Assembly (NCBI GenBank): GCA_963775685.1
Contig: CAVZJV010000014.1
Span: 1,248,001 to 1,312,000, forward strand
DNA from: Candidatus Bathyarchaeota archaeon
Lineage (GTDB): Archaea > Thermoproteota > Bathyarchaeia > Bathyarchaeales > Bathycorpusculaceae
Length of the DNA stretch: 64,000 nucleotides
Reading direction: 5' to 3'
Of this stretch, positions 1-64,000 are shown piece after piece. Position 1 is the stretch's first letter. The number at the start of each line of letters is the position of its first letter. The notes under the pieces are model-generated. The model was not told the origin of the DNA. It saw only the letters and a list, made by a program, of their open reading frames with translations, and ran no database searches. The translations under genes and the position numbers were made by a program.

Positions 1-238
1 TCGCTTTTCGCCAAAACATATCCGCCAAACATGCACGCTGCAGATCCAACTGCACAAAGCCCAATTCCGTATACCCACACCCTAATCCTCAAACTAACAC
101 AGAAGACAACAAACCCCCTCGCGCCACTATCAAACAAGAAACAAAAAAATCCCAAAACCAGAAAACAAAAACGTAAACAGTCCAAGGAAGTTGCATGGCA
201 GAAAAACACAATCACAAATAAATAAGGAACAAGTTTCT

Positions 239-1354
239 CTATGTTTTCCAGCAAGGTCCAGCTTTTTTGCCCAATGCAAACACTTGGATATGCCCAACGA
301 TTATAATTATCATCCAGATTGATGAGTAGAAGAAGTAGTAAACGAATAGTTCATGCAGTTTAACTTCGCGGAAGCCAAGTTTTCTGGAAAATCCGTAGAA
401 CACAGCCGCGGTTATGGCAAAACCCGACATCGAAATCAGTAAAACCTTAAGCACGTCCGCCGTTGCTAGGGATAAGAGGAAAATTGGTAAGGCGATGTTG
501 AATTTTACGGACAAGAACAACGAGAAAAACAGCAGCGAATTATACATCCATAAACTTGGGACAACAGCGCTCAAGAAAAACACGACTACGGAGGGGTAGA
601 GGAAAAAGAGGCTTGGCAAGAAAATTTGAGGCTTTTTAACAAAGCGTCTAGCTAACTGCTTATACCAGTCTTTGAGCCACAAAGCTTGACCAATCGCCCA
701 TCTTCGTCGCTGCGTGAACCATTTGTACCAATCTGAGTAAACTTGATTCCTTACTTCAACATCAACTGTGTAAGCAAAGCTACTTTCCTCAAGAAAAGCG
801 CGGGTGGCAAGGTCGATGTCTTCAGCTACGACAGTCCGAAACCCATCGACTTTCTCAAACATCTCCCGCTTTATCGCAAAGGCAGCTCCATTTACGGCCG
901 GGCATTTGTGCATGTACCTTGACGCTAGCCATGAGCTGATGTTGAAGGTCAAGTACTCGTAATACGTCATTTTTGAAAGGAAAGATTTGTCTTTAGTAAC
1001 TCTTTTTTTAATATCCAATATGTCGGTGTGTTTCATTTCCATGATTATTTTCTGGAGGTAGTCAGGATCATTGGGGATTCCTACATCGGAGTCGAGGAAA
1101 AGTAGTACTTTTCCTGTGGATAATTTTACGGTAGCGTTACACGCATTTGCTTTCCCAACCCTATCCTTGTTAAAGATAAATTTTACGTTCTCATTCTCTC
1201 TTTCAAGCTCTTTTAATGTTTCAAGAAAACCTTCGGTTGGCTGGTCCACAGTTACAAAAATTTCCTTCGAAACATTCTGCGAGCCGAGCTCTTTAAGAGC
1301 GCCTGCTATTTGGGTGGATTCTTTGTAAACGGGGATAAAGATGCTGATGTCCAC
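239..1354 (-). CDS. Family 2 glycosyltransferase with C-terminal transmembrane helices
   Basis: IFIPVYKE start, FLDSD (DxD), AEDID and QRRRW motifs of processive GT2; hydrophobic C-terminus. Confidence 0.9.
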   Translation of the reverse strand: MDISIFIPVYKESTQIAGALKELGSQNVSKEIFVTVDQPTEGFLETLKELERENENVKFIFNKDRVGKANACNATVKLSTGKVLLFLDSDVGIPNDPDYLQKIIMEMKHTDILDIKKRVTKDKSFLSKMTYYEYLTFNISSWLASRYMHKCPAVNGAAFAIKREMFEKVDGFRTVVAEDIDLATRAFLEESSFAYTVDVEVRNQVYSDWYKWFTQRRRWAIGQALWLKDWYKQLARRFVKKPQIFLPSLFFLYPSVVVFFLSAVVPSLWMYNSLLFFSLFLSVKFNIALPIFLLSLATADVLKVLLISMSGFAITAAVFYGFSRKLGFREVKLHELFVYYFFYSSIWMIIIIVGHIQVFALGKKAGPCWKT

Positions 1355-1497
1355 AGCTGAACCTCAAATAGGTTTGTATAAACTACAGGGGATTATTCGC
1401 ATATGGCTTTTTAAATTATTCTACAGTCAAATGAGTAATCGCTGGTTGACATGGCAAAAAATGGTTTTGCCCTTATCTCAAAGCATCTCAAGGGCAG

Positions 1498-2001
1498 TTA
1501 TTTTAGACTCTTAATTGGACCGATCTTGTACAGAACCTCAGCTTCATGTCCATCATTTTCAAAGTCTTCTTCAGAAAACAAGATATCGCTCTCACATTTT
1601 GCGTTTAAAATCTTTGCCAGCTTAAAGAAGTTCTTTTTGGAAATTTCGTTTGAGGGGTTAACTGTTCCTTCAAAATACTTCACGTTTGTCATTTTTATCT
1701 GTTCAAGAAGCAGGTGTATTTGTAGACCTTTTCCGCGGTATTCACTTTGAACCACAATCTCCCAACTAAAAAAAGTGTAAGGTCTATTAGGCGGCAAGTA
1801 TCCTGAGGAAAAAGCTATTATTTTTTTATCATGCTCGGCAACTAGGCAGGTTTCTGAGAAATCCTTAGCCAAAAGAAAATAAGTATATCGGGAATTTAAA
1901 CCGACGTAGGGTCTGTTTGCCACAAGCAGTTTGTAAACTTCTTTTACGTCGGAAATTGTAATGTTTCGGATGCTAAACTGAAGATTAGTTTTAGCGGGCA
2001 T
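1498..2001 (-). CDS. GNAT acetyltransferase, EctA (diaminobutyrate acetyltransferase)-like
   Basis: YTYFLLAKDFSETCLVAE, YRGKG acetyl-CoA motif, EGTVNPSN and FSEEDF...HEAEVLYKIGP match EctA-family patterns; starts 2 bp after kamA stop. Confidence 0.8.
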   Translation of the reverse strand: MPAKTNLQFSIRNITISDVKEVYKLLVANRPYVGLNSRYTYFLLAKDFSETCLVAEHDKKIIAFSSGYLPPNRPYTFFSWEIVVQSEYRGKGLQIHLLLEQIKMTNVKYFEGTVNPSNEISKKNFFKLAKILNAKCESDILFSEEDFENDGHEAEVLYKIGPIKSLK

Positions 2002-2003
2002 TT

Positions 2004-3344
2004 TTATGACAGGGGAAATTTTGGTTTTTTTCTTCGTTTTATTCTAAGATTTCCTTCTGGCACAAGCGATATAGTTTTGTCGGAGTCAGTTAACAGTTTT
2101 TCAATGCCGACAGCTTTCGTTTCATTCTCTTTCAGAGTTAGCTGCAGAATACATTTTTCACAATTCTTGTCGCAGACGATAGATTTGTAATCGTCGGGTT
2201 CATTGTAAGTGGTGATCACACCTTCATAGTTTCTCAGAACTGTTTTGTTGGAAGACCAAGAGATTATATAGTTTGGCATAACAGGAATTTTTCCTCCCCC
2301 GCCGGGAGCGTCAACTACAAAAGTTGGTACTGCAAACCCGCTTGTGTGCCCCCGTAGGCTTTCAATAATTTCTATGCCTTTTCCAATCGAAGTTCTAAAA
2401 TGCGAGAGTCCTTCAGAGAGGTCACATTGGAACAAGTAGTAGGGGTGAACTCTGTTCTGTACGAGTTTTTGGTTTAGTTTTTTCATTATTTGGGGACAAT
2501 CGTTTACGCCTGCAAGCAACACAGATTGGTTTCCCAATGGAATGCCTGCGTCTGCTAGTTTTTTGAGGGCGTCTATGGCGGATGGCGTAATTTCTCTCGG
2601 ATGGTTAAAATGAGTGTTTAGCCATAACGGGTGATACCTTTTTAGCATTTGAACTAGGTTGTCGGTTATTCTGTAGGGTAACACAACTGGTGTTCTGGTG
2701 CCTATGCGCACGACTTCAACATGTGGAATACGGTGCAGTTCACTTAGAATCCACTCGAGGAAGTCATCAGGCAACATGAGAGCGTCGCCCCCTGAGAGGA
2801 GGACATCGCGGATTTGTATGTGGCTTTTGATGTACTGGAGCCCTTCAATTATCTGTTGCTTAGATGGAATCTGGTCTGGGTCGCCGACCTTTCTTTTTCG
2901 TGTACAGTGCCTACAATACATTGCACAACGGTTACTTATCAAAAATAGTACACGGTCGGGGTATCGATGGGTAATGCCTTTGGTTGGACTATCTTTGTCT
3001 TCATGCAGGGGATCATTCATGTCGCAGTTTGAAATTTTAAGTTCAGCAGGGTTAGGAAATGCCTGCTTGAATAGGGGGTCATTATGAAAATTTTCTTTTT
3101 CAATTAAAGAAGCGTAGTAAGGCGTAATGCTAAGTGGAAATTTGCGGATGGTTTTTTCAAGTTCTAAGTGTTCTTTTTTCGAAAACTTTATGCCTGTAAA
3201 ACTTTCAAAACCTTCAATTGTTTTTATCGAGTTTTCCAGTTGCCAGCTATAATCCTTCCACTCACTGACGGTTACAAACTTTTCCATAGTTTTTGTTAGG
3301 TAAGCTTGGTAACTTGTAAGGGTTTCACTACTTTCAACAATCAT
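2004..3344 (-). CDS. kamA: Lysine 2,3-aminomutase (radical SAM/PLP), AblA/KamA type
   Basis: [20 protein letters not shown] (CxxxCxxC), [22 protein letters not shown] (PLP lysine), C-terminal Cys cluster. Confidence 0.93.
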
Positions 3345-3673
3345 TCTTAAGATGTCTCTCCTCCGAGCGCTTTTCTTTTTGCTTCCTGAAAGAACTTCAT
3401 GCTTTTTATTTGTTTTTGATGACTTCAGTTGACAAAAAAGCGAAACAGTCTTAACAAGAAAACCTCATGCAAATTGAATAGCAAAAGCATTCAAACGAAA
3501 AATTTAGAGTTAATTAGTAAAAAATGCAAAAATTACCAAAAAACTGGCGACATAATGTTTTTTGAATAAACTCAAATTGACAACCCTTCTTTTTCCGCAC
3601 TTTTTCACGCCCTGACATTTATTGTTGCTCCATAGGAAAATTATTATTTGCCGTATCAGAGTGTATCACTGTC

Positions 3674-4690
3674 ATGACCAAGGTTAAGGCTATAAGTCTG
3701 CTTTCAGGCGGTTTAGACAGCATCCTTGCTACAGAACTCATTAGGCGGCAAGGCATCGAAGTGATAACTTTTAACATTAAAACTCCGTTTGGCATACCCA
3801 AAAAGGACGGCACAAGCGAAGCTGCACAAGCTGCAGACCAGTTGAAAGTGCCTCTAAAAATACTAAGCGTTGATAAAGACTATTTACGGATGCTTCGCAA
3901 TCCAAAGCATGGTTATGGCAAAAACCTAAACCCCTGCGTAGACTGCAAAATCTTCATCTTAAAAAAAGCGAAAAAATATGCCAAAGAAATAGGCGCCGAC
4001 TTCATCTTTACCGGAGAAGTTTTAGGTGAGCGCCCCATGTCTCAACATTACCCCGCCCTCAAGGTTATTGCAGAAGAATCTGGGTTAAAAGGCAAACTTT
4101 TGCGTCCTCTTTCAGCGAACCTGTTACCCCAAACGGAAGCAGAAAAGAAGGGTTTTGTAGACCGAAACAAGCTTTTGAGTATTCAGGGTAGGTCAAGAAA
4201 GCCGCAAGTTCAACTTGCTAAAGAATATGGGATTACGAGGTATCCTTCTCCTGCCGGGGGATGCCTATTGACTTGTGAAGAATACGCAAAGAAACTTCAA
4301 GACCTCTTCGATAACAAAAAGCGCATATCAATGGAGGATGTGGCTTTGCTACGGGTGGGCAGGCATTTTAGGCTCGGCAAAAACAAGATTATTGTTGGAA
4401 GAAACGAAGCCGAAAACCAGTTTTTGACGATCAACAAAATGCGAGGTGACTTCTTTTTTGAACTCGCCGATGTTGTGGGACCAACCGCTCTTTTGCAAGG
4501 ACCGAAAACAAAAATAGCCATTGAGACAGCTGCGAAACTAACTGCTGCCTATTCCGATGCTAAATCGGGAGAAGTCACCGTAAAATTTGGCTTAGAAGCG
4601 CTCCACAAAACCATAGCGGTGCTGTTGCCCCAGAAGGGTGATTCAGAAAAGCTCAGAGTGGGCTATTTTATGAAGCATCCCAAAAAATAA
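3674..4690 (+). CDS. PP-loop tRNA sulfurtransferase-like protein (ThiI/MnmA-like) with DUF814-type C-terminus
   Basis: SGGLDS PP-loop, PCVDCK, TGEVLGERPMSQ, PAGGCLLT, GRHFRL...VGRN. Confidence 0.8.
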   Translation: MTKVKAISLLSGGLDSILATELIRRQGIEVITFNIKTPFGIPKKDGTSEAAQAADQLKVPLKILSVDKDYLRMLRNPKHGYGKNLNPCVDCKIFILKKAKKYAKEIGADFIFTGEVLGERPMSQHYPALKVIAEESGLKGKLLRPLSANLLPQTEAEKKGFVDRNKLLSIQGRSRKPQVQLAKEYGITRYPSPAGGCLLTCEEYAKKLQDLFDNKKRISMEDVALLRVGRHFRLGKNKIIVGRNEAENQFLTINKMRGDFFFELADVVGPTALLQGPKTKIAIETAAKLTAAYSDAKSGEVTVKFGLEALHKTIAVLLPQKGDSEKLRVGYFMKHPKK

Positions 4691-4764
4691 ACATGTAATT
4701 TTGCTTTTCGTTAACGTTGCTCAAAACTTATCCACTAATCCAATAATAATAGTGGTGGGGTTGG

Positions 4765-5616
4765 ATGTTGACCATTCAAACTAACAGAATGTTGGGCGGA
4801 GTCGGGGCTATTTTTTCGTTATTTGGTATTGTCAGTGCGGTCTCTTCGGTTTTATCGTATGGTTATTTGAATTCGGTAACGACAAACTTGCCGCTCATTT
4901 TGATAACTGGAACCGTTGGGCTCTTTCCTTTGTCGGTTTCATACTTTTCTTGGTTGCAATGTATGGGATCTCAAGAGATTACAATGAACACAAAATATTC
5001 AACTATCTCTTGTATGGGTTTGTTGCGACTATTGTGGCTCCTGTGATTGGTACGGTTGTGGTGGCGGTTGTTGTTTTATTTAATTTAGCCAGCATTCTCC
5101 CAAGCCTTAGCCCGGCAACTACTGTGCCGTCTCAAGTTTCGACATCTCTGTCAAGTTACATTGCGCCTTTTCTGGAGATTTTCTCTGTTGTTGGGGTGTT
5201 TTGGGTTGTCTTCAAAGTGAAGACGTTAAATTTATTAAAGGAAAAATTAGGGGGTGCCCATGTTTAGGACTGAGGCACTTGTTCTGTTAGCTGGCGCGGT
5301 TGTTAACGTCGTGGTTGGTATTGTTTTTGCTACGTTGGTTTACTTTGGGACAATTGAGTATAACACTTTCTTGTTGGCGTCAATTCCCGGAGGATTAATG
5401 CAATAAGTTGCTTGGGCACTTTTGGCTATAGCATTCTTTAGAATAAAAGCGCCACCGACTAGGCAAATATTTTCTCCAGCCTATATCCCAACCGCAATAG
5501 GACAGGTGAAATATTGCCCTAATTGCGGAAAACCAATCCAAACAGAAGCTGCCTATTGCACACGATGCGGACAAAGACTCTATGTACAGCAGTCTATACT
5601 TTCTTCATTGCTTTAG
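4765..5616 (+). pseudogene. DUF996-like membrane protein with C-terminal zinc ribbon, split by frameshifts (probably sequencing indels)
   Basis: Consecutive hydrophobic ORFs 4765-5046, 4950-5267, ~5260-5616; ends in YCPNCG...YCTRCG; one shift at the G-run near 5250. Confidence 0.65.
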
Positions 5617-6304
5617 CCTTAAGCTCCCTGGGCATTAACTCGATGGCATACCGCAAAGCTGTTCTGGGCATACCCTTTCTGTTCTTAATCACAAAATCGA
5701 AGACCGCCTTCTGGTGTTTTCGGCTTTCCTCTTTAAGCAGCCACCCATAACCTTTCTGAACCATATCATCTCCATCTGTTAAAAGTATGTTGCAGATTTC
5801 AAAAGCATCCTGCAAAAACAAGCCTTTCTTTGCGGGAACAATAAGCGCTACAGCTGAAGCCCGTTTAAGCCAGCGGCTCTCGCTTTGAGCCCAACTCTTC
5901 AATTCTTCAATAGTTTGAGGGTATTTTTGGATCAAGTTGCCGATTGTGTGGTTGCAGAATCCGTCGCATTTAGCCCAATTGTTAATGTACTGTTCAATCC
6001 AACGTCTAAAAGTAGCCAAATCACTGGGCGCAAGATTGTCGATGTAGTTTGGCAGCCAAAACGCAACTATGAATGCCTCTTCGGTGAAATCTGAACGATA
6101 GAGCTCCTCGCACAAGTTGAAGATAACTGTCTTATCTAAAGTTTTGACTTGCCTCCAGTGTTTCTTGGCGATTTTGCCGACGGTTTCGGTTTTAACTCCA
6201 TAAAACTTTGCTTGTTCTTTGAAGTAGCGTTGGGCACTCTGTTTTGTTTTCTCCTCAGCACTGCCGATAAGGTCTGCTCTTATTTGCGCTAAGATATCGT
6301 TCAT
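5594..6304 (-). CDS. DNA alkylation repair protein (AlkD-like HEAT-repeat)
   Basis: NNWAKCD, W(L)KRAS, DDMVQKGYGWLLKE, MPRTALRYAIE motifs. Confidence 0.88.
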   Translation of the reverse strand: MNDILAQIRADLIGSAEEKTKQSAQRYFKEQAKFYGVKTETVGKIAKKHWRQVKTLDKTVIFNLCEELYRSDFTEEAFIVAFWLPNYIDNLAPSDLATFRRWIEQYINNWAKCDGFCNHTIGNLIQKYPQTIEELKSWAQSESRWLKRASAVALIVPAKKGLFLQDAFEICNILLTDGDDMVQKGYGWLLKEESRKHQKAVFDFVIKNRKGMPRTALRYAIELMPRELKAKAMKKV

Positions 6305-6370
6305 GGAAGAGAATCAGTTTTGAAGGATAAGAATTTTGCTTAAAAATTAATCTGAAAAATAAGAAGGGGT

Positions 6371-6658
6371 TCAGTAGTCTTCCATTTGGTAGAGGCCGAA
6401 ATCAATGTTTAGGATTTTTTCGGGTCCACAGCTGTCTTCAAGGTCGTAGAGGTGACTTGTGGCTTTTTCTAAACGGCTTTTTTTAACAGTCACTTTAGCT
6501 TTAACCATCCTGGTTTTAATTTTACCTTTTGGCTTGCGGGTGATATTGGGTGCGCCAAGGACCAAGGTATTATTCATTAGTTTTGGAACAACTTCGACTT
6601 TTATTTCATCCACGCCCACAGGGCACTTCAAGGAATCTTCGTGTAAGTGTTTAGTCAA
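6371..6658 (-). CDS. Small basic hypothetical protein
   Basis: ORF overlapping the stop of the upstream RHH gene; TTG start inferred. Confidence 0.6.
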   Translation of the reverse strand: MTKHLHEDSLKCPVGVDEIKVEVVPKLMNNTLVLGAPNITRKPKGKIKTRMVKAKVTVKKSRLEKATSHLYDLEDSCGPEKILNIDFGLYQMEDY

Positions 6659-6806
6659 CACCTTTTCGCCTCCAAACTTCTGCACTGATTAGATCTCTGA
6701 TTGCGACTCGTATGGCTTCGGCACGGTTTGGATAAAACCGCTCGTCAACCAGCTGGTCCAATGCTTTTATATACGTTTCAGGTAGATACAGAGTTATTAG
6801 TTTCAT
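6651..6806 (-). CDS. Ribbon-helix-helix transcription regulator (CopG/CdrS-like)
   Basis: MKLITLYLP...LDQLV...YPNRAEAIRVAIRDLI is a typical RHH pattern; ATG at 6806 preferred over the ORF-track start. Confidence 0.85.
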   Translation of the reverse strand: MKLITLYLPETYIKALDQLVDERFYPNRAEAIRVAIRDLISAEVWRRKGVD

Positions 6807-7013
6807 GAGGATTCCATCCGCTAGCTTGGGTGAATAAATAAAGCATGTATTCTTGGTTATACTTCTATATATCATGAGGCAAATATGTTTATAACATGTT
6901 CGTTCCACTGCTTATAAATGGTTGAATATGGTTGATACAGGATTCTGTCAATTCAAGCAAGGGCAGGATTATGTTTTTATTCCTTGTTGAAGCAACTAAC
7001 ATTCGAGTGAACC

Positions 7014-8309
7014 ATGGTCTGGCAGGTTTTCATAAAAAACTACGGCTGCGCCTCCAATACAGCTGATGGCGAAGTCTTAGCAGGTTGCCTCGCACAAGCC
7101 GGGTTCCAACTCACAACTGTAGAAACAGAAGCCGACCTGCTAATCTATAACACCTGCGCAGTCAAAGGACCAACAGAGAACCGAATAATCGACGACATAA
7201 AACATGCGCCAACCAACAAAAAAATCGTGGTCGCAGGCTGCTTACCCAAGATCAGTTTTGAGAGATTACAGCACGAGGTGTACTTTGACGGCGCAGTTGG
7301 TCCAGCGGTTGGTGGAGATATCGTTAATGTGGTCAAACGCGTTTTGGTTGGCGAGAGAGTGTTGGATTTGGAGGCAGTTAAAGAAAAACCGCTTCTGAGT
7401 CTTCCAAGACAAACATCCAACCCAGTCATAAGTATCGTTCCGATAAACTACGGCTGTTTGGGCAGTTGCGCTTACTGCTGCGTCGTTTTGGCTCGTGGGC
7501 ATCTAAGAAGCTACAGCATCAAAGAAATAATTGAACGCGTACAAAGCGACTATGCTTCCGGAACCAGAGAGTTTTGGGTCACTTCACAGGACACAGCGAG
7601 CTATGGCAGAGATTTAAGCACGGACATTGCAGAACTGTTAATAGAACTTGCCAAATTATCAGGAGATTTTCTGGTAAGGGTTGGCATGATGACACCTAAC
7701 CTAGTCACCGATATAAAAACCAGATTAATAACCTCTTTTGACAACCCGAAGATCTTTAAGTTTTTGCATCTTCCAATCCAAAGTGGCGATGACTTAGTTC
7801 TCCAACATATGCGCAGATTCTACACGGTAGCAGAATTCAAAGGAATCGTAGAAACTTTTAGAAACAAATTTCCTGATTTAACGGTAGCAACCGATGTTAT
7901 CGTTGGTTTTCCAGGCGAAACACAGGAAGCTTTTGAGAATACGCTCAAACTTTTGGAGGAAATCAAACCTGACATAGTTAACGTTTCCAAGTTTTTTGCC
8001 AGACCAAAAACTGTTGCAGCCACTATGAAGGAAAGTGTAGTTGCCAAGGAAGAAATCAAACGCAGAAGCACCGTTACGTCAGAGCTGACAAAGCAGCTTT
8101 CAGCTAAGAGGAACCTGCGATGGGTCGAGTGGACTGGAAAAGTGCTTATTGATGAGAAGGGCAAAATAGAGGGTTCGTGGGTTGGACGCAACTTCGCCTA
8201 CAAACCAATCGTCATTAAAAGCGCTGACAATTTGTTGGGTAGAACCTTGCAGGTTAAAGTAGTTGAGGCTTTGGGAACCTACCTAAAAGGCGCAATAGTT
8301 GAAAAATAA
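7014..8309 (+). CDS. mtaB: tRNA t6A37 methylthiotransferase (archaeal MtaB/CDKAL1 type)
   Basis: UPF0004 YGC..N, NTCAVK, AGCL; GCLGSCAYC radical SAM motif; C-terminal TRAM domain. Confidence 0.88.
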   Translation: MVWQVFIKNYGCASNTADGEVLAGCLAQAGFQLTTVETEADLLIYNTCAVKGPTENRIIDDIKHAPTNKKIVVAGCLPKISFERLQHEVYFDGAVGPAVGGDIVNVVKRVLVGERVLDLEAVKEKPLLSLPRQTSNPVISIVPINYGCLGSCAYCCVVLARGHLRSYSIKEIIERVQSDYASGTREFWVTSQDTASYGRDLSTDIAELLIELAKLSGDFLVRVGMMTPNLVTDIKTRLITSFDNPKIFKFLHLPIQSGDDLVLQHMRRFYTVAEFKGIVETFRNKFPDLTVATDVIVGFPGETQEAFENTLKLLEEIKPDIVNVSKFFARPKTVAATMKESVVAKEEIKRRSTVTSELTKQLSAKRNLRWVEWTGKVLIDEKGKIEGSWVGRNFAYKPIVIKSADNLLGRTLQVKVVEALGTYLKGAIVEK

Positions 8310-8479
8310 TGTCAATCTTTCTGTATCTCACTTATTTAACGTCGGATTTGCGCATTTGGAAGAGGTCATGACCTCCCAGCAAACGAAATACCAATTCTTA
8401 TATGAGGAAAAATTAACTACGTCCTTCCTTCGTGTGAATACTTAATAATTTCGGCTCTGTATCTTGTTCGGCTGAGAAA

Positions 8480-9904
8480 GTGATCAATACACAATCGAGC
8501 ATCTGCTTTTTTAACACCTTATCACGCAGAAAAGAAATATTCAAACCGTTGGAACAGGGCAAAGCGAAAGTGTATACTTGTGGTCCCACGGTTTATGATT
8601 TTGCGCATATTGGGAATTTTCGGGCGTTTTTGTTTGAGGACTTGTTTAAACGTTGGTTGGTTCACCGGGGCTTTAAAGTCATACATGTCATGAATCTCAC
8701 AGACATCGATGATAAAACTATCAAGGGCAGCCAAAAACAAGGCATCTCACTAAGCCAATTCACCGATCTCTATGTGAAAGCTTTCTTTGAAGACATTAAA
8801 GCTCTAAATATAGAGCCCGCAGACGTTTACCCCAAAGCTACTGATCACATACCTGAAATGGTCACCCTGATTAAGACCTTGCTTGCTAAGGGCGTCGCTT
8901 ACAAGGGTGAAGACGGCTCGATTTACTTCTCTGTAAGCAAATTCCCAGATTATGGCAAACTATCCCACATCAAAGTCGATGAACTCAAGGTAGGCGCACG
9001 GGTTAGCCAAGACGAATACGCAAAAGAAGAAGCGCAGGATTTTGCATTATGGAAAGCATGGTGCCCTGAAGACGGCAACGTCTTCTGGGAGACAGAATTG
9101 GGTAAAGGACGACCAGGCTGGCATATCGAATGCAGCGCAATGAGCATGAAATACCTCGGTGAAACCTTTGACATCCACTGCGGCGGAGTCGACAACATGT
9201 TTCCCCACCACGAAAACGAAATCGCCCAAAGCGAAGCGGCAACTGGCAAAAAATTTGTGAATTACTGGATGCATAACGAGCACTTGCAGGTGGAGGGCAA
9301 GAAAATGTCCAAAAGACTCGGCAATTTCTATTCACTGCGAGACCTCCTAGCCAAAGGTTACGAACCTATTGTCATTCGATATTTGTTAATGTCTACCCAT
9401 TACCGCCAACAATTTAACTTCACTTTTGAAGGTTTAGAAGCCGCCAAAGGCGCCGTGGATAGGCTAAGGAATTTTGTCAGACGCTTACACGACACGGACG
9501 GCAATGACAGTGAGGGAACAGTAGCTACCCTCACTGCGAAAGCTGAAGCTTGTTTTGGTGGTTCGATGGATGACGACTTAAACATCGCGATTGCACTCGC
9601 ATCCCTTTTTGACTTTGTACGCGAAATCAACAACTTACTCGACGCTAAAATGGTGAGCAAAGCGGAAGCCTCAGATATCAACGGTTTAATGATGAAGTTT
9701 GACGAGGTTTTAGGCGTTGTTGGCAAAGCAGAGGTTGAAGAAGCACTTTCTCTTGACATTGATTTACTATTGCAGAAACGTGAAGCAGCACGCAAAGCCA
9801 AGAAATGGAAAGAAGCCGACTCAATTAGGGCACAGCTTAAAGCTATGGGCATTGTGCTTGAGGATACAGCGCAGGGTATTCGATGGCACAAAGAGAAAGT
9901 CTAA
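8480..9904 (+). CDS. cysS: Cysteine-tRNA ligase
   Basis: YTCGPTVY, HIGN, PGWHIECSAM, KMSKR motifs. Confidence 0.97.
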   Translation: MINTQSSICFFNTLSRRKEIFKPLEQGKAKVYTCGPTVYDFAHIGNFRAFLFEDLFKRWLVHRGFKVIHVMNLTDIDDKTIKGSQKQGISLSQFTDLYVKAFFEDIKALNIEPADVYPKATDHIPEMVTLIKTLLAKGVAYKGEDGSIYFSVSKFPDYGKLSHIKVDELKVGARVSQDEYAKEEAQDFALWKAWCPEDGNVFWETELGKGRPGWHIECSAMSMKYLGETFDIHCGGVDNMFPHHENEIAQSEAATGKKFVNYWMHNEHLQVEGKKMSKRLGNFYSLRDLLAKGYEPIVIRYLLMSTHYRQQFNFTFEGLEAAKGAVDRLRNFVRRLHDTDGNDSEGTVATLTAKAEACFGGSMDDDLNIAIALASLFDFVREINNLLDAKMVSKAEASDINGLMMKFDEVLGVVGKAEVEEALSLDIDLLLQKREAARKAKKWKEADSIRAQLKAMGIVLEDTAQGIRWHKEKV

Positions 9905-10695
9905 GCGATTTTTCCACTGAAAGTCCAGTCTTTTGTTGAGTATTTTTCTTTGTAGAGGATGTTTGCAGTTTCTTTTTCTGCATGTGTTAATTCGCTTGGT
10001 TCGAGCTGAATTTTGAGGATTGCCTTGAAACCCTGGGCAAGAGCATTAGCTATAGTGCTGGGAGAGATTTGGTGCCCTAATTCGTTTTGGATGCTTGTGA
10101 TTTTGTGTTTAGCGATATCAGTTGCTTGAGTGCAGGATGCATTATTGAGCTTGAGGACCGAAAACATTTTGGGTAAATCTACAATTCGCAGTACTGTGCC
10201 ATGTTGAAGCACGACACATCGGGTAATTGTTTGGCTACTTCCCGAGATTTTTTTGCCATTAACCGTCAGGTTCGGGCAGTTTTTGGCGTTTCCACTGCTA
10301 AAATCAGCTGGAACACCCAAAAGCCTTAGTGCATCGGTTATTGCCCCGTAAATCTGCAGGTAAACGCTGGTTATGTCACCTATACCAAAATCTGCGACTT
10401 TGGCGATTACGCTGTAGGTTACTTCTCCCTCAAAATCGTGATAAACGGTGCCGCCTCCACTAATCCGCCTGACAATGTCAATGCCCTGCTTCTTGCAAGA
10501 GTCAAGGTAAACCTCGTTCTCAGAGTTCTGGTTCTTGCCTATGCTGACGGCAGACGGTTGCCAACGATAGAACCGCAACGTATTTGGCACCTGACCAGCT
10601 ATTCTTGCTTTTAAAATTGTTTCGTCGATCGCCATGTTCATGAAGGCATCGTTGGTTTCTAAGGGCAATAACCGCCAAGTATTCATGTCACTCAA
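9901..10695 (-). CDS. Lipoate-protein ligase A family protein
   Basis: NMAIDE, RRISGGGTVYHD, GKKISGS, LQHGT motifs. Confidence 0.92.
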   Translation of the reverse strand: MSDMNTWRLLPLETNDAFMNMAIDETILKARIAGQVPNTLRFYRWQPSAVSIGKNQNSENEVYLDSCKKQGIDIVRRISGGGTVYHDFEGEVTYSVIAKVADFGIGDITSVYLQIYGAITDALRLLGVPADFSSGNAKNCPNLTVNGKKISGSSQTITRCVVLQHGTVLRIVDLPKMFSVLKLNNASCTQATDIAKHKITSIQNELGHQISPSTIANALAQGFKAILKIQLEPSELTHAEKETANILYKEKYSTKDWTFSGKIA

Positions 10696-10829
10696 TCCTT
10701 TTCTTATGGAAAATTGTAGTAGGGCTTAAAACTGTTATGCAATAGAATGCCTTTTGAAGTAAAAGTTGCGACTATTCATGAGGAATAGATAAATGCTTAA
10801 AAACCAAGCATTGCATCTCTAAAGAAGAG

Positions 10830-11720
10830 ATGAAAAAAATGAAGATTATCTCTGGTCCCGCGTCCAAAGCGCTTGCTGAAGCGGTTTCAGCATTATCTGG
10901 TTTCCCAAATGTACCTGTTGTTTCAAAGGTTTTTCCCGATGGAGAATCCTATGTACGTTTGGATGGAAACGTTCAAGGTGAAGACGTGGCAATTGTTCAG
11001 ACGACTTGTCCACCCATGCAGGATGGCAGGCTTTTCCAATTAGCGTTCATGGCTGACGCGGCTAAACGTGGCGGTGCAAAAAAAGTCACTACCGTTGTGC
11101 CTTACTTGGCTTATGCTCGGCAAGACAAAATGTTTCTCTCTGGCGAGGGCATAAGCGTGGAAACCATCGCGCGCATGCTCAAAGCTTCTGGAATCGACCA
11201 GTTTCTAACAATTAACATTCATTCTGAACCCACGTTGGGGAATTTTCCGTTTCCAGCCAAAACCCTAAGCGCCATTCCACTCATTGCGGAATACTTTGTC
11301 GACAAAGGTCACAAAGGGGCATTCGCGCTTTCACCCGACAAAGGCGCTATGTACATCGCCCAGCAAGCCCAAGTAGTTCTTTGTGGCGACGCAGGACACC
11401 TCAACAAAACTCGCGACCGTTACACGGGCCAAACTGCCCAAACCGCCGAGGGTCTAAACGTGAAAGACCAAACCGTCATAATTCTAGATGACATCGTTAG
11501 CACAGGAGGCACAATCGTTGGTGCTGCAAAAATCCTCAGGGAACAAGGAGCTAGACATGTTTTCTGCGGTTGCGTCCATGGTTTGCTAATTGGCAATGCT
11601 GAGAGGCGGATTTTGGATGCGGGTGTGGAGGAGATTGTTGGAACCGACAGCGTTCCCGGAAGCGTGAGTAAGGTTTCGTTGGCACCACTTATCAGTCAAG
11701 AGCTTAAGGCGCAACAGTAG
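10830..11720 (+). CDS. prs: Ribose-phosphate pyrophosphokinase
   Basis: FPDGE, PYLAYARQD, SPDKGA, ILDDIVSTGGT. Confidence 0.96.
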   Translation: MKKMKIISGPASKALAEAVSALSGFPNVPVVSKVFPDGESYVRLDGNVQGEDVAIVQTTCPPMQDGRLFQLAFMADAAKRGGAKKVTTVVPYLAYARQDKMFLSGEGISVETIARMLKASGIDQFLTINIHSEPTLGNFPFPAKTLSAIPLIAEYFVDKGHKGAFALSPDKGAMYIAQQAQVVLCGDAGHLNKTRDRYTGQTAQTAEGLNVKDQTVIILDDIVSTGGTIVGAAKILREQGARHVFCGCVHGLLIGNAERRILDAGVEEIVGTDSVPGSVSKVSLAPLISQELKAQQ

Positions 11721-12793
11721 TGCCTAAACTCTTCTTTTTGCTCTCAGGCGAGAACGAAACACTGCCCAGCGCGGAAGTTAAGGCGATTCTGGAGGCGGAA
11801 GGGTATCGCTTCTCGAATGTTTCAGAGTTTGACCAGATTCTGCGGTTAGAAGCGGAAGTGGGCAGCGTCCAACCTGTACAGGTTCGCTCTGCTTACACTC
11901 GGTTTTGCGCTCTTGAACTTTTTGTGGCAAACGCAAACTTTATTGACATTGCAAAAGCAGCCGCGGAAACAGATTTCAAAGCCGTCCTTAAGCCCGGCGA
12001 AAAGTTTGTTGTGCGGATAAATAGGATAAAAAACTATGCTGACCAAGTAAACTCGATGGTTCTAGAGGGTATGTTGGGTAAGCAAATATTAAACGGCACT
12101 GATGGAACTAAAGTCAGCTTGAAAAACTCAGATAAGACCTTCATAGGAATAATAACCGATGAAAAACTCATTTTAGGCTTAAAGCTAACTGATATAACCA
12201 GCAAAACCTTCTCTGAACAGCGTCCACGCAAAAAACCGTTTTTCCACCCATCTGCAATGCCCTCAAAAATGGCGCGGTGCATGGTAAATTTGGCACATGC
12301 AAAAGCAGAATCGGTGCTACTTGACCCTTTCTGTGGAACAGGCACCTCGCTCATAGAAGCCACCTACATCGGTTGCCGAGCAGTGGGAATAGATGCCCAG
12401 AGACGCATGATTTTGGGCACACAGAAAAACTTGCGTTTCTTCAACATCTCAGCGGAAGGATTAGTGCTTGCAGATTCACGAAAAACCCCTTTCTCTAAAG
12501 TCGATTGTATAATTACTGATCCACCCTATGGTCGCTCATCGAGCACACTTAAATCAACTACTAAGCAGTTGGTAGAAGAAGTTTTAGCATCCTCGCGGGA
12601 GTTGCTTGGGGTAGGGCAACGAATTTGTATAGCCCTTCCGATACAGGTGAACGGATGTGGAAAAACAGAGAGATTAGCTGAAGTACTCAAGTCTCATATT
12701 GCTAACTTAGGATTTAAAACTATTGAGTCACACAAGGTCTATATCCACCGAAGCCTGACAAGAGAAATAATGGTTTATGAAAAAGTCAGTTAA
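11720..12793 (+). CDS. trm11: tRNA (guanine10-N2)-methyltransferase (THUMP + MTase); the residues after ICIA are element-encoded
   Basis: THUMP N-terminus, PFFHPSAM, LDPFCGTG, TDPPYG, HRSLTR; coupled to prs stop. Confidence 0.9.
   Translation: MPKLFFLLSGENETLPSAEVKAILEAEGYRFSNVSEFDQILRLEAEVGSVQPVQVRSAYTRFCALELFVANANFIDIAKAAAETDFKAVLKPGEKFVVRINRIKNYADQVNSMVLEGMLGKQILNGTDGTKVSLKNSDKTFIGIITDEKLILGLKLTDITSKTFSEQRPRKKPFFHPSAMPSKMARCMVNLAHAKAESVLLDPFCGTGTSLIEATYIGCRAVGIDAQRRMILGTQKNLRFFNISAEGLVLADSRKTPFSKVDCIITDPPYGRSSSTLKSTTKQLVEEVLASSRELLGVGQRICIALPIQVNGCGKTERLAEVLKSHIANLGFKTIESHKVYIHRSLTREIMVYEKVS
12623..12633 (+). repeat. attL core ATTTGTATAGC
   Basis: Identical to 21557-21567; both encode ICIA in the trm11 frame. 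Confidence 0.88.
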
Positions 12794-12800
12794 AAACATA

Positions 12801-12875
12801 GTAGCGAGTTTCTTATTGTAGCAATTTTTTAGGATAAACCCATTGTAGCAGAAAGTAGCCCTTATTTTGTGTAGC
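12801..12875 (+). repeat. Cluster of five GTAGC motifs, two as ATTGTAGCA; candidate arm-type or accessory binding sites
   Basis: GTAGC at 12801, 12818, 12845, 12855, 12871. Confidence 0.4.
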
Positions 12876-13157
12876 AGTTTTCTAAGTGAATAATAATATT
12901 GTATGGGTTACTTCTCTCTTTACTTGAAGCTGGAAAGATTCTTAAAGAAAACTTTGTTGTCTTTCTATCAATTATCGAAAACGTTAGTGCAGCACCGCAC
13001 GAATGCAGAAGCGATACCCACTTGTCTTAATTAGCTAACGAAATGGTCTTAATGGTACTTTCAGATTATTACTGTTTGGTAAACCTCTTAGTAGAGAAAC
13101 TTATCTCTTAAGTTGGTTAAAACCCTCAGTTTGAGGCTTAGAATTCATGTGGATAAG

Positions 13158-13781
13158 TTAGAGGTTAATAATCCCAATCTTTGTTTGAATCTGAATTGGG
13201 ATTGTAGCATTTAAGAAAGGAAAACGCTGTTTGTTTTCATCTTTATGCTCTATAATGTTAATCCCAGAAGAGGTAATTTCTGCCCATAACCACAATTTAT
13301 CCATAGTGCTTTCAATTTTTATTAGGTTTTCTTGTTCAAGATATTTTGTATCGAAGTCAACTATATTTTCTGGAACATTCAAGAGTTCAATAACTTGTTC
13401 CCTTTTGATTATGTTATCTTTAGGATTTGTTTCTGCTTTTTTATAGAGTATTGTTAGAATGGAGTGTCTAATTTGATCATGGGAAAGAATGGAATTATCT
13501 TTATCTATTAGTTCTTTTTTTGGTTTTCGATGGTCAAGTATGTCAATTCGGCAAACAATGAAACCAGCACTTAAGAAGGGTATACCTAAAATTAGAAGCC
13601 AAAAGTCGAAGAAAAAACCATAAGATGCTATCAAAGAACTTAGAGAAACCAAAATTAATCCAATTATATATAATGGTCCAATTTCATCTTTTCCAAGCTT
13701 CATATTTAATTTTCTCCTTCTCCTAATGTTACATTCTACGTTATTCAGTTTTAAGTTTTTGCCATTGATTATTTTTGGCAT
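13158..13781 (-). CDS. Cargo protein: two N-terminal TM helices plus winged-helix-like C-terminal domain
   Basis: Hydrophobic segments, then IRHSILTILY...KYLEQENLIK...EITSSG wHTH-like pattern; start uncertain. Confidence 0.6.
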   Translation of the reverse strand: MPKIINGKNLKLNNVECNIRRRRKLNMKLGKDEIGPLYIIGLILVSLSSLIASYGFFFDFWLLILGIPFLSAGFIVCRIDILDHRKPKKELIDKDNSILSHDQIRHSILTILYKKAETNPKDNIIKREQVIELLNVPENIVDFDTKYLEQENLIKIESTMDKLWLWAEITSSGINIIEHKDENKQRFPFLNATIPIQIQTKIGIINL

Positions 13782-14335
13782 TGAATCATGGCTCTCTTGT
13801 TAATGTTACCAACATTGCAAATTGCTCTTAAGACAACTTCAAGAGCATTACAAAAATGAAATTCTATAAACATATAAATTGGTTCATCCTTCTTCCAAGA
13901 TTCATAAATGGCTTTCTTTTTAGAGTTTGCATGTGCCAATCCACCGTAAATAAAAATATCTATAAGCTCTCCTTTAGTTGGAGTAAATCCGTATAAATTC
14001 ATGTTAATTTTAGTATCAAGATAATTGTTTAATCCGTTTCTCTGGTCTAAAAATTCTTTTTTAAGCTCTGACGAAATAGGTAATTTTTCAAAACTTTCGC
14101 TTAATCGGTGAAAAGAACTTTTTTCATTGTCTTGAGTAAAGAAGCGATAGGTTAAAACAAAGGCATCAATTGCATCTTGGTCAGGAAGTATCCTTGTCAT
14201 CTTAACCTCTTCACCCTCATTTAAAGTTACGCTTGCTGAAAGTTTACCTGTTTCTTTCAAGTGTTTTACAAAACGTGTTTTCAGTAGTTTTTCTGCTTTT
14301 TCGTTGAAGAGTTTGAGAGATGAGAGTTCATCCAT
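13769..14335 (-). CDS. Cargo hypothetical protein, possibly HEPN-like
   Basis: 188-aa ORF with IYGGLAHAN motif and helical C-terminus; AT-rich. Confidence 0.55.
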   Translation of the reverse strand: MDELSSLKLFNEKAEKLLKTRFVKHLKETGKLSASVTLNEGEEVKMTRILPDQDAIDAFVLTYRFFTQDNEKSSFHRLSESFEKLPISSELKKEFLDQRNGLNNYLDTKINMNLYGFTPTKGELIDIFIYGGLAHANSKKKAIYESWKKDEPIYMFIEFHFCNALEVVLRAICNVGNINKRAMIQCQK

Positions 14336-14418
14336 GCGTTTACTCTAACATTTAGTATTAAAAGCTTCGGCTTTTAGTTTTTGCTATCAAGAGAGAAACT
14401 TAGATTATTTGACCTAAT

Positions 14419-14856
14419 TCATACTTCTCGTTCTAATCTATCCCCAAAATGGAGTATCGGAACAGCTTTGTAAAATCCAGCTTTCCTATTATCTGGTTCC
14501 AGTGGATATGTACCTCTTAGCTCTTGCCACTTCTCATAATCAGTTAAGTTAGGGTTAAGCTCTATATGCAAACTTAGACGTAATTCTTTGTCTCTAACTG
14601 CTCGCCATTCAGCTAATTCCTCGTCATGCTTCTGTCGAGTCTCGGCTGAGAGGTCGTAATCTTGGTAAAACTTATGGGTACTGACATACTCGTCATACTG
14701 CTCTTTAGTGAAGCCCTTGAACCTGTATCTTATTTGTTTTAAGGTCTTCGCGTCTTGCTTCTCTTGCTCTGAAGCTTCTATTATGATAAAATTAGTTTGT
14801 TCTTGTAAAACTTCCATATTCTTAACTCCTATTGGTCTGGTCTCAAATGGGTACAA
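14419..14856 (-). CDS. Element hypothetical protein (charged)
   Basis: ORF co-oriented with element genes; true start may be the second Met. Confidence 0.6.
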   Translation of the reverse strand: MYPFETRPIGVKNMEVLQEQTNFIIIEASEQEKQDAKTLKQIRYRFKGFTKEQYDEYVSTHKFYQDYDLSAETRQKHDEELAEWRAVRDKELRLSLHIELNPNLTDYEKWQELRGTYPLEPDNRKAGFYKAVPILHFGDRLEREV

Positions 14857-14908
14857 GAATAAGGGAAAGAAGGCATAACCTTACTCTTGTACCGCTTGAG
14901 ATGTGACT

Positions 14909-15199
14909 CTACTTCTTCTTCTTTTGATATTGAGCTATTACGCGCCCAACATCAATACTAACTGCCCGTGTTGCTGCATTGTGAAAAGATGAGGTGGTTG
15001 ACGGTAGAATAGGTGTGAGCTTATCTATTACCGACTGTCTACCCTCTTGTTTGGCTTGCTCAGCTAACTTAGCGGTTTCTGTTCGATTAATAGCTAAGTT
15101 TCTTTCAAGTTTACCCTTTGCCTGTAGCAACTCTGCTTCTCGTCTTTTGAGAGCTTGAATGTCTCTTCGTACTTCTTCTACAGTAGGTACAGTAGGCAT
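14909..15199 (-). CDS. Element coiled-coil protein
   Basis: Heptad-like VRRDIQALKRREAELLQAKGKLE; start overlaps upstream stop. Confidence 0.65.
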   Translation of the reverse strand: MPTVPTVEEVRRDIQALKRREAELLQAKGKLERNLAINRTETAKLAEQAKQEGRQSVIDKLTPILPSTTSSFHNAATRAVSIDVGRVIAQYQKKKK

Positions 15200-15453
15200 T
15201 AGACGATGTCTCCTATCTGTAGCTCGTCTGCTTTTCTGTAAACATGCTCCCGTAAATTACATGCTGCCTTGTACTCTGGATTTACGCTGCGATAGTATTT
15301 CGCGGTCTTGCCTGTTTCCTTGAGATATCTTAGCTGTGCTTTTACCTTGACCTTACTATAAGCGATAGGTCTGCACCTGTCGCAGTACTTCTGATTTCCC
15401 TTGAGTGCAGTCCCACAGTTGCAAACATGTCTCAGCGTCTCTTGAAAGGTCAT
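15199..15453 (-). CDS. Element zinc-finger protein
   Basis: CNCG...KYCDRC; ATGA overlap with upstream gene. Confidence 0.7.
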   Translation of the reverse strand: MTFQETLRHVCNCGTALKGNQKYCDRCRPIAYSKVKVKAQLRYLKETGKTAKYYRSVNPEYKAACNLREHVYRKADELQIGDIV

Positions 15454-16145
15454 TGCTTCTTTCCCCCGAGGAAGGAACCTAACCCAAAACCCTTCTTCTT
15501 TGGTGTTTCTTTTTTAGCTACCTGTTTAGTTTTCAAAACTGCATCATATTCGGCAGTAGTAGGTTGGCGAAGTCTTCCATCGTTAGCATCTTTAACGAAC
15601 CCATACTTCTCCCAATAACCAGCGTCTTGTGCAGCTAATCCTAACCCCACATCAATTATGGTGCACGGAATGGGCTTAGCTCGATTAACTATAGGGTCTG
15701 GAGAAACTTTGCACTTTATCGTAAAGACATGAGATACGATTTCACCGTACATGTCTGAATTCTGTGTCTTATGGGTAGCTACTGCTGTCTCTCCATCATC
15801 TGTAAAGACGACATCGCTTGTCATGTATAAGGTACCATCGTATAGGTCCCAGCGGTTCTTTTGGGGGACATATTTTAAGACGTATCTTCCGTCAGAAAAA
15901 TAAAGATACTTGTCCATTACTATTACGCCCTCATCATAGACATTAACTAAAGCTCTGTACCTCTCTAATAATTTAGAAAGCTTAACTTTGTCTTCACGGT
16001 GCATTTCACTATTAACGTAAGGTCCATCTTTAAGTGAGTACGCTGTTGGGTTGTTGACTTTACTGTTTAAGTATTCTATCTCTTTTTGAAGAGCTAATCT
16101 CTTAGCTTTGATTTCTTCGTTAGTCAGAGTTGGTTTGTCACTCAT
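15450..16145 (-). CDS. Element hypothetical protein (231 aa)
   Basis: Long ORF with purine-rich RBS-like sequence upstream; N-terminal coiled coil, basic C-terminus; no family recognised. Confidence 0.7.
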   Translation of the reverse strand: MSDKPTLTNEEIKAKRLALQKEIEYLNSKVNNPTAYSLKDGPYVNSEMHREDKVKLSKLLERYRALVNVYDEGVIVMDKYLYFSDGRYVLKYVPQKNRWDLYDGTLYMTSDVVFTDDGETAVATHKTQNSDMYGEIVSHVFTIKCKVSPDPIVNRAKPIPCTIIDVGLGLAAQDAGYWEKYGFVKDANDGRLRQPTTAEYDAVLKTKQVAKKETPKKKGFGLGSFLGGKKQ

Positions 16146-16251
16146 TGGTTGTTTCCCCCTCTGCTAAGTGCTCCTGATTTAACAGGGATTATTTTCCTAC
16201 TTTGAATTATTGATTTGCTGGTTCCGCATTTCATATATTTTTGCCTCTTTT

Positions 16252-16509
16252 TTACACTGTATACTTAACTACAATTTTCTCGGTGAAAGACTCCTGCAGT
16301 CCCTCATCGCTGTTTAAAGACCCTTGAATGCTCTTGTAGTTACTAAGAGCAATCTTAGTCTGAAAGGACATCTCTTTATTGCAGAGTTTCAAACTCTCCA
16401 ACAAAACAGCTATCTGTTCCTGTAAGGCGTTCTCTCTAAGATGCATATAATAGAGCTTAACGTCAATGTCTCGGAAGACTAATTTCCTGAGTGCTTGAGA
16501 GAACTTCAA
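16252..16509 (-). CDS. Element hypothetical protein
   Basis: TTG start overlaps the stop of the upstream zinc-finger ORF. Confidence 0.55.
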   Translation of the reverse strand: MKFSQALRKLVFRDIDVKLYYMHLRENALQEQIAVLLESLKLCNKEMSFQTKIALSNYKSIQGSLNSDEGLQESFTEKIVVKYTV

Positions 16510-16667
16510 TAAAATCTCCCCTGTTTATTCCGCTTCCTCGCATTTCCAGCGTTAGTTACTTTTCTGCAACTTTCTGTGCAGAATACTTTGTCTATAGTGT
16601 AGGTCTGGAAATTCCCTTTGCATCCAAGACATACTTTGTTTAGGATTGTGTTTGATATGTTTTCCAT
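16506..16667 (-). CDS. Small zinc-finger protein (53 aa, below ORF-track cutoff)
   Basis: Hand translation MENISNTILNKVCLGCKGNFQTYTIDKVFCTESCRK...; CxxC...FCxxxC; overlaps both neighbours. Confidence 0.7.
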   Translation of the reverse strand: MENISNTILNKVCLGCKGNFQTYTIDKVFCTESCRKVTNAGNARKRNKQGRFY

Positions 16668-17131
16668 CACTCGAAAGTCCTCCGATAATCTAAATACTTC
16701 TTATACTCATGAATGCGAATGAAGCACTGTGGACATGTGGGTTCTAATGAGCTTCTCATATAATCGCAAAGTTCGCACTCAACCTTTGGGTCGCCTACCT
16801 CTAAAAATCCTTGAATCTCGCCAACAGTTATGCCATGAACAAGCGGTAAATCTTCACCTAAATATAGATGAATCTCCATAAAGTCAACGTCTACACCTAA
16901 CACTTTGTAAAACTTCTTCCACGATTGATAGGCTTCCTTGACTTGTGGAATGGTCTTACCGTAAAACCAGAGATTGATAAGACTCTCTAAGTTCTCTTCT
17001 GTCTTTACAACTTGACTAACGTTAGCCTTTGTAGCTGCTTCTATCTTGGACTGTAACTCTCGCTCTTTCTTTTGCTGTTGATAGTGTCTCTGACGCGCGG
17101 CACTGTCTGGGTACACTCTCTTTCTGCCCAT
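16667..17131 (-). CDS. Element putative DNA-binding protein with C-terminal zinc finger
   Basis: Basic MGRKRVYPDSAARQRHY N-terminus; CELC...CPQC. Confidence 0.7.
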   Translation of the reverse strand: MGRKRVYPDSAARQRHYQQQKKERELQSKIEAATKANVSQVVKTEENLESLINLWFYGKTIPQVKEAYQSWKKFYKVLGVDVDFMEIHLYLGEDLPLVHGITVGEIQGFLEVGDPKVECELCDYMRSSLEPTCPQCFIRIHEYKKYLDYRRTFE

Positions 17132-17221
17132 TCAAACTGCATCTCCGATAATGTCTGATTTCTGTTTTCGAGCGTCAATTCTAATGTGATTATTGCCAAC
17201 CAAGAATAATTCCCTCTTTCC

Positions 17222-17374
17222 CTACTTACTCTTAGAATCTTTGAGTAATTTTAAAGCTCTAAGCACTACACCCTGAAGGGGTTCTGAAGAGTATTCTCTT
17301 AGCTCTTTAGCTAACTGAACAGTACTCTTATCAATCGCTAAACACGTAGTCTTAGATTCATTATTCTCTTTCAT
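17222..17374 (-). CDS. Small RHH-like regulator (50 aa, below ORF-track cutoff)
   Basis: Hand translation MKENNESKTTCLAIDKSTVQLAKELREYSSEPLQGVVLRALKLLKDSKSK; TTTATA upstream on minus strand (~17433-17438). Confidence 0.55.
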   Translation of the reverse strand: MKENNESKTTCLAIDKSTVQLAKELREYSSEPLQGVVLRALKLLKDSKSK

Positions 17375-17756
17375 TATTAATCACTAATATATCTCTAATT
17401 AATCTCTGATAATAGATAACCGTTAAAGTGCCTATAAAGGATTATGGTCTTTTCTTAATCACTATAGAAACTTAGCTACTTTCTTCTCCCTCTCTGACTA
17501 TATGGTCGTGTTTTGAGCGACAGAATCAACCTTTATCCAACCTTCTTTAGCTAAATAACCTTCTTAATGGTCATGTTCGCATTGCGAATTGCTAACCAAT
17601 TAGACTTGACCTTTTTCTTAGATTCTTTAGCTAATTGCTGCCTTCTCTGTGCCAATTTCATATCGCAACTTTGATCTAATAACTTTGTGCCAATACCAGA
17701 GCTAAAGCCTTGATTCCCTGAATAGAACTCTCACTAAGGTGATTCTCAATGAGAAT

Positions 17757-18120
17757 TACTGTGTTCACTGACAGTATTTTTATTAAGAAAGAAGCCAAAA
17801 TCATACTTCTTTGTCTAATTGCTCCCTTTGTCGGTCTTGGCACTCTGAGTGCATTTTTCATTGATAAACCGACCTGTTTCAAGCTCTGTTTGCAATTTAA
17901 TGGGCTTGCCTACCCGATTTATCTGATAAATTTTTTCATTGATAGATAGAAGCTCAGAATAAGGGTATTCGTTTAATTGCTCCCCTCATTGGTCGTTGTA
18001 CTCTGAGTACATTTTTTATTGATAGAGATAGGCTCAGATTAAGCGTATTCATTCAATTACTCTCTTTATTGGTCACGGTGGTGTGACCACATTCTTTCTT
18101 GATAGAAAGAGGCTCAAAGG
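17757..18120. repeat. Non-coding tandem array (77-80 bp period) of hairpin-containing units
   Basis: 5-3-5 palindromes at 17840, 17918, 17998, 18078, each followed 8 nt later by TTGATA; shared AATTRCTCYCT...GGTC linker in three units; degenerate unit ending 17775. Confidence 0.85.
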
Positions 18121-18169
18121 ATTACCGAGAAAACTTAGCTAAAAACAGATTCAGAACCATATTTCTTTG

Positions 18170-18337
18170 TTATTGACTGAAAGCTCTTCGACTGCCCCTT
18201 ACACGGTAAGATTCGCGTTGCTCTTCCTCACGCTTCAAGGCTTTCAAGTGTCGTATTCTCTCTGCCTCGTCTTTATTATTGTCAACAATGACAACGTGAG
18301 AGCAGTCTGATTTGCCTTTAAATTTGTTGTTAATCAT
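18170..18337 (-). CDS. Small charged element protein (55 aa)
   Basis: Hand translation MINNKFKGKSDCSHVVIVDNNKDEAERIRHLKALKREEEQRE... Confidence 0.45.
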   Translation of the reverse strand: MINNKFKGKSDCSHVVIVDNNKDEAERIRHLKALKREEEQRESYRVRGSRRAFSQ

Positions 18338-18350
18338 TCAATTATCCATC

Positions 18351-19106
18351 CTAAACAGTCCCTTTTCCAGTGGGACTTAACTCGTTAAACTTGAGCAAAA
18401 GGACAATTCTTCTAAGAATATTCAATCTTTTTCTCTCTCCTATATGTTGCCATAAGGCGTTACCTGCTCTATCAGTCACTACTATTCTTTCTATATAATG
18501 AGAGTCTTTCTTGCTACAGGTGATTGGTGGGTTTTTTCCATCACTGATTGTCATTTCTTTCCCTATCTTGATAATTTCCAATATCTTCAGTCTATTGATG
18601 GACGCTTCCACTTCTATGGCAGTTAAGTTAGTTTGATATCTCTTACTGAAGGGTTTAAGCAGTTTGAAGAGTGCGCTATCAAATAAGGCTCGAACAGTTG
18701 TGTGTAGGTTATCCTCTTCTGCATGAATGTAAGTTGGAATTAGCTGGATACGTTCTTTCTTAAGTTTCTCCTTCTCTTCTTTAGACATGTTTGGAAAACT
18801 AATGCTGAGAACCCACTCGTCTTTATGTTCTGGGTCTTTACGATGGAAGTATTCTATCTTAGAATCCATAATGTCCTTATTCATGTGGGTTCGTTCTTTA
18901 GGGTTAGTAACTTCTAAAAGAATCCTTTTTCCTTTAACTGGAATAACTATGTCAACTGCGTTATGATGGTCGAATGAATATTCAGAGTGGTCAAAACTGT
19001 TATGGTCGCACTTTAAGCCTAACTTCTGCTCTATGAAGTGGACATGTGCCATCTCTGCTGGAATACCGCTCAGATAGTTTATGTTGAAGTTATTCATTTT
19101 ACTCAT
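18351..19106 (-). CDS. PD-(D/E)XK nuclease-like protein
   Basis: GIPAE helix, AVDIVI and LLEVTN in restriction-endonuclease-fold spacing; canonical Lys not evident. Confidence 0.55.
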   Translation of the reverse strand: MSKMNNFNINYLSGIPAEMAHVHFIEQKLGLKCDHNSFDHSEYSFDHHNAVDIVIPVKGKRILLEVTNPKERTHMNKDIMDSKIEYFHRKDPEHKDEWVLSISFPNMSKEEKEKLKKERIQLIPTYIHAEEDNLHTTVRALFDSALFKLLKPFSKRYQTNLTAIEVEASINRLKILEIIKIGKEMTISDGKNPPITCSKKDSHYIERIVVTDRAGNALWQHIGERKRLNILRRIVLLLKFNELSPTGKGTV

Positions 19107-19263
19107 TCCTTGTCGAATGCGCTTGATTAGAGGTTAAGGGTGACAAGCCCCTCTCCTCATTAAAATCAAGCTGGGTTGTTAACAATTACAAACCGAAGAA
19201 ACGACTTAAAAGGAATTATGGTCAAAACTAAAATGGTCTACACTTGTGTTCTGCCAATAGCCA

Positions 19264-19334
19264 CTGTTTCAAGCTCCGTTTTCAATTTAAGAGCCTTATC
19301 GGTAGCTGTGACCGCGTCACACCTATGTTTGATA
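19264..19334. repeat. Dispersed copy of the array unit
   Basis: 19264-19290 matches 17874-17900 at 25/27; GTGAC-CGC-GTCAC and TTGATA follow in the same register. Confidence 0.8.
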
Positions 19335-19532
19335 CTTTTGGTTCTATTGATAGTTGTTCTATCTAACCCTACTTTCTTAATTATCTCGGTTCGAGTGTTC
19401 CAAGAGAATTGAGAGAGGATGTCTGTGAAATGTTGTTTAATGGTTTTTTAAAAAGCAAAAATCCAGCCCTTATCTAACCTTCTTTTCTAAATTACTATTT
19501 ATTATGGGGCTATTGCCATTGGCAATTAAATC

Positions 19533-19976
19533 TCAACCCGAAACAGTTGGGTGAGGAATGCTAAACTTGAAGCCTAAGAATTTCTGTTTCCTTATTCGCT
19601 TTTCCTCATAGGACTCGGCGTTTGGGTTATGTCTTCTATACCGATCTCCATGTCTTAATTTCTCTTCTTTTGAATGGGTTTCTCGATACTGCTTATTCCA
19701 TTCATGGTAGTTCTCTTTATTCAGTTCAAAGTACTCTTTGCTTCCTACACTATGATTAGCACAATACCTCATTTGTCTCTTGCTTAAGAAGCGCCCACAA
19801 ACTTCACATCTACGCTGAGACCAAGAAATCAAATCACTACTACTTGACTTATACACTCGATAGCCTGTACTAAAACAGCCATCGCCAATACTATGAGTTG
19901 TTGTATTCATCTCACTCATCCTCACAATAGTAATATCGGAATAATGCTTAAAAGGATTTTTGGGTATTATATTCAA
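19533..19976 (-). CDS. Element zinc-finger protein with basic helical tail
   Basis: RRCEVCGRFLSKRQMRYCANH; start uncertain. Confidence 0.65.
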   Translation of the reverse strand: MNIIPKNPFKHYSDITIVRMSEMNTTTHSIGDGCFSTGYRVYKSSSSDLISWSQRRCEVCGRFLSKRQMRYCANHSVGSKEYFELNKENYHEWNKQYRETHSKEEKLRHGDRYRRHNPNAESYEEKRIRKQKFLGFKFSIPHPTVSG

Positions 19977-20253
19977 TTTGGAATAATGACAAGACTAAAA
20001 AATTTTTGGGAGCATTCTGTTTCCCATTACATGATCGAAAAGGTGGGGCGAGGTAGTTTGTATGCTATTATTAAGTAACATCTACCCAGTATTCCATTTC
20101 CCATTACGATTTTGAAATATCTTTCTTGAGAATAATTACAGATTGTTGTAGCCTTGTACTATTGTTATACAGTTGGGCTTATTCTCCATTCTCATATAGC
20201 CAATACCCATAGTAGAGGCTTTTCTTAGTAGTAGCATCAATAGCAGTAGTGAT

Positions 20254-21501
20254 CTAACGCCTCACCTTACCCTTAGGTTTAATCTCTGGTTCTTCTTCAT
20301 GAGCGTTAAGCTCTTCCTCAATCGCTCGCTCTAACCCTTCCCTGTTGATTTTGATGTTTCCATTATTGCTAAGTTTCCTAAGTAGAATGTCTACAGTGAG
20401 CTTCTCAGCAACAGCGTTATTCTGCCATGTGGTAACTTGAGCTGTTAGTTCCTTAACCTTTAATTCTAATTCGTTAAGCTTAGTCTCGTCTACCACTCGC
20501 ACACCTTCACTCAAGAACTCAAGGTCTGGGAGAGCTTGCTTATACTTAGATCGAAGCTGTTCAATTAATGGTCTGGAATAGGGAGCTTCTTCACCGCTAA
20601 CCTTTCTTCCCTTAATCTTCTTAATCCAGTTGATAGGACATCCAGCATTCTCTAAAGCTGTTTGAACTATACGTCTACCATCATGAAAAGTGAAGTTTGC
20701 ATTAGCTCTTTGCTCTAAAATGGTTGCTTTCTTTGCTATCATGCGTATAGTTAATGGTTCGCTTATGTTGCGTTTGACTGAGAGAAAAACATAGTCTTCG
20801 TTAGTCCACTTGTGACCAAAGTTCTTTTCCATCCATTCTCTATATTCAATAACTACTCTTTTTGCTTCGTTAGTTATGAAGGTCTCTTGCCTTACGCCTC
20901 TATACTTTCCCTTGCCATGACCCTTCACTAAATCAGAGGGTAAAGAGATGTGTGGACATTCTTGAGTTTCCCAACCCTCTTCAAAGTGATAGAATCTTAG
21001 CTTTGAGAGGGACTCTAAAGCTATTGCTGAAGTTGCACCTATCATAACGAGTGCTTGGTCTCTGGGGTTTCTGCATGCTTTGAATACTGCTAACCGAGTT
21101 TCTTTAGAGGGTACAGTGTGGCTTTCATTCTGTATGTATGGCATGGACCGACCAGCTTGCGCCTGAAGTTGTCGGTAATTTGTTCTAAAGAATCCTCTGA
21201 GACATTGAGCTATGTGCCACTTTCTTTTTTCTGGAAAGATAACTTTGGCATTCGCTAAACTGTCTAAGAGCTTCTCTGCCTCTAAGCTATTGTAATCTTT
21301 CTTTAGGTCTAACAACTGGTCAGGATTCAACCCAGACCAATTACAGAAATGATAAAGAGAGATGGCTGCGCTGCCCTGTCTACTGTGAAGAGTATTAAGA
21401 TAATTCATTACGCATTGATAGTTTTTAGCCCAACCATCTAATACTGTTAGCTCAGTGAAACCATACTTTAAATTCTTCTTTTTCGCTTCTACTATACCCA
21501 T
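20254..21501 (-). CDS. Tyrosine recombinase/integrase with atypical catalytic motifs
   Basis: N-terminal SAM-like core-binding region, RDQAL, VKGHGKG, FHDGRR (HxxR), APYS tyrosine, C-terminal coiled coil; adjacent to attR. Confidence 0.88.
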   Translation of the reverse strand: MGIVEAKKKNLKYGFTELTVLDGWAKNYQCVMNYLNTLHSRQGSAAISLYHFCNWSGLNPDQLLDLKKDYNSLEAEKLLDSLANAKVIFPEKRKWHIAQCLRGFFRTNYRQLQAQAGRSMPYIQNESHTVPSKETRLAVFKACRNPRDQALVMIGATSAIALESLSKLRFYHFEEGWETQECPHISLPSDLVKGHGKGKYRGVRQETFITNEAKRVVIEYREWMEKNFGHKWTNEDYVFLSVKRNISEPLTIRMIAKKATILEQRANANFTFHDGRRIVQTALENAGCPINWIKKIKGRKVSGEEAPYSRPLIEQLRSKYKQALPDLEFLSEGVRVVDETKLNELELKVKELTAQVTTWQNNAVAEKLTVDILLRKLSNNGNIKINREGLERAIEEELNAHEEEPEIKPKGKVRR

Positions 21502-21556
21502 GTGTCTCTCACTCTCAAGCGTTACCTATTATAGTTTCACCCTTATTAATTCACCT

Positions 21557-21567
21557 ATTTGTATAGC
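21557..21567 (+). repeat. attR core ATTTGTATAGC
   Basis: Direct repeat of 12623-12633. Confidence 0.88.
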
Positions 21568-21697
21568 TTCCCCCAAAACATTGAATATATCGCGTTTAGG
21601 CACTGACTTGGGCTATCGGCATGTTGAATCGCACTTTGCCTATATTCATCAGTCTTTGACGCGGGAGATTGCAGTGTTCGAAAAGGTGAATGTATGA
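21557..21697 (+). pseudogene. trm11: Displaced original 3' end of trm11
   Basis: ICIASPKTL...LGYRHVESHFAYIHQSLTREIAVFEKVNV*, 18/27 identical to the current Trm11 tail; stop overlaps rnz start (ATGA). Confidence 0.88.
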
Positions 21698-22614
21698 GTC
21701 TTCGTGTGGTGTTTTTGGGGACAAGTGGCAGCGTACCAACGCTAAAAAGAAGTCTACCCTCCGTCGTTGTGCAATGTCCGCGCGACCAATGGATGTTTGA
21801 CTGCGGCGAAAACGTACAACGGCAAATGATGCAAGCGAAAGTCAGTTTTCACCGTAAAATGAAAGTGTTCATTACTCATCTGCATGGCGATCACGTTTTG
21901 GGTTTGCCCGGACTATTGCAGACAATGGCATTGATGGGTCGCACCGAGCCAGTTCAGATTTATGGTCCAGTTGGGCTGAAGGATTTTCTTGTTTGTACCA
22001 AAGAAACACTCAACTTTGGCTTAACCTTCTCGGTTGAGATAAGCGAAATCCCTGCAGAAGGCATCGTTTGCAACGAAGAAGAATACAGAGTTATATCAAC
22101 TAAATCTAACCACGCTGTACAAAGCTATGCCTTTGCTTTTGTGGAAAAGCCGCGTCCAGGCAAGTTCTATCCAAAAAAAGCGTTGGCGCTTGGAGTTGCG
22201 GCGGGTGAGCTGTGGTCTAAGCTGCAAAGCGGCAAAGAAATTACTTTGGCGGATGGTAAGGTGATTAAACCAAGCGATGTTATGGGTCCTCTGCGGACTG
22301 GACGCAAAATCATCTACACAGGCGACACCAAACCCTTTGAGGCGTTCGCAAAATTCGCGCAGGGAGCAGATTTGGTGATTCATGATTGCACGTTTGACGA
22401 TTCTCTCACTGAGAAGGCAAATGTGGATGGACATTCAACGCCAACTCAAGCAGCTGAGCAAGCGAGGGCGGCTGGAGCAAAACAGTTGGTTCTGTCCCAC
22501 ATCAGCGCTCGGTACACAAACGCAGGGTTGCTTTTGGACCAAGCAAAAAAAGTCTTCCCCAAAAGCATACTTGCCGAGGATTTTATGGAGCTGGAGCTTC
22601 CCTTAAGCGAGTAG
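21694..22614 (+). CDS. rnz: Ribonuclease Z
   Basis: FLGTSGS, DCGE, THLHGDH, GP exosite, YTGDT, HST, HISARY. Confidence 0.96.
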   Translation: MSLRVVFLGTSGSVPTLKRSLPSVVVQCPRDQWMFDCGENVQRQMMQAKVSFHRKMKVFITHLHGDHVLGLPGLLQTMALMGRTEPVQIYGPVGLKDFLVCTKETLNFGLTFSVEISEIPAEGIVCNEEEYRVISTKSNHAVQSYAFAFVEKPRPGKFYPKKALALGVAAGELWSKLQSGKEITLADGKVIKPSDVMGPLRTGRKIIYTGDTKPFEAFAKFAQGADLVIHDCTFDDSLTEKANVDGHSTPTQAAEQARAAGAKQLVLSHISARYTNAGLLLDQAKKVFPKSILAEDFMELELPLSE

Positions 22615-23385
22615 CTGCTTTAATTTCTTGATGCTTTGAAGCACCTCATGCATCGATTCGACAACGACGATTTTGTCGTAGCCGATTTTTTCAAGTGTTT
22701 CAGCAAACCAGTTATAGTCGATGTTGCCGTCCTCAACTCCGAAGTGTTGGTCGTCTGAGCCATCGTTGTTGCTGGCGTGGATGTGGACTATTTTGTCAGC
22801 AAGCAAACTAAAAAAAGGCTGGATTTGACCTTCCAAGTTTGCGTGTCCAAGATCCATCGTTATGCCAATAGGCAAGTTGGTTTCTTTGTACATCTTTTGG
22901 AATTCTTCAGGCGAATTCATCAAAAACCAATATTTCGCAGGCAGATTCTCTAGAGCAATGTTAATGCCATATTCCTCCGAAACAGCATACAATTCTTGAA
23001 TACTTTTGCACATTTGCTTGAAATCGGCGCCCGGATAAAATTGCCCGATGCCCGTACGCTGTCCAGGATGGAAGACCCAAAGTTTAGCGTCCATGGCAGC
23101 TGCGTTTTGGAGGGATTGTTTGAGTCGTTTAAGCGACGCGCTTAGCATAGGTTTGACAGGCGAAGCAATGTTGATGTCCGCGAAAGGCGCATGCAAGGAA
23201 TACTCTAGGCTGTAGGTTTTTGCGGCTTCCCTGAGCGCAGCAATACGTGGTTTGTTTAAATCATACGTGCCGTCATCCAAAATCTCAATGTACTTAGTGC
23301 CCATTTTTCCCAAGCGTTTGACCATACTGTTAAAGGGTTCACCCAAGCAATAGAGCATTGAAACGCCAACTTTAGCTTTAGACAT
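22603..23385 (-). CDS. Sugar phosphate isomerase/epimerase (TIM barrel, AP endonuclease 2 family)
   Basis: HAPFADIN, FHPG, LENL, DLGHA, HIHASNNDG..DQH. Confidence 0.85.
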   Translation of the reverse strand: MSKAKVGVSMLYCLGEPFNSMVKRLGKMGTKYIEILDDGTYDLNKPRIAALREAAKTYSLEYSLHAPFADINIASPVKPMLSASLKRLKQSLQNAAAMDAKLWVFHPGQRTGIGQFYPGADFKQMCKSIQELYAVSEEYGINIALENLPAKYWFLMNSPEEFQKMYKETNLPIGITMDLGHANLEGQIQPFFSLLADKIVHIHASNNDGSDDQHFGVEDGNIDYNWFAETLEKIGYDKIVVVESMHEVLQSIKKLKQLLA

Positions 23386-23533
23386 GCCATTTCCCCTTTT
23401 ACATTGGAATGTTCTGGTTAAAAACCATACTAACCTAAATAAGTTAACCCCAAAAAAATTCAAACTGCCCGAAAGAGAAGCCAAGGTCTGTTATTTTATT
23501 TTACTCAGGAAATAGTTGCATTCCTCAAGGATT

Positions 23534-24017
23534 CTAAAAGTTTGCCACTCGGGTAGTTCTATGCTGAATTTGACGAATTCCAAGTGCAAGTTCAGTGAAT
23601 TCTTTTATAGTTGTGCAGCGAAAATCCCTCGTTGGCCTTCCAAAGCGTAAGCCGCTGCACATGATGTCCGCGTAGACATAAAGTCGAATGCTATGGTAGT
23701 CATATGCTGCTATCTTGGGTTCACCATATTTTGGTTCGGAAATCACTTTGAAGGGCCAGATTTTGCATGCTTCAGGCTTCATGCTCTGTAGGCTACAATA
23801 GTAGGTGTTTGCTTTGTTGCAGAGGAAATCGCATGAACCATCGTTTGTCCGTTTTTATGTAGAAGCGCTCTAAGTCGGACACGGTGGTTTTAACGCCGAA
23901 AGACCTGGAAATGTTTAGCCACTCAGGAAAACCCAGTACGACGCTGTATAATTTGCAACAGTAACCACAGGCTTTGCAGCGCCAATCCGCAAGGTTTCGC
24001 CATGGAACAAACTGCAT
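23534..24017 (-). pseudogene. YkgJ-family cysteine-cluster protein, split by a frameshift
   Basis: CKACGYCC in the first ORF and KPEACKIWP in the second; removing one A in the A-run near 23853 restores DGSCDFLC. Confidence 0.75.
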
Positions 24018-24090
24018 TTTTAGCTAAAACTCTCCAAGTGAATAAAAATGAAGAAGATTAAATCTTTTGTTCCAACAAACAAAGAAAAAA

Positions 24091-24567
24091 CTATAGTTTG
24101 TTGTAGAGGTAAATCGTATGTGAAGGATAGCCTAACTTGGGGTTTTCGCAGAAATTCTCAACTTTCGTTGGTTGCCAACCAATAATCTCATAGTCATGTG
24201 AAACCACGCGTGCTCCTTTCTTAAGATCGCTCTCCAACTTTGGTTTGATTTTCTCGTTTGCACTCGTCGTCAAGTACAAGTAGACCACGTCTGCCGAAGT
24301 TAGATTTACTTTGAACATGTCATCATTCATTATTGTAACTCTGTCATCTAACCCATGCTCATGAATAGAACTCATAGCTTTCTTAGCTAAATCTTCACGC
24401 ATCTCGATGCCAACTCCTCGGGCGCCAAAAGTCTTTGCCGCCATAATCACGGTTCTTCCATCTCCTGAACCCATATCGAAAAGGACTTCACCTGCCTTCA
24501 AATCAGCAAGCCTCAGCATATATTCTACCACAATTGTTGGGCTTGGAACAAAAGGAGCAATAAACAT
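24091..24567 (-). CDS. SAM-dependent protein methyltransferase (archaeal lysine MTase/FAM173-like)
   Basis: APFVPSP, DMGSGDGR, VVYLYL, RVVSHDY. Confidence 0.85.
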   Translation of the reverse strand: MFIAPFVPSPTIVVEYMLRLADLKAGEVLFDMGSGDGRTVIMAAKTFGARGVGIEMREDLAKKAMSSIHEHGLDDRVTIMNDDMFKVNLTSADVVYLYLTTSANEKIKPKLESDLKKGARVVSHDYEIIGWQPTKVENFCENPKLGYPSHTIYLYNKL

Positions 24568-24594
24568 CTTTCAGGTTCTCCTACAAATCCCTAA

Positions 24595-24928
24595 CTACGC
24601 TACATAAGCATCTTTTTTTGGCTGCGGTCTTTTTGCTTCACCACATTTAGCGCAACTCTGTACACACAATTCAAGATATTTCTCTTCATCTGCTCTTCCA
24701 ACGGCGCTGAGCAGCTTTTATGCATAGTTCGCTGGGTTCAACGCAACCTTCTTCTTTGCAAAGGGATGAGATGTATTGGCAGATTTCCTGTACGTCTTTT
24801 GGCTCAAGAACTGCTCTGTTTGTGCGTACAAGTAAACAGAGTTCTCGCGCCATAACGCAGGTTTTAACGTATTTGATGCGTTCGAGAACTTCGTTACGTA
24901 GATTCTTTCGGCTTATTTCCACTTTCAA
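24595..24928 (-). pseudogene. Cys-rich small hypothetical protein, frameshifted near 24705
   Basis: ORF 24686-24928 continues in another frame as ...DEEKYLELCVQSCAKCG...DAYVA*. Confidence 0.55.
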
Positions 24929-25076
24929 ATTCTCCTAAGAGTACAACAAGCAGATAAGCCAAAATAAGAAGCTCTTCGCTTAAAAAGTTGCTGTATACTG
25001 CCTGAGAGGTTGCTGAGTTTACGAAAAGCTAATAACTTGTTCTTACGCAAAAACAGTTAACCCGCCTGAACAGGAA

Positions 25077-26015
25077 TTGAGGCGAAAAAGCGAAGTGCAA
25101 TCTAAAACCAAGAAGATAATCCTCATTTTAGTCTTATCCATAGCATTAGCGATAAATGCTTTTACTTTTCTCGTTGCATATCCAGAAACATTTAAGCCGA
25201 TGTCACCAATTTACGCAAGAGATTTTTCTGCTTACTACATCGGAGAATGGCGATTATTCCACAATCCAACCACAATCTACATAGGCGGAAATCAGCCGGG
25301 CGATTATTATATTCCGCCCAATGTCCAAACTTTCAAGTACACGCCCTCTTTTCTGATTTTTTTTGCACCTTTTATAAATTTGAGTTACCAAAACGCGCTT
25401 AACGTTTTTGACATATTACAATTTGCTTCTGTCTTTGTCTTAGCGTTTTTTGTCTACAAAATTGTTAGAGACAAAAAGCTTTTGTGGGGTGCCATGGCAG
25501 CCGTCATTATTTTAGTCGCTTTCCAACCTGGTTACTATTGTGGCTATTCTCAAGCAAATGCCCACATAATTCAAGCCTCTCTTATCGTAGGTTCCTTGTA
25601 TTTTGGGTTCTCTAAAAAGCCATGGTTTTCCGCACTTTTTTTTGCGACAGCTGCATTTGATCCACGCGGTTGTCTTCTTGCTCTTCCACTGCTTTTATGG
25701 TACAACAGACAAAAGTTACTAAAGTTCGGAATGGGCATGGTTGCGTTTCTTGCGGCGTTAAACTTGCCTTTTTTCTTTTACTACAATATCGGATTAAATT
25801 TTTTGCAGACAGAAGTTAATGGTGACATTGTCTCTCAGATATATTCTTACGATTTGGTTCCTATAATCGCTGTCGCCACAATGACTATACTCGAAGTTAT
25901 AACTATCATTGACAAGAGAACAAATTTTAGCTTTTTAATAGAAGCTAAACTCTCAAAGCCAAAAACAGAAGCCAACTCGACCCTTTCCCCAGAAACGCTC
26001 AATAGACAACAATAA
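25077..26015 (+). CDS. GT-C fold membrane glycosyltransferase (GT87-like)
   Basis: RDFSAYY, FKYTPSFL motifs, multiple TM helices. Confidence 0.75.
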   Translation: MRRKSEVQSKTKKIILILVLSIALAINAFTFLVAYPETFKPMSPIYARDFSAYYIGEWRLFHNPTTIYIGGNQPGDYYIPPNVQTFKYTPSFLIFFAPFINLSYQNALNVFDILQFASVFVLAFFVYKIVRDKKLLWGAMAAVIILVAFQPGYYCGYSQANAHIIQASLIVGSLYFGFSKKPWFSALFFATAAFDPRGCLLALPLLLWYNRQKLLKFGMGMVAFLAALNLPFFFYYNIGLNFLQTEVNGDIVSQIYSYDLVPIIAVATMTILEVITIIDKRTNFSFLIEAKLSKPKTEANSTLSPETLNRQQ

Positions 26016-26035
26016 TTGCCGAGAACTCAGCATTC

Positions 26036-28909
26036 TCAGAATCGCTTGCTTAGGACCTTGCGTTCTACTTCCATAACTAGCTCGTAAAACTTGTCTGAAA
26101 GCGTGGATTCTTTCTCTAGAACAGCTCTAGCATCAATAGTTGAAACACGCCGTGCACTCAACGCAACCGCGGCGGCTTTGCCATATTTTTCAATCAACTC
26201 CCCGGTTTGCCGTGCGTATACCTGCAATTTTATTTCGCTCTTCGCCAGCTTTTCGCCCCTTTTTTCAATCAGCGGCAAAGCCTTCTCCTCCTCTACTTTC
26301 AGCATACCAATTGCAAAAGACCCGCACCGTGGACACTTGGGTTTATCAGGCAGGTCTTTGATGCATATCATCTCCATATAATCCCAACAGGCAGTGCAGA
26401 CAAAGTTACCCGTCTCGGTGAGCAACCTTGCCTTTGCAGATTCAACTAGAACTGCACGCATCTGCTCGGGTGGAATAAGGTCGGTCTTCATGCTAACACG
26501 CTCAATGCCAACACGAGCTACAGGCGTCGCGAAGCCGCCGGTTTCAACCACTTGCAGCCGAACTAAACCATCACGCAGCCTACCCAACACCATGACAAGC
26601 CCATCTCCGTCGATGTCTTTGGAGAAAACCTCCTTCAGACCTTCCTCATAAATGGGGGTCCCTTCAAAACTTGCAATCAACTTTTGGATACTAACATTGC
26701 TAAAGTCAGCCCACTTCTTCAAAGCACCAAATCGCCGTGCCACTTGAATAACGCGACGCTTGAATAGTCCAGTCTTCACAGTGGATAGAGTTAGCGTGTT
26801 CTTGATGGCTTGTTCACTCATACCCTGAATTTCCATTACGACATCAACCAGTCTCTCAGCAGTCATGGCACCCATAGTTTGAACAAAAATGCGATAGGGG
26901 TCATGCTGAACCACAATGCCTCGGCCCATCTTATCAGACAAAACCTGCCCCAAAAGCTGAGCCAAAGCCCGATTGGTAAGCGAACCAAAATTTGAATGAA
27001 CAATAACGAATTCGCCCCAATCCTCAACTACAATCCGCCCTGGAGTAGGAACAGGAAAGCCTCTGTGCACTTGTTCCAAGGTTTCATCTAACGCATGCAG
27101 GATTGTCTGTTTGTCCGCGGGATACCGTTCAGCAAGCAATGCGCTAATCTGCTCACCTGAAGCACCGCGCTGGGTTTGTTGTTCAACGAAACCTCGGATT
27201 TCCGCCAATTCCTGCGCTACCTCGTAGGGAACAGAAATTTCCTCCCCTATCCAGCTGGGGATGGAGCCCGTGGGGTCATCTACTGGGCGAACATAGACTT
27301 TGTCTTCTGTAGGGTGGATTATTTGCCATGGGCTACCGCGGATGATGAATTTTGTGCCTGGCTTTCCATATTCCGCCATGAAGGCTTCGTCTAAAACTCC
27401 GATGGATGAATCCGTTGACTCGTCGATGACTAGGAATTGTTTTTCTTCGGGAATCATTGATAAATTATCGAAATAGTACTCAAACAATGCCTTGGTCCTC
27501 TGGGGTCGCAGCACCACTTGGTCTTCAAACGATGCCCATGCTAAACGAGGAAAACGGTTATGCATGTATTTGAGAATCTTCTCCACGTCAGATAATGTCA
27601 GGTTTTCGAATGGAGCAGCGTTACGCATCAAATTTAAAATCTCGTTGAAAGCTAACCGTCGGTTATTGAGCAGCAACCCAGCGATTTGGTGAGCTAAAAC
27701 ATCGTAGGGCTTATCAGGAATTGTTAACGGTTCCAGCTCTTCGCTCAACGCACGCCGAGCAATGACCAACGCTTCGAGTGTATCATCGGAGTCCATGCCA
27801 ATAATTATTCCTTCAGACAATTTCCCATACGTATGCCCTGCCCTGCCAACCCTCTGAATTAACCGAGAAACCTGACGAGGACTCATGTACTGGATGACTA
27901 GGTCTATATGCCCAACGTCTATGCCGAGTTCTAAGCTGCTGGTGGCGATTAAACCTTTGAGGGCGCCTTTTTTTAGCCCTGTTTCCGCGGCAATTCGTGA
28001 AGGTTTAGCCAAAGAGCCGTGATGAATTGAAATTGGAAAATCAACATCCCAAACTTTGAAGCGGGAAGCCAAAACCTCCGAAACCGAACGTGTATTAGTA
28101 AACAAGAGCACTGATTTGCGTTTGCTCATGTAATCACGAATAATGCGCAACCTCGCTGACACTTCGGGGTGGGTATAAATTTTGGAGGCGAACTGAACGT
28201 CTTGTTCGGTGGGCTTGGGATAAATCACCTGCAGCTTCACCATCTTTGCCACAGGAACGCGGATTATTTCGACAGGTCGTTTATCGCCGACAAGGAACTG
28301 GGCAACCTTGTCGGGGCTGCCCACTGTAGCAGATAAACCGACCATTTGAAAGTCTTTACCGATTAAATCGCGGATACGCTCCAATGCTAAAGAAAGTTGG
28401 CTGCCACGTTTGCTGTCTGCAAGTTCATGAACTTCGTCAATGACTATCCAGTGGAGACTTTGCAGGCTCTGACGCAGCAGCCACCCGGTAAGAATAGCTT
28501 GCAAGGTTTCAGGCGTCGTAATTAGAATGTCAGGGGGACATCGTGATTGCCTAGTTCGTTCTTTAGTTTCGGTGTCTCCATGCCTAACAGCCAATTTAAC
28601 GTCTAAATTGTTGCACCACCACTGGAGTCGTTCAAGCAAGTCACGGTTTAATGCTCGAAGAGGCGTTATGTAGAGCACTTTTATGCCTGGAGTTTTAGGC
28701 AACTGCAAAAGCATGCTTAGAATAGGAAGGAAGGCAGCTTCGGTTTTGCCAGTGGCTGTAGGTGAGATTAATAGGACGTTTTTGCCTTCCAGAATTTTGG
28801 GTATGGTTTTTTCTTGAGGTTCGGTGGGTTTAGAGAATCCCTTCTGTTCAACGAGCCTTCGCACTGGCTTCACGAGCATTTCAAAGGCATTTTCAGAAGT
28901 AGCTTGCAA
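26036..28909 (-). CDS. lhr: Lhr-family ATP-dependent helicase
   Basis: PTATGKT, DEVH, SAT, HHGSL, SLELGIDVG, QRVGRAGH, C-terminal CxxC...CPRC. Confidence 0.93.
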   Translation of the reverse strand: MQATSENAFEMLVKPVRRLVEQKGFSKPTEPQEKTIPKILEGKNVLLISPTATGKTEAAFLPILSMLLQLPKTPGIKVLYITPLRALNRDLLERLQWWCNNLDVKLAVRHGDTETKERTRQSRCPPDILITTPETLQAILTGWLLRQSLQSLHWIVIDEVHELADSKRGSQLSLALERIRDLIGKDFQMVGLSATVGSPDKVAQFLVGDKRPVEIIRVPVAKMVKLQVIYPKPTEQDVQFASKIYTHPEVSARLRIIRDYMSKRKSVLLFTNTRSVSEVLASRFKVWDVDFPISIHHGSLAKPSRIAAETGLKKGALKGLIATSSLELGIDVGHIDLVIQYMSPRQVSRLIQRVGRAGHTYGKLSEGIIIGMDSDDTLEALVIARRALSEELEPLTIPDKPYDVLAHQIAGLLLNNRRLAFNEILNLMRNAAPFENLTLSDVEKILKYMHNRFPRLAWASFEDQVVLRPQRTKALFEYYFDNLSMIPEEKQFLVIDESTDSSIGVLDEAFMAEYGKPGTKFIIRGSPWQIIHPTEDKVYVRPVDDPTGSIPSWIGEEISVPYEVAQELAEIRGFVEQQTQRGASGEQISALLAERYPADKQTILHALDETLEQVHRGFPVPTPGRIVVEDWGEFVIVHSNFGSLTNRALAQLLGQVLSDKMGRGIVVQHDPYRIFVQTMGAMTAERLVDVVMEIQGMSEQAIKNTLTLSTVKTGLFKRRVIQVARRFGALKKWADFSNVSIQKLIASFEGTPIYEEGLKEVFSKDIDGDGLVMVLGRLRDGLVRLQVVETGGFATPVARVGIERVSMKTDLIPPEQMRAVLVESAKARLLTETGNFVCTACWDYMEMICIKDLPDKPKCPRCGSFAIGMLKVEEEKALPLIEKRGEKLAKSEIKLQVYARQTGELIEKYGKAAAVALSARRVSTIDARAVLEKESTLSDKFYELVMEVERKVLSKRF

Positions 28910-29209
28910 AATTGAACCTCAATTAGTAGAAGATAAGCTTGGATAGTGGTATAAAAGAGGTTGGGAGAAAAAATCGCGGTTAACTGGGTGATTTAAGTGT
29001 TTTTTATTAGAGTTGATTTATTCGTATTGTTCTAAGCGAATATCCATTCATTCAACAGGTGGATTTTGACACTTATTTATCAACGTGTCCATGACATAGA
29101 CAAAAAAATGTCTAATCACAACGTTAAAAAGAAAAATATCTATGGGAAAGCTACGGAAACTTTTTTATCCCATCAGCCTAAACCATGAAATCAATACGGA
29201 GGAAAATAA

Positions 29210-29380
29210 ATGGCTAAATGTCCAAAATGCGGAACCGAAGTAGCAAAGCCAAAGAAAACTTGGAAAATGGCGGGTCGTCCAGACAAAGCTGGAAAACGCA
29301 TGCAACTAGAAATCGGACTCTACGAATGCCCAAAATGTGGCAACGTATTCCGCGAAGTGCTAAGTAAACAAAAAATCTAA
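29210..29380 (+). CDS. Cren7-like chromatin protein with zinc ribbon (56 aa, missing from ORF track)
   Basis: GGAGG RBS; MAKCPKCG...KTWKMAG...IGLYECPKCGNVFR resembles Cren7 KVWALA...IGLFKDP..GKYFR. Confidence 0.8.
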   Translation: MAKCPKCGTEVAKPKKTWKMAGRPDKAGKRMQLEIGLYECPKCGNVFREVLSKQKI

Positions 29381-29486
29381 AACTGCAACCTAACACAGGT
29401 CTTGCATTCTCATTTTATCTTTTTTTCCAAAGCGGTAGTTTTAAAATCAAGCGTTTGTTAATGAACTTGCACATTAGGTTCGGCAG

Positions 29487-30155
29487 ATGGCAAAATTGAT
29501 TGAATTAAAGAAACTTTGGAAAAACGACTACTTCAAAACTGCAATCGCCATCTTCTTAGTCATCGTCATTGTAGTAGGGTTTTTCGTAGGTATAGAACTA
29601 GTTCTCAGTACAACGGTTCCGATAAGAGTTGTGGAGAGCGGTAGCATGTGCGTGCCCTTTGATGGCAGATGTGACGGCTGGAGCCATCCCTTTGATCAAA
29701 CATTGCATGTTGGCGACATAATAATTATTCAGCAGGTTACTCCAGCGGACCTAAAAGTTAACTACCCTAACAGCGACATCATCGTCTACAAAAATCCTAA
29801 CGGAATCACACCCATTGTTCACCGAATAGTTGAAAGACAAGAAATCAACGGCACACTTTATTTTAAAACCAAGGGCGATGGCAACGGACCTATAACTTAT
29901 CCTGCAGTTCCCAACTACTACGATAACATTCCTGATTCAAGAGGAGTTCCCCAAAACCTCATTGAAGGTAAAGTAATTTTGCGTATTCCATGGTTTGGTT
30001 GGATAACTCTTTTCATGAGGGGCAATTCTTGGGCTTTGCCTCTGGTTGTTGCGCTTATAGTTTTGCTTGTGGTTATCGAGTTTGTGATGCCTGTGATTAA
30101 GCAGAAAAGAAATAAGGCTGCAGCTCAACAGACCCAGAAAATTAATCAAGCATAG
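29487..30155 (+). CDS. Signal peptidase I (Sec11 type)
   Basis: VESGSM, VGDIII, IVHR, KTKGDGN. Confidence 0.9.
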   Translation: MAKLIELKKLWKNDYFKTAIAIFLVIVIVVGFFVGIELVLSTTVPIRVVESGSMCVPFDGRCDGWSHPFDQTLHVGDIIIIQQVTPADLKVNYPNSDIIVYKNPNGITPIVHRIVERQEINGTLYFKTKGDGNGPITYPAVPNYYDNIPDSRGVPQNLIEGKVILRIPWFGWITLFMRGNSWALPLVVALIVLLVVIEFVMPVIKQKRNKAAAQQTQKINQA

Positions 30156-30224
30156 ATGTATTTATAAAGAAAGCATTTGATAAATGAACATTCAAGAAAG
30201 GCGATATGTAAGAGGAGAAATTGT

Positions 30225-30785
30225 TTGCCAAAGGTAAAAGCTTCAATAAGCGTAGAGAATGTGGTCGCTTCTGCAACTCTCAACCAGAAAGTCGATTTAA
30301 ACGCTGTTGTGAAAGGTTACCCAGGTGTCGAATATCGCCCTGAACAATTTCCCGGCTTAGTCTTTCGACTAAAACGCCCCAAGACTGCCACGTTAATCTT
30401 TAGTTCCGGAAAGATGGTGTGCACAGGCGCCAAATCTGAAAAAGAATCACGACGAGCCGTGATGAAGGTTGTTAAGGAACTTAAGAAAGGCGGCATAATA
30501 ATAATAAGCAAGCCAGAGATGAAAATCCAAAATATTGTAGCTTCAGGGAGCTTAGGAGGCATGATTGACTTGGAAAAAGCCGCTTACACCTTGGAGCATG
30601 CAATGTATGAACCTGAACAATTTCCCGGCTTAATTTATCGTATGGCGGAACCTAAAGTTGTGATTTTGCTTTTTGCCAGCGGAAAGTTAGTTTGTACAGG
30701 CGCCAAAAAAGAGCAGGATGTCTACGTTGCAGTGGATAAATTGCATACACTACTTGAAGATACAAGCCTAATATTCTACGAATAA
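30225..30785 (+). CDS. tbp: TATA-box binding protein
   Basis: Two repeats ENVVAS...YRPEQFPGL / QNIVAS...YEPEQFPGL; TTG start inferred. Confidence 0.97.
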   Translation: MPKVKASISVENVVASATLNQKVDLNAVVKGYPGVEYRPEQFPGLVFRLKRPKTATLIFSSGKMVCTGAKSEKESRRAVMKVVKELKKGGIIIISKPEMKIQNIVASGSLGGMIDLEKAAYTLEHAMYEPEQFPGLIYRMAEPKVVILLFASGKLVCTGAKKEQDVYVAVDKLHTLLEDTSLIFYE

Positions 30786-30790
30786 ACCAG

Positions 30791-31432
30791 TTACTTCCGC
30801 TTTTTAGCCTGCTTTAAGATAGTCTTTAGGCTTTCCTCGTCTATTGCACCCATGTCAAAGAGTGTATTTGCGACGTCACTTACCTTCAGCAGTGCATGAA
30901 GTTTGATTCCGTTCTTCTCTAGCAACTCTTTTCCGCCTTCTTCGCGGTCCAAGAAAACAACCGCTTCCGTGACAACTCCACCTTCGGCACATACAGCATC
31001 TGCAGCTTTTTTAAGTGTCAAACCAGTAGTCAGCAAATCATCGATGAGCAAAACTTTGTCTCCTGAAACTAAGATTCCTTCCACTCTGCGTTCTCTCCCA
31101 TGCAGTCGGATACCTTTACGCACATAAAGGAAGGGCTTTTTGAGGTTGTAAGCGAGTTGGGACGCAAATGGGATTCCAGCTAGCGGTATAGCTGCGATGC
31201 GTTCAAAGTTTTTGTTGCCGATTTGGCTGGTTATGTAGTGGGCGTAGGATTCACAGATTTCATGGAAGGCATCGGGGAAACTGGGAATTACTCTTAGGTC
31301 GATATAATATGGGCTCGCTTTTCCGCTTGTGAGTTTGAAGACTCCAAATTTTATAGCATCGATTTTAAAGAGAATGTTTGCCATTCTCTCTTGCTGGGAC
31401 AGGCTTGAGTTTGGGGTTTTCATAATTTTCAC
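30791..31432 (-). CDS. pyrE: Orotate phosphoribosyltransferase
   Basis: FKLTSGKASPYYIDLR, LIDDLLTTG. Confidence 0.93.
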   Translation of the reverse strand: MKIMKTPNSSLSQQERMANILFKIDAIKFGVFKLTSGKASPYYIDLRVIPSFPDAFHEICESYAHYITSQIGNKNFERIAAIPLAGIPFASQLAYNLKKPFLYVRKGIRLHGRERRVEGILVSGDKVLLIDDLLTTGLTLKKAADAVCAEGGVVTEAVVFLDREEGGKELLEKNGIKLHALLKVSDVANTLFDMGAIDEESLKTILKQAKKRK

Positions 31433-32118
31433 TCCCTCTTTGAAACCTGGTAAATCTTGTTTTGTTCAGGAATCAAGCATGCAGTCCGACGAAGCTCATT
31501 CTTGAGTAGTTCAGCAAACTCCCTCTGGCTTGCCGCTGTAGCCGTATGGTATGGAACGGCGATTTGTGGTTTAGTTAACCTTGCAATTTCAAAACCTGTT
31601 TGCGGTGTAGCACCTGGAGCAATGCCGACTGTGCAGAAAACAACATCAAAATTCTCTTTCAAGCCCAACTTTGCCAGCTCAGGGAATGGTAAGCTGTCCG
31701 CGGTGTGATAGACTTTGACTTTATCTTCGCTGGTTATGATGTAGGTTACTGGAGCTTGGGCGGGGTGGTTGCTTTTTTCTGCTTTTATGGAGACTTCGCC
31801 GATTTCTGTTTCCATTCCTGGTTTAATGGCTTGGAGTTTTTCTTTAGGGATGGCGAGCTGGAGTTTTTTTGCTGATGCAGCGTCAGCGATTACGGTGCAG
31901 TCTGTGGCTTTCTGGATGTCTGTGATTAAGGGTGGGTCTAGGTGGTCGTAGTGTTCGTGGGTGATGAGGATAGCGTCGATGTTTTGGAGTCTTTTGGCTT
32001 TGACGTCAACTGGGTCGATAACAAGCGTTTTTGATGGGGTTTTTAGAAGAATGCCAGCGTAGTTGTTGAGCCAAACAAACAGTATGCTGTTCTTCTCAGG
32101 CGTTTTATTGACGGACAA
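31429..32118 (-). CDS. MBL-fold metallo-hydrolase
   Basis: THEHYDH, HTAD, VPYH motifs. Confidence 0.88.
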   Translation of the reverse strand: MSVNKTPEKNSILFVWLNNYAGILLKTPSKTLVIDPVDVKAKRLQNIDAILITHEHYDHLDPPLITDIQKATDCTVIADAASAKKLQLAIPKEKLQAIKPGMETEIGEVSIKAEKSNHPAQAPVTYIITSEDKVKVYHTADSLPFPELAKLGLKENFDVVFCTVGIAPGATPQTGFEIARLTKPQIAVPYHTATAASQREFAELLKNELRRTACLIPEQNKIYQVSKRE

Positions 32119-32409
32119 ATCTTGATTTCCTCACAAATAACTATGATAGCTGCATTTTAAAGAAGTTATGCATCCCTCAATGGCGCGCGTTTCTTGTCCT
32201 ATGTTTATCAGCCGAATTTATTTTCGTCCTTATGCTTTGTTTGGTGTTTATTGTGTTTTGCCATTTGAGTCGGGTTTGGGTTGCAGGTGTTTGTGAAGTT
32301 AATACTAAAGCTGCAGTAAATATTCAGGTAAACCTTTTTTTAAGTTCAAAATTTTGATAATGCTTAATAGTTTCTTAGGTTGAGTACATTCTAAATTACG
32401 TGACCTGTC

Positions 32410-33693
32410 ATGGTTGATGTTTGGCTTCCCTACGGAAAAACCGACGTGTGCGTTCGTGTTCCAGCCCGAAATCTGCTTGGCACACTTGAACCTAAAGATC
32501 AACAAGGAGTCGCCGATTCAAAAGCCGAAGTGGAACGCGCCCTAAAGGAACCCATCGGCTCCAAACGTTTAAGCGAGATTGTTAAACCTGAGAGTAAAGT
32601 GGCGATTGTCGTAGATGATGCCACACGCAAGGCTCCTAGCGAAGCGATGCTTTTACCTGTGCTGGCTGAACTCAATGCGGCAGGCATTAAAGACGAAAAC
32701 GTGACGATTATTTTTGGCTGCGGAACCCACCGCGTGGTAAAACCTGAAGAAGCCGCAGCCTTACTCGGGGAGGAAGCTCTCAAGCGAGTAAAAACAATCA
32801 GCCACTGCTGTACTGCTCAGGATTTAGTTTACATTGGCTCAACTAAGACCCATAATAACAAAGTAAATCTTAACCGCGTCTTTGCTGAAGCAGACGTAAA
32901 AGTGCTCTTGGGCGATGTTGGCTTCCATTATTATGCAGGTTATGGAGGCGGAAGGAAAAGTATCCTGCCTGCAGTATGCGGCGAAGAAACCATCAAAAAC
33001 AACCATGCCATGCTACTAAACGCCAATGCCAAAGCAGGAAACCTGCAGAACAACCCCGTACATGTAGACATGACTGAAGCAGCAAGATTAGCTAAAGTGG
33101 ATTTTATTGTTAGCGTAGTTGAGAATAAGAAGGGCGAAATCGTAAGGGCATTTGCCGGCGATTTGGAGGAGGCGTTTTTGGAGGCGGTGAAGTTGGTTGA
33201 TGAAATGTACCTTGTAACGATTGACCGACGAGCAGACATAATCGTAGTGAGCGCGGGTGGGCACCCAGCGGACATAAACCTGTATCAGGCTTACAAAGGC
33301 TTAGACAATGCATTGGATGCGGTTAAACGAGGTGGAGTAATTATCCTTGTCGCAGAATGCCCCGAGGGACACGGTAACCGAGTGTTCTACGATTGGATGA
33401 CAAGGCTTGGGGACCTCAAAAACGTAGAACGTGAGGTTAAACGTAACTTTGTTATGGGCGGACACAAAGCATACTATCTGCTCAAAGCTCTGCAGAACCA
33501 CCAGATAATCTTGGTCTCATCAATGCCAGACTACTACGCAACCAGCATATTCAAACTCAAAACGGCGCGGGCGGTCAACGACGCCTTGGCAGAAGCGCTC
33601 AAAATTGCCGGTTCAGCCTCCAGAGTTTGGGCAATTCCGTGGGGCAGCTACACTTTGCCTGTGTTTAAGGCAGCCGAAGAAAGTAAAACCTAA
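32410..33693 (+). CDS. larA: Nickel-pincer-dependent lactate racemase family protein
   Basis: DDATR, GTHR, HYYAGYGGGRKS, YQAYK, AECPEG; substrate may not be lactate. Confidence 0.85.
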   Translation: MVDVWLPYGKTDVCVRVPARNLLGTLEPKDQQGVADSKAEVERALKEPIGSKRLSEIVKPESKVAIVVDDATRKAPSEAMLLPVLAELNAAGIKDENVTIIFGCGTHRVVKPEEAAALLGEEALKRVKTISHCCTAQDLVYIGSTKTHNNKVNLNRVFAEADVKVLLGDVGFHYYAGYGGGRKSILPAVCGEETIKNNHAMLLNANAKAGNLQNNPVHVDMTEAARLAKVDFIVSVVENKKGEIVRAFAGDLEEAFLEAVKLVDEMYLVTIDRRADIIVVSAGGHPADINLYQAYKGLDNALDAVKRGGVIILVAECPEGHGNRVFYDWMTRLGDLKNVEREVKRNFVMGGHKAYYLLKALQNHQIILVSSMPDYYATSIFKLKTARAVNDALAEALKIAGSASRVWAIPWGSYTLPVFKAAEESKT

Positions 33694-33792
33694 ATATTTC
33701 GCTCGCTAAATCAGCTGGAAATCGAGCGGTCGAGTTTTGAAGCGTAACCTTTAAGTTTCAACGGCGAAATTTGGTTTAGGCAAGGCGAAACG

Positions 33793-34272
33793 ATGCAACA
33801 AACCTTCACGATGCGAAAATTCATTCCCGATGATTTGCAAAGCGTCATGCAAATCAACCGAGTCTGCCTCCCAGAAAATTATACTGACTTTTTCTTTGTG
33901 GATTTGCACCAGCGTTTCCCAGAAACTTTCATAGTAGCGGAAGAAGATGGAAAAATCGAGGGGTATATTATGTGCCGTATCGAAGTGGGATTGTCTAATT
34001 TTGGGTTTGGCGGCTTAATCCGCAAGGGACATGTAGTTTCAATTGCTGTGTTGCCGCAGAGTAGGCGCAAAGGCATAGCTTCAGCACTAATCAAAAAGGC
34101 ATTGGAAGGCATGGAGTACTACAAAGCTAAACAGGGCTTCCTTGAAGTTCGCGTCACAAACGAAGCAGGCATATCACTTTACAAGAAACTGGGCTTTGAA
34201 ATAACCCGAACAATCAACGGTTATTATTCCGACGGCGAAGACGCCTACGTCATGACTAAAAGATTAAACTAA
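33793..34272 (+). CDS. N-terminal acetyltransferase (Ard1/RimI family)
   Basis: LPENY, GHVVSIAV, RRKGIA, LEVRVTN, YYSDGEDA. Confidence 0.92.
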   Translation: MQQTFTMRKFIPDDLQSVMQINRVCLPENYTDFFFVDLHQRFPETFIVAEEDGKIEGYIMCRIEVGLSNFGFGGLIRKGHVVSIAVLPQSRRKGIASALIKKALEGMEYYKAKQGFLEVRVTNEAGISLYKKLGFEITRTINGYYSDGEDAYVMTKRLN

Positions 34273-34342
34273 TTTTTTTCCAAAAGATTGTACGTAAGTT
34301 TTTGCCCAAAAAAAGAGAAGGAAAGATTATTTTATCGTGTTT

Positions 34343-36929
34343 TTACGGTCGTTTTCTGAGTGCTAACAATACTAAGGCGCCCACTATGGCAATGGCAACT
34401 ATTATGCCTACGACAGCGGGAACAAAGTACATGTCTGCAGCGGATTGTGGAATCGGCGTTGGCGCTGTGGTACCTTGTGGAGGATTGTCTACTGCGAATG
34501 CTGTTACAGCATGAGATGGCCAATAGGATTCAGAGCCGCCGAATGTAGCGTAAACTGTGTATTTTCCGGTGATGTCGGGTTTCCAGTTGAAACTAAAGAA
34601 GCCGTCAGAATCGGTGGTTGCTGCGCCGATATTTCGTTGGTTTCCATTTGATTCGATAACGTCAATTGATACTGGTACACCCGTCATATCGCTTGGTCTT
34701 GGTTTCTGCATGTAAACATACTGCATCCATGCACTCATGTTTGCATCAGAAACTGCTGGAACGCCTTGGGGAAAACGAGCAGCTTGCTCTGCTTGGTTTG
34801 TTCCTGCGGAAGTATCCATCACGGTGCCCTTTATCATTACGCTATTACCTTCAACTGCAGTTTCTGGCGACGCTGTTACTTGGGTTTCGCTTGGTCCTTT
34901 ACCAATAGAGTATATTGAATTGTCGTAGAAGTTGTAGTAGACAAAGAATCCGTCTGCAAGAATACTTGTTGATACTCCGTGACCGCCGATAGTGCCAGCC
35001 CAGCCGTCCATTTTCCAGATTCCGTCTCCAGTTGTAGCGTTGATGCAGTGAATGTGGTAGCCTCTATACAGTGGTGAGTTGGGAGAGTGTTCATTGTTGA
35101 AGGCATAGACTTTGCCATCAGCGATAGCTGCTAAGAGTATAGGTACATAACCCCAAGGTGACTGAAGACCAGTGTATGTGTCGTTGTATTTCCAGACCAG
35201 ATCGCCAGTTTTTGTGTTAATACAGAACATTTCTCCGCCGTAACCCTGCGTGTAAATGTTGCCATAGGCAGTAACAGCTCTTTGACCTGCACCTGAACCG
35301 CTGCTAAAGTATTGCAAGTCGCGCATTTCGACGTTGGTTGGTCCCCAGAGTTCGCTCTCCGCTGTCGACGCTAAAACCTATCCATTGGAAAGTTTCCGCT
35401 TCAGCCATTGTCCAAACGCGGTTCACTGGGTCCAGTGGACCAAAAGTTAAGCCTATGTCGCATGCGGGGGCTGAATAGTTCTTTAGCCAAACAAGTTGAC
35501 CTCGAGATGCTGGTTTGTCACTTATTGCCCATACGGTCCATGGGTCTGTCATGCCTCTATTGGCCATACCGTAGGTTCCAGTTGTCACTGGGGAGCTTAT
35601 ACCAATAATGATGTCGCCGGGTAATATGTAGATAATTTGTGGGTTGGCAGTTCCTGCTAGATCAGGTATAGTTACGTTCCAAGAGTATGCTTTGGAGGTG
35701 TCAATTACTTTATTTAGTGGTCTCCATTGCCCGTAGTTAGTGTCTGTTAAGCCATTTCTTGTGTCATTTGCTAAAGTCCAGTTCCAAGTGTCAACCAGCG
35801 GCCGGGGTAATTCATGACATATCGCACTATTTCGCCGTTATCGTTGTATACTTCGGTGCCTGTTGGTACGTTGGTTAAGTTGTAGAGCCAAGTGCCAGAG
35901 AATCCGTCTTTAGCGCTCCAAGTAGTTCCTGAAATTTGCCATATCAAACCGCCGTTTACACCATGCTGGTTTTGTGATTCGTAGTCGTAGAGTTCTCCTT
36001 TGCTAGAACTGTAGCCTCCACCAATTCCTATGTCTTGTCGATACCAGAGTTGTTCGCCGGTGCGTAAGTCAATACATGTGTATCCACCGCTACCGCCAGA
36101 GTGACCCAGAGGCATTGTGAAGCAAAGTCTTCCCTGCATAATCATCGCGTCGCCGAATCTACCTTCATATGAACCACCTGAGTAGTATGTGCTACCGTTT
36201 ACTGGGGTGTCACTGATTCCTCCAACGACTCCTCCGAACTCAACCGGCTTTGTCCAAACTATATGACCAGTGTTTGGTCCTGTTCCAGATTGCTGCCAGA
36301 GGTTAAGACGGTTACCAGGTGTCGCAAATGTACCGAAGTATGCTTCACGGAGCCAATGTGATGATATCGTGTACCATCCGATGTTTTGTCCTTCTATTGG
36401 TCGTGTCCAATATTCGGTTGGAAGCGGATAGCTATAGAGTGGTGCAGGTAGAGGGTCTTGCTGGACTGTAAAGGTCAATGTTCGGGAAGCAGGTAGAATT
36501 ATTGTTTCTGTCCATTGCCTTTGAGTAGCAGTTGCGTTCCCAAATGTATGTTTGTCCAGCGTACTCAAACACGGCAGTGTAGACGCCTACTTTATTTGGA
36601 ACGAAAGAGGTGAAGGTTACGCCTGTTGTGTCGTCTACAACTGGCCAACTTTGCGTTAAAGCTACGTTTCCGTCGGGGTCGGTAATGGTAAGTTTGTAGT
36701 CGTGGCGTCTGACTGGATTGTCGTAATTTGCATCGGCAAAGGGTGCGTCGACCCACATTGAAATATCTGTTTGTTGGCCCACGCCCACAGGGTTGGGCTC
36801 AATGTTAAGATAACAATATGAGGTGATGCTCCTTGGATCTACGGCGTTTGCGGGTAAGAATGGAACAAGTGTTAAAACCATTGCAAATATTAGAAACAAA
36901 GCTATTGCTATATTTTTAATTTTGTTCAT
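34343..36929 (-). pseudogene. Large secreted PQQ-like beta-propeller surface protein, split by several frameshifts
   Basis: Signal peptide MNKIKNIAIALFLIF; TGxxxW propeller repeats; C-terminal Ig-like region, TM helix and LRKRP; four consecutive ORF fragments. Confidence 0.8.
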
Positions 36930-37405
36930 TTTTCTTTTCTCCTTATAGTACACCTAAAAATGTGTGCATTCTTTTTTATCTCTAAAACTCTACTTAAGCA
37001 TTACATGAAAGACTGAAAGACTCGCTAAGCGTTCAACTTTCCAAAGTTGAAGCATCAAATCTAAGGAATTACGTAAACTTATTGCTTAGACAAGTCTTAA
37101 AAAATTGTTCTTTTTTAGTGTCAGCAACAAATCGAACTAAGTTAACTAAAAAAGGAATATTATTCGCTTCTGGGAACCAAAAATACACAAACCAATTAAA
37201 AACCCTTATTCATGAGAATTAAAATTAATTGTTGGTCAGGTTTAACTCCGCAAACCATAGAGAAGGAGAGAAAAATGCAAAAACCTTTTCTTCGTTTGCA
37301 GGCTGGCCTGCCCAACAATTGGGGGTTGCCTTACTCCTTTCTATCAATCACTATCTCTTCTTTGAGATATAAAATATTGCTGGCTACAATCGGCAACAAC
37401 AGACA

Positions 37406-38086
37406 CTAAGGCACTATAACTTTTTTATGCCTAAACCATTTTTTGGTTGAGCTACCATCCGCTTCAACGCTAACGGAACAGCAAAATTTGCCGTAACAAT
37501 CACCGCCAACAAGCCAAAACGTAAGGCACTTGCCAAGGAGGCGGTGTCTACGAACACTTGAAAGTTTTGGGCACCCGCGATCAGATTCATCATTCCCATT
37601 CCTATCGTTAACATGGTCAATGGGAAGAGCAGCATACATGGAAATTTTTTCTTTTATTCTAAACAGCAATACATAAGAAAACACTAAAGTTGGTCCAAAA
37701 AAGACCAACGCACCCAAAATGCCCCATGGCCAACCCAACGGATTCAGCTCGATGGCTAAACCTGTTACGTTTATTGCGTAGACAGTTGTTAATATGTCGA
37801 ACATCCAAAATCCTAAGGCGACGCCTTGAAAAGAGAAGAGCAGATTCCGCCATTTCTGCGAAACATCAATTGTTGAGGGGTTGATTTTTTTCAGTTCAAG
37901 AATGACTATACTGGATGTGGGGATAAAAAGAATGAGCAGATAAATAAAGCCCAGCCACGCGTCGCCGCCAAGCATGAGCGCGGCCGCGTTGAATATCCAG
38001 ATCAAGCCCGTTGCAACCAAAAAGCCTTGGGATAAACTCTTCAAAGAACCCATAAACCACGTCTCGTCCCAATTGATTCTACGCAA
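37406..38086 (-). pseudogene. Membrane protein (DUF5658-like), frameshifted near 37620
   Basis: DILTT...ELNPLG motif; hydrophobic continuation in ORF 37414-37635. Confidence 0.6.
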
Positions 38087-38295
38087 GGAGACCTAAATAA
38101 CCTTTATTCCCAAACCCAACTTCAAGAAGGCGTGTTCAACAATGCGACAAATTCGGCAGATGTCGAATTGTAAGGTGGAAAAGCAAAATCATTCTCGAAT
38201 TCAATAAGAAAAGAGCAAAAAGAAAATATTCTTAGTAGCTTTAAAGTAAAAACAATATCCTCTATATAAGAAAATAAGAAATGAAAAAGTTGGGT

Positions 38296-39162
38296 TTAAT
38301 CAGCTTTTGGCTTAATTTTATCTGCGGCGCTGCTTAGGCTACTCATTTCTGCGTTTGCTTTACGGATTATGTCGGCGATGGTGTCTTTTGTGGGTATAGC
38401 TGCACTTACGGATAGTGAAACTGCTTTCTGGTGGGCTCGTTGCAGCAGTGGCTTAATGGTATCTTTGCTTGCATAACCTATTTCTAGGGCTAGTGCAAAG
38501 GCTTCTGAGTTGCTTGCTTGAACGCTCTTGCGTGTTGCTTCAACGTCAACTTTGAGTTGGTCACCCGAAATAATCATGCCGTTATCGAAGACCGCACGCA
38601 TGGATATGCCGAGTTCAACGGCTTTTATTCCCAATTTTGAAAGTACACCAGCTAAGCGTTCGTTGATTACCTCACCCTTCCGTACGACTAAGGTATCTTT
38701 GCTGATCCATACGCTACCTGATTCAATGCGGGTTGGTAAGCCGACGGCGTTTAGTTGGCTGATGACTGGACCAGGAGGTTGCCCTGTATTGCTTGCTGGA
38801 ATAACTACATCCATAGCGGCTATGTCGTTGGCTTTAGCGGTTGTTTTAACTTTGCCGCGTTCCAAAAGCAAAGCCAATTTGAAAGGGTTAAGGTCGGTGA
38901 AGAGGTAAACATTTGATCCATCCAAGTATTCCTCAAGCTTTTTGAGTTCCGCTTGGTTCATGTCTTCTATGGCAATTTTAATGAGTGTGTTCTTTAGAAC
39001 GCGAAGGTAAACTTTGCCTGCCATGCTTTTCTTTAGTTCTTGAAGTTGGGAAGCGCGAACCTTCCTTAAGCTAGCAATGCCAATTGATTTGTATTCTTTA
39101 AGTATGTCTTTTATAGACTCTACTTCTGTTGATTTTGCTTCTAATACTTGTTGGGATGGCAT
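38296..39162 (-). CDS. rplP0: 50S ribosomal protein uL10 (P0)
   Basis: KNTL, NTGQPPGP, LSKLGIK; follows uL1. Confidence 0.96.
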   Translation of the reverse strand: MPSQQVLEAKSTEVESIKDILKEYKSIGIASLRKVRASQLQELKKSMAGKVYLRVLKNTLIKIAIEDMNQAELKKLEEYLDGSNVYLFTDLNPFKLALLLERGKVKTTAKANDIAAMDVVIPASNTGQPPGPVISQLNAVGLPTRIESGSVWISKDTLVVRKGEVINERLAGVLSKLGIKAVELGISMRAVFDNGMIISGDQLKVDVEATRKSVQASNSEAFALALEIGYASKDTIKPLLQRAHQKAVSLSVSAAIPTKDTIADIIRKANAEMSSLSSAADKIKPKAD

Positions 39163-39176
39163 AATATTCTTCTCGT

Positions 39177-39830
39177 TTAAGCTTTAATTTTGACTGGTTC
39201 ACCCATGGATGTCTTGATGAAAGCATACTTTACGTTTTTTAGCCCCCGTTTGAGTTTTCCATCAAGCATACGGAGAACAGTCATTGTATTGTCGACTAGT
39301 TCGTCATCTTTCATCTGTTCGGAGCCAACAGAAACTTGAATGATTGGTTGACTTCGCATACGTACAACCACTGTCTTGCGATGCTTGTTTATGAGGGCTG
39401 CAATGTCAGCGTTTGGTGGGACCGGAATGGGCATTTTACCTCGAGGACCCAAAACTGGACCAAGAATCTTTCCTACTAGCGGCATCAGGGGCACTTCGCA
39501 AACAAAAACGTCATATTCAGTGGCGAGTTTACGCAGTTCCTTCTTTTTGCCTACTAACGAGTCTAAGTCTGCGCGTTCGATGACTTTGTCAGCTTGAGAG
39601 TTCTTTGCTTTTACTATGAAGTCTCCGCTGGAAGCAACAACGCAGATTTTGTTGGGTTTACCAGTTATATGTGGGAGTTCTACAATCTCCTGGATTTTGC
39701 CTTCTGGCGCTTTCATGTCGATCTCGATGATGTCGAGGATCAAGTCTACGGTCTGGTTGAATTTTTTCTGTCCAGACTTTGCCTTTGCCTGTTTAATTGC
39801 TTCAGATATGGTCTTGTTGTCTAGGGGCAT
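39177..39830 (-). CDS. rpl1: 50S ribosomal protein uL1
   Basis: KFNQTVDL, LGPRGKMP, KTSMG. Confidence 0.97.
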   Translation of the reverse strand: MPLDNKTISEAIKQAKAKSGQKKFNQTVDLILDIIEIDMKAPEGKIQEIVELPHITGKPNKICVVASSGDFIVKAKNSQADKVIERADLDSLVGKKKELRKLATEYDVFVCEVPLMPLVGKILGPVLGPRGKMPIPVPPNADIAALINKHRKTVVVRMRSQPIIQVSVGSEQMKDDELVDNTMTVLRMLDGKLKRGLKNVKYAFIKTSMGEPVKIKA

Positions 39831-39885
39831 TTTTAAGCCTCGTGCCAATGAGGGATTGGAAACCCATTATAAAAATATTCGCTTA

Positions 39886-40377
39886 TCATTGTTCAGTACC
39901 GAATAGTTGTTCGTAATTGCCAGCGTCGACTTCTTTCTGGACTTCACGGGGGTCTTTGCCTTCTACTGTAACGCCTAAACTTACACAAGTACCAAGCAAC
40001 TCTTTTGTTGCCTTCTTAACAGTTGGGGCAAGTAGCTGGGGACCTTTAATTTTTGCTATCCTCACCATCTGCTCCATAGAAAGGTCGCCAATTTTAACGG
40101 AGTTGGGTGTACCAGAGCCTTTCTCAACCTTTAGTTCAGCGACAATTAGTGCGGATGCTGTGGGGGTACCGACAGTAACTTCAAAGGTTTTTTCTTCAGT
40201 ATCAACGCTGATTTTAACTGGAACTTTCATTCCAGCATATTCTTTTGTGACTTCGTTGATTTTGTTCACAATAGCTACAATGTTGACGCCTAATGGACCA
40301 AGGGCTGGACCTAAAGGTGGACCTGCGTTGGCTTGACCGCCGCTTACTATTAATTCTACAACTTTTGTATCTGCCAT
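39886..40377 (-). CDS. rpl11: 50S ribosomal protein uL11
   Basis: GPPLGPALGPLG, GTCVSLGV. Confidence 0.97.
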   Translation of the reverse strand: MADTKVVELIVSGGQANAGPPLGPALGPLGVNIVAIVNKINEVTKEYAGMKVPVKISVDTEEKTFEVTVGTPTASALIVAELKVEKGSGTPNSVKIGDLSMEQMVRIAKIKGPQLLAPTVKKATKELLGTCVSLGVTVEGKDPREVQKEVDAGNYEQLFGTEQ

Positions 40378-40387
40378 TTTGTTTCAC

Positions 40388-40861
40388 CTATTTCGCTTTT
40401 TCAACTAGTTTTACATAGTCTGAATGTACTGTGATGGGCAAAGTGAATGTGGCCTCCAAGAGTTCAAGGGTTACTTCGCCTTTTGCTTTGTCTAGTCTTG
40501 TGATTTTAGCGCGCATACCTTTGAAAGGCCCCCCAGTGATTTCAACGACATCGTCTTCGTTGAGGTCTTCCATAACGGGCTTACGAACTATGTACCTTTC
40601 AATCTCCGCGAAGCTAACGAGCCCTGGTATTCGGGAGCGAACGTGCCTGACTCCCGTAATGGCTTCTTCTACTAAGTGAGGTCCATCTGCTTCGATGAAC
40701 ACGTAACCTTTTAGTGTGTCTGGTACAAGAAGTGACTTGATTGGAATATGGGTCATCTCCACTTTGGAGGCGATTAACCGAGCAACATTGCGTTCTTGAC
40801 CGGTTGTTGTTTTGACAACGAATATTTTTACTTGTTGATTTAGCTCTTCTTTCTTGTCCAT
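40388..40861 (-). CDS. spt5: Transcription elongation factor Spt5
   Basis: NGN domain KTTTGQE...KGYVFIE; KOW GGPFKG. Confidence 0.96.
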   Translation of the reverse strand: MDKKEELNQQVKIFVVKTTTGQERNVARLIASKVEMTHIPIKSLLVPDTLKGYVFIEADGPHLVEEAITGVRHVRSRIPGLVSFAEIERYIVRKPVMEDLNEDDVVEITGGPFKGMRAKITRLDKAKGEVTLELLEATFTLPITVHSDYVKLVEKAK

Positions 40862-40874
40862 GGCAAGTTTCCTT

Positions 40875-41069
40875 CTATGCTGTTGCTGCTGCGCCTGATG
40901 TTGCGCCGCCCACCGCGTAAGATAGCAGTTTAATCACGAACCCTATTAGGCCGACTGCACCGATGCCTAATAGGCTAATTTTTATCGAGAGCCAAAGCTC
41001 TTCGCGCCCCGGCTTTACAGCTAGCTTTAAGGTTCTTGATGCTTGTTGTAGCCAAGATTTTACGCCCAT
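40875..41069 (-). CDS. secE: Protein translocase subunit SecE/Sec61-gamma
   Basis: KPGREE plus TM helix GLIGFVI; upstream of spt5. Confidence 0.93.
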   Translation of the reverse strand: MGVKSWLQQASRTLKLAVKPGREELWLSIKISLLGIGAVGLIGFVIKLLSYAVGGATSGAAATA

Positions 41070-41179
41070 ATTTTACCGCACACTCAAGATTTCACTATTA
41101 TATAATAAACGTTACTGTAATTTTTTAGTTTAAAAAACTACTGTATCAAGCTTTTTAAATGTTCCTTAAAGCGGCATTC

Positions 41180-42004
41180 TTAAACTTTCCTGAAGGGCAA
41201 GCTCACTGTTTCCAGGACAGACAGCAGGTTTGGTTTATCTTCGCTTTTGATGCCTTTCCAATCCAGAACCGCCAAAGACACCTTCTCCAAAGTTCTCTCG
41301 ATACACTGCTTCAACATCTCAGAATCAACAAGGTTAACGGCGTACTTGGGAACCATGTGACCAAACGCCACTTCACCTACCAAAGCCATAAGAGCGAATC
41401 TTTGGTTGTAGTGGGTTCCACCGATACCCAATACCGCAGTGGTCGTAAGCGCTTGAAAACTGGTGACAACTGAAATTGCTGAGTGAGCAACAGCTTCTGC
41501 ACCCCTCATATCACTCCATTGCTCTTGAGAGCTACCGAGCTCTACAAACATTGCAGGGATTGGCAGGCTTGGACCATGATGGGTGCACTCAAAGGACACT
41601 TCATAGTCAAGGTTTAAGGCCTCTTTGTAGTGCAAGAGAGCCTTCAGGGCATTTTGCATAGCTGAGGCAGGCGAAATTGAGAGCGTTTTGGGCAATCCAC
41701 CAAGTTCAGCATTGCCAAAGTTCCCAGGCGTATGAACGGAAAGGGTTGGTTTACCGCTTTGGCTACTATGACGAGAAATGAAAACGATTAGTTTTGCGTC
41801 TGGAAAGTCGCCCGGCAGGTTTTGGGCTTTCACCGATTCCTCGTTTAAAGTTACAAGGGTTGCTTTTTGTCCGTTTATATCGGCGGTATAAGTTAGGTTT
41901 TGCCGGTAGTTTTCAGATGTTTTGCTGAAAGGATAGTTCTTTAGGATTTGCTCTTTGATGTTTAGGCTTGCTATATCCGTGTTTGACGTTACCAGCAGAA
42001 TCAT
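41180..42004 (-). CDS. dtdA: D-aminoacyl-tRNA deacylase (DTD2/GEK1)
   Basis: SRHSS, SVHTPGN, ECTHHGP, FVELGS, GGTHY; start at MILLV. Confidence 0.93.
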   Translation of the reverse strand: MILLVTSNTDIASLNIKEQILKNYPFSKTSENYRQNLTYTADINGQKATLVTLNEESVKAQNLPGDFPDAKLIVFISRHSSQSGKPTLSVHTPGNFGNAELGGLPKTLSISPASAMQNALKALLHYKEALNLDYEVSFECTHHGPSLPIPAMFVELGSSQEQWSDMRGAEAVAHSAISVVTSFQALTTTAVLGIGGTHYNQRFALMALVGEVAFGHMVPKYAVNLVDSEMLKQCIERTLEKVSLAVLDWKGIKSEDKPNLLSVLETVSLPFRKV

Positions 42005-42103
42005 TGGTGTTCCCTTATTGGGTGGGTGCCAGTGCGGAAAAAGTTTTTGCATAAAGCTTATAATTGCATGATTGACTTTGCGTCTATTGAAGGTACCGAG
42101 AAG

Positions 42104-43015
42104 ATGCATCTGGTAAATTTCAAAGAAGTGACCGGTAAAGAGCTAACCCACCTGGTTGACTTAGGCATCGAAGTTAAAGGCAATCCAAAAAAATACCTTA
42201 AAACCTTCGAAGGCAAGTCAGCAGCGATGATTTTCCAGAAGACTTCCACACGTACACGGGTTTCGTTTGAGGTTGCCATGACCCAGTTGGGCGGACATGC
42301 TTTATACATTGATTGGCGAACCACCAATTTTGCATTGGCAGACATCGCTGATGAGTTGCAGTATTTGTCACGCAACGTTGACTGCATTATGGCACGTTTA
42401 CTGTTCGATTCGGACTTGCTTAAGATGGCAAAGGCTTCCCGCGTTCCAGTTATAAACGGTTGTGACGAAATGTATCATCCAAGCCAAGCCTTAGCAGACC
42501 TAATCACTATAAAAGAAAAACATGGCAAACTTAGGGGCGCCAAACTTGTCTACATCGGAGTACACAACAACGTAACCAACTCGCTAATTGAAGGTTGCAC
42601 CAAAACAGGCGTCAAAATCACAACAGTTACACCTATAATCAACGAAGCCGCAAAAGATGAAGAACTACTTTCTGAAGCAAAAGAAACTGGGCTTTGGCAA
42701 GCAACTTTGGATGTGAAGAACGCGGTTGCGGATGCAGACTTTGTTTACACTGACACATGGATTGACATGGAGTTCTTCACGGACCCAAAGTTTGCTTCGG
42801 AAAAAGACAAACGCATCAAGCTCATGATGCCTTACCAAATTAGCACAGAATTACTAGCGGGCAGCAACGCCTACATCATGCATGACATGCCCATTCACCG
42901 AGGATATGAAATAAGCGTAGAAGCCATCGAAAACCCCAAATCGGTGATTTTCGACCAGGCAGAAAACCGATTGTACTCGGCAAAAGCGATTTTCCTCAAG
43001 TTGATTGGTGCTTAA
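42104..43015 (+). CDS. argF: Ornithine carbamoyltransferase-family enzyme (divergent)
   Basis: STRTRVSFE, HPSQALAD, QAENR; HDMP replaces HCLP. Confidence 0.8.
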   Translation: MHLVNFKEVTGKELTHLVDLGIEVKGNPKKYLKTFEGKSAAMIFQKTSTRTRVSFEVAMTQLGGHALYIDWRTTNFALADIADELQYLSRNVDCIMARLLFDSDLLKMAKASRVPVINGCDEMYHPSQALADLITIKEKHGKLRGAKLVYIGVHNNVTNSLIEGCTKTGVKITTVTPIINEAAKDEELLSEAKETGLWQATLDVKNAVADADFVYTDTWIDMEFFTDPKFASEKDKRIKLMMPYQISTELLAGSNAYIMHDMPIHRGYEISVEAIENPKSVIFDQAENRLYSAKAIFLKLIGA

Positions 43016-43111
43016 CCTGTTTTCTATAGCAGATATATTCAGTGATTCTTCAATCTGATTTGACTATGTCACTTTTTACAAGTTTCTTAATTTGACAACA
43101 GTTGCCTTTTG

Positions 43112-43705
43112 TCACTGTTTTGAAATAGTAGTCACTACGTTGGCTAATTCTATCTTGCCGAATGGAGTTAATTTAACAAACTCATTGTCTAGATTGTTGA
43201 ATAAACCTGCTTTGTTTTTGAAGTTAGAAACAAAATCATTGGAATCATAAACGTCGAAGCCCATACATCTCTGTCTAACAGTCTTGATTGAAAACTCAAA
43301 GGCATTGTTGGGAGTTACCAAGGCATTTTCAAATGCAGCCAGTAAAGCTATCTGAATTTGTGCAACAGCCTTCCTTTTTTCGCTAATTCTATAAATAGGT
43401 CGAGCACCGTCTTTTTCTCTAATAAACAATTTATTAACTATTTCATCAGATATCGCATTTTGTCTTAAGAAAAAATTGAGGTCACTAGGAAAGTCCTGGG
43501 CTTCAGGCGCACCGTTTTTATTATGCACAGAAGAGGAATTTTTGTTTTCTATATTGTTGGATAAACAGCCGTTTAATAAAACTTCAAAACATTTTTCACG
43601 ATATCTTTCATCAATCGTGTTTGTGAAATTAATAATTTCTTCTATGGGCTTTCTAAATTTTTCGTATTCATTAGCTTTAATGGGGGTTTCAATAGCAGTT
43701 GCCAT
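43112..43705 (-). CDS. Hypothetical protein, possible C-terminal winged helix
   Basis: 197-aa AT-rich ORF ending VKLTPFG. Confidence 0.6.
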   Translation of the reverse strand: MATAIETPIKANEYEKFRKPIEEIINFTNTIDERYREKCFEVLLNGCLSNNIENKNSSSVHNKNGAPEAQDFPSDLNFFLRQNAISDEIVNKLFIREKDGARPIYRISEKRKAVAQIQIALLAAFENALVTPNNAFEFSIKTVRQRCMGFDVYDSNDFVSNFKNKAGLFNNLDNEFVKLTPFGKIELANVVTTISKQ

Positions 43706-43877
43706 TCAGAGTAGCCCTCTTTGAGGATTATTGAATACAAAAAGATTTTTGAAGAAATAAGCGTTGACGTGTTATGTAAATTACAACAAAATATGTTCTG
43801 AGTGCTCAGACTAAGGCAATGATGCAGTTTGAAAAATTAAAAATAAAGTCAAATTTCGCGTCTATTAAATGGATTGC

Positions 43878-44309
43878 TTATTGTTTAACCTGGTGGCCGC
43901 ATGAGTAGCATTTTCCATCATGAACGCAGACCACATCACCACAGACTGGGCATTGATACTTCACACCTTGACTTTTCAGGAATTCTTCCAGCCCTTCTTT
44001 CTTTAACTCCTCAAGGTTTTCAATCATGCTCATGCTGTAGCGTTCGCGGTAGCGTTTGTCTAATTGTACGAGCTTTTCGCATGGAATTGAGTCGCATTGA
44101 CTACAATTTTGGATTTGGTGTTTGGAGAGTTTTTTACATCCTCGTTTGATGTAGCAGTTTTTTGCTCGGCGAATGCAGCTTGCACAGTGGCTCACTTTTC
44201 CTTTTTTCTTTGGGATTCCGTGGGTGCAAGCTAAGTATGCTTTGCATATTCCACAGTTCATGCCGCAGGGTGCAATGAGTTCAGGCCTGAATTTGGTTTG
44301 AGTCATCAA
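43878..44309 (-). CDS. DUF3795-family Cys-rich protein
   Basis: IAPCGMNCGIC, CSQC..PC, CPVCG...CYSC. Confidence 0.85.
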   Translation of the reverse strand: MMTQTKFRPELIAPCGMNCGICKAYLACTHGIPKKKGKVSHCASCIRRAKNCYIKRGCKKLSKHQIQNCSQCDSIPCEKLVQLDKRYRERYSMSMIENLEELKKEGLEEFLKSQGVKYQCPVCGDVVCVHDGKCYSCGHQVKQ

Positions 44310-44628
44310 TTGGTTATTAGATGTTAACAGTTTAATTGAGTTACGCTTTTGGGAAAATATTGGGTTAGCTATGTTTGAGGGATAATTCTTAATAAGCTTA
44401 GAAAAATGCCTGATAACTATAACCCATTTTTTATGCGATGTCTGGAAGGTAAGAAATGAAGAAGGGGTTGCTGAATTTCTTAAAATTGAAAGTAAGAAAG
44501 AGGAAAAATTTCAAACCTCTTTAATTACAGCTTCAATAGCGGAAATCAAATCCAGAGCTCTCAGCCCCAGCTTTACTCCAATGTATTTCAAGACTAAAAA
44601 AGGGGAAAGATTGTTTTGTTTGAAGTTT

Positions 44629-45090
44629 TTATGGTCGTTTTCTTAGAGCTATGATAATGACTGCGCCGACAACTATGATTGCAATGATAATGCCGATGAT
44701 GCCTGGTAGCAAATAGAGATCTGCCATTGATACTGGTTGTGTTGGTTGTGGTGTTGGTGTTGCTGCTACTTCGTCTACTGAGAAGGCTGCTTCGGCAGAT
44801 GATGGCCAGTAGCCGTTCGTGCCTGCGAAGGTTGCGGTGACGCTGTATTTACCGGTGATATCAGGTGTCCAGTGTAGACTGTAGAAACCGCGTGCATCAG
44901 TAGTTGTCGTGCCAATGGTTCGATAGTTGCCGTTTGCGTCAACAACACTGAGTGTAACTTCTACACCAATGAAGTTTGTTGGCAATGGTTTCTGTTGGTA
45001 CACATAGCCCATCCAGTAAGACATAGATGCGTCTGATGACACTGGGACTCGGTTGTGGAATCTTGTTGCTTGTTCATCTTGTGCGGGTTG
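44629..45090 (-). pseudogene. C-terminal fragment of a second PQQ-propeller surface protein paralog
   Basis: Strong similarity to the C-terminus of 34343-36929 (WMxYVYxQKP, YWPS, LRKRP); N-terminal part absent. Confidence 0.8.
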
Positions 45091-45175
45091 ACTTTACAAG
45101 AGGTTTTATCCATTCAGTAAGTAGTCAATTTTTGCTTAATCTCAAAATTTCAAAAAAGATTGGGACTTTGACTGC

Positions 45176-45412
45176 ATGGTTGATGTTGAAAGAATCAAGG
45201 TTGGAAAACAACAGAGTATTGATACGTTGATTAGTGAAGAAGCTTTGTTGTTTGCTAAATTCCTGAGAAACGAAAGAAAAGAATGGATTCCAAGAACTGT
45301 AAATATCCCAAAGCACGCAATATATTCCAAAAAGGAAAAAATAGACAGTTTCGAAAGACCCATTATTGACAAGCTTAGTTCTTCAAGAGCGAGCGGTTTA
45401 ACTCTATTTTAA
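45176..45412 (+). pseudogene. Possible C-terminal remnant of a Cas1-like protein
   Basis: RIKVGKQQSIDTLISEEALLFAKFLRNERKEWIPR resembles, from recollection, C-termini of archaeal stand-alone Cas1 homologs; no upstream part. Confidence 0.4.
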
Positions 45413-45652
45413 TAAAATGTTTTACAGTGAGTTCTGAAGATGTTAGTAATTTTTTTGACTAACTACAAAATAAGAATTCCCTTTTCATAATAGAAGTATT
45501 AGTAGGTGAATAAATTGAAAAAAAAAGCGCGTGACAAAATTGTTTGCAGATATACCCACTATTTTTAAAGTAACTCCCATGGCAGTCTCGTGCACAACAC
45601 TAGCAACTTTTCGGATAAAAGCAACTACCAATTATGGTTAAAGTGAAGTAAA

Positions 45653-45989
45653 ATGAAAGACAAACCGGTACCAAGAATGCTTGCCAGCATAGGGCTTTCC
45701 GCAGTTGATACTGAAGTCTATATTTGTTTAGCTAAACATGGTCCCAGAAGGGTCTCAGACTTGACTAATGAACTCAAGTTTTCAAAAAACGAAGTTGAAG
45801 TTAGCCTAAAAAAACTTCAGGATATAAGAATGGTTACTCCCAATATTAAACATCAGCCGCTGTTTTTTGCTAAGCCTTTCAATAAAAGTTCTTGATTGGT
45901 TGATTAAATCTAGAATTCATCAAGCTGAACTCTTGGAAAGAGATCGAGATGAGTTGGTTGAAATTTGGAAAATTATGCTTAAAGCTTGA
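45653..45989 (+). pseudogene. TrmB-type HTH regulator, frameshifted near 45885
   Basis: GLSAVDTEVYICL...LKKL; continuation VLDWLIK in another frame. Confidence 0.7.
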
Positions 45990-46123
45990 TTGATTTCTGT
46001 ACTTAACCGCCACAATATTTGTGCAAATAGCTATATCAAAAGCTATTTTTGCACTTTCAATATTACTGTATCTTAGGAGAATTAACTGCTTAAGGCATTA
46101 GTCAAAAAGGTGTTCATTAAGAT

Positions 46124-48174
46124 TTGAATGAAAGAATAGTTAAAGCACTTAAAAATCTTGGGCTTTCAGAAACAGATGTCCAAGTGTATGTTTTTCTTTC
46201 AAAAAAAGGGCCTCAAAAAGTTAGAGAGATATCCAAAGCGTTAGGAATTTACAGGCAGCAACTCTATCTTAGTCTCAAAAGCTTGCAGAGCAAAGGAATT
46301 GTGAGTGCTACATTTGAACACCCTGCAAATTTTTCAGCGATTCCCTTTGAGAAAGTTCTGGATATGTTCGTTAAATCAAAGTTGGAGGAAGCAAAGAAAA
46401 TTCAGGTTGAGAAAGACGAACTTATCACAAACTGGCAGACTTTGCAGATAGGGGAAAAGCGGGATAACGTTGCCAAATTTATGGTTATTGAAGGTAGATC
46501 AATCATCTATGCTCGAATTAGACAGATGATAGGAGAAACATCAAACTCTCTTTCAATAATATCTTCGGTTCCGGGTCTAGTTCGTGCCGATCAATTTGGT
46601 CTTATTGATGATAGTTTCAATGTGGCAATAAAGGACAAAATTAAGGTATGGTTTCTAACCCATTTATCTAAGAAAGACGCACACTTAATTAAACCCCTTC
46701 TTGAAAGAGTTAACCAACTGACCCCTTATTTTGAAGGCAGAAACCCCGACTTTGAATAAAGTTCATTTCCCCGGATGGTTATTCGCGACAAAGAAGTTAT
46801 TTTTTTTATTTCATCAAGTACAGATGCTCCTGATTCCGAGCAGGAAAATGTTTGCCTTTGGACAAACTGCCAATCTCTTGTTAAGGCATTCAGCACAATT
46901 TTTGAGGAGATGTGGTCTAATTCGGTTAGCCTCGACAAAAAATTAATTGAAATCGAAACGGGCAACCTATCGTCTAAAACGAGCATAATTTCAGATTCAG
47001 AAAAAGCCGAGAAAATCTGCACTGAAATCATTGATTCTGCAAAAAAAGAAATAATCATACTAACTTCATCTGGTGGACTAATCCAAAATTGGAGAACGCA
47101 AACAAACTTAAGAGAAAGTTCTCAGAAAGGAGTTACTGTAAAAATTTTAGCACCTATAGTTATGGGTAATCTAGAAGCTGCACATGAACTTAGCAGATTC
47201 TGCTTAGTAAAACATGTTCGAATAAGCTATCAACCGATGACAATTGTTGATGAAAAGCGTCTTTTCCAGTTTAAATCGCATCTTTCAAATCATAAGCTGC
47301 TCGAACCGCCAACCTTCCAAGACACATTCTACTCCAGTGATCTTAAACACATAAAGAAGATGAGAGCTGTTTTTAATGAATTGTGGATTAACGCCAAGTC
47401 ACCTTCATCAATTACTTTGGAAAAAGCAATGGGATCATTAGAATCGTTTGCAGACCCTTCGGAATGTCCTTGGAAGAGGCTAAATGATTTCAAAGTAGCG
47501 GAAGAACAAGATTTGGAACCTTTGACCGAAAAAGATCTGTTGAATAAGATCATGAACGCTAAAAAATTTCTTGTAAAGGATCCTATTAAGGATACTATAA
47601 GGATCTATGGAAGTACAGCAGCGGCTGTTATTCATACACCTGAAACATTCAACCTTCCAGATATGATTATCCTGATTTGCCATTTTGACGAACAATCGTC
47701 GTCGGGAGCAGATGAAGCCATAATAATCAATCTTCTACTAGACACTCCCAAAGGGCGATCCTTCGTACCTGTTGCTATTGCTAACACCTACCCTCAAAGT
47801 CAAATTGGTTTTAGACACATGTACGCGAACACTCCTGCTGCAGACAATATTCGGCTTATTAAAGAAAAAGAAATACAGATTCGAATACACTGCAACAATC
47901 TATTCGCAGCTGGAATGTCCCTATCCAGCTTTATCCCCCGAAATACGTACTTCCGCCTGCATGTATCCAATTTGAAGGATACGGAGAAGTTAAGACACAA
48001 GTACATACTATAATTTAACCTTCTGGCTGGAAACATAAACATGAACAGAACCACTTTGATGCATTTGTAACCTTCATGCATCCAACATCAATGTATTCTG
48101 GACCGGGAACAGACGGCAGATTCATCAGAGACATTATTATCACAATGATTCCACCGAAAATCCAAAGTCATTAA
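46124..48174 (+). pseudogene. Large TrmB-family regulator (HTH plus two PLD-like effector domains), frameshifted
   Basis: LGLSETDVQVYVFL HTH; IRDKE...FEEMW and IVDEK...FNELW repeats; breaks near 46760 and 47910. Confidence 0.75.
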
Positions 48175-48422
48175 TTCTCAATTTTAGCCTTTATCAGTCC
48201 GTTAGAATTGAAAGTAATAGCTTGCAAGTTAATGGACTTGATAGAAAATCTTTGAATCTGTTAAGAGAGAGTAAATTCGATTTCAATTACACATTTTATT
48301 CAGGTTGAATTGAATTACTGAAGTGTCGGTAAATTTTTTGACTAACTATAGAATAAGAATAACTTTTGAGTAACAGCATTATTGAGCTAAATTGAGTTTT
48401 AAGAGGAGGTGAAAAAGCAAAC

Positions 48423-49062
48423 ATGAAAATCAGAAGAATAGTCCTGGGGACTGCTCTTGCTTTGTCTCTTACAATCGTTGTTTTGGCAGCTGAAGTTGCA
48501 CCAGCGCTCGCCGAAGTGACGCATAATGGACACATTAGCGTAAGTGGTGTTACTCTTATCGACATTGAGGGTCATCACCTATTATGGTATTTGCACTTCA
48601 CTATGACAGGGGCGACTATGGTCCAGGAGATTTCCTTGAAGTCGATACGCAGCAAAATATCCCAGGGCATGGACTTGTTTGGGCGCCTGCGGCTATTATA
48701 GCAGACAGCAATTCAATAGTTGACTTACAAAAGTTCATTTATGCTGGACTCCCTCCTGTAAACAATATTGTGAAGGTTAAAAACTTCGAGCTTCAAGTGT
48801 ACAGAATAGGCAAAGTTGTTTTCGCATATTGGATCGTGCCAATAACATCAGCAGCTGTAACGTTGCCTCTGGGTGCTTACTGTTTAAAGGAAACGGCGGT
48901 ATCAAAGATTGGCATCCACAATATTTGCTGCCAAATGTGGCATTTGGCTTTGATAAGGTGGGTTTTGATGCACATGCAACTTTGTTCTGTCCAACGTGGA
49001 GGTACTTTGTACCTGTTGGAGATCGAACACATCGATTGGTGTTGATGTTAACTGGTGGGTAA
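48423..49062 (+). pseudogene. Secreted hypothetical protein, split by frameshifts
   Basis: GAGGAGG RBS, signal peptide MKIRRIVLGTALAL; three overlapping ORFs. Confidence 0.55.
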
Positions 49063-49493
49063 CGTTTACTCCACCTCCAACATAAATGTTCAATAGAGCA
49101 TTAAAGCTCCTTTTTCTTTTTTCTTTAAGTTCAATATTCTTCTTAAGCTTCACTTTTCCTTTTGGGTAGTAACGATATTTTGTTAAGCCGTGCTTGTGAC
49201 AGGCATTATTCTTTTTTTGTTGTGGTAACGGTGGTAGAAGAGGTATAGGGGTGTAGGGTTAAGTTAAGGGTGAAGTATTTGGTCGGGAAGTATTGCAGTA
49301 GTGGTGTTAGCGTGGTGAGTGTTAGGCGTGTTAGCGTGTGGAGAAAAACAGAGAGAAAAAGATTAAACTTTAATCAAATATTGGTTATATGGACTCGAGA
49401 TAGCTATTCGGGTTTGGACGATAATTATCGCAGTATTTACCAATAATTCTTAATTATGCCGTCCGATAAATGGAGTGGCTGAGGTACAATAAA

Positions 49494-50555
49494 ATGGTAA
49501 AAATGGATTTTGGAGGCGTCAAAGAGGACGTCATCACTAGAAAAGAGTTCACATTAGCACAAGCCCAAAAAATTCTAAAAGACGAGGTTGTCGTTTCACT
49601 TGGCTACGGAATACAAGGCCAAGCTCAATCACTTAACATGCGTGATCAAGGAGTAAAAGTAATTATCGGGCAAGAAAAAGAAGGCGTATTCAAAAAAGAA
49701 TGGGACAAAGCTGTTGCCGACGGATGGGTTCCAGGCAAAAACCTCTTTCCTATGGAAGAAGCGGCCAAAATGGGCACAATCAAACTCTTCCTTTTAACCG
49801 ATTCAGGACAAAAAGCAGTCTGGCCAAAAGTCAAAGCAACCCTCAAAGCTGGAGATGCACTCTACTTTAGCCATGGTTTTAGCATAGTTTACAAAGAACA
49901 AACAGGCGTTATCCCACCAAAAGACATAGACGTAATCCTCGTTGCACCAAAAGGCTCCGGCACATCTGTGCGCAGAAACTTTATTGACGGAAGTGGCATA
50001 AACTGCAGCTTTGCAGTCTTTCAAGACGCAACAGGTAAAGCCGAAGAACGCGCTAAAGCGCTTGGCATCGCCATAGGTGGAGGATACCTCTTTCCAACCA
50101 CATTTGAGAAAGAAACTTACAGTGACCTAACAGGCGAACGCGGAACACTTATGGGTGCACTCGCAGGCATACTAGAAGCCCAATACAAAACCTTGCGCGA
50201 GCATGGACACAGCCCAAGCGAAGCATTCAATGAAAGCGTCGAAGAACTAACACAAAGCCTAATCAGACTTGTCGACGAGAACGGCATGGACTGGATGTAC
50301 TGCAACTGCAGCGAAACCGCACGCATCGGTGCTCTACGCTGGAGAAGCCGTTTCCGCGAAGCAACTCAACCAGTCTTTGACTCGCTCTACGAGCTTGTCG
50401 CTGCAGGTGAAGAAACACGTATTGTCCTAGAAAAAAGCAAGGCACCAGACTACCGCCAGAAACTAGCTGAAGAACTCAAAGAGATGGGTAACAGCGAAAT
50501 GTGGCGTGCAGGCGCAACAGTGCGTTCTCTGCGCCCAAAACAAAAGAAAGAGTAA
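49494..50555 (+). CDS. ilvC: Ketol-acid reductoisomerase
   Basis: GYGIQG, FSHGF, VAPKGSG, SDLTGER, HSPSEAFNE. Confidence 0.96.
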   Translation: MVKMDFGGVKEDVITRKEFTLAQAQKILKDEVVVSLGYGIQGQAQSLNMRDQGVKVIIGQEKEGVFKKEWDKAVADGWVPGKNLFPMEEAAKMGTIKLFLLTDSGQKAVWPKVKATLKAGDALYFSHGFSIVYKEQTGVIPPKDIDVILVAPKGSGTSVRRNFIDGSGINCSFAVFQDATGKAEERAKALGIAIGGGYLFPTTFEKETYSDLTGERGTLMGALAGILEAQYKTLREHGHSPSEAFNESVEELTQSLIRLVDENGMDWMYCNCSETARIGALRWRSRFREATQPVFDSLYELVAAGEETRIVLEKSKAPDYRQKLAEELKEMGNSEMWRAGATVRSLRPKQKKE

Positions 50556-50592
50556 AACTCTTTTTTTCTACTTTTTAGTGTTTAAATTTTCA

Positions 50593-51477
50593 TTACATTA
50601 AAAAATAATCTTTGCAATTATTAGCTTTACCCATGAAGTCAGTTAAGGCCTGATTTTCAGAGGTCAAATCAGCGACACCCAACATGTAGGAAGGATGCTT
50701 CTCTAATTCCACCTCTTTAGTATAGGGGGTTTTAGTAAAGCGCAGCACGGTGTTTGCTTTTTGATTTGTTAATTCTTGTAGAATCTTGTTTCTTCTGCTG
50801 CTTTCATGTGAGAGAAAGGTTGCAATTATTATCAAGTGATATTTTTTTGCAAAGGTTGCAAGGTAATTCATAATTTGACCATAAAATGCTTTTGCTTCTT
50901 GGTCATCTACATTTTCATGTAAGAATGGACCTGCTATGTCGGAGATTACTATAAGTTTAGCATTACGAGTTTCAACGGCTTCTTGTAGTTTTTCCATTAC
51001 TATAGAAGTTAGTCGGTAGGCTGTGTACACTCGTATGTTGTGGACTCGTTCAAGTGCTGCTTTAGCGTCTAATTGTTCAAGCAACGCTGCGCGTCCAATA
51101 TCTGATAGTGAAGAGCTATTTGCACAGTCGATGAAAACAACATTGCTTTCCAATCCACCAAATTCCACTGGTAGCTGAGCACGGACACAAAGTTTAGAAA
51201 CTAAAGAAGTAACTGTTTGGGGACCATAGAGGACAGCGAAGTCTCCTGCTTTGAATCCTGGAAAAAGTCCATCTATGTTCTCTATGTTAAATGTGAAACG
51301 TGTTGGAGCCGGTTGTGCAATTGAAGGTTTGATTATTAATTTTGGTTGAAGCAGATTTTGTTGCATATTATTCCACGAAAATCTGTTACGACCAATCAGT
51401 CTATTTAAACTATCAGCGAAACTACAATCTTGAGTAGGGGAGGGTAGACTGAAAGTGAAACTGTTGACAATAATCAA
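50593..51477 (-). CDS. RadA/Rad51-fold protein lacking Walker A lysine
   Basis: IDGLFPG, GGLESNVVFID, LIVISD; LYGPQTVTS replaces GxxxxGKT; start uncertain. Confidence 0.75.
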   Translation of the reverse strand: MIIVNSFTFSLPSPTQDCSFADSLNRLIGRNRFSWNNMQQNLLQPKLIIKPSIAQPAPTRFTFNIENIDGLFPGFKAGDFAVLYGPQTVTSLVSKLCVRAQLPVEFGGLESNVVFIDCANSSSLSDIGRAALLEQLDAKAALERVHNIRVYTAYRLTSIVMEKLQEAVETRNAKLIVISDIAGPFLHENVDDQEAKAFYGQIMNYLATFAKKYHLIIIATFLSHESSRRNKILQELTNQKANTVLRFTKTPYTKEVELEKHPSYMLGVADLTSENQALTDFMGKANNCKDYFLM

Positions 51478-51563
51478 TCATAACCATTAACGTCTTTTGC
51501 CTCTGGAATTTTCGGTCTGATGCTACCTAAGTTCTCGCTTATTGGCAAGCTAATTTTTTATAC

Positions 51564-52050
51564 TTGAAAGTTACTCCAAGATATGCGAGGCTCAGTTTAG
51601 ACTACATCACAGTTGCAGCCATAGTCGTCTTCATAGTTACGCTATTTCTGATGATTAAACGTCCGCAGGGTTTGCGGCTGGGTTACGCAACTGGCATTGG
51701 CGCAGTTGCTTCGCTATTGTTCGACAAAGCTAGTTTGGGGCAGGCGGCACAGTTGTTTTTGGAAATTTGGATGCAGCGTTGGCTTTCGTGGGCATCATTA
51801 CTATGTCGGTGACCTCGGGATGCTTGGGTTTCTTTAGGTGGGCGGCCTACGGGTCATCAGGTTTTCCCGGCGGAAGTGGATGGAGGCTATATTTTACATT
51901 ACCATGCTAGCCGCAACTGTAAGCATACTTTTTGCCAATGATAGCGCAGTATTAATTCTCACCCCCCATCGTTCTGGAAATTGTCACTTGCTTGAGCATT
52001 TTAGACAAAAAGGGCAAGCTCGCAGTCCTATTCACGGCAGGACTCATCGC
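51564..52050 (+). pseudogene. N-terminal fragment of an ArsB/NhaD-family transporter, frameshifted and truncated
   Basis: MIKRPQGL, FANDSAVLILTP motifs. Confidence 0.65.
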
Positions 52051-52336
52051 GGTTGCCCTTGCCAAGAACTACCATGGACAAGAAACAAGTCCCTTCCAGA
52101 TGCTACAGGAAGCTCAAGTACCTTAATCACCGAAGAAGAAACCGAAGCGAAAGAACAGAAACCAAGCCAAATGTAAGAAACACAAGCAGCAGAAACAAGG
52201 ACCATCGAGGGCATATGCATACCTGAACTCTACCAAGCCGTCATGAAGACCTTTTCAGAGCAGTTGGAAGGTTGGAAGAAACGCAAACTCTTCGAGCGCC
52301 AATGGGTAAGTCGAGAACTTCAAGAAGACCACAGGC

Positions 52337-52570
52337 ATGTCCATCGATGAAATGCAAACTACCCTGAAAGAGTTAGGAAACACTCTTAAAACAGGGGCTT
52401 CAACCACGGAATTCATTGAGCCACTCAATCAGTTGGCAGGTTATTATGTGCATCAACAAGGACAGCTTAGAGGTTTTGAGAAGAACCCGCAAAAGCTAGA
52501 GGAAAACCTGAAATTCATCGATTGCTGGGTTAACGACGCCGCAGCCCTGATAAAGATGCTAAACCGCTAG
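52337..52570 (+). pseudogene. C-terminal fragment of an unidentified protein
   Basis: Coding-like helical ORF preceded by frameshifted coding-like sequence from ~52050. Confidence 0.4.
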
Positions 52571-53607
52571 CCCACATGTATTTTCTTTAAAATTTCCCTG
52601 TAAACGGTCAAAGCAGTTTTTTCATCCGCAACCCCTTTTATCAGCATGCGCCCACCCTTGAAGAGACTAACCTCATATGTCTTGTAATCAAACATTAAGG
52701 CTAACTTTGATTTCAAACGCACATGGAAAGTCTCGTTAACCTGTGGGTAAACCTCTTCAAGGTTGAGTTTTAGGGGTTTTTCGGGGTTGATGTTGGCGGT
52801 TTCTTTGCCACATAGCCAAACCAGCCGCTCGCCGCCCGCAATCGACGCGATTTCGCCGTGGCATACTGGACAGCGTGTGTTTTTTGAGATATCTATGGTT
52901 GTGAAGTCATTGTCGCTGAAGTCACAAACCAACAGCTTATTCTTCAATGGGGAGCCCATGCCTGTTAGTATTTTTATGGTTTCCATGGCTTGCAGGGCAC
53001 CAATTATCCCAGTTGTTGCGCCCAAAACCCCTCTTGTGTTGCATGTTAGTAAGTCTGAGTCGGAAAGGTTAGGCATCAAACATTCTAAGCAACCAGTTTC
53101 AGGCGGAGCAAACACGGACAGGTTGCCTTCGATGCCTATGGCTGCACCAAAAACGTATGGAATCCCCAGTTTCACACAGGCACGATTAACAAAGTAGCGC
53201 GTAATCATGTTATCTAACCCATCAACCACGCAGTCAACGCCTTTCAGGAGGCGCTCAACGTTGTCTGCATTGACGTTTTCAGGAATCGCTTCCACAGTTA
53301 CGAGGGGATTTTGCTTTTCGAGCCTTTTAGAAGCGACCTCGGTTTTGGAGTAGTGGAGGTCGTCAGTGTTGTAGAGAATTTGGCGGTGCAGGTTGTGGAG
53401 TTCGATGGTGTCTTGGTCGATTAAGTGGATGTAGCCAACGCCCGCCAAAGCAAGGTAGAGTGATGACACGGTTCCCAATCCGCCTGCGCCGACTATGGCG
53501 ACTTTGGATTCAACGAGCTTCTGCTGCCCCTTCTCACCCAACTCTTTAAGTATGGTTTGGCGACTGTAGAACTTCTTTGCAAACGCCGTTTTTTCTGCCT
53601 CATCCAA
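52567..53607 (-). CDS. ThiF/MoeB/UbaA-family E1-like adenylyltransferase
   Basis: YSRQ, GAGGLG, NLHRQ, DGLDN, CLEC, CPVC. Confidence 0.92.
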   Translation of the reverse strand: MDEAEKTAFAKKFYSRQTILKELGEKGQQKLVESKVAIVGAGGLGTVSSLYLALAGVGYIHLIDQDTIELHNLHRQILYNTDDLHYSKTEVASKRLEKQNPLVTVEAIPENVNADNVERLLKGVDCVVDGLDNMITRYFVNRACVKLGIPYVFGAAIGIEGNLSVFAPPETGCLECLMPNLSDSDLLTCNTRGVLGATTGIIGALQAMETIKILTGMGSPLKNKLLVCDFSDNDFTTIDISKNTRCPVCHGEIASIAGGERLVWLCGKETANINPEKPLKLNLEEVYPQVNETFHVRLKSKLALMFDYKTYEVSLFKGGRMLIKGVADEKTALTVYREILKKIHVG

Positions 53608-53624
53608 CTGACTGAACGCCCTTG

Positions 53625-55323
53625 TTATTGTGTGCTATATTTGCCTTTATTGCGGAACTGCCTATCATATATTTCCCTAACTCGACCAAGCGTGTCAGCT
53701 TCCTCAGGTGTTTTGTCTTCTCTTATGCGGGTGATTCTAGCAAAACGAAGCGCCATCTTACTCAAGTATTTAGGGGGCTTTGTTGGATTTCATTATATGC
53801 AACTTGCACCACGATTTTGGGCATGACGATCATGCGATGACCTTCTTGGTCGAGGGCTGATTCTTTTAGGCGCTTGGTTAACTCAATGATTTCAGCGTCA
53901 GTTAAGCCTTTAACGTCTTGCCCACATTCAAAAACTCGCCCGTTACTCCGTCTCTTGCAGCAAGATAATAATCGGAGAGCCAGCCCTTTCGTCTGCCATA
54001 ACCGTACTCAGCCGCTGTGATGACAAGATCTAAAGGTTCAAGAATTGTTTTGATTTTTAGCCAACGTTTGCCCCGTCGCCCAGGCATGTATGGGCTATTG
54101 AGCTTTTTTGCCATTAACCCTTCGTATCCAGCGTCAATGGCCTCTTGGAGGAACTCCTGTGCCTGTGTTGGCTGGTCAATGACCATTTGGCTGGTCAAGA
54201 GAATTTCGCCTACGTTTTGGTCTAAAATTTTTCTGCGTTCGGCGTAGGGTTGAGTAATTAGACTTTTACCGTTCAAATAGAGAATATCGAATAGGTATAG
54301 AGTTAAGGGAACCTTCTTTGCCATATCACTGACACCTCGAATGCGTTTGAACCTGCGCATCAAGTGCTGAAAAGCAATAGGGAAACCAGCGCTATCCACC
54401 GAGATTACTTCTCCCTCCACAATGATAGATTGAGCAAAAAGATTTTGTTCGACGATTTCCACTATTTCAGGCAGACTCTCAGTTACATCGGTTAATCTTC
54501 TGCTGAAGATTTTTACTCTACCGTTTTGCTTGTGAATTTGCACTCTTGCCCCATCATACTTGTACTCGAAACCGGATTTGCCGCCATGCACAGTCAAGGC
54601 TTCGTTGACAGACTGCCCGGTTTGCGCAAGCATGAGCTTTACAGGGCGAAAAACAGCAAAACCTACATTTTCAAGGGCAAGGGGACCTTGGGTTTTTAGG
54701 ATCTCTGCAACTTCACCTATGTCGCCTAAAACCATGCTGGCATACTGAACACTTTGGAGCGGAACATTAAAGGCTAGTGCAATCGCTTGCTCCATTAAAC
54801 CTTCATGCAAGCCTGTACGCATTTCTCCAAGTGAAAATCTTAACAAGATATTTGGCTTCAATTGGAGAGGCTTGGCTCATCAGGGTGGTGACTAGGCGTT
54901 CTTTTTTGGTTCTAGTCCCTGACCCTTGTACCTTTGCAATGGCTTCAAATGCATGATTAGCTTCGGTTATGGTTAGGTATGTTTGGGTTAGTTGGGTTTG
55001 TTTTTTAGGCTTGGAACCTTCAAGAACGATTTGGGTAGCTGAGCCGATATCACCTGTGCTTGACATAGTCTGGCGGAAAAAGTCCCAATCGAATGCGCTT
55101 ATGCGCTTGAAGATACGGGTAAGAGTTGACCAGCTCAGGTATCTAGGGTTTTTTGGCTGTTCTTTGGGAAAGCTCGGCCTACCATCATGTTTACGGCAGA
55201 CTTTATCTCTTCGGAATCCAGCGTTTTTATGTAGTGGGCAGTTTGCTCTATAATTTCGAGTCGTCTTTTGGTCGCTTCGACCTTTTCAAGAAGTTCAGAG
55301 AGGGATTTGAAGAGTGCAGGCAT
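53625..55323 (-). pseudogene. lig: ATP-dependent DNA ligase, split by several frameshifts
   Basis: EYKYDGAR, EGE, FDILY, EGLMAK, WLKIK; OB-fold ALRFARI tail in other frames ending 53625. Confidence 0.85.
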
Positions 55324-55852
55324 CGGTTAAACCCAAAAGTGCTGACGCTATAACTAGCTCTTTAAGCTTAATTAATTATAACCTGCATTAACAACATGCT
55401 TGGAACCGAGAGTGTGCACAATTTTATGTACCAGTCAACGTTTTTGGTTTTATGGAAGCATCTTAACTATTTAGGCTCTTTGTTAACATATCAGGTTACA
55501 AGAGATATTCAATTTCCTTCTGCAGCTTCACTTCAAATTTTACTTGTTCAGTTAACGGCATTGTTGTTCTTCTCCCATGATCCGTTGACTTTTCATGACG
55601 TTTTGTGACGTTTCCAGACGCAACCTGCAAACACCACAACCCCTAAATTAAAGAACCACCCCAAAAATAAGCTTTCAGCATAGCAAATTCAAGTGTTGTT
55701 GTTCTCTTAACACAACAAAAAATTTCCAGAAAACCCTCAACCAATAAGACCCAACAAAACATAAAAAAATTAATGCTGACACCGAATCTAAAAGAAACTA
55801 ACTGTAAAAAGTGAGGCATGGTGGAACCTAAAAAAACAGGTTCAGACAGCGG

Positions 55853-56266
55853 TTAGGAGAACACTGAAAAAGATGATTCGCCTTCAGGCTCTTGCCGTTT
55901 CTTGTTTAAACCATCAATTTTCTTGGTTAACTCATCAGCTTCTTTGGTGTTGCCCAATGCTCTTTGGCTCTCCCGTGCCTGCTCAAAAGCGCTTATGCCA
56001 TATCTGTCAAATCCTTTGCTAAGTGAGATGTCAGCGGATTTGGTGAACAATTCAACAGCTTTCTCGAATTCTTTGAGGACAAAGCTGCATTCACCTGCTT
56101 TATAGTTCATTTCTGCAGAGCCAAAATAGTTCTGTCCTTTGTAGTAGAGTTCAGCTACTTTGACGTATAAGTCGCGTGCTTCTGTGTATTTGCAGTTTTC
56201 CATTAACGCGTTAGCATCTTTGTGCATCTTAATTGGATCTTCTCTAACTGTACTCATTTTATGCAA
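55853..56266 (-). CDS. TPR/SNAP-like helical repeat protein
   Basis: Repeating A..Y..A helical pattern. Confidence 0.7.
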   Translation of the reverse strand: MHKMSTVREDPIKMHKDANALMENCKYTEARDLYVKVAELYYKGQNYFGSAEMNYKAGECSFVLKEFEKAVELFTKSADISLSKGFDRYGISAFEQARESQRALGNTKEADELTKKIDGLNKKRQEPEGESSFSVFS

Positions 56267-56450
56267 CCCTTGATGTTTGTATTATCCATCGAGGAAGTAA
56301 CATTTAGATTTTCCCCTTCCACAACGGTTTCTTTAGCGTTCAAAAAAACTCTAGCCCCAATATTAAAAAGCAAATTCCTATCGGCGCAAGTTTTATCAAA
56401 GATGTTTTTATAGGGCACCTTAAAGGTAGTATCTCTGAACCTATAACGCT

Positions 56451-57020
56451 GTGAAAACTATGGATAACAAGCAAAACCCAAAAGCAAAGCAACAAGGATT
56501 TACCCAATCGGTCGCTTTCAGAATTACCGTCGCCGCCGTTTTCGCAGCGCTCGTGTTTGTGGTAACTTCACAGATTCCACCCATTCCCATACCCACCACG
56601 TCAGGCTACTTCAACATTGGAGAAACAACAATCTACGCAGCTGCTTTAGTTTTTGGTCCACTGGTCGGAGTCATAGCAGGCGGGATAGGCTCAGCGCTAT
56701 CTGACATCTACTTGGGCTATGCTCTGTTCGCTCCAGGCACTCTGGCTATCAAGGGAGCCGAAGGCTTAATCGTCGGGTTCCTAAATATGCACCTAAGAAA
56801 ATACATCAAAAACCTCACCTTGTGCGCCACAATCTCGGTCATCGCTGGAGGATTAGAAATGGTTACAGGATATTTCCTCTACGAACAATTCATAGTGGGC
56901 TCAGTTGCAATAGCAGAGGCTCCATTCAACATTGTTCAGATGCTAATCGGCTTAGTAGTCGCAGTGCCAGTGATGCATGCTGTTTTCCGTGTAATCCCAC
57001 AGCTTAAAAGCCAGTTTTAA
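56451..57020 (+). CDS. ECF transporter S component
   Basis: GYFNIGE, GGIGSALSD, APGTLAIKG. Confidence 0.88.
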   Translation: MKTMDNKQNPKAKQQGFTQSVAFRITVAAVFAALVFVVTSQIPPIPIPTTSGYFNIGETTIYAAALVFGPLVGVIAGGIGSALSDIYLGYALFAPGTLAIKGAEGLIVGFLNMHLRKYIKNLTLCATISVIAGGLEMVTGYFLYEQFIVGSVAIAEAPFNIVQMLIGLVVAVPVMHAVFRVIPQLKSQF

Positions 57021-57033
57021 CAGAGAATAACCT

Positions 57034-58041
57034 ATGAAGCTTCCGCCTGGAAAAATCCCAATAGAAATCCTCAAAGAAGTGGTTTTTAAGAATCTTGGCG
57101 CGCCACGCAACGAAGTCACGTTAGGACCAACCGCAGGAGTAGACGGCGCGGTTCTTGATTTCGGCAACAAAAACGTAGTGGTCTCCATGGATCCAATAAC
57201 GGGCGCGGTTGAACGCGTCGGATGGGAAGCTATAAACGTAAACGCCAACGACGTCGCAACCTTCGGCGTAGAACCAGCTTTCTTATTCTCATGCATCATG
57301 CTTCCAGAAAACTCAGACAGCAAAATGGTCGAAACCATAAGCATCCAGATGCACAACGCAGCCAAAGACCTTGGTATAGCAATCGTTGGGGGGCACTGCG
57401 AATCCACCCCCGGCTTAGCAAACCCCATCGTGGTGGGCTGCATTATGGGCTTAACCGAAAAAGGCAAATACGTCACCGCTGCAGGCGCCCAAGCAGGAGA
57501 CAAACTGATTCTGACCAAGAGCGCAGGTATCGAGGGAACAGCCATCTTAGCCTCCGACCGAGAAGCTCAACTCTCAAAAACCTTCAGCCCAACACTGCTT
57601 GAAACCGCCAAAGGCTTCTTCAACCAAATCAGTGTAGTAAAAGATGCTTTGACCGCTTATAAGGCAGGCGGAGTCCACGCGATGCACGACCCAACCGAAG
57701 GCGGCATCCTAAACGGAATTCACGAAATGGCAGACGCCGCAAGTTTAGGCACCACCGTCTTTGAAGAGAAAATTACAGTCGAGCCTGAAACCGCTAAAAT
57801 CTGCAGGTTCTACGAAATTGACCCATTGCAACTAATTAGCTCAGGTGCCCTGCTTATAGCAGCTGACCCACAAGCAGCAAGCAAAATAGTCGAGGAATTG
57901 TGCCAAGAGCATGTTTACGCTGAAATAATCGGTGAATTCAACCCAAACCCAAACAAACGCATACTCAAGCACAAAGATGACTCAGCAGAGATGTTACCAA
58001 GACCAGTCTCAGACCATCTTTGGATCGCATTATCACGTTAA
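57034..58041 (+). CDS. AIR synthase-related (PurM/HypE/ThiL fold) protein
   Basis: GVDGA, SMDPIT, NANDVA, IVGGH, MHDPTEGG. Confidence 0.88.
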   Translation: MKLPPGKIPIEILKEVVFKNLGAPRNEVTLGPTAGVDGAVLDFGNKNVVVSMDPITGAVERVGWEAINVNANDVATFGVEPAFLFSCIMLPENSDSKMVETISIQMHNAAKDLGIAIVGGHCESTPGLANPIVVGCIMGLTEKGKYVTAAGAQAGDKLILTKSAGIEGTAILASDREAQLSKTFSPTLLETAKGFFNQISVVKDALTAYKAGGVHAMHDPTEGGILNGIHEMADAASLGTTVFEEKITVEPETAKICRFYEIDPLQLISSGALLIAADPQAASKIVEELCQEHVYAEIIGEFNPNPNKRILKHKDDSAEMLPRPVSDHLWIALSR

Positions 58042-58249
58042 ACTGCCCCCAAACCCGTTAACGGCATCTAATCACACACCCAAAAAAACGCAAAGACATA
58101 GTCGGATCACGATTTATGTTAAAGCATTCTAAGCATTTCTCTGCAAATATGCAAAAAGGCGTGGAACGGTACCAATCAAAATAGAATAATGCTTTTTATA
58201 GTTCTAACATGAGATAAGTAATAACAATTAAGCGGCTAGTGACACTTAT

Positions 58250-59293
58250 TTGACCTCAGATTTCAAGAAAGCAGCATCAATAGCGGCACGATCACTTGCT
58301 TCTGGCAAACCTCATCATGCTCAGTGGCTAGTCACTAGAAAATGTAATTATCAATGCCGCGGCTGCAACGTCTGGAAAGAACAGGACCAAAGAGAACTCA
58401 CAGCCAACGAAATCAAGAAAGGCTTAGATATTCTAAAAAAACTTGGCATAGTTGAGCTTGTTCTTTCAGGTGGAGATCCCCTGCTCCGAGATGACATAGG
58501 AGAAATAATCGATTACGCCTCAAAACTATTTGTTACCACTGTTTATGATAATGGGAGCATGGCTGCAAAAAAAATCGATTTACTGCGAAAAGTGGACTTC
58601 GTCGCAATTTCAATAGACAGTTTAGATGAAGCAAAGAATGATTACATCAAAGCTGTGCCAGGCGCCTGGAAAAATGCCACTCAAACCGTAGATACCCTCC
58701 ACAAAGAAGGAGTAAAAGTAAGCGTTACCCCGACGATTTCGCAAAAAAACCTCTATGAAATCATTGATTTAACCAACCATTTTACAGGCAAAGGAATCCC
58801 AGTTTGGTACTGCCTCTATGCGTATGACACTTCTGCAGATAATAAACAACTGTTTAAGATTGGCAAAGCAAACAACGAGTTCGTCATAACAGATAGACAA
58901 GCAATGGTTAACCTTTGCAATTCGCTCTTTGAGATGAAAAAGAAAAACAAGAAAATCCTCATGACCAACAAGCTGTTGGAGGCAGTGAGGAGAATCTATG
59001 AGGAAGATAGTCAGAGAACATGGAAGTGCCAAGCACTAAATCAGTTCCTAGTTATTGACCATTTGGGCAGAGTTGCCGGTTGCCACAGTCACAACTTTGC
59101 TGGCTCAATTTTTGATTTGCCCCGAAAATGGAAAAGTCCAGAATTTAAGGAACTGCGAGAAACTTACCATGAATGTACACAATGTAACTACCTCTGCTAT
59201 GTGTTCTATTCTATTCATGGAAGCCCATCGGGCCACCTGTCATTAGCTAAGGACCAGTGGAAAAACGCAAAGCTACTTTTCCAAAAAAGTTAA
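58250..59293 (+). CDS. Radical SAM protein with C-terminal SPASM/Twitch-like Cys motifs
   Basis: CNYQCRGC, SGGDPLLR, C-terminal CTQCNYLC. Confidence 0.88.
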   Translation: MTSDFKKAASIAARSLASGKPHHAQWLVTRKCNYQCRGCNVWKEQDQRELTANEIKKGLDILKKLGIVELVLSGGDPLLRDDIGEIIDYASKLFVTTVYDNGSMAAKKIDLLRKVDFVAISIDSLDEAKNDYIKAVPGAWKNATQTVDTLHKEGVKVSVTPTISQKNLYEIIDLTNHFTGKGIPVWYCLYAYDTSADNKQLFKIGKANNEFVITDRQAMVNLCNSLFEMKKKNKKILMTNKLLEAVRRIYEEDSQRTWKCQALNQFLVIDHLGRVAGCHSHNFAGSIFDLPRKWKSPEFKELRETYHECTQCNYLCYVFYSIHGSPSGHLSLAKDQWKNAKLLFQKS

Positions 59294-59297
59294 GTAC

Positions 59298-59540
59298 CTA
59301 TTTTTTAGCAGAATCGGAAAAATCATCAGGAACCCCCCCAGAAGACGGACCCTCAATCTTTGGTTCGTCGTCAAGATTATGCCAAGCCATTTTGGTGGGA
59401 TTAGTTTGTCCAAGAACACCCGTTATCAATCTTGGCCCTGCATCTTGGGGCTTTTTTAATTCAACAATCGCAGGCAAAAATAATAGCCCGACAGAAAATA
59501 CAGAAGCCAACGCCAAAACAACTAGCAACAAATCTATCAT
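59298..59540 (-). CDS. Small membrane protein
   Basis: N-terminal TM helix, ELKKPQDAGPR. Confidence 0.55.
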   Translation of the reverse strand: MIDLLLVVLALASVFSVGLLFLPAIVELKKPQDAGPRLITGVLGQTNPTKMAWHNLDDEPKIEGPSSGGVPDDFSDSAKK

Positions 59541-59558
59541 CTAAACAGCGGCACTCCA

Positions 59559-60857
59559 TTAGTTTGAATTCTCAATATAACAATTTCCGCTCCCAGAATG
59601 CATGGTTTTTTCCCAAACATGATTATTTTTTCTCATAATTTTTGAAGCCAACACATCAAAGAATGCTTTTAAGCAAATTGGAATATTAAAAAAGAAAGTG
59701 AATGACAAACAAGGAATCAACCATTGCGTTCTTGTTCGGCCATCTAAGTATAAACCCGCTCCGACCTCAAAAAAGGGAGCAAAATTTCCCACAAAACTGT
59801 AAAGAGAAATTGGTACTGACAGCCACAGAAACACAGTTAGCGAGAAACTTGAAAAATTTAAGAAAACAAGAGGCAACCCAACCAACAAGGATAACAAAAC
59901 CAAAATAGGCATAAAATAGATACTTAGCAACATAAAGCCATCGATTTTTTCTCTAAGGCTTAATTTTGGGCTCTTTATAAGATTCAAAGAATGCTTGAAG
60001 AAGCATTGCATGTGCCCCTTTGCCCACCTATACCGTTGGCGCTTGTAAGATTTCCAATTATCAACTGCTTCCTCATAGCATTCGGCGTCTACATTATACT
60101 TTACTCTGTAACCCGCTAGGTACACTCTGAAAGTTAAATCGGTGTCTTCAGCTAACATTGACTCATCCCAACCTTTCAAACTTTTGAGTATACTACTTCT
60201 AAAACCGCCCACTGTGCCGCCGAACTGTGTAATTAATCCTAAGTTATCTCGAGCTTCTTGGTCAACTCTGTACCCGCCTGTTCGCTCCAGTGCAACCATC
60301 CTAGTGACGAAGTTTTGAGGTTCATTTAGGACAACAACTCTACCCTGTACTGCGCCAATCCGTGGGTCGAGAAAGCTCTGAGTGAGCTTTTCAACGATAT
60401 CCTTCTGAGGATAATAATCAGCATCAAAACAAAGAATGATTTCACTCCTACATAGACTAAAACCATGATTCATCACTGAAGCTTTACCTTTTGCACCGTT
60501 GCTTTTGTCACGATGAACCACTTCGATGAATGGATACTTTTGCTGGTATTTGTATGCAATCTTTCCGGTTTGGTCACTTGAAGCGTCGTTTAGAACTATC
60601 ACTTGCATTTTGTCTTTTGGATAGGTAAATTTGATTATTTGTTGTAACAGTCGCCCGATAACATTTTCCTCGTTGTGTGCAGGGATAATAATGGAAACAG
60701 TGGGCTGGAATGTTGAGGGCCTTTGAGCGTCTATCGTTTTATTTTTTGAGTCTCTTAGAACTGAAAGTGTAAAAATGTAATGTCTGACTATGTACGCCAT
60801 CATGGTCAGGGTCAAAAGCAGGAAAAAACCTTCCAAGATTTCAAGGAACAAATTCAA
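59559..60857 (-). CDS. Family 2 glycosyltransferase (cellulose-synthase-like)
   Basis: IPAHNEE, FDAD, AEDTD, QRYRW. Confidence 0.92.
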   Translation of the reverse strand: MNLFLEILEGFFLLLTLTMMAYIVRHYIFTLSVLRDSKNKTIDAQRPSTFQPTVSIIIPAHNEENVIGRLLQQIIKFTYPKDKMQVIVLNDASSDQTGKIAYKYQQKYPFIEVVHRDKSNGAKGKASVMNHGFSLCRSEIILCFDADYYPQKDIVEKLTQSFLDPRIGAVQGRVVVLNEPQNFVTRMVALERTGGYRVDQEARDNLGLITQFGGTVGGFRSSILKSLKGWDESMLAEDTDLTFRVYLAGYRVKYNVDAECYEEAVDNWKSYKRQRYRWAKGHMQCFFKHSLNLIKSPKLSLREKIDGFMLLSIYFMPILVLLSLLVGLPLVFLNFSSFSLTVFLWLSVPISLYSFVGNFAPFFEVGAGLYLDGRTRTQWLIPCLSFTFFFNIPICLKAFFDVLASKIMRKNNHVWEKTMHSGSGNCYIENSN

Positions 60858-61255
60858 AACTCCTTAATTACGCGATTATCTGGATGGACAAGTGTAAGGC
60901 TTAGGGACCAAAAGGAAACTATCCAAAGTGTAATGAAAAAAGGAAAGAAAATCAAACAAAAACTGTTAAAAGTTGAACCATAAATTTTTGATCCCGTGGC
61001 ATCCAAGATATTAAAGATAAAGTTCCAGCATAGACCTGTATAGTTTCCCACGACCAAAAGTGAAAGCTTAAGGTTTAAGGTTCCGTTTAGGTAAAAGAAC
61101 AAAGACGCGAAGATAAAATTGAAGATCACAAGAGTTGCTGTAGATTGAATTTGTGCACCTGAATTTGATTTGTAGAGAAGAAAGCTTGAGGCAATGAGAC
61201 AAAGAATAATGGCTTCCACTAAGAGAACAGACAGTATTCGATTTAAGACCTTCAC
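60854..61255 (-). CDS. Membrane protein
   Basis: Four hydrophobic segments; overlaps GT2 start. Confidence 0.65.
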   Translation of the reverse strand: MKVLNRILSVLLVEAIILCLIASSFLLYKSNSGAQIQSTATLVIFNFIFASLFFYLNGTLNLKLSLLVVGNYTGLCWNFIFNILDATGSKIYGSTFNSFCLIFFPFFITLWIVSFWSLSLTLVHPDNRVIKEF

Positions 61256-61381
61256 TTTTGCCCCCTCTCCTTACCCAATATCATTTGTCTAGAGAGGGTC
61301 AATATTTTGGATTACAGTTTTAAGTCCTTTGGAATACAGTTAGGGAAGACAATACTAGAAGTTACCTCTATTTTTTAAAAG

Positions 61382-61993
61382 CTAAACAGAAATAGCTGAC
61401 AAAGCCACGTTATCAATCACTTTACAAAGAACTTCGAAGACTTCGTTTGCACTTAAATTGTCGGTATCTAAAATGAAGTCAAATGGTTTAAAGTCTTCAC
61501 CTAAACTAAAACCGTAAAGAGTTCGGTAAATGACTTTGGTGCGTGCCTCTTTCTCCTTCAACACCTCAAATGCTTGGTCAACAGTCATTCCATCTCTTAT
61601 CGCAACTCTCGCTACCCTTTTCTCGAATGATGCTTCCAGCCAGATTTTAAAGCCTTCCTCTAATAGCCAAGGCATAGTCCAACTGTCCAGAAGAACATTC
61701 CCCTTTTGAGCATACTCTAAAAGTTTATCATCAACTTCTTGGTCAAATTTTGGATCGTTTACTCTTTCATTAAGAAATTTCAAGCCTTCCGGGCTCTCCC
61801 ACCAACCTCGAACAGAAACATCATAACCTTCTTCTTTTGCGATTTCTTTTAAAACATCGCCTCCAGAATAATAGCCCAAGCCATATTTTTCAGCTAGTTT
61901 TTTGGATAGCGTGCTTTTTCCGGTTCCCGCCATTCCTGAAATGCAGATTACTGTTTGTTTGGGGAGTACGCAGAGTTTTTCTTGTTTGGCCAT
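61382..61993 (-). CDS. cmk: Cytidylate kinase (archaeal type)
   Basis: ISGMAGTGKST, DQEVD, KIWLEAS. Confidence 0.88.
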   Translation of the reverse strand: MAKQEKLCVLPKQTVICISGMAGTGKSTLSKKLAEKYGLGYYSGGDVLKEIAKEEGYDVSVRGWWESPEGLKFLNERVNDPKFDQEVDDKLLEYAQKGNVLLDSWTMPWLLEEGFKIWLEASFEKRVARVAIRDGMTVDQAFEVLKEKEARTKVIYRTLYGFSLGEDFKPFDFILDTDNLSANEVFEVLCKVIDNVALSAISV

Positions 61994-62017
61994 ATGGCGT
62001 TCACCCAAAGTTCAACG

Positions 62018-62545
62018 TTATATTACGCCTTGTTCAATGGGCATTATGCCTATTATGCGTGAGGATAACAACCCGAAAAAGAGTGAACAGATTGGGTACC
62101 AGTAGAACACTGGAACAGCATTAGGAGATACAACAGACACGCCATTAACGATGTGATGTGCATTGGCGATTGTACCAATACCAGGTATGAAAGCCATCTG
62201 AGTGCTTCCAAATACAGGCGTCAATACTAAAAACCAGACAATGAGATACACGAAAGATATTCCAAACTGAACCATCTGGGGCTTCATCATTTTTGCCTGC
62301 ATGTTTTTTATCTGTGAGTCTTTCTTTTTGAGTCTTTCAACCTGTTTTTTATCGTTTGCGCGCATAGCCGCCATGGTTTCTGAGCGGTGCTCTGCCATTT
62401 CTTTCTGCATGACACGGTATTGTTCCCAGCCGACAAAGTAGTTAATTAAAACCCTGTTAATGCCAGAGTTTAAGAAAGCAATTCCAGCTGCAATAGCCAT
62501 AATGATTAAAGTTGCCAAAGGCAACGTGGTAACTACAGACATCAT
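62018..62545 (-). CDS. EMC3/TMCO1 (DUF106, Oxa1 superfamily) membrane insertase
   Basis: TM-coiled coil-TM layout, MMKP, WYPICS; next to cmk as usual in archaea. Confidence 0.85.
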   Translation of the reverse strand: MMSVVTTLPLATLIIMAIAAGIAFLNSGINRVLINYFVGWEQYRVMQKEMAEHRSETMAAMRANDKKQVERLKKKDSQIKNMQAKMMKPQMVQFGISFVYLIVWFLVLTPVFGSTQMAFIPGIGTIANAHHIVNGVSVVSPNAVPVFYWYPICSLFFGLLSSRIIGIMPIEQGVI

Positions 62546-62672
62546 TTTTTCCTCTTACCGCTTTAAGCCTATGCCTACATGTTTCTTGTTAATAACTATT
62601 TTCACTTATTTAGGTTCTAAAGAGGGTAAGAAACTGTTTCTTTTAAAAAAAAGAAAAACTTTAATATTTCAG

Positions 62673-63248
62673 CTAAAGTGTGCATCTTTTCAGAACTGGA
62701 ATCGTGGCAATTTCATGTGCCCAAGCTTCAATAATATTCCAGTCTCTCGTATCACTTACTTTACTAGTATCCAAACCTTTCTTGCGCAAACTTTTCCGGT
62801 TAACTCTAACAAGAACATCAACAAATAGACCATGGCTTGTGCTGAAATCCAGAAACCCCCCAAATAAACCAAATCCAACAGGTTTTAACCCGAATTGTTC
62901 AGCTGTTTTTTCCAAATAAAGCTTTTTTGCTTTTTCCTGAGACTCTTGTTTCCCGCCAGCCATCTGGCAACTTACAAACAAAGCGGTCTTCTTGGTCCGG
63001 AGCGACGCTGCATTTTTTCCAATGAAATTAAGGGCTTCCTTCGTCCATTTATCAGCTCTTATTCCGCTCCCCACTATGACGAAATCGTATGAATCAACGT
63101 TTTGAGGGCTCCGTTTGGCATCGACAACATTAACGCTATAGCCTTCAGCTTTTAGTGTTGCCCCAATTTTTTCTGCAACCTTGACGGTGCCACCCCATCT
63201 CGAGCCGTAAATTACAAGGGTCTTCATAATCTTTTCACGCTTAAACAA
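62673..63248 (-). CDS. Flavodoxin-domain protein (HemG-like)
   Basis: IYGSRWGGT, DTRDW. Confidence 0.85.
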   Translation of the reverse strand: MFKREKIMKTLVIYGSRWGGTVKVAEKIGATLKAEGYSVNVVDAKRSPQNVDSYDFVIVGSGIRADKWTKEALNFIGKNAASLRTKKTALFVSCQMAGGKQESQEKAKKLYLEKTAEQFGLKPVGFGLFGGFLDFSTSHGLFVDVLVRVNRKSLRKKGLDTSKVSDTRDWNIIEAWAHEIATIPVLKRCTL

Positions 63249-64000
63249 CTATCATTTAATAGGTTCTAAGTGAAGAGATTTATTAATCATATCATAATGA
63301 ACCTGCAAATTACATTTCATTTGATGGGATGATGGTACTGAGTATTATGGTGCTGCTAGGCTGTTGCCAGAACTATGAATAATATAATTCAACAGACGAG
63401 AGACAATATAACTCTGAGGGAGCGAAGGTTGCTACTATGATAGTTTATGAACCTTCAATGTCCGGTGTCCAATTTTAAAGGGACATATACCCTGCTGGAG
63501 CCGTTTGTAGTTGTGCCGATGCTTTTTTGGTTGCCGTTTGAATCTATAACGTCAATTGTTCTTGTCACCGATTGGGTTTGTTGGTTTTAGCTTTTGTCGG
63601 TATAAATATTCCATCCATGGGCTTTGGCTACCGAACGACACCTCTGGGGAAACGGGTTGCTTGAGCCCGCTAGCTTTGTGCCTGCTGCGATGTTGATAAC
63701 TGTATTTCTCTTAACTAAAGGAGTACCGAAAGAGCTTCAAAATAAGTGCCGAAACAATTAAGGCACATAATCCTTTTGCTAACACATTGGATTTGGCAAT
63801 AGCAGTTCGGGACGATGTGTTTCCACGAATAAGTCATTGTTCAGGCGAATGCTCAAAAATTGAGCAGAAAAATTAGGGATTAAATCCCTAGCTTTATTTT
63901 CAGGCTATTCTCCAAGGATCCTACGGAACGCCGGGAACATTTCTGCAGCTCGCTCACGCATTAACAGTTCATAGTATTGATAGATTATACCTACTGAAAG

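Follow-up and report, generated by a model that had tools for sequence, protein, structure and literature searches.

How can a gene whose 3′ end has been invaded by a mobile element go on encoding a complete enzyme? The question is raised by the trm11 locus of a Candidatus Bathyarchaeota archaeon, which lies within a stretch of 64,000 nucleotides analysed as a whole (the window). The row prs-trm11-rnz opens here with the ribose-phosphate pyrophosphokinase gene prs (10830..11720, + strand; Pfam PF13793, E 5.7e-31, and PF14572), the 3′ end of which overlaps the start of trm11 and which neighbours trm11 in every relative examined. The row is then interrupted by an insert, such that the tRNase Z gene rnz (21694..22614, + strand; PF12706 and PF13691) is split from its operon. 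A preliminary description of this DNA had pointed to an 11-bp direct repeat, ATTTGTATAGC, at 12623-12633 and 21557-21567. The repeat is indeed present in exactly two copies in the window, both on the + strand, each in frame with a Trm11 tail, where it encodes I-C-I-A, and the copies are 8934 bp apart, the length of the unit proposed in that description. To the left, trm11 (11720-12793) reads on for 52 codons past the core to a stop at 12791-12793; to the right lie 42 codons (46 when counted from the core), whose stop at 21695-21697 overlaps the rnz ATG at 21694 (ATGA), both lengths being as first described. The G+C content is 0.30-0.41 within the element and 0.43-0.51 in its flanks. For ATTTGTATAGC itself 0.05 copies are expected, and a count of two was reached in one of 100 shuffles. 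Since, however, some 490 chance recurrences of one 11-mer or another are to be expected in 64 kb (64000^2/2/4^11, by arithmetic), the repeat alone is no proof, and the weight of the argument rests on its placement.

The host part of the interrupted gene (11720..12622, + strand, residues 1-301) encodes a THUMP domain (PF02926) followed by most of a class I methyltransferase domain (PF01170, UPF0020) with the DPPY motif, which reads ITDPPYG in the translation. Against the PDB the product matches 5E71 with an E value of 2e-28 and 6ZXW/6ZXV with 4e-25, Trm14 following at only 7e-8, and Foldseek places the Trm11 structures of A. fulgidus and T. kodakarensis at ranks 1-5 for the model. The NCBIfam family TIGR01177 is matched end to end (6-353 on 3-330 of 330), though at 233.3 bits, below its curated cut-off of 316.55, such that the name Trm11 rests on the PDB and fold matches.

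Which of the two tails belongs to the host can be judged from relatives, all of them metagenome-assembled genomes of Bathyarchaeia and, as related species, non-independent samples, several occupied loci clearly sharing one old insertion (clusters A and B). Taken together, clusters A, B and C point to a number of old insertions, alongside many that are unique. Where the locus is unoccupied, trm11 ends in the short tail (ICIASPKTLNI...AVFEKV) and rnz follows directly, within 10 nt, in 12 of 12 cases, none of which has the left-type tail before rnz. Where it is occupied, trm11 runs into an open long tail (E-type) and is parted from rnz by an insert of 0.33 to ~31 kb, in all 32 loci examined (31 genomes); the long type was found only where trm11 and rnz are so separated. 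About a third of the genus carries it (36 of the 114 genomes with a match, by hand count), and in a 301-genome sample of the class it was absent outside the genus, every full-length match there being short. In a tree of the tails the element-borne and native (N-type) sequences separate with a support of 100/99 on a branch of length 1.32. Moreover, the window's right-hand tail (21568..21697, + strand, 42 codons and a stop) is open, is unchanged at the conserved positions and shares 42 of 46 residues with the tail in use in an unoccupied relative, G002 (L005), whose attB also matches the empty site CAACGA ATTTGTATAGC TTCCCC that had been predicted. On this comparative evidence the right-hand tail is the native one and the left-hand tail (12634..12793, + strand, 52 codons and a stop, ~10 residues longer) is the element's, much as the preliminary description had it.

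The same comparisons assign the repeats. The core ATTTGTATNGC is common to attB, attL and attR throughout the genus, the cores at 12623..12633 and 21557..21567 are identical, an integrase gene adjoins one end, and the empty site of relatives consists of left flank, core and right flank. The left copy is accordingly attL and the right copy attR. That a foreign contig was simply joined into trm11 during assembly or binning is scarcely credible: the genome is a MAG, which leaves room for such an error, but the locus lies in the interior of a contig of ~2.47 Mb and its architecture is repeated in 31 genomes from different records.

The preferred reading, which is very probably correct, is that a small integrative element replaced the 3′ end of trm11 through site-specific insertion and supplied an in-frame substitute tail. 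The element (12634-21556), flanked by the 11-bp core, would have entered by a tyrosine-recombinase crossover in the codons I-C-I-A, at a point predicted to fall in the middle of a β-strand of the methyltransferase domain. Directly beside its attP core it would have carried a replacement, in frame, for the last 42 codons, such that trm11 stays open and ends in 52 element-encoded codons, and the native 42 codons would have been left orphaned before rnz. In the circular form the integrase gene, a 55-nt spacer, the core and the tail would be contiguous.

Two homologous tails that share an 11-bp junction might also arise if the host had duplicated the 3′ end of its own trm11, an unrelated island having later landed between the copies and the tail never having been mobile. 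The distribution of the tails makes this most improbable. Between E and N tails pN is 0.36 and pS 0.92, a saturated value, and in the 100 codons just upstream the same genome pairs are no more diverged than usual (0.13 and 0.74). E tails furthermore form one clade across species with unrelated inserts, and copies of core and E tail are found at places other than trm11 as well as in tandem arrays. The E tail nearest to that of the window (73%) is found in G104, whose integrase is likewise the closest (86%).

Insertion of the kind preferred here calls for a recombinase, and the gene next to attR (20254..21501, - strand, starting 55 nt from it and intact in the integrated state) appears to encode one. 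Its product matches PF00589 at 26.3 bits, just below the curated cut-off of 27.1 (E 7.5e-6), and the PHROG family phrog_1, 'integrase', with an E value of 2e-5; neither NCBIfam nor the sequences of the PDB returned a match. The R...HxxR...Y series is found as NPRDQAL, H-D-G-R (HDGRR) and EEAPYS, all unchanged throughout an alignment of 15 homologues (46-100% identity), the catalytic roles being assigned from the pattern published for archaeal integrases in the relevant part of PMC8371274. Six homologues in the genus (72-86% identity) and four more from genome and metagenome scans are close relatives of this integrase, and all ten lie ~55 nt from, and head-on to, a core followed by an N-type tail and rnz. 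When aligned, the 11 attR regions are seen to conserve an AT-rich box (21538..21549, - strand), which reads TTAATAAGGGTG on the strand of the integrase. It precedes the integrase ATG by ~40 nt, is 7 nt away from the core, and probably serves either as a TATA box for the integrase or as a core-type binding site. Two other candidates were considered and set aside. A tRNA gene as the true target is not present at 8000-26000 of the window, nor beside five more distant integrases, and an unassigned 424-aa ORF that faces an ectopic copy of core and E tail (L087), considered as a hidden integrase, showed no similarity.

The remainder of the element differs from its integrase in its relationships. The cargo consists of 13 ORFs read toward attL (13158..19976, - strand), and neither these nor a 14th (17676-17882) gave a convincing family in Pfam, PHROGs or NCBIfam. 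The ORFs at 14419-19976 are collinear with homologues in two sister elements, G109:C6 and G055:C3, which carry other integrases, and no other trm11 insert has a homologue of the cargo. The conserved cargo proteins are of 231, 251 and 154 aa, and that of 251 aa has six homologues among 5.8 billion proteins and no relative in IMG/VR. The left end behaves similarly, in that a non-coding region at 12818..13098 is 76-77% identical by blastn to sister-element ends (L084 6291-6473; L085 15561-15723), again in elements that use other integrases. Just past the tail stop is a cluster of five GTAGC words, with ATTGTAGCA present twice (12800..12880, + strand; the background in the window is 0.77 words per kb). 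These repeats were considered as conserved arm sites, but relatives with the same integrase lack them behind their tails, and they therefore do not belong to the cassette. What becomes evident is a cassette of integrase, 55-nt spacer, core and tail, at least 1.5 kb long (at most ~2.2 kb), that is common to elements with unrelated cargo, the window's cargo being found elsewhere with other integrases.

Whether the substituted tail serves the enzyme is a separate matter. E- and N-type tails are 38-45% identical by BLAST, with well over half of the aligned positions different; between the two tails of the window there are 18 identities in the conserved last 28 positions, where 18 of 27 had been counted earlier, and 62% identity over residues 328-356. 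In 41 proteins of both types, eight residues after I-C-I-A (G331, H338, H343, L346, T347, R348, E349 and V352) never vary. The archaeal Trm11 5E71 can be aligned across the tail, where it has a gap of 11 residues. In an AlphaFold2 model of moderate quality (mean pLDDT 74, pTM 0.54) the element tail, with block pLDDT values of 63-92, completes one strand and adds a short helix (319-330) and two final strands; it is placed there as the closing strand-helix-strand-strand of the methyltransferase domain.

Among 29 E tails pN is 0.27 and pS 0.71, giving a pairwise dN/dS of ~0.18, and the corresponding value for N tails is 0.11. The synonymous sites are saturated in the tails and, with 32 of 32 fused tails open, the element tails are, judged by these ratios, under purifying selection, as had been suggested at the outset. 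Non-synonymous changes are about twice as frequent in E tails as in N tails, however, which implies a looser constraint and means that the chimeric enzyme could be less fit. That the insertion instead inactivates trm11, the fused frame being open by chance or through recency and the tail having no function in the enzyme, is nevertheless very unlikely. Such a loss would fit the faster evolution of E tails, as well as one genome, G051 (82% complete), in which an E tail stands by itself and the body of trm11 is missing at an E value of 1e-20; it is at odds with frames that stay open even in old remnants with a decayed native tail, with the low dN/dS at saturated dS, with the eight invariant residues and with the modelled position of the tail in the fold. 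The dN/dS, the open frames and the model lend indirect support to a chimeric Trm11 that would be active.

A more far-reaching proposal combines the cassette with the tail, namely that this is a self-contained, portable gene-end replacement module which hops between unrelated backbones and whose longer tail alters Trm11 function. As a whole this is unlikely. Were it true, the tail would be more than a neutral patch: its segment of 10 additional residues, with an extra helix beside the last strands, would alter the m2G versus m2,2G product, the choice of tRNA, a partner or stability. Carriage of the element would re-tune how the host modifies its tRNA, and some third of the genus would depend on an enzyme end derived from mobile elements.

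It was further supposed in the preliminary description that integration toggles the host between two Trm11 isoforms. Such a toggle would need excision, and here the relatives divide. Beside the family integrase the orphan native tail is whole in 11 of 11 loci; in the 26 inserts where that integrase is missing or in pieces it is whole in nine and broken, vestigial or missing in 17. It follows that fixation is the common fate and that the foreign tail has been fixed in many lineages; the integrase having gone and the native tail decaying in most occupied relatives, the swap is permanent there. The element of the window could itself be such a frozen relic, integrated as proposed but with excision lost, no switching of isoforms and the E tail now simply the lineage's Trm11 end. 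This is somewhat doubtful, though a serious contender. In line with it, no excisionase was recognised among the element's ORFs in Pfam, PHROGs or NCBIfam, and no free form was found: the integrase has a single, partial match of 30% in IMG/VR, a degenerate attP pattern has none there, and a metagenome scan yielded no copy in the attP configuration, all four of its matches being of the attR type, beside a native tail and rnz. Against it, the integrase is full length with all its invariant residues, the two cores agree at 11 of 11 positions, and the open native tail, still at 42 of 46 matches to working tails, is in the state of all 11 loci that keep the integrase. On these same features (intact integrase, perfect cores, undecayed native tail) the chance that this copy can still excise may be put at close to even.

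Replacement of a gene end by an inserting element has precedents. In E. coli the icd gene is occupied in this manner by e14, and likewise by phage 21. For e14 in E. coli K-12, icd 'extends into the prophage' (PMC13626634, citing Hill et al. 1989), the native end (icdC) is a C-terminal fragment at the other e14 junction, and excision rejoins gene and fragment, according to the section of PMC13626634 on this element, which also gives the two icd ends as differing by two residues. The trm11 element resembles this system as there described, in that a site-specific element sits in the 3′ part of a protein gene with the displaced native end at the far junction; the core lies within the coding region, the homologous 3′ end is in frame and the native end is an orphan. 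Unlike the two residues of icd, the trm11 tails differ at well over half of their positions and by 10 residues in length, and further differences from the published e14 account are the archaeal host, the tRNA methyltransferase as target, the 11-bp core and a foreign end that is fixed in many species.

The preliminary description had cited e14 for 3′-end replacement in bacteria, and that example stands. Bacteria are not alone in this, however, as is clear from the work on thaumarchaeal elements (Krupovic 2019, PMC6563490), which in its treatment of targets reports tyrosine integrases with very short att sites, 14 of 68 elements in the 3′ ends of protein genes, tandem arrays at a single site and, for NitEve-E2 (13-bp att), a reading frame restored by element sequence that replaces 8 nt. 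The present element shares with these an archaeal tyrosine integrase, a short att site and a protein-gene 3′ end, and tandem arrays are found among its relatives too. It departs from them in that trm11 is absent from the targets listed there (in the supplement, Trm11 figures only as a cargo gene of the casposon NitNF5-C2) and that 42 codons, rather than 8 nt, are replaced; the corresponding sections of PMC6563490 describe no homologous substitute tail, selection on a tail or fixation.

With regard to the integrase, the class II archaeal enzymes ('classical', pNOB8-type, of the lambda paradigm) are those whose gene remains whole after integration, beside one att site (PMC8371274, in its classification of integrases), and this is also the state of the window's integrase gene. 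The pattern given there for the pNOB8 type is R...YxxR...Y, whereas that of the window's enzyme is R...HxxR...Y. The protein-gene targets listed in that part of PMC8371274 are HMG-CoA reductase, a cation efflux gene and AsnC, with trm11 absent, and none of the papers found in a literature search gives trm11 as an attachment site. PMC11529989, considered as a possible earlier report of integration into trm11, concerns a ParB-Trm11 fusion gene on an Asgard element.

Little is known so far of the mobile elements of Bathyarchaeia, and the trm11 locus provides a clear example from the archaea, replicated many times in nature, of a mobile element that neither simply disrupts a conserved housekeeping enzyme nor leaves it untouched, but rewrites its end. 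The states found across species form a series, from intact element with native tail, through loss of the integrase and decay of the native tail, to a permanent foreign C-terminus, and so show a route by which part of a core protein can become derived from a mobile element. Moreover, the 11-bp core with defined arms and the compact integrase make up a testable recombination system in a lineage without genetic tools, and the two tail types amount to an experiment by nature on the C-terminal portion of Trm11.

Two further observations may be added. The host of the window's element is a soil archaeon. In Bathyarchaeia the trm11 site is, moreover, a hotspot at which adaptive islands are found, examples being restriction-modification systems and a urease operon together with transporters for urea and ammonium.

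Two copies of the 11-mer ATTTGTATAGC are present in the window (12623-12633 and 21557-21567). By our own arithmetic ~490 chance pairs of some 11-mer are expected within 64 kb, such that this pair of cores is meaningful by its position. In this regard, the left core lies in frame, with codons for I-C-I-A, within a 357-codon gene at 11720-12793, and the right core also reads I-C-I-A, in a frame open for 42 further codons until a stop at 21695-21697 which shares bases with the start codon (ATG, 21694) of the following gene. At the protein level the two 3′ ends are homologues (18 identities in the last 28 positions), and G+C is 0.30-0.41 between the repeats versus 0.43-0.51 in the flanks. The repeat and figures of the preliminary description (tails of 52 and 42 residues, 8934 bp from core to core, the stop/start overlap) are all confirmed on the window sequence. 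The split gene encodes a THUMP and a methyltransferase domain and is flanked by prs upstream and by rnz, the tRNase Z gene, downstream. Its closest solved sequence relatives are archaeal Trm11 proteins (5E71, 2e-28; 6ZXW/6ZXV, 4e-25), structures which also make up the Foldseek top five for an AlphaFold model of the fused product (mean pLDDT 74), and NCBIfam TIGR01177 matches the product end to end with 233 bits, below its cut-off of 317.

Translating trm11 ends reveals two sharply distinct tail types, an N-type of 45-47 residues (ICIASPKTLNI..LGYRHVESHFAYVH..LTREIAVFEKV) and an E-type of 53-57 residues, 66 in one (ICIALPI.VNG.G....M......FV..LGYKTIESH.VYIH..LTREIMVYEK). At 12 of 20 genus loci trm11 is ~348 codons long, and at each of these the N-type tail abuts rnz, which starts at most 10 nt from the gene end; in the remaining eight, trm11 has ~357 codons and rnz is absent from the 1.5-kb flank, one case excepted in which it lies 337 nt away. 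In the window the left tail is E-type and the right tail N-type, as in unoccupied relatives, and therefore the right copy is the native end, as had been proposed from the sequence; moreover, the predicted empty site (attB) is found literally in unoccupied relatives. In the AlphaFold model the crossover point falls inside strand 296-310, with the E tail completing that strand and adding a short helix (319-330), located in its longer stretch, and the two final strands (332-340 and 348-355); blocks within the tail have a pLDDT of 63-92. Across 41 full proteins G331, H338, H343, L346, T347, R348, E349 and V352 are invariant in both tail types.

Selection on the tails was expressed as dN/dS, taken as the median over pairs with unsaturated dS. 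For 29 fused E tails this is 0.18 (pN 0.27, pS 0.71), for 12 working N tails 0.11 (pN 0.15, pS 0.70) and for the 100 host codons upstream 0.07-0.08 (pN ~0.13, pS ~0.73). Between E and N tails pN is 0.36 and pS 0.92, versus 0.13 and 0.74 for the 100 upstream codons of the same genome pairs; in other words, divergence jumps exactly at the core. The tail tree separates E from N with 100/99 support on a branch of 1.32 changes per column, its few columns making the inner forks unreliable.

The occupied site was compared at 32 loci from 31 genomes with long-form trm11; every fused tail is of the E-type with an open frame, and rnz follows at 0.33 to ~31 kb. By a hand count of match lengths the long form is present in 36 of the 114 genus genomes with a match (120 searched), 31 of these 36 being examined further. 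In a class sample of 301 genomes, 160 of them with a match, long-form matches are confined to this genus and full-length matches outside it are all short; the extra 11 residues are also missing from the solved T. kodakarensis Trm11. The E-type tail is thus without a known native home. Many of the inserts are unique, the others forming three or more shared clusters; amongst the genes carried are a polyprenyl synthase with a histidine kinase, surface proteins of the PQQ-propeller type and an entire urease operon plus transporters for urea and ammonium. Where a family integrase is present, either the window element's own or a close homologue of it, the orphan N tail is whole at 11 of 11 loci (seven translated, four by full-length ungapped tblastn matches; one cut by a contig end). 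Among 26 inserts in which this integrase is missing or not intact, the tail is whole in nine, broken by stop, frameshift or truncation in eight and vestigial or gone in nine (Fisher test of integrase presence against whole N tail, p = 2e-4, kin not being independent). No free form of the element was found in IMG/VR and metagenome scans. The picture is one of a long-used hotspot at trm11, at which the foreign tail often turns into the permanent gene end. The interpretation of the trm11 insertion in the preliminary description is supported, with switching between isoforms in this copy being putative.

In four relatives, rnz behind an old insert is divided over two or three frames (G010:C6:33879-34795, G112:C10:43899-44817, G130:C2:1256822-1257740 and G081:C14:23674-24593), and the query used gave no second copy there; the split reflects either genuine decay following disruption of the operon or indel errors in these MAGs (73-92% complete). 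The urease operon (alpha subunit, UreD/E/F/G) lies in a 12.9-kb trm11 insert at locus L054 (genome G134, contig C8; 1203-13990), together with transporter genes for urea and for ammonium and an aquaporin-like gene; this insert lacks a family integrase and has a frameshift in its native tail. Five genomes contain tandem arrays in which additional E tails lie between the elements (loci L046 in G086, L052 in G081, L057/L058 in G088, L063 in G108 and L048 in G042:C2), as two or three successive units of core plus E tail between trm11 and rnz. The middle tail in G108 has a local scramble (NEIWSSGPHG replacing NGLGEVDHMA), resembling the outcome of two compensating frameshifts in an unexpressed copy. 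Core plus E-tail copies also lie remote from trm11 and rnz at L028 (G002:C4), L029 (G012:C13), L086 (G071:C12), L087 (G126:C69), L088 (G051:C2) and L089 (G096:C4); the tail is open in four of the six, host-like GGCAAGA/GGCAAACA words precede the cores, and no recognisable integrase lies nearby. In G051 (82% complete) no trm11 body was found at E 1e-20.

The integrase of the window element is a tyrosine integrase of 415 aa (20254-21501, minus strand) whose start lies 55 nt away from the right core. With 26.3 bits it scores just below the Pfam threshold of 27.1, and an alignment of 15 homologues has invariant R (NPRDQAL), H-D-G-R and Y (APYS). There is no tRNA gene near the element. Six genus homologues (72-86% identity) and four from genome and metagenome scans are all head-on to core, N-type tail and rnz, and the ~55-nt integrase-core spacer holds a conserved AT-rich box, probably serving as TATA box for the integrase or as a site of the core type. 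The elements with these homologues are of 25-31 kb and carry type I restriction-modification, HicA, thermosome and CDC48 copies, TBP, TFIIB, Alba, PolB, primase and ligase, none of it shared with the window element. More distant integrases (46-57% identity), at L036-L040 (G080:C21, G059:C4, G095:C6, G104:C5, G023:C10), adjoin other genes, namely a DeoC aldolase, an HD-domain gene (twice) and a GPR1/FUN34 gene, with no tRNA gene at these loci; the wider family seems generally to target non-tRNA sites.

The window cargo (13158-19976, minus strand) comprises 13 of the 14 ORFs scanned between the repeats, for none of which was a convincing family found. Its 14419-19976 part is collinear with two sister elements, at L084 (G109:C6, ~6291-13322) and L085 (G055:C3, ~9780-15723), neither of which contains a trm11 tail. 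The former has a distant 371-aa tyrosine integrase (23% identity) beside purA, and the latter an SSV-type integrase (PF16795). The same cargo is thus joined to different integrases, indicating that one small-element family has swapped integration modules. Since homology to the G109 element has its left limit at 12818 and its right limit at 19548, the part special to the window element is a single block of at least 1.5 kb and at most ~2.2 kb, which comprises integrase, spacer, core and tail and is uninterrupted in the circular form. Together with its tail, the integration module behaves like a cassette that can be swapped.

An imperfect direct repeat, TTTAGGATAAA(C), bounds the G109 sister element (L084 6302-6320 and 15155-15173, 8853 bp apart), and the word TTTAGGATAAA persists in the left non-coding region of the window element (12828-12839); it may be the att core of the sister element, left as a vestige in the window element. 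In the same region (12800-12880) five GTAGC words, with ATTGTAGCA occurring twice, lie within 85 nt just after the E-tail stop, versus 0.77 per kb window-wide; these words resemble the core (TTGTATAGC) but are absent from relatives sharing the integrase.

Gene-end replacement is as a kind already known. The mechanism at trm11 corresponds to that of e14 in the E. coli icd gene, which runs on into the prophage, with an icdC fragment at the opposite end and a difference of two residues between the two gene ends (PMC13626634). Of 68 thaumarchaeal elements, 14 are integrated at the 3′ end of a protein gene; att sites can be as short as 8-13 bp, and 8 nt are replaced in one example (PMC6563490). Other archaeal protein-gene targets are HMG-CoA reductase, a cation-efflux gene and AsnC, none of them tested according to the available part of a review (PMC8371274). 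The available parts of these three sources, and a literature search, do not include trm11 as an integration target. New aspects are the target gene and host group, how large and how diverged the replaced piece is, the behaviour as a cassette and the extent of fixation. In a word search of four supplementary files of PMC6563490, Trm11 appears only as cargo of the casposon NitNF5-C2, and an Asgard element carries a ParB-Trm11 fusion (PMC11529989); Trm11-like cargo genes on archaeal mobile elements are a possible source of the E-type tail.

Follow-up and report, generated by a model that had tools for sequence, protein, structure and literature searches.

A conserved array of sequence-variable 15-bp dyads around a nuclease-fold gene in an integrated element of a Bathyarchaeota archaeon

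The integrated element and its genes

The window, as the whole analysed stretch of 64,000 nucleotides is called here, contains an integrated element of ~8.9 kb (12739..21645, ends approximate). A hexamer shared by 12739 and 21640 marks the approximate element ends, with the crossover possibly lying further left. A trm11-like tRNA methyltransferase gene is split at its 3′ end by the insertion; similar pieces coding for the trm11-like C-terminus at 12700-12793 and 21590-21697 result in two versions of that C-terminus. No tRNA genes were found in the window. Via relatives of the protein encoded at 18351-19106, three further elements with units homologous to the array described below were identified, namely G118 (L039), G134 (L040) and the 1.65-kb metagenome contig L045.

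A tyrosine integrase is encoded on the minus strand at the right end of the element (20254..21501), without counterpart in G118 or G134, and a core module of six uncharacterised minus-strand genes (14419..17131) is common to the window element, G118 and G134. Two low-GC cargo genes at the left end (13158-14335) had no match in the G118 and G134 elements, which hold other cargo there. The array lies between the integrase and the core genes, around a gene with a predicted nuclease fold and a folded leader and next to a small ORF (17222..17374, minus strand, 50 aa) just past its end. The pattern of this ORF, recognised by eye and without library match, is presumably ribbon-helix-helix-like, and G118 has a 55-aa ORF in the corresponding position. 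A small Zn-finger-like gene (19533..19976, minus strand) abuts a unit of the array with its 3′ end. Its G134 counterpart (L040 10559-10918) has changed sides relative to the nuclease gene and likewise has a unit adjoining its 3′ end; hence, the gene precedes the nuclease gene in the window, follows it in G134 and is absent from G118. A paralogue of the gene was seen at the far end of the G134 core module.

Comparison of 11 element ORFs with Pfam and PHROGs yielded no convincing match other than the integrase; nine of the element ORFs scanned in NCBIfam gave no match, nor did the integrase. The longest ORFs of the element do not exceed 415 aa, no primase-SF3 helicase match was present among the 11 ORFs (Pfam, PHROGs), and no replication gene was recognisable in this set apart from the candidate nuclease-fold gene. 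As a whole, the element fits the class of cryptic integrated elements of Thaumarchaeota, which, in the available part of the source, are likewise small, integrase-bearing and made up mostly of unknown genes (PMC6563490); in that text, the word 'hairpin' occurs 0 times and no such array is described.

The gene at 18351..19106 (minus strand) encodes a 251-aa protein of an unnamed family of 65 clusters, with a PD-(D/E)XK nuclease fold predicted for the N-terminal ~160 aa. The structural model (pLDDT 83) matched the PD-(D/E)XK proteins AF1548, MspJI, EndoMS and Hjc, and residues D52, E65-x-T-N68 (E65, N68), K83 and D91 are invariant in the family. Atlas comparisons were treated as leads only, both for the nuclease (0.90, with a PDDEXK_3 cluster at rank 4) and for the 16667 protein (under 0.9); the 15450 protein gave a low-confidence fold (pLDDT 63) without clear match. 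A PDB sequence search returned only uL23 at E of 0.036 or above, and searches with the nuclease in Pfam and PADLOC revealed no match to a ToxN/CptN/TenpN-type toxin. Two distant family members (P0057, P0059) are fused to ParB domains. From one DNA sequencing run, only two 151-nt fragments of this gene were recovered.

A conserved folded leader is located 5′ of the nuclease gene (19121..19171, minus strand), with counterparts at L039 ~10939-10988 and in the matching place in L040, L045 and L049. Comparing the folds of the five loci by eye, the outer stem was found to be compensated, being of other sequence in L045 and L049 and still pairing. Unlike the dyad array, the leader resembles a genuine regulatory element made of RNA. 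Within the nuclease coding sequence, a 6-3-6 palindrome at 18852-18864, falling on conserved SKIEY codons, is identical in the window, G118 and L045.

Anatomy of the dyad units

The feature is real, conserved and larger than the first-pass annotation had noted. Six palindromes with a 5-bp stem and a 3-nt loop had been listed there, at 17576, 17743, 17840, 17918, 17998 and 18078, the last four spaced by 78, 80 and 80 bp; all of them are present with this spacing. In total, the window holds nine co-oriented units, seven in the main array and two upstream of the 18351-19106 gene. The main array (17536..18106) is given in plus orientation, which denotes the flank consensus and not a transcript, and its units are centred at 17582, 17662, 17749, 17846, 17924, 18004 and 18084. 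The corresponding dyads are at 17575..17589 (unit 1, with a CTTCTTT box at 17542-17548), 17655..17669 (unit 2), 17742..17756 (unit 3), 17839..17853 (unit 4), 17917..17931 (unit 5), 17997..18011 (unit 6) and 18077..18091 (unit 7), those of units 3, 5 and 6 being perfect 7-1-7 palindromes. Unit 2 is decayed, its flanks being intact and its symmetry lost, and it is intact in G118; the G118 orthologue of unit 1 has changed yet symmetric arms. The upstream units, also in plus orientation, lie at 19268..19336 (dyad 19307-19321, centre 19314), overlooked in the first-pass annotation, and at 19473..19541 (dyad 19512-19526, centre 19519), a position occupied in all four elements. Palindromes at 18198 and 18276 are without flank boxes and were left out of the units.

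After removal of mis-centred or weak sites (G134 9025, 9079 and 9472; L045 587) and of the sites at window 18204 and 18282, G118 9974, 10133 and 11043, and L045 528 and 542, 25 units aligned over 69 columns without internal gaps. Left of the dyad, and counted from its centre, the consensus has CTTCTTT (-40) and AATT (-29) boxes, followed by patches rich in T (-18) and in G/C (-12); the 15-bp dyad itself reads ATT-N4-N-N4-AAT and is followed by a T-tract. The outer 3 bp of the dyad are conserved, and the inner 4 bp are free in sequence but mirror-symmetric up to the centre. CTTCTTT with at most one mismatch was found exactly at -40 in 13/27 sites, compared with 8/3631 palindromes genome-wide, and at none of the neighbouring offsets. 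As the box keeps this exact position while the unit-to-unit spacing runs from 36 to 166 bp across elements, it is the distance within the unit that is fixed and not the period, and the ~80-bp period described previously is not kept across elements. In the same way, the T-rich 8-mer and TTGATA following the last four palindromes, and YGGTC-NNN preceding those at 17576, 17840, 17998 and 18078, were found in place, but the 8-mer with TTGATA and the GGTC are traits of the window's units and not of the family.

The supposed 3-nt loop has to be revised, as the bases flanking the centre (±1) are complementary in 19/24 sites, with three pair types, compared with 937/3631 (26%) of genome palindromes; the site is thus a 7-1-7 dyad rather than a 5-3-5 hairpin. 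Its length is invariant at 15 bp, and 19 distinct inner half-sites occur among 24 sites, up to seven of them within one element. An iteron or operator array with one conserved binding sequence was rejected on this count, although the flank boxes are conserved. The dyad 15-mers form weak DNA hairpins (-1.0 to -4.0 kcal/mol), so a protein would be needed to open them. Decayed units were observed at window 17662 and G118 9974. One-base register shifts as a source of the arms were not significant (6 vs. 4.8, p=0.35). A ~10.5-bp A/T phasing is visible in the flanks, but its periodogram is broad (9-14 bp), and it was not counted as evidence.

With 13-17 stops in each of the six frames over 17501-18170, the array is non-coding, in line with the earlier reading. 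A short-ORF interpretation was rejected, a start codon being in register in some units only and a common frame being absent, as was a promoter interpretation, since sigma-70-like sites are no commoner than by chance and TATA does not occur in register. That the array is not CRISPR also holds: the units are only 62-73% alike over their whole length, near-identical repeats are missing and a 20-mer scan of the host assembly revealed no CRISPR-like array, which also speaks against a mini-array. No Rfam covariance model matched in 17000-19600, again agreeing with the earlier proposal, and the sole Rfam match in 14000-22000, at 20.5 bits, stayed far below its cut-off of 382. Repeats in another element of the same genome differ in sequence from the array units, and a profile built from the 19308 site and the four right-hand units matched these five sites only in the genome (E<0.9). 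The number of six palindromes in 17576-18120, a region chosen post hoc, was reached in 2/5000 dinucleotide shuffles; as five further 600-bp segments of the genome contain this number too, palindrome density alone is weak support, and the real support for the array comes from register and conservation.

Covariation and distribution among related elements

Two-sided changes in the dyads numbered 62, compared with 20.5 ± 3.5 in shuffles (0/500), where p-values are overstated because the units, drawn from four elements only (three in one genus and one 1.65-kb contig), are not independent. The covariation score was 0.805, compared with 0.11-0.19 for slid partners. As 24/25 alignment rows had been chosen with the palindrome known, tests blind to the dyad were performed. 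In the spacers of the four elements, GATT-N9-AATT frames had a complementary inner triplet in 8/8 cases vs. 6/132 genome-wide, and ATT-N9-AAT frames in 13/21 cases vs. 27/1838 genome-wide. A flank-only matrix was derived from three elements at a time and run on the one left out; of its 32 top sites, 22 were paired at ±2..4, a previously unlisted one in G134 among them. Outside the element, 1/69 high-scoring genome sites was paired. Both tests being blind to the dyad, the covariation indicated in the first-pass annotation is genuine across homologous elements. The further step to selection on structure was too strong: pairing is indeed kept, but copy-correction by template switching or diversifying operators would give the same pattern.

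Comparing four intact orthologous pairs between the window and G118, 20/36 positions of the inner 9 nt differ, vs. 32/156 in the left flanks and 37/186 third codon positions, an excess of the dyads over the flanks for which p=0.07 once one driving pair is removed. In two more orthologous pairs, one member is decayed. Of the chance palindromes in other parts of these two elements, mostly in coding DNA, 12 had changed and none had kept its pairing, from which it follows that general mutational correction is not the cause of the array.

In all four elements, units are located on both sides of the nuclease gene. The first-pass annotation had asked for co-occurrence with the integrase and with the 18351-19106 protein, which was found in part for the protein and not for the integrase. 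The window integrase had no tblastn match in L039 or L040, and the integrases differ among the three full elements; conversely, G026 has a 75-78% identical integrase at the same host junction, and no units. This implies that the array travels with the element core and not with the integrase. On the nuclease tree, units are present at 4/14 loci; a clade (100/99) unites three of the carriers, and G134 is placed separately, near L048, L049 and L050, whose nucleases are 47-50% identical, as close as that of G134 (51%), and whose partial flanks contain no units. Perfect 6-1-6 dyads beside the four array-bearing genes numbered 6, 7, 3 and 7 vs. 0.4-0.9 expected, and 0-2, without excess, beside 13 other family genes. 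The coupling of the units to the nuclease is only partial.

A covariance model run over 120 genus genomes (42 candidates scored each) recovered the training units and two single imperfect matches in G074 and G009, which are beside ordinary genes and were treated as chance. On six further loci, including the G598 nuclease locus, the model found no match. Viral contigs contained no relative of the nuclease, of the 15450 gene, of the 16667 gene or of the conserved upstream-unit motif, and tblastn against plasmid and phage collections gave no match.

Both the nuclease and the units are missing from four elements that carry the 15450 gene, one of which encodes a complete terminase large subunit. 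In G131 and G130, relatives of the 15450 gene adjoin a terminase large subunit gene, whole in the former and partial in the latter (L075 6203-12682; L074 6130-8492), which hints at a satellite-like family; a HATPase gene and a gene with a match to a PHROG topoisomerase family were also found in G131. In distant elements of the nuclease family, one to three copies of a 7-2-7 palindrome with invariant arms were seen upstream of the nuclease gene (L078 7018 and 7060; L081 8850, 8908 and 8951; also in L046), in G084 and G138 at a distance of no more than a few hundred bases; they are probably a shared operator. By eye, a non-coding block of ~150 bp seems common to L048 (downstream of the nuclease gene), L074 (~12770-12960) and L075 (~13740-13860), which are elements unlike one another in other respects; in two of the three, the block is next to the integrase. 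The nuclease gene of G118 (L039 ~10207-10918) and several core genes of G134 (L040 11395-11855) are each in two pieces, and these copies may be decaying while their dyads stay intact.

Nature of the sites and what they may do

Two options had been put forward in the first-pass annotation, a multi-unit structured RNA transcribed from the minus strand and an array of DNA hairpin origins or priming sites. The pattern of changes speaks for a DNA processing site rather than for a folded RNA of the minus strand. Since a loop of one base is too short for a hairpin to close, symmetry up to ±1 weighs against RNA: the pair concerned could not form in an RNA hairpin. Palindromes with a 1-nt and a 3-nt centre are equally enriched, 26 and 31 being found where about 8.5 would be expected. 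Of the 120 pairs at ±2..6, 118 are Watson-Crick, with all four pair types present and only 1 G-T. Across units, there is no pairing excess outside the dyad. Both outer stems with G-U pairs previously drawn on the minus strand can be drawn, but they are not common to the units and are dropped by RNAalifold, which retains six dyad pairs only. With folding of the units unremarkable against shuffles (mean z -0.7 on the plus strand and -1.1 on the minus strand), the multi-helix RNA on the minus strand did not hold up.

An RNA array of ~80 nt per unit, each with one short hairpin and single-stranded boxes acting as sponge, antitoxin or processing substrate, is nevertheless to be considered, if as an unlikely explanation. 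In that case, the plus strand would be the likelier one, being antisense to the element genes and U-rich, with a hairpin followed by a U-tract. The six pairs do covary with a 3-nt apex, and the few wobbles favour G-T over A-C on the plus strand by 7 to 1, a slight RNA-like signal on the strand opposite to the one first proposed. CTGA is strand-biased in the spacers of the window (8 vs. 3) and of G118 (8 vs. 1). A nuclease gene beside repeats also resembles the layout of type III toxin-antitoxin systems, in which a ToxN/CptN/TenpN-type toxin is preceded by near-identical pseudoknot repeats; here, no toxin match was obtained (Pfam, PADLOC), the repeats are diverged and they flank the gene on both sides, so membership was rejected. 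Against an RNA in general stand the ±1 complementarity (19/24), which is useless to a hairpin, the single G-T among 120 stem pairs, the missing second conserved helix, the unremarkable folding scores and the lack of an Rfam match in the region. Box C is absent from the array, CTGA is absent from L045, and the dyads evolve faster than their flanks, the opposite of what a constrained helix would do.

Symmetric change without any hairpin would also arise if the sites were operators or decoys for diversifying homodimeric DNA-binding proteins, e.g., repressors of a helper virus or of sister elements, where duplicated control modules and switches of specificity force double changes. Such operators would explain the Watson-Crick-only symmetry up to ±1, the fixed 15-bp length, the rigid flanks and the fast symmetric change, and the terminase large subunit carried by relatives of the element makes contact with a helper virus plausible. 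We regard this explanation as about as unlikely as an RNA array, since about 19 different half-sites would be needed among 24 sites, up to seven of them per element, and the operator-like palindromes of sister elements show the reverse pattern of invariant arms and variable centre; moreover, dyads show no clustering elsewhere in the genome, and no helper virus was found in the viral contigs. The 19533 gene occurs on either side of the nuclease gene and in both positions adjoins a unit with its 3′ end, which would suit integron-like recombination sites, where the units are joints for small gene cassettes and empty units accumulate. That dyads stand in exchanged flank contexts when the window is compared with G118 points the same way, as does the TT-N9-AA frame, which has the spacing of lambda-type core sites. 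Yet only one gene moves like this, the integrases differ among the three full elements, the integrase of G026 (75-78% identical, same site) is without units, no attC R boxes are in register and the single 6-7-bp stem is far shorter than that of attC, making cassette joints quite improbable. Very improbable, in our judgement, is an array without function, made up of tandem duplications in which the palindromes owe their perfection to spontaneous template switching. This process makes different but perfect orthologous palindromes in yeast, according to the available part of PMC5677150, and some units are decayed (17662; G118 9974); however, none of the 12 changed palindromes outside the array stayed perfect, the flank boxes and their exact distance persist where the nucleases are only 51% identical, and the dyad length is invariant.

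Among known systems, the closest parallels are partial, and the statements made here follow the available parts of the sources cited. The origins of pRN plasmids share with the array the setting in an archaeal mobile element, with a fold-back site downstream of a putative replication gene and a small repressor gene nearby; their stem-loops are less conserved than their flanks (PMC4234260), and here too structure is kept while sequence diverges beyond the flanks (20/36 vs. 32/156). pRN has one stem-loop of ~100 nt and a primase-helicase, whereas the present elements have 5-9 dyads of 15 bp each on both sides of a PD-(D/E)XK gene, symmetry runs to the centre and no primase or helicase was found; assignment to pRN-type origins fails on size, copy number and replication protein. 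Initiators of the MOBC type are PD-(D/E)XK proteins (PMC5714925), and a relaxase/oriT of this type (pAD1 TraX-type) resembles the locus in its fold and in the position of a putative DNA-processing initiator beside repeats. Unlike MOBC, there are no conjugation genes here, 0/42 nuclease-family members match Pfam Replic_Relax at E<=0.1, and a sequence-variable dyad array is not described for MOBC origins in that source. A mechanism that yields changed but perfect palindromes has been reported both for the circovirus 'melting-pot' origin, by template switching (PMC2690592), and for yeast, where correction of quasi-palindromes by template switching has this outcome (PMC5677150). The circovirus origin is, however, single, with a conserved loop octamer and an HUH Rep, and the yeast events are sporadic and without conserved flanks, both unlike the array.

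Integron attC arrays, archaeal ones included, are likewise co-oriented, sequence-variable and structure-conserved sites beside a tyrosine recombinase (10.1101/2022.02.06.479319). Here, R/L box pairs are absent, the stem is much shorter, most units are gene-less and the integrase is not shared among carriers; with at most one of each R''/R' box per strand in the main array and no outer helix, an attC array was rejected. In TIGR arrays of stem-loops, stems also diverge between units (10.64898/2026.09.09.750476), but in the present array the variation falls in the stem, which encloses no pair of spacers. Box C-N9-box D paired within 15 bp was found 0 times on either strand in the window, G118 and L045 and once in G134, no Nop match was present among the 11 element ORFs and the nuclease model matches PD-(D/E)XK folds, so TIGR-Tas was rejected as well. 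In agreement with the first-pass annotation, the open-access literature gave no described equivalent, and the array is apparently undescribed in that literature, supplements aside; the element tables supplementing PMC6563490 and PMC10541130 could list such elements.

The explanation we favour, and to which we give an even chance on the basis of sequence comparison, is that the array is a multi-copy, structure-defined replication origin or nick/resolution site, so that of the two initial options the DNA hairpin origin or priming array is the one favoured by the data, as a candidate role. A protein would recognise duplex DNA by the flanks and the ATT/AAT frame and would open the dyad into a short hairpin or cruciform, at which the DNA would be nicked or primed. 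Synthesis or repair across the site would then recopy one arm from the other, keeping symmetry while the sequence drifts. Extra units would arise by duplication and by recombination at the sites, and more units may give the excised element a replication advantage. The nuclease-fold protein is the leading candidate for the enzyme acting at the units. Points against this explanation are the weak hairpins of the dyad 15-mers, the partial coupling of units and nuclease, the four elements that have the 15450 gene but lack both, the 0/42 matches to Replic_Relax and the plus-strand lean of the wobbles.

In its most far-reaching form, the locus would be a new archaeal replicon or processing module, in which an unnamed PD-(D/E)XK initiator reads flanks and symmetry instead of sequence and cuts or primes at 7-1-7 dyads, a reaction that renews one arm by copying the other. 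We consider this tentative and, for now, unlikely. If true, it would provide a self-correcting, fast-drifting origin that is kept in each cycle, origins that multiply into arrays, and a non-HUH archaeal initiator with a symmetry-selective nuclease; such selectivity would make the nuclease a new class of DNA-processing enzyme. According to the accessible part of a review (PMC11389934), no archaeal relaxase has yet been identified.

Even strong covariation among arrayed repeats is no proof of RNA, and the ±1 pair, the scarcity of wobbles and the rate excess are cues by which DNA and RNA can be separated. The replication and movement of small integrated elements in uncultured archaea are largely unknown, with initiators that are mostly unrecognisable; the array provides for such an element a defined cis site with an unusual signature of fixed geometry, free sequence and symmetry to the centre.
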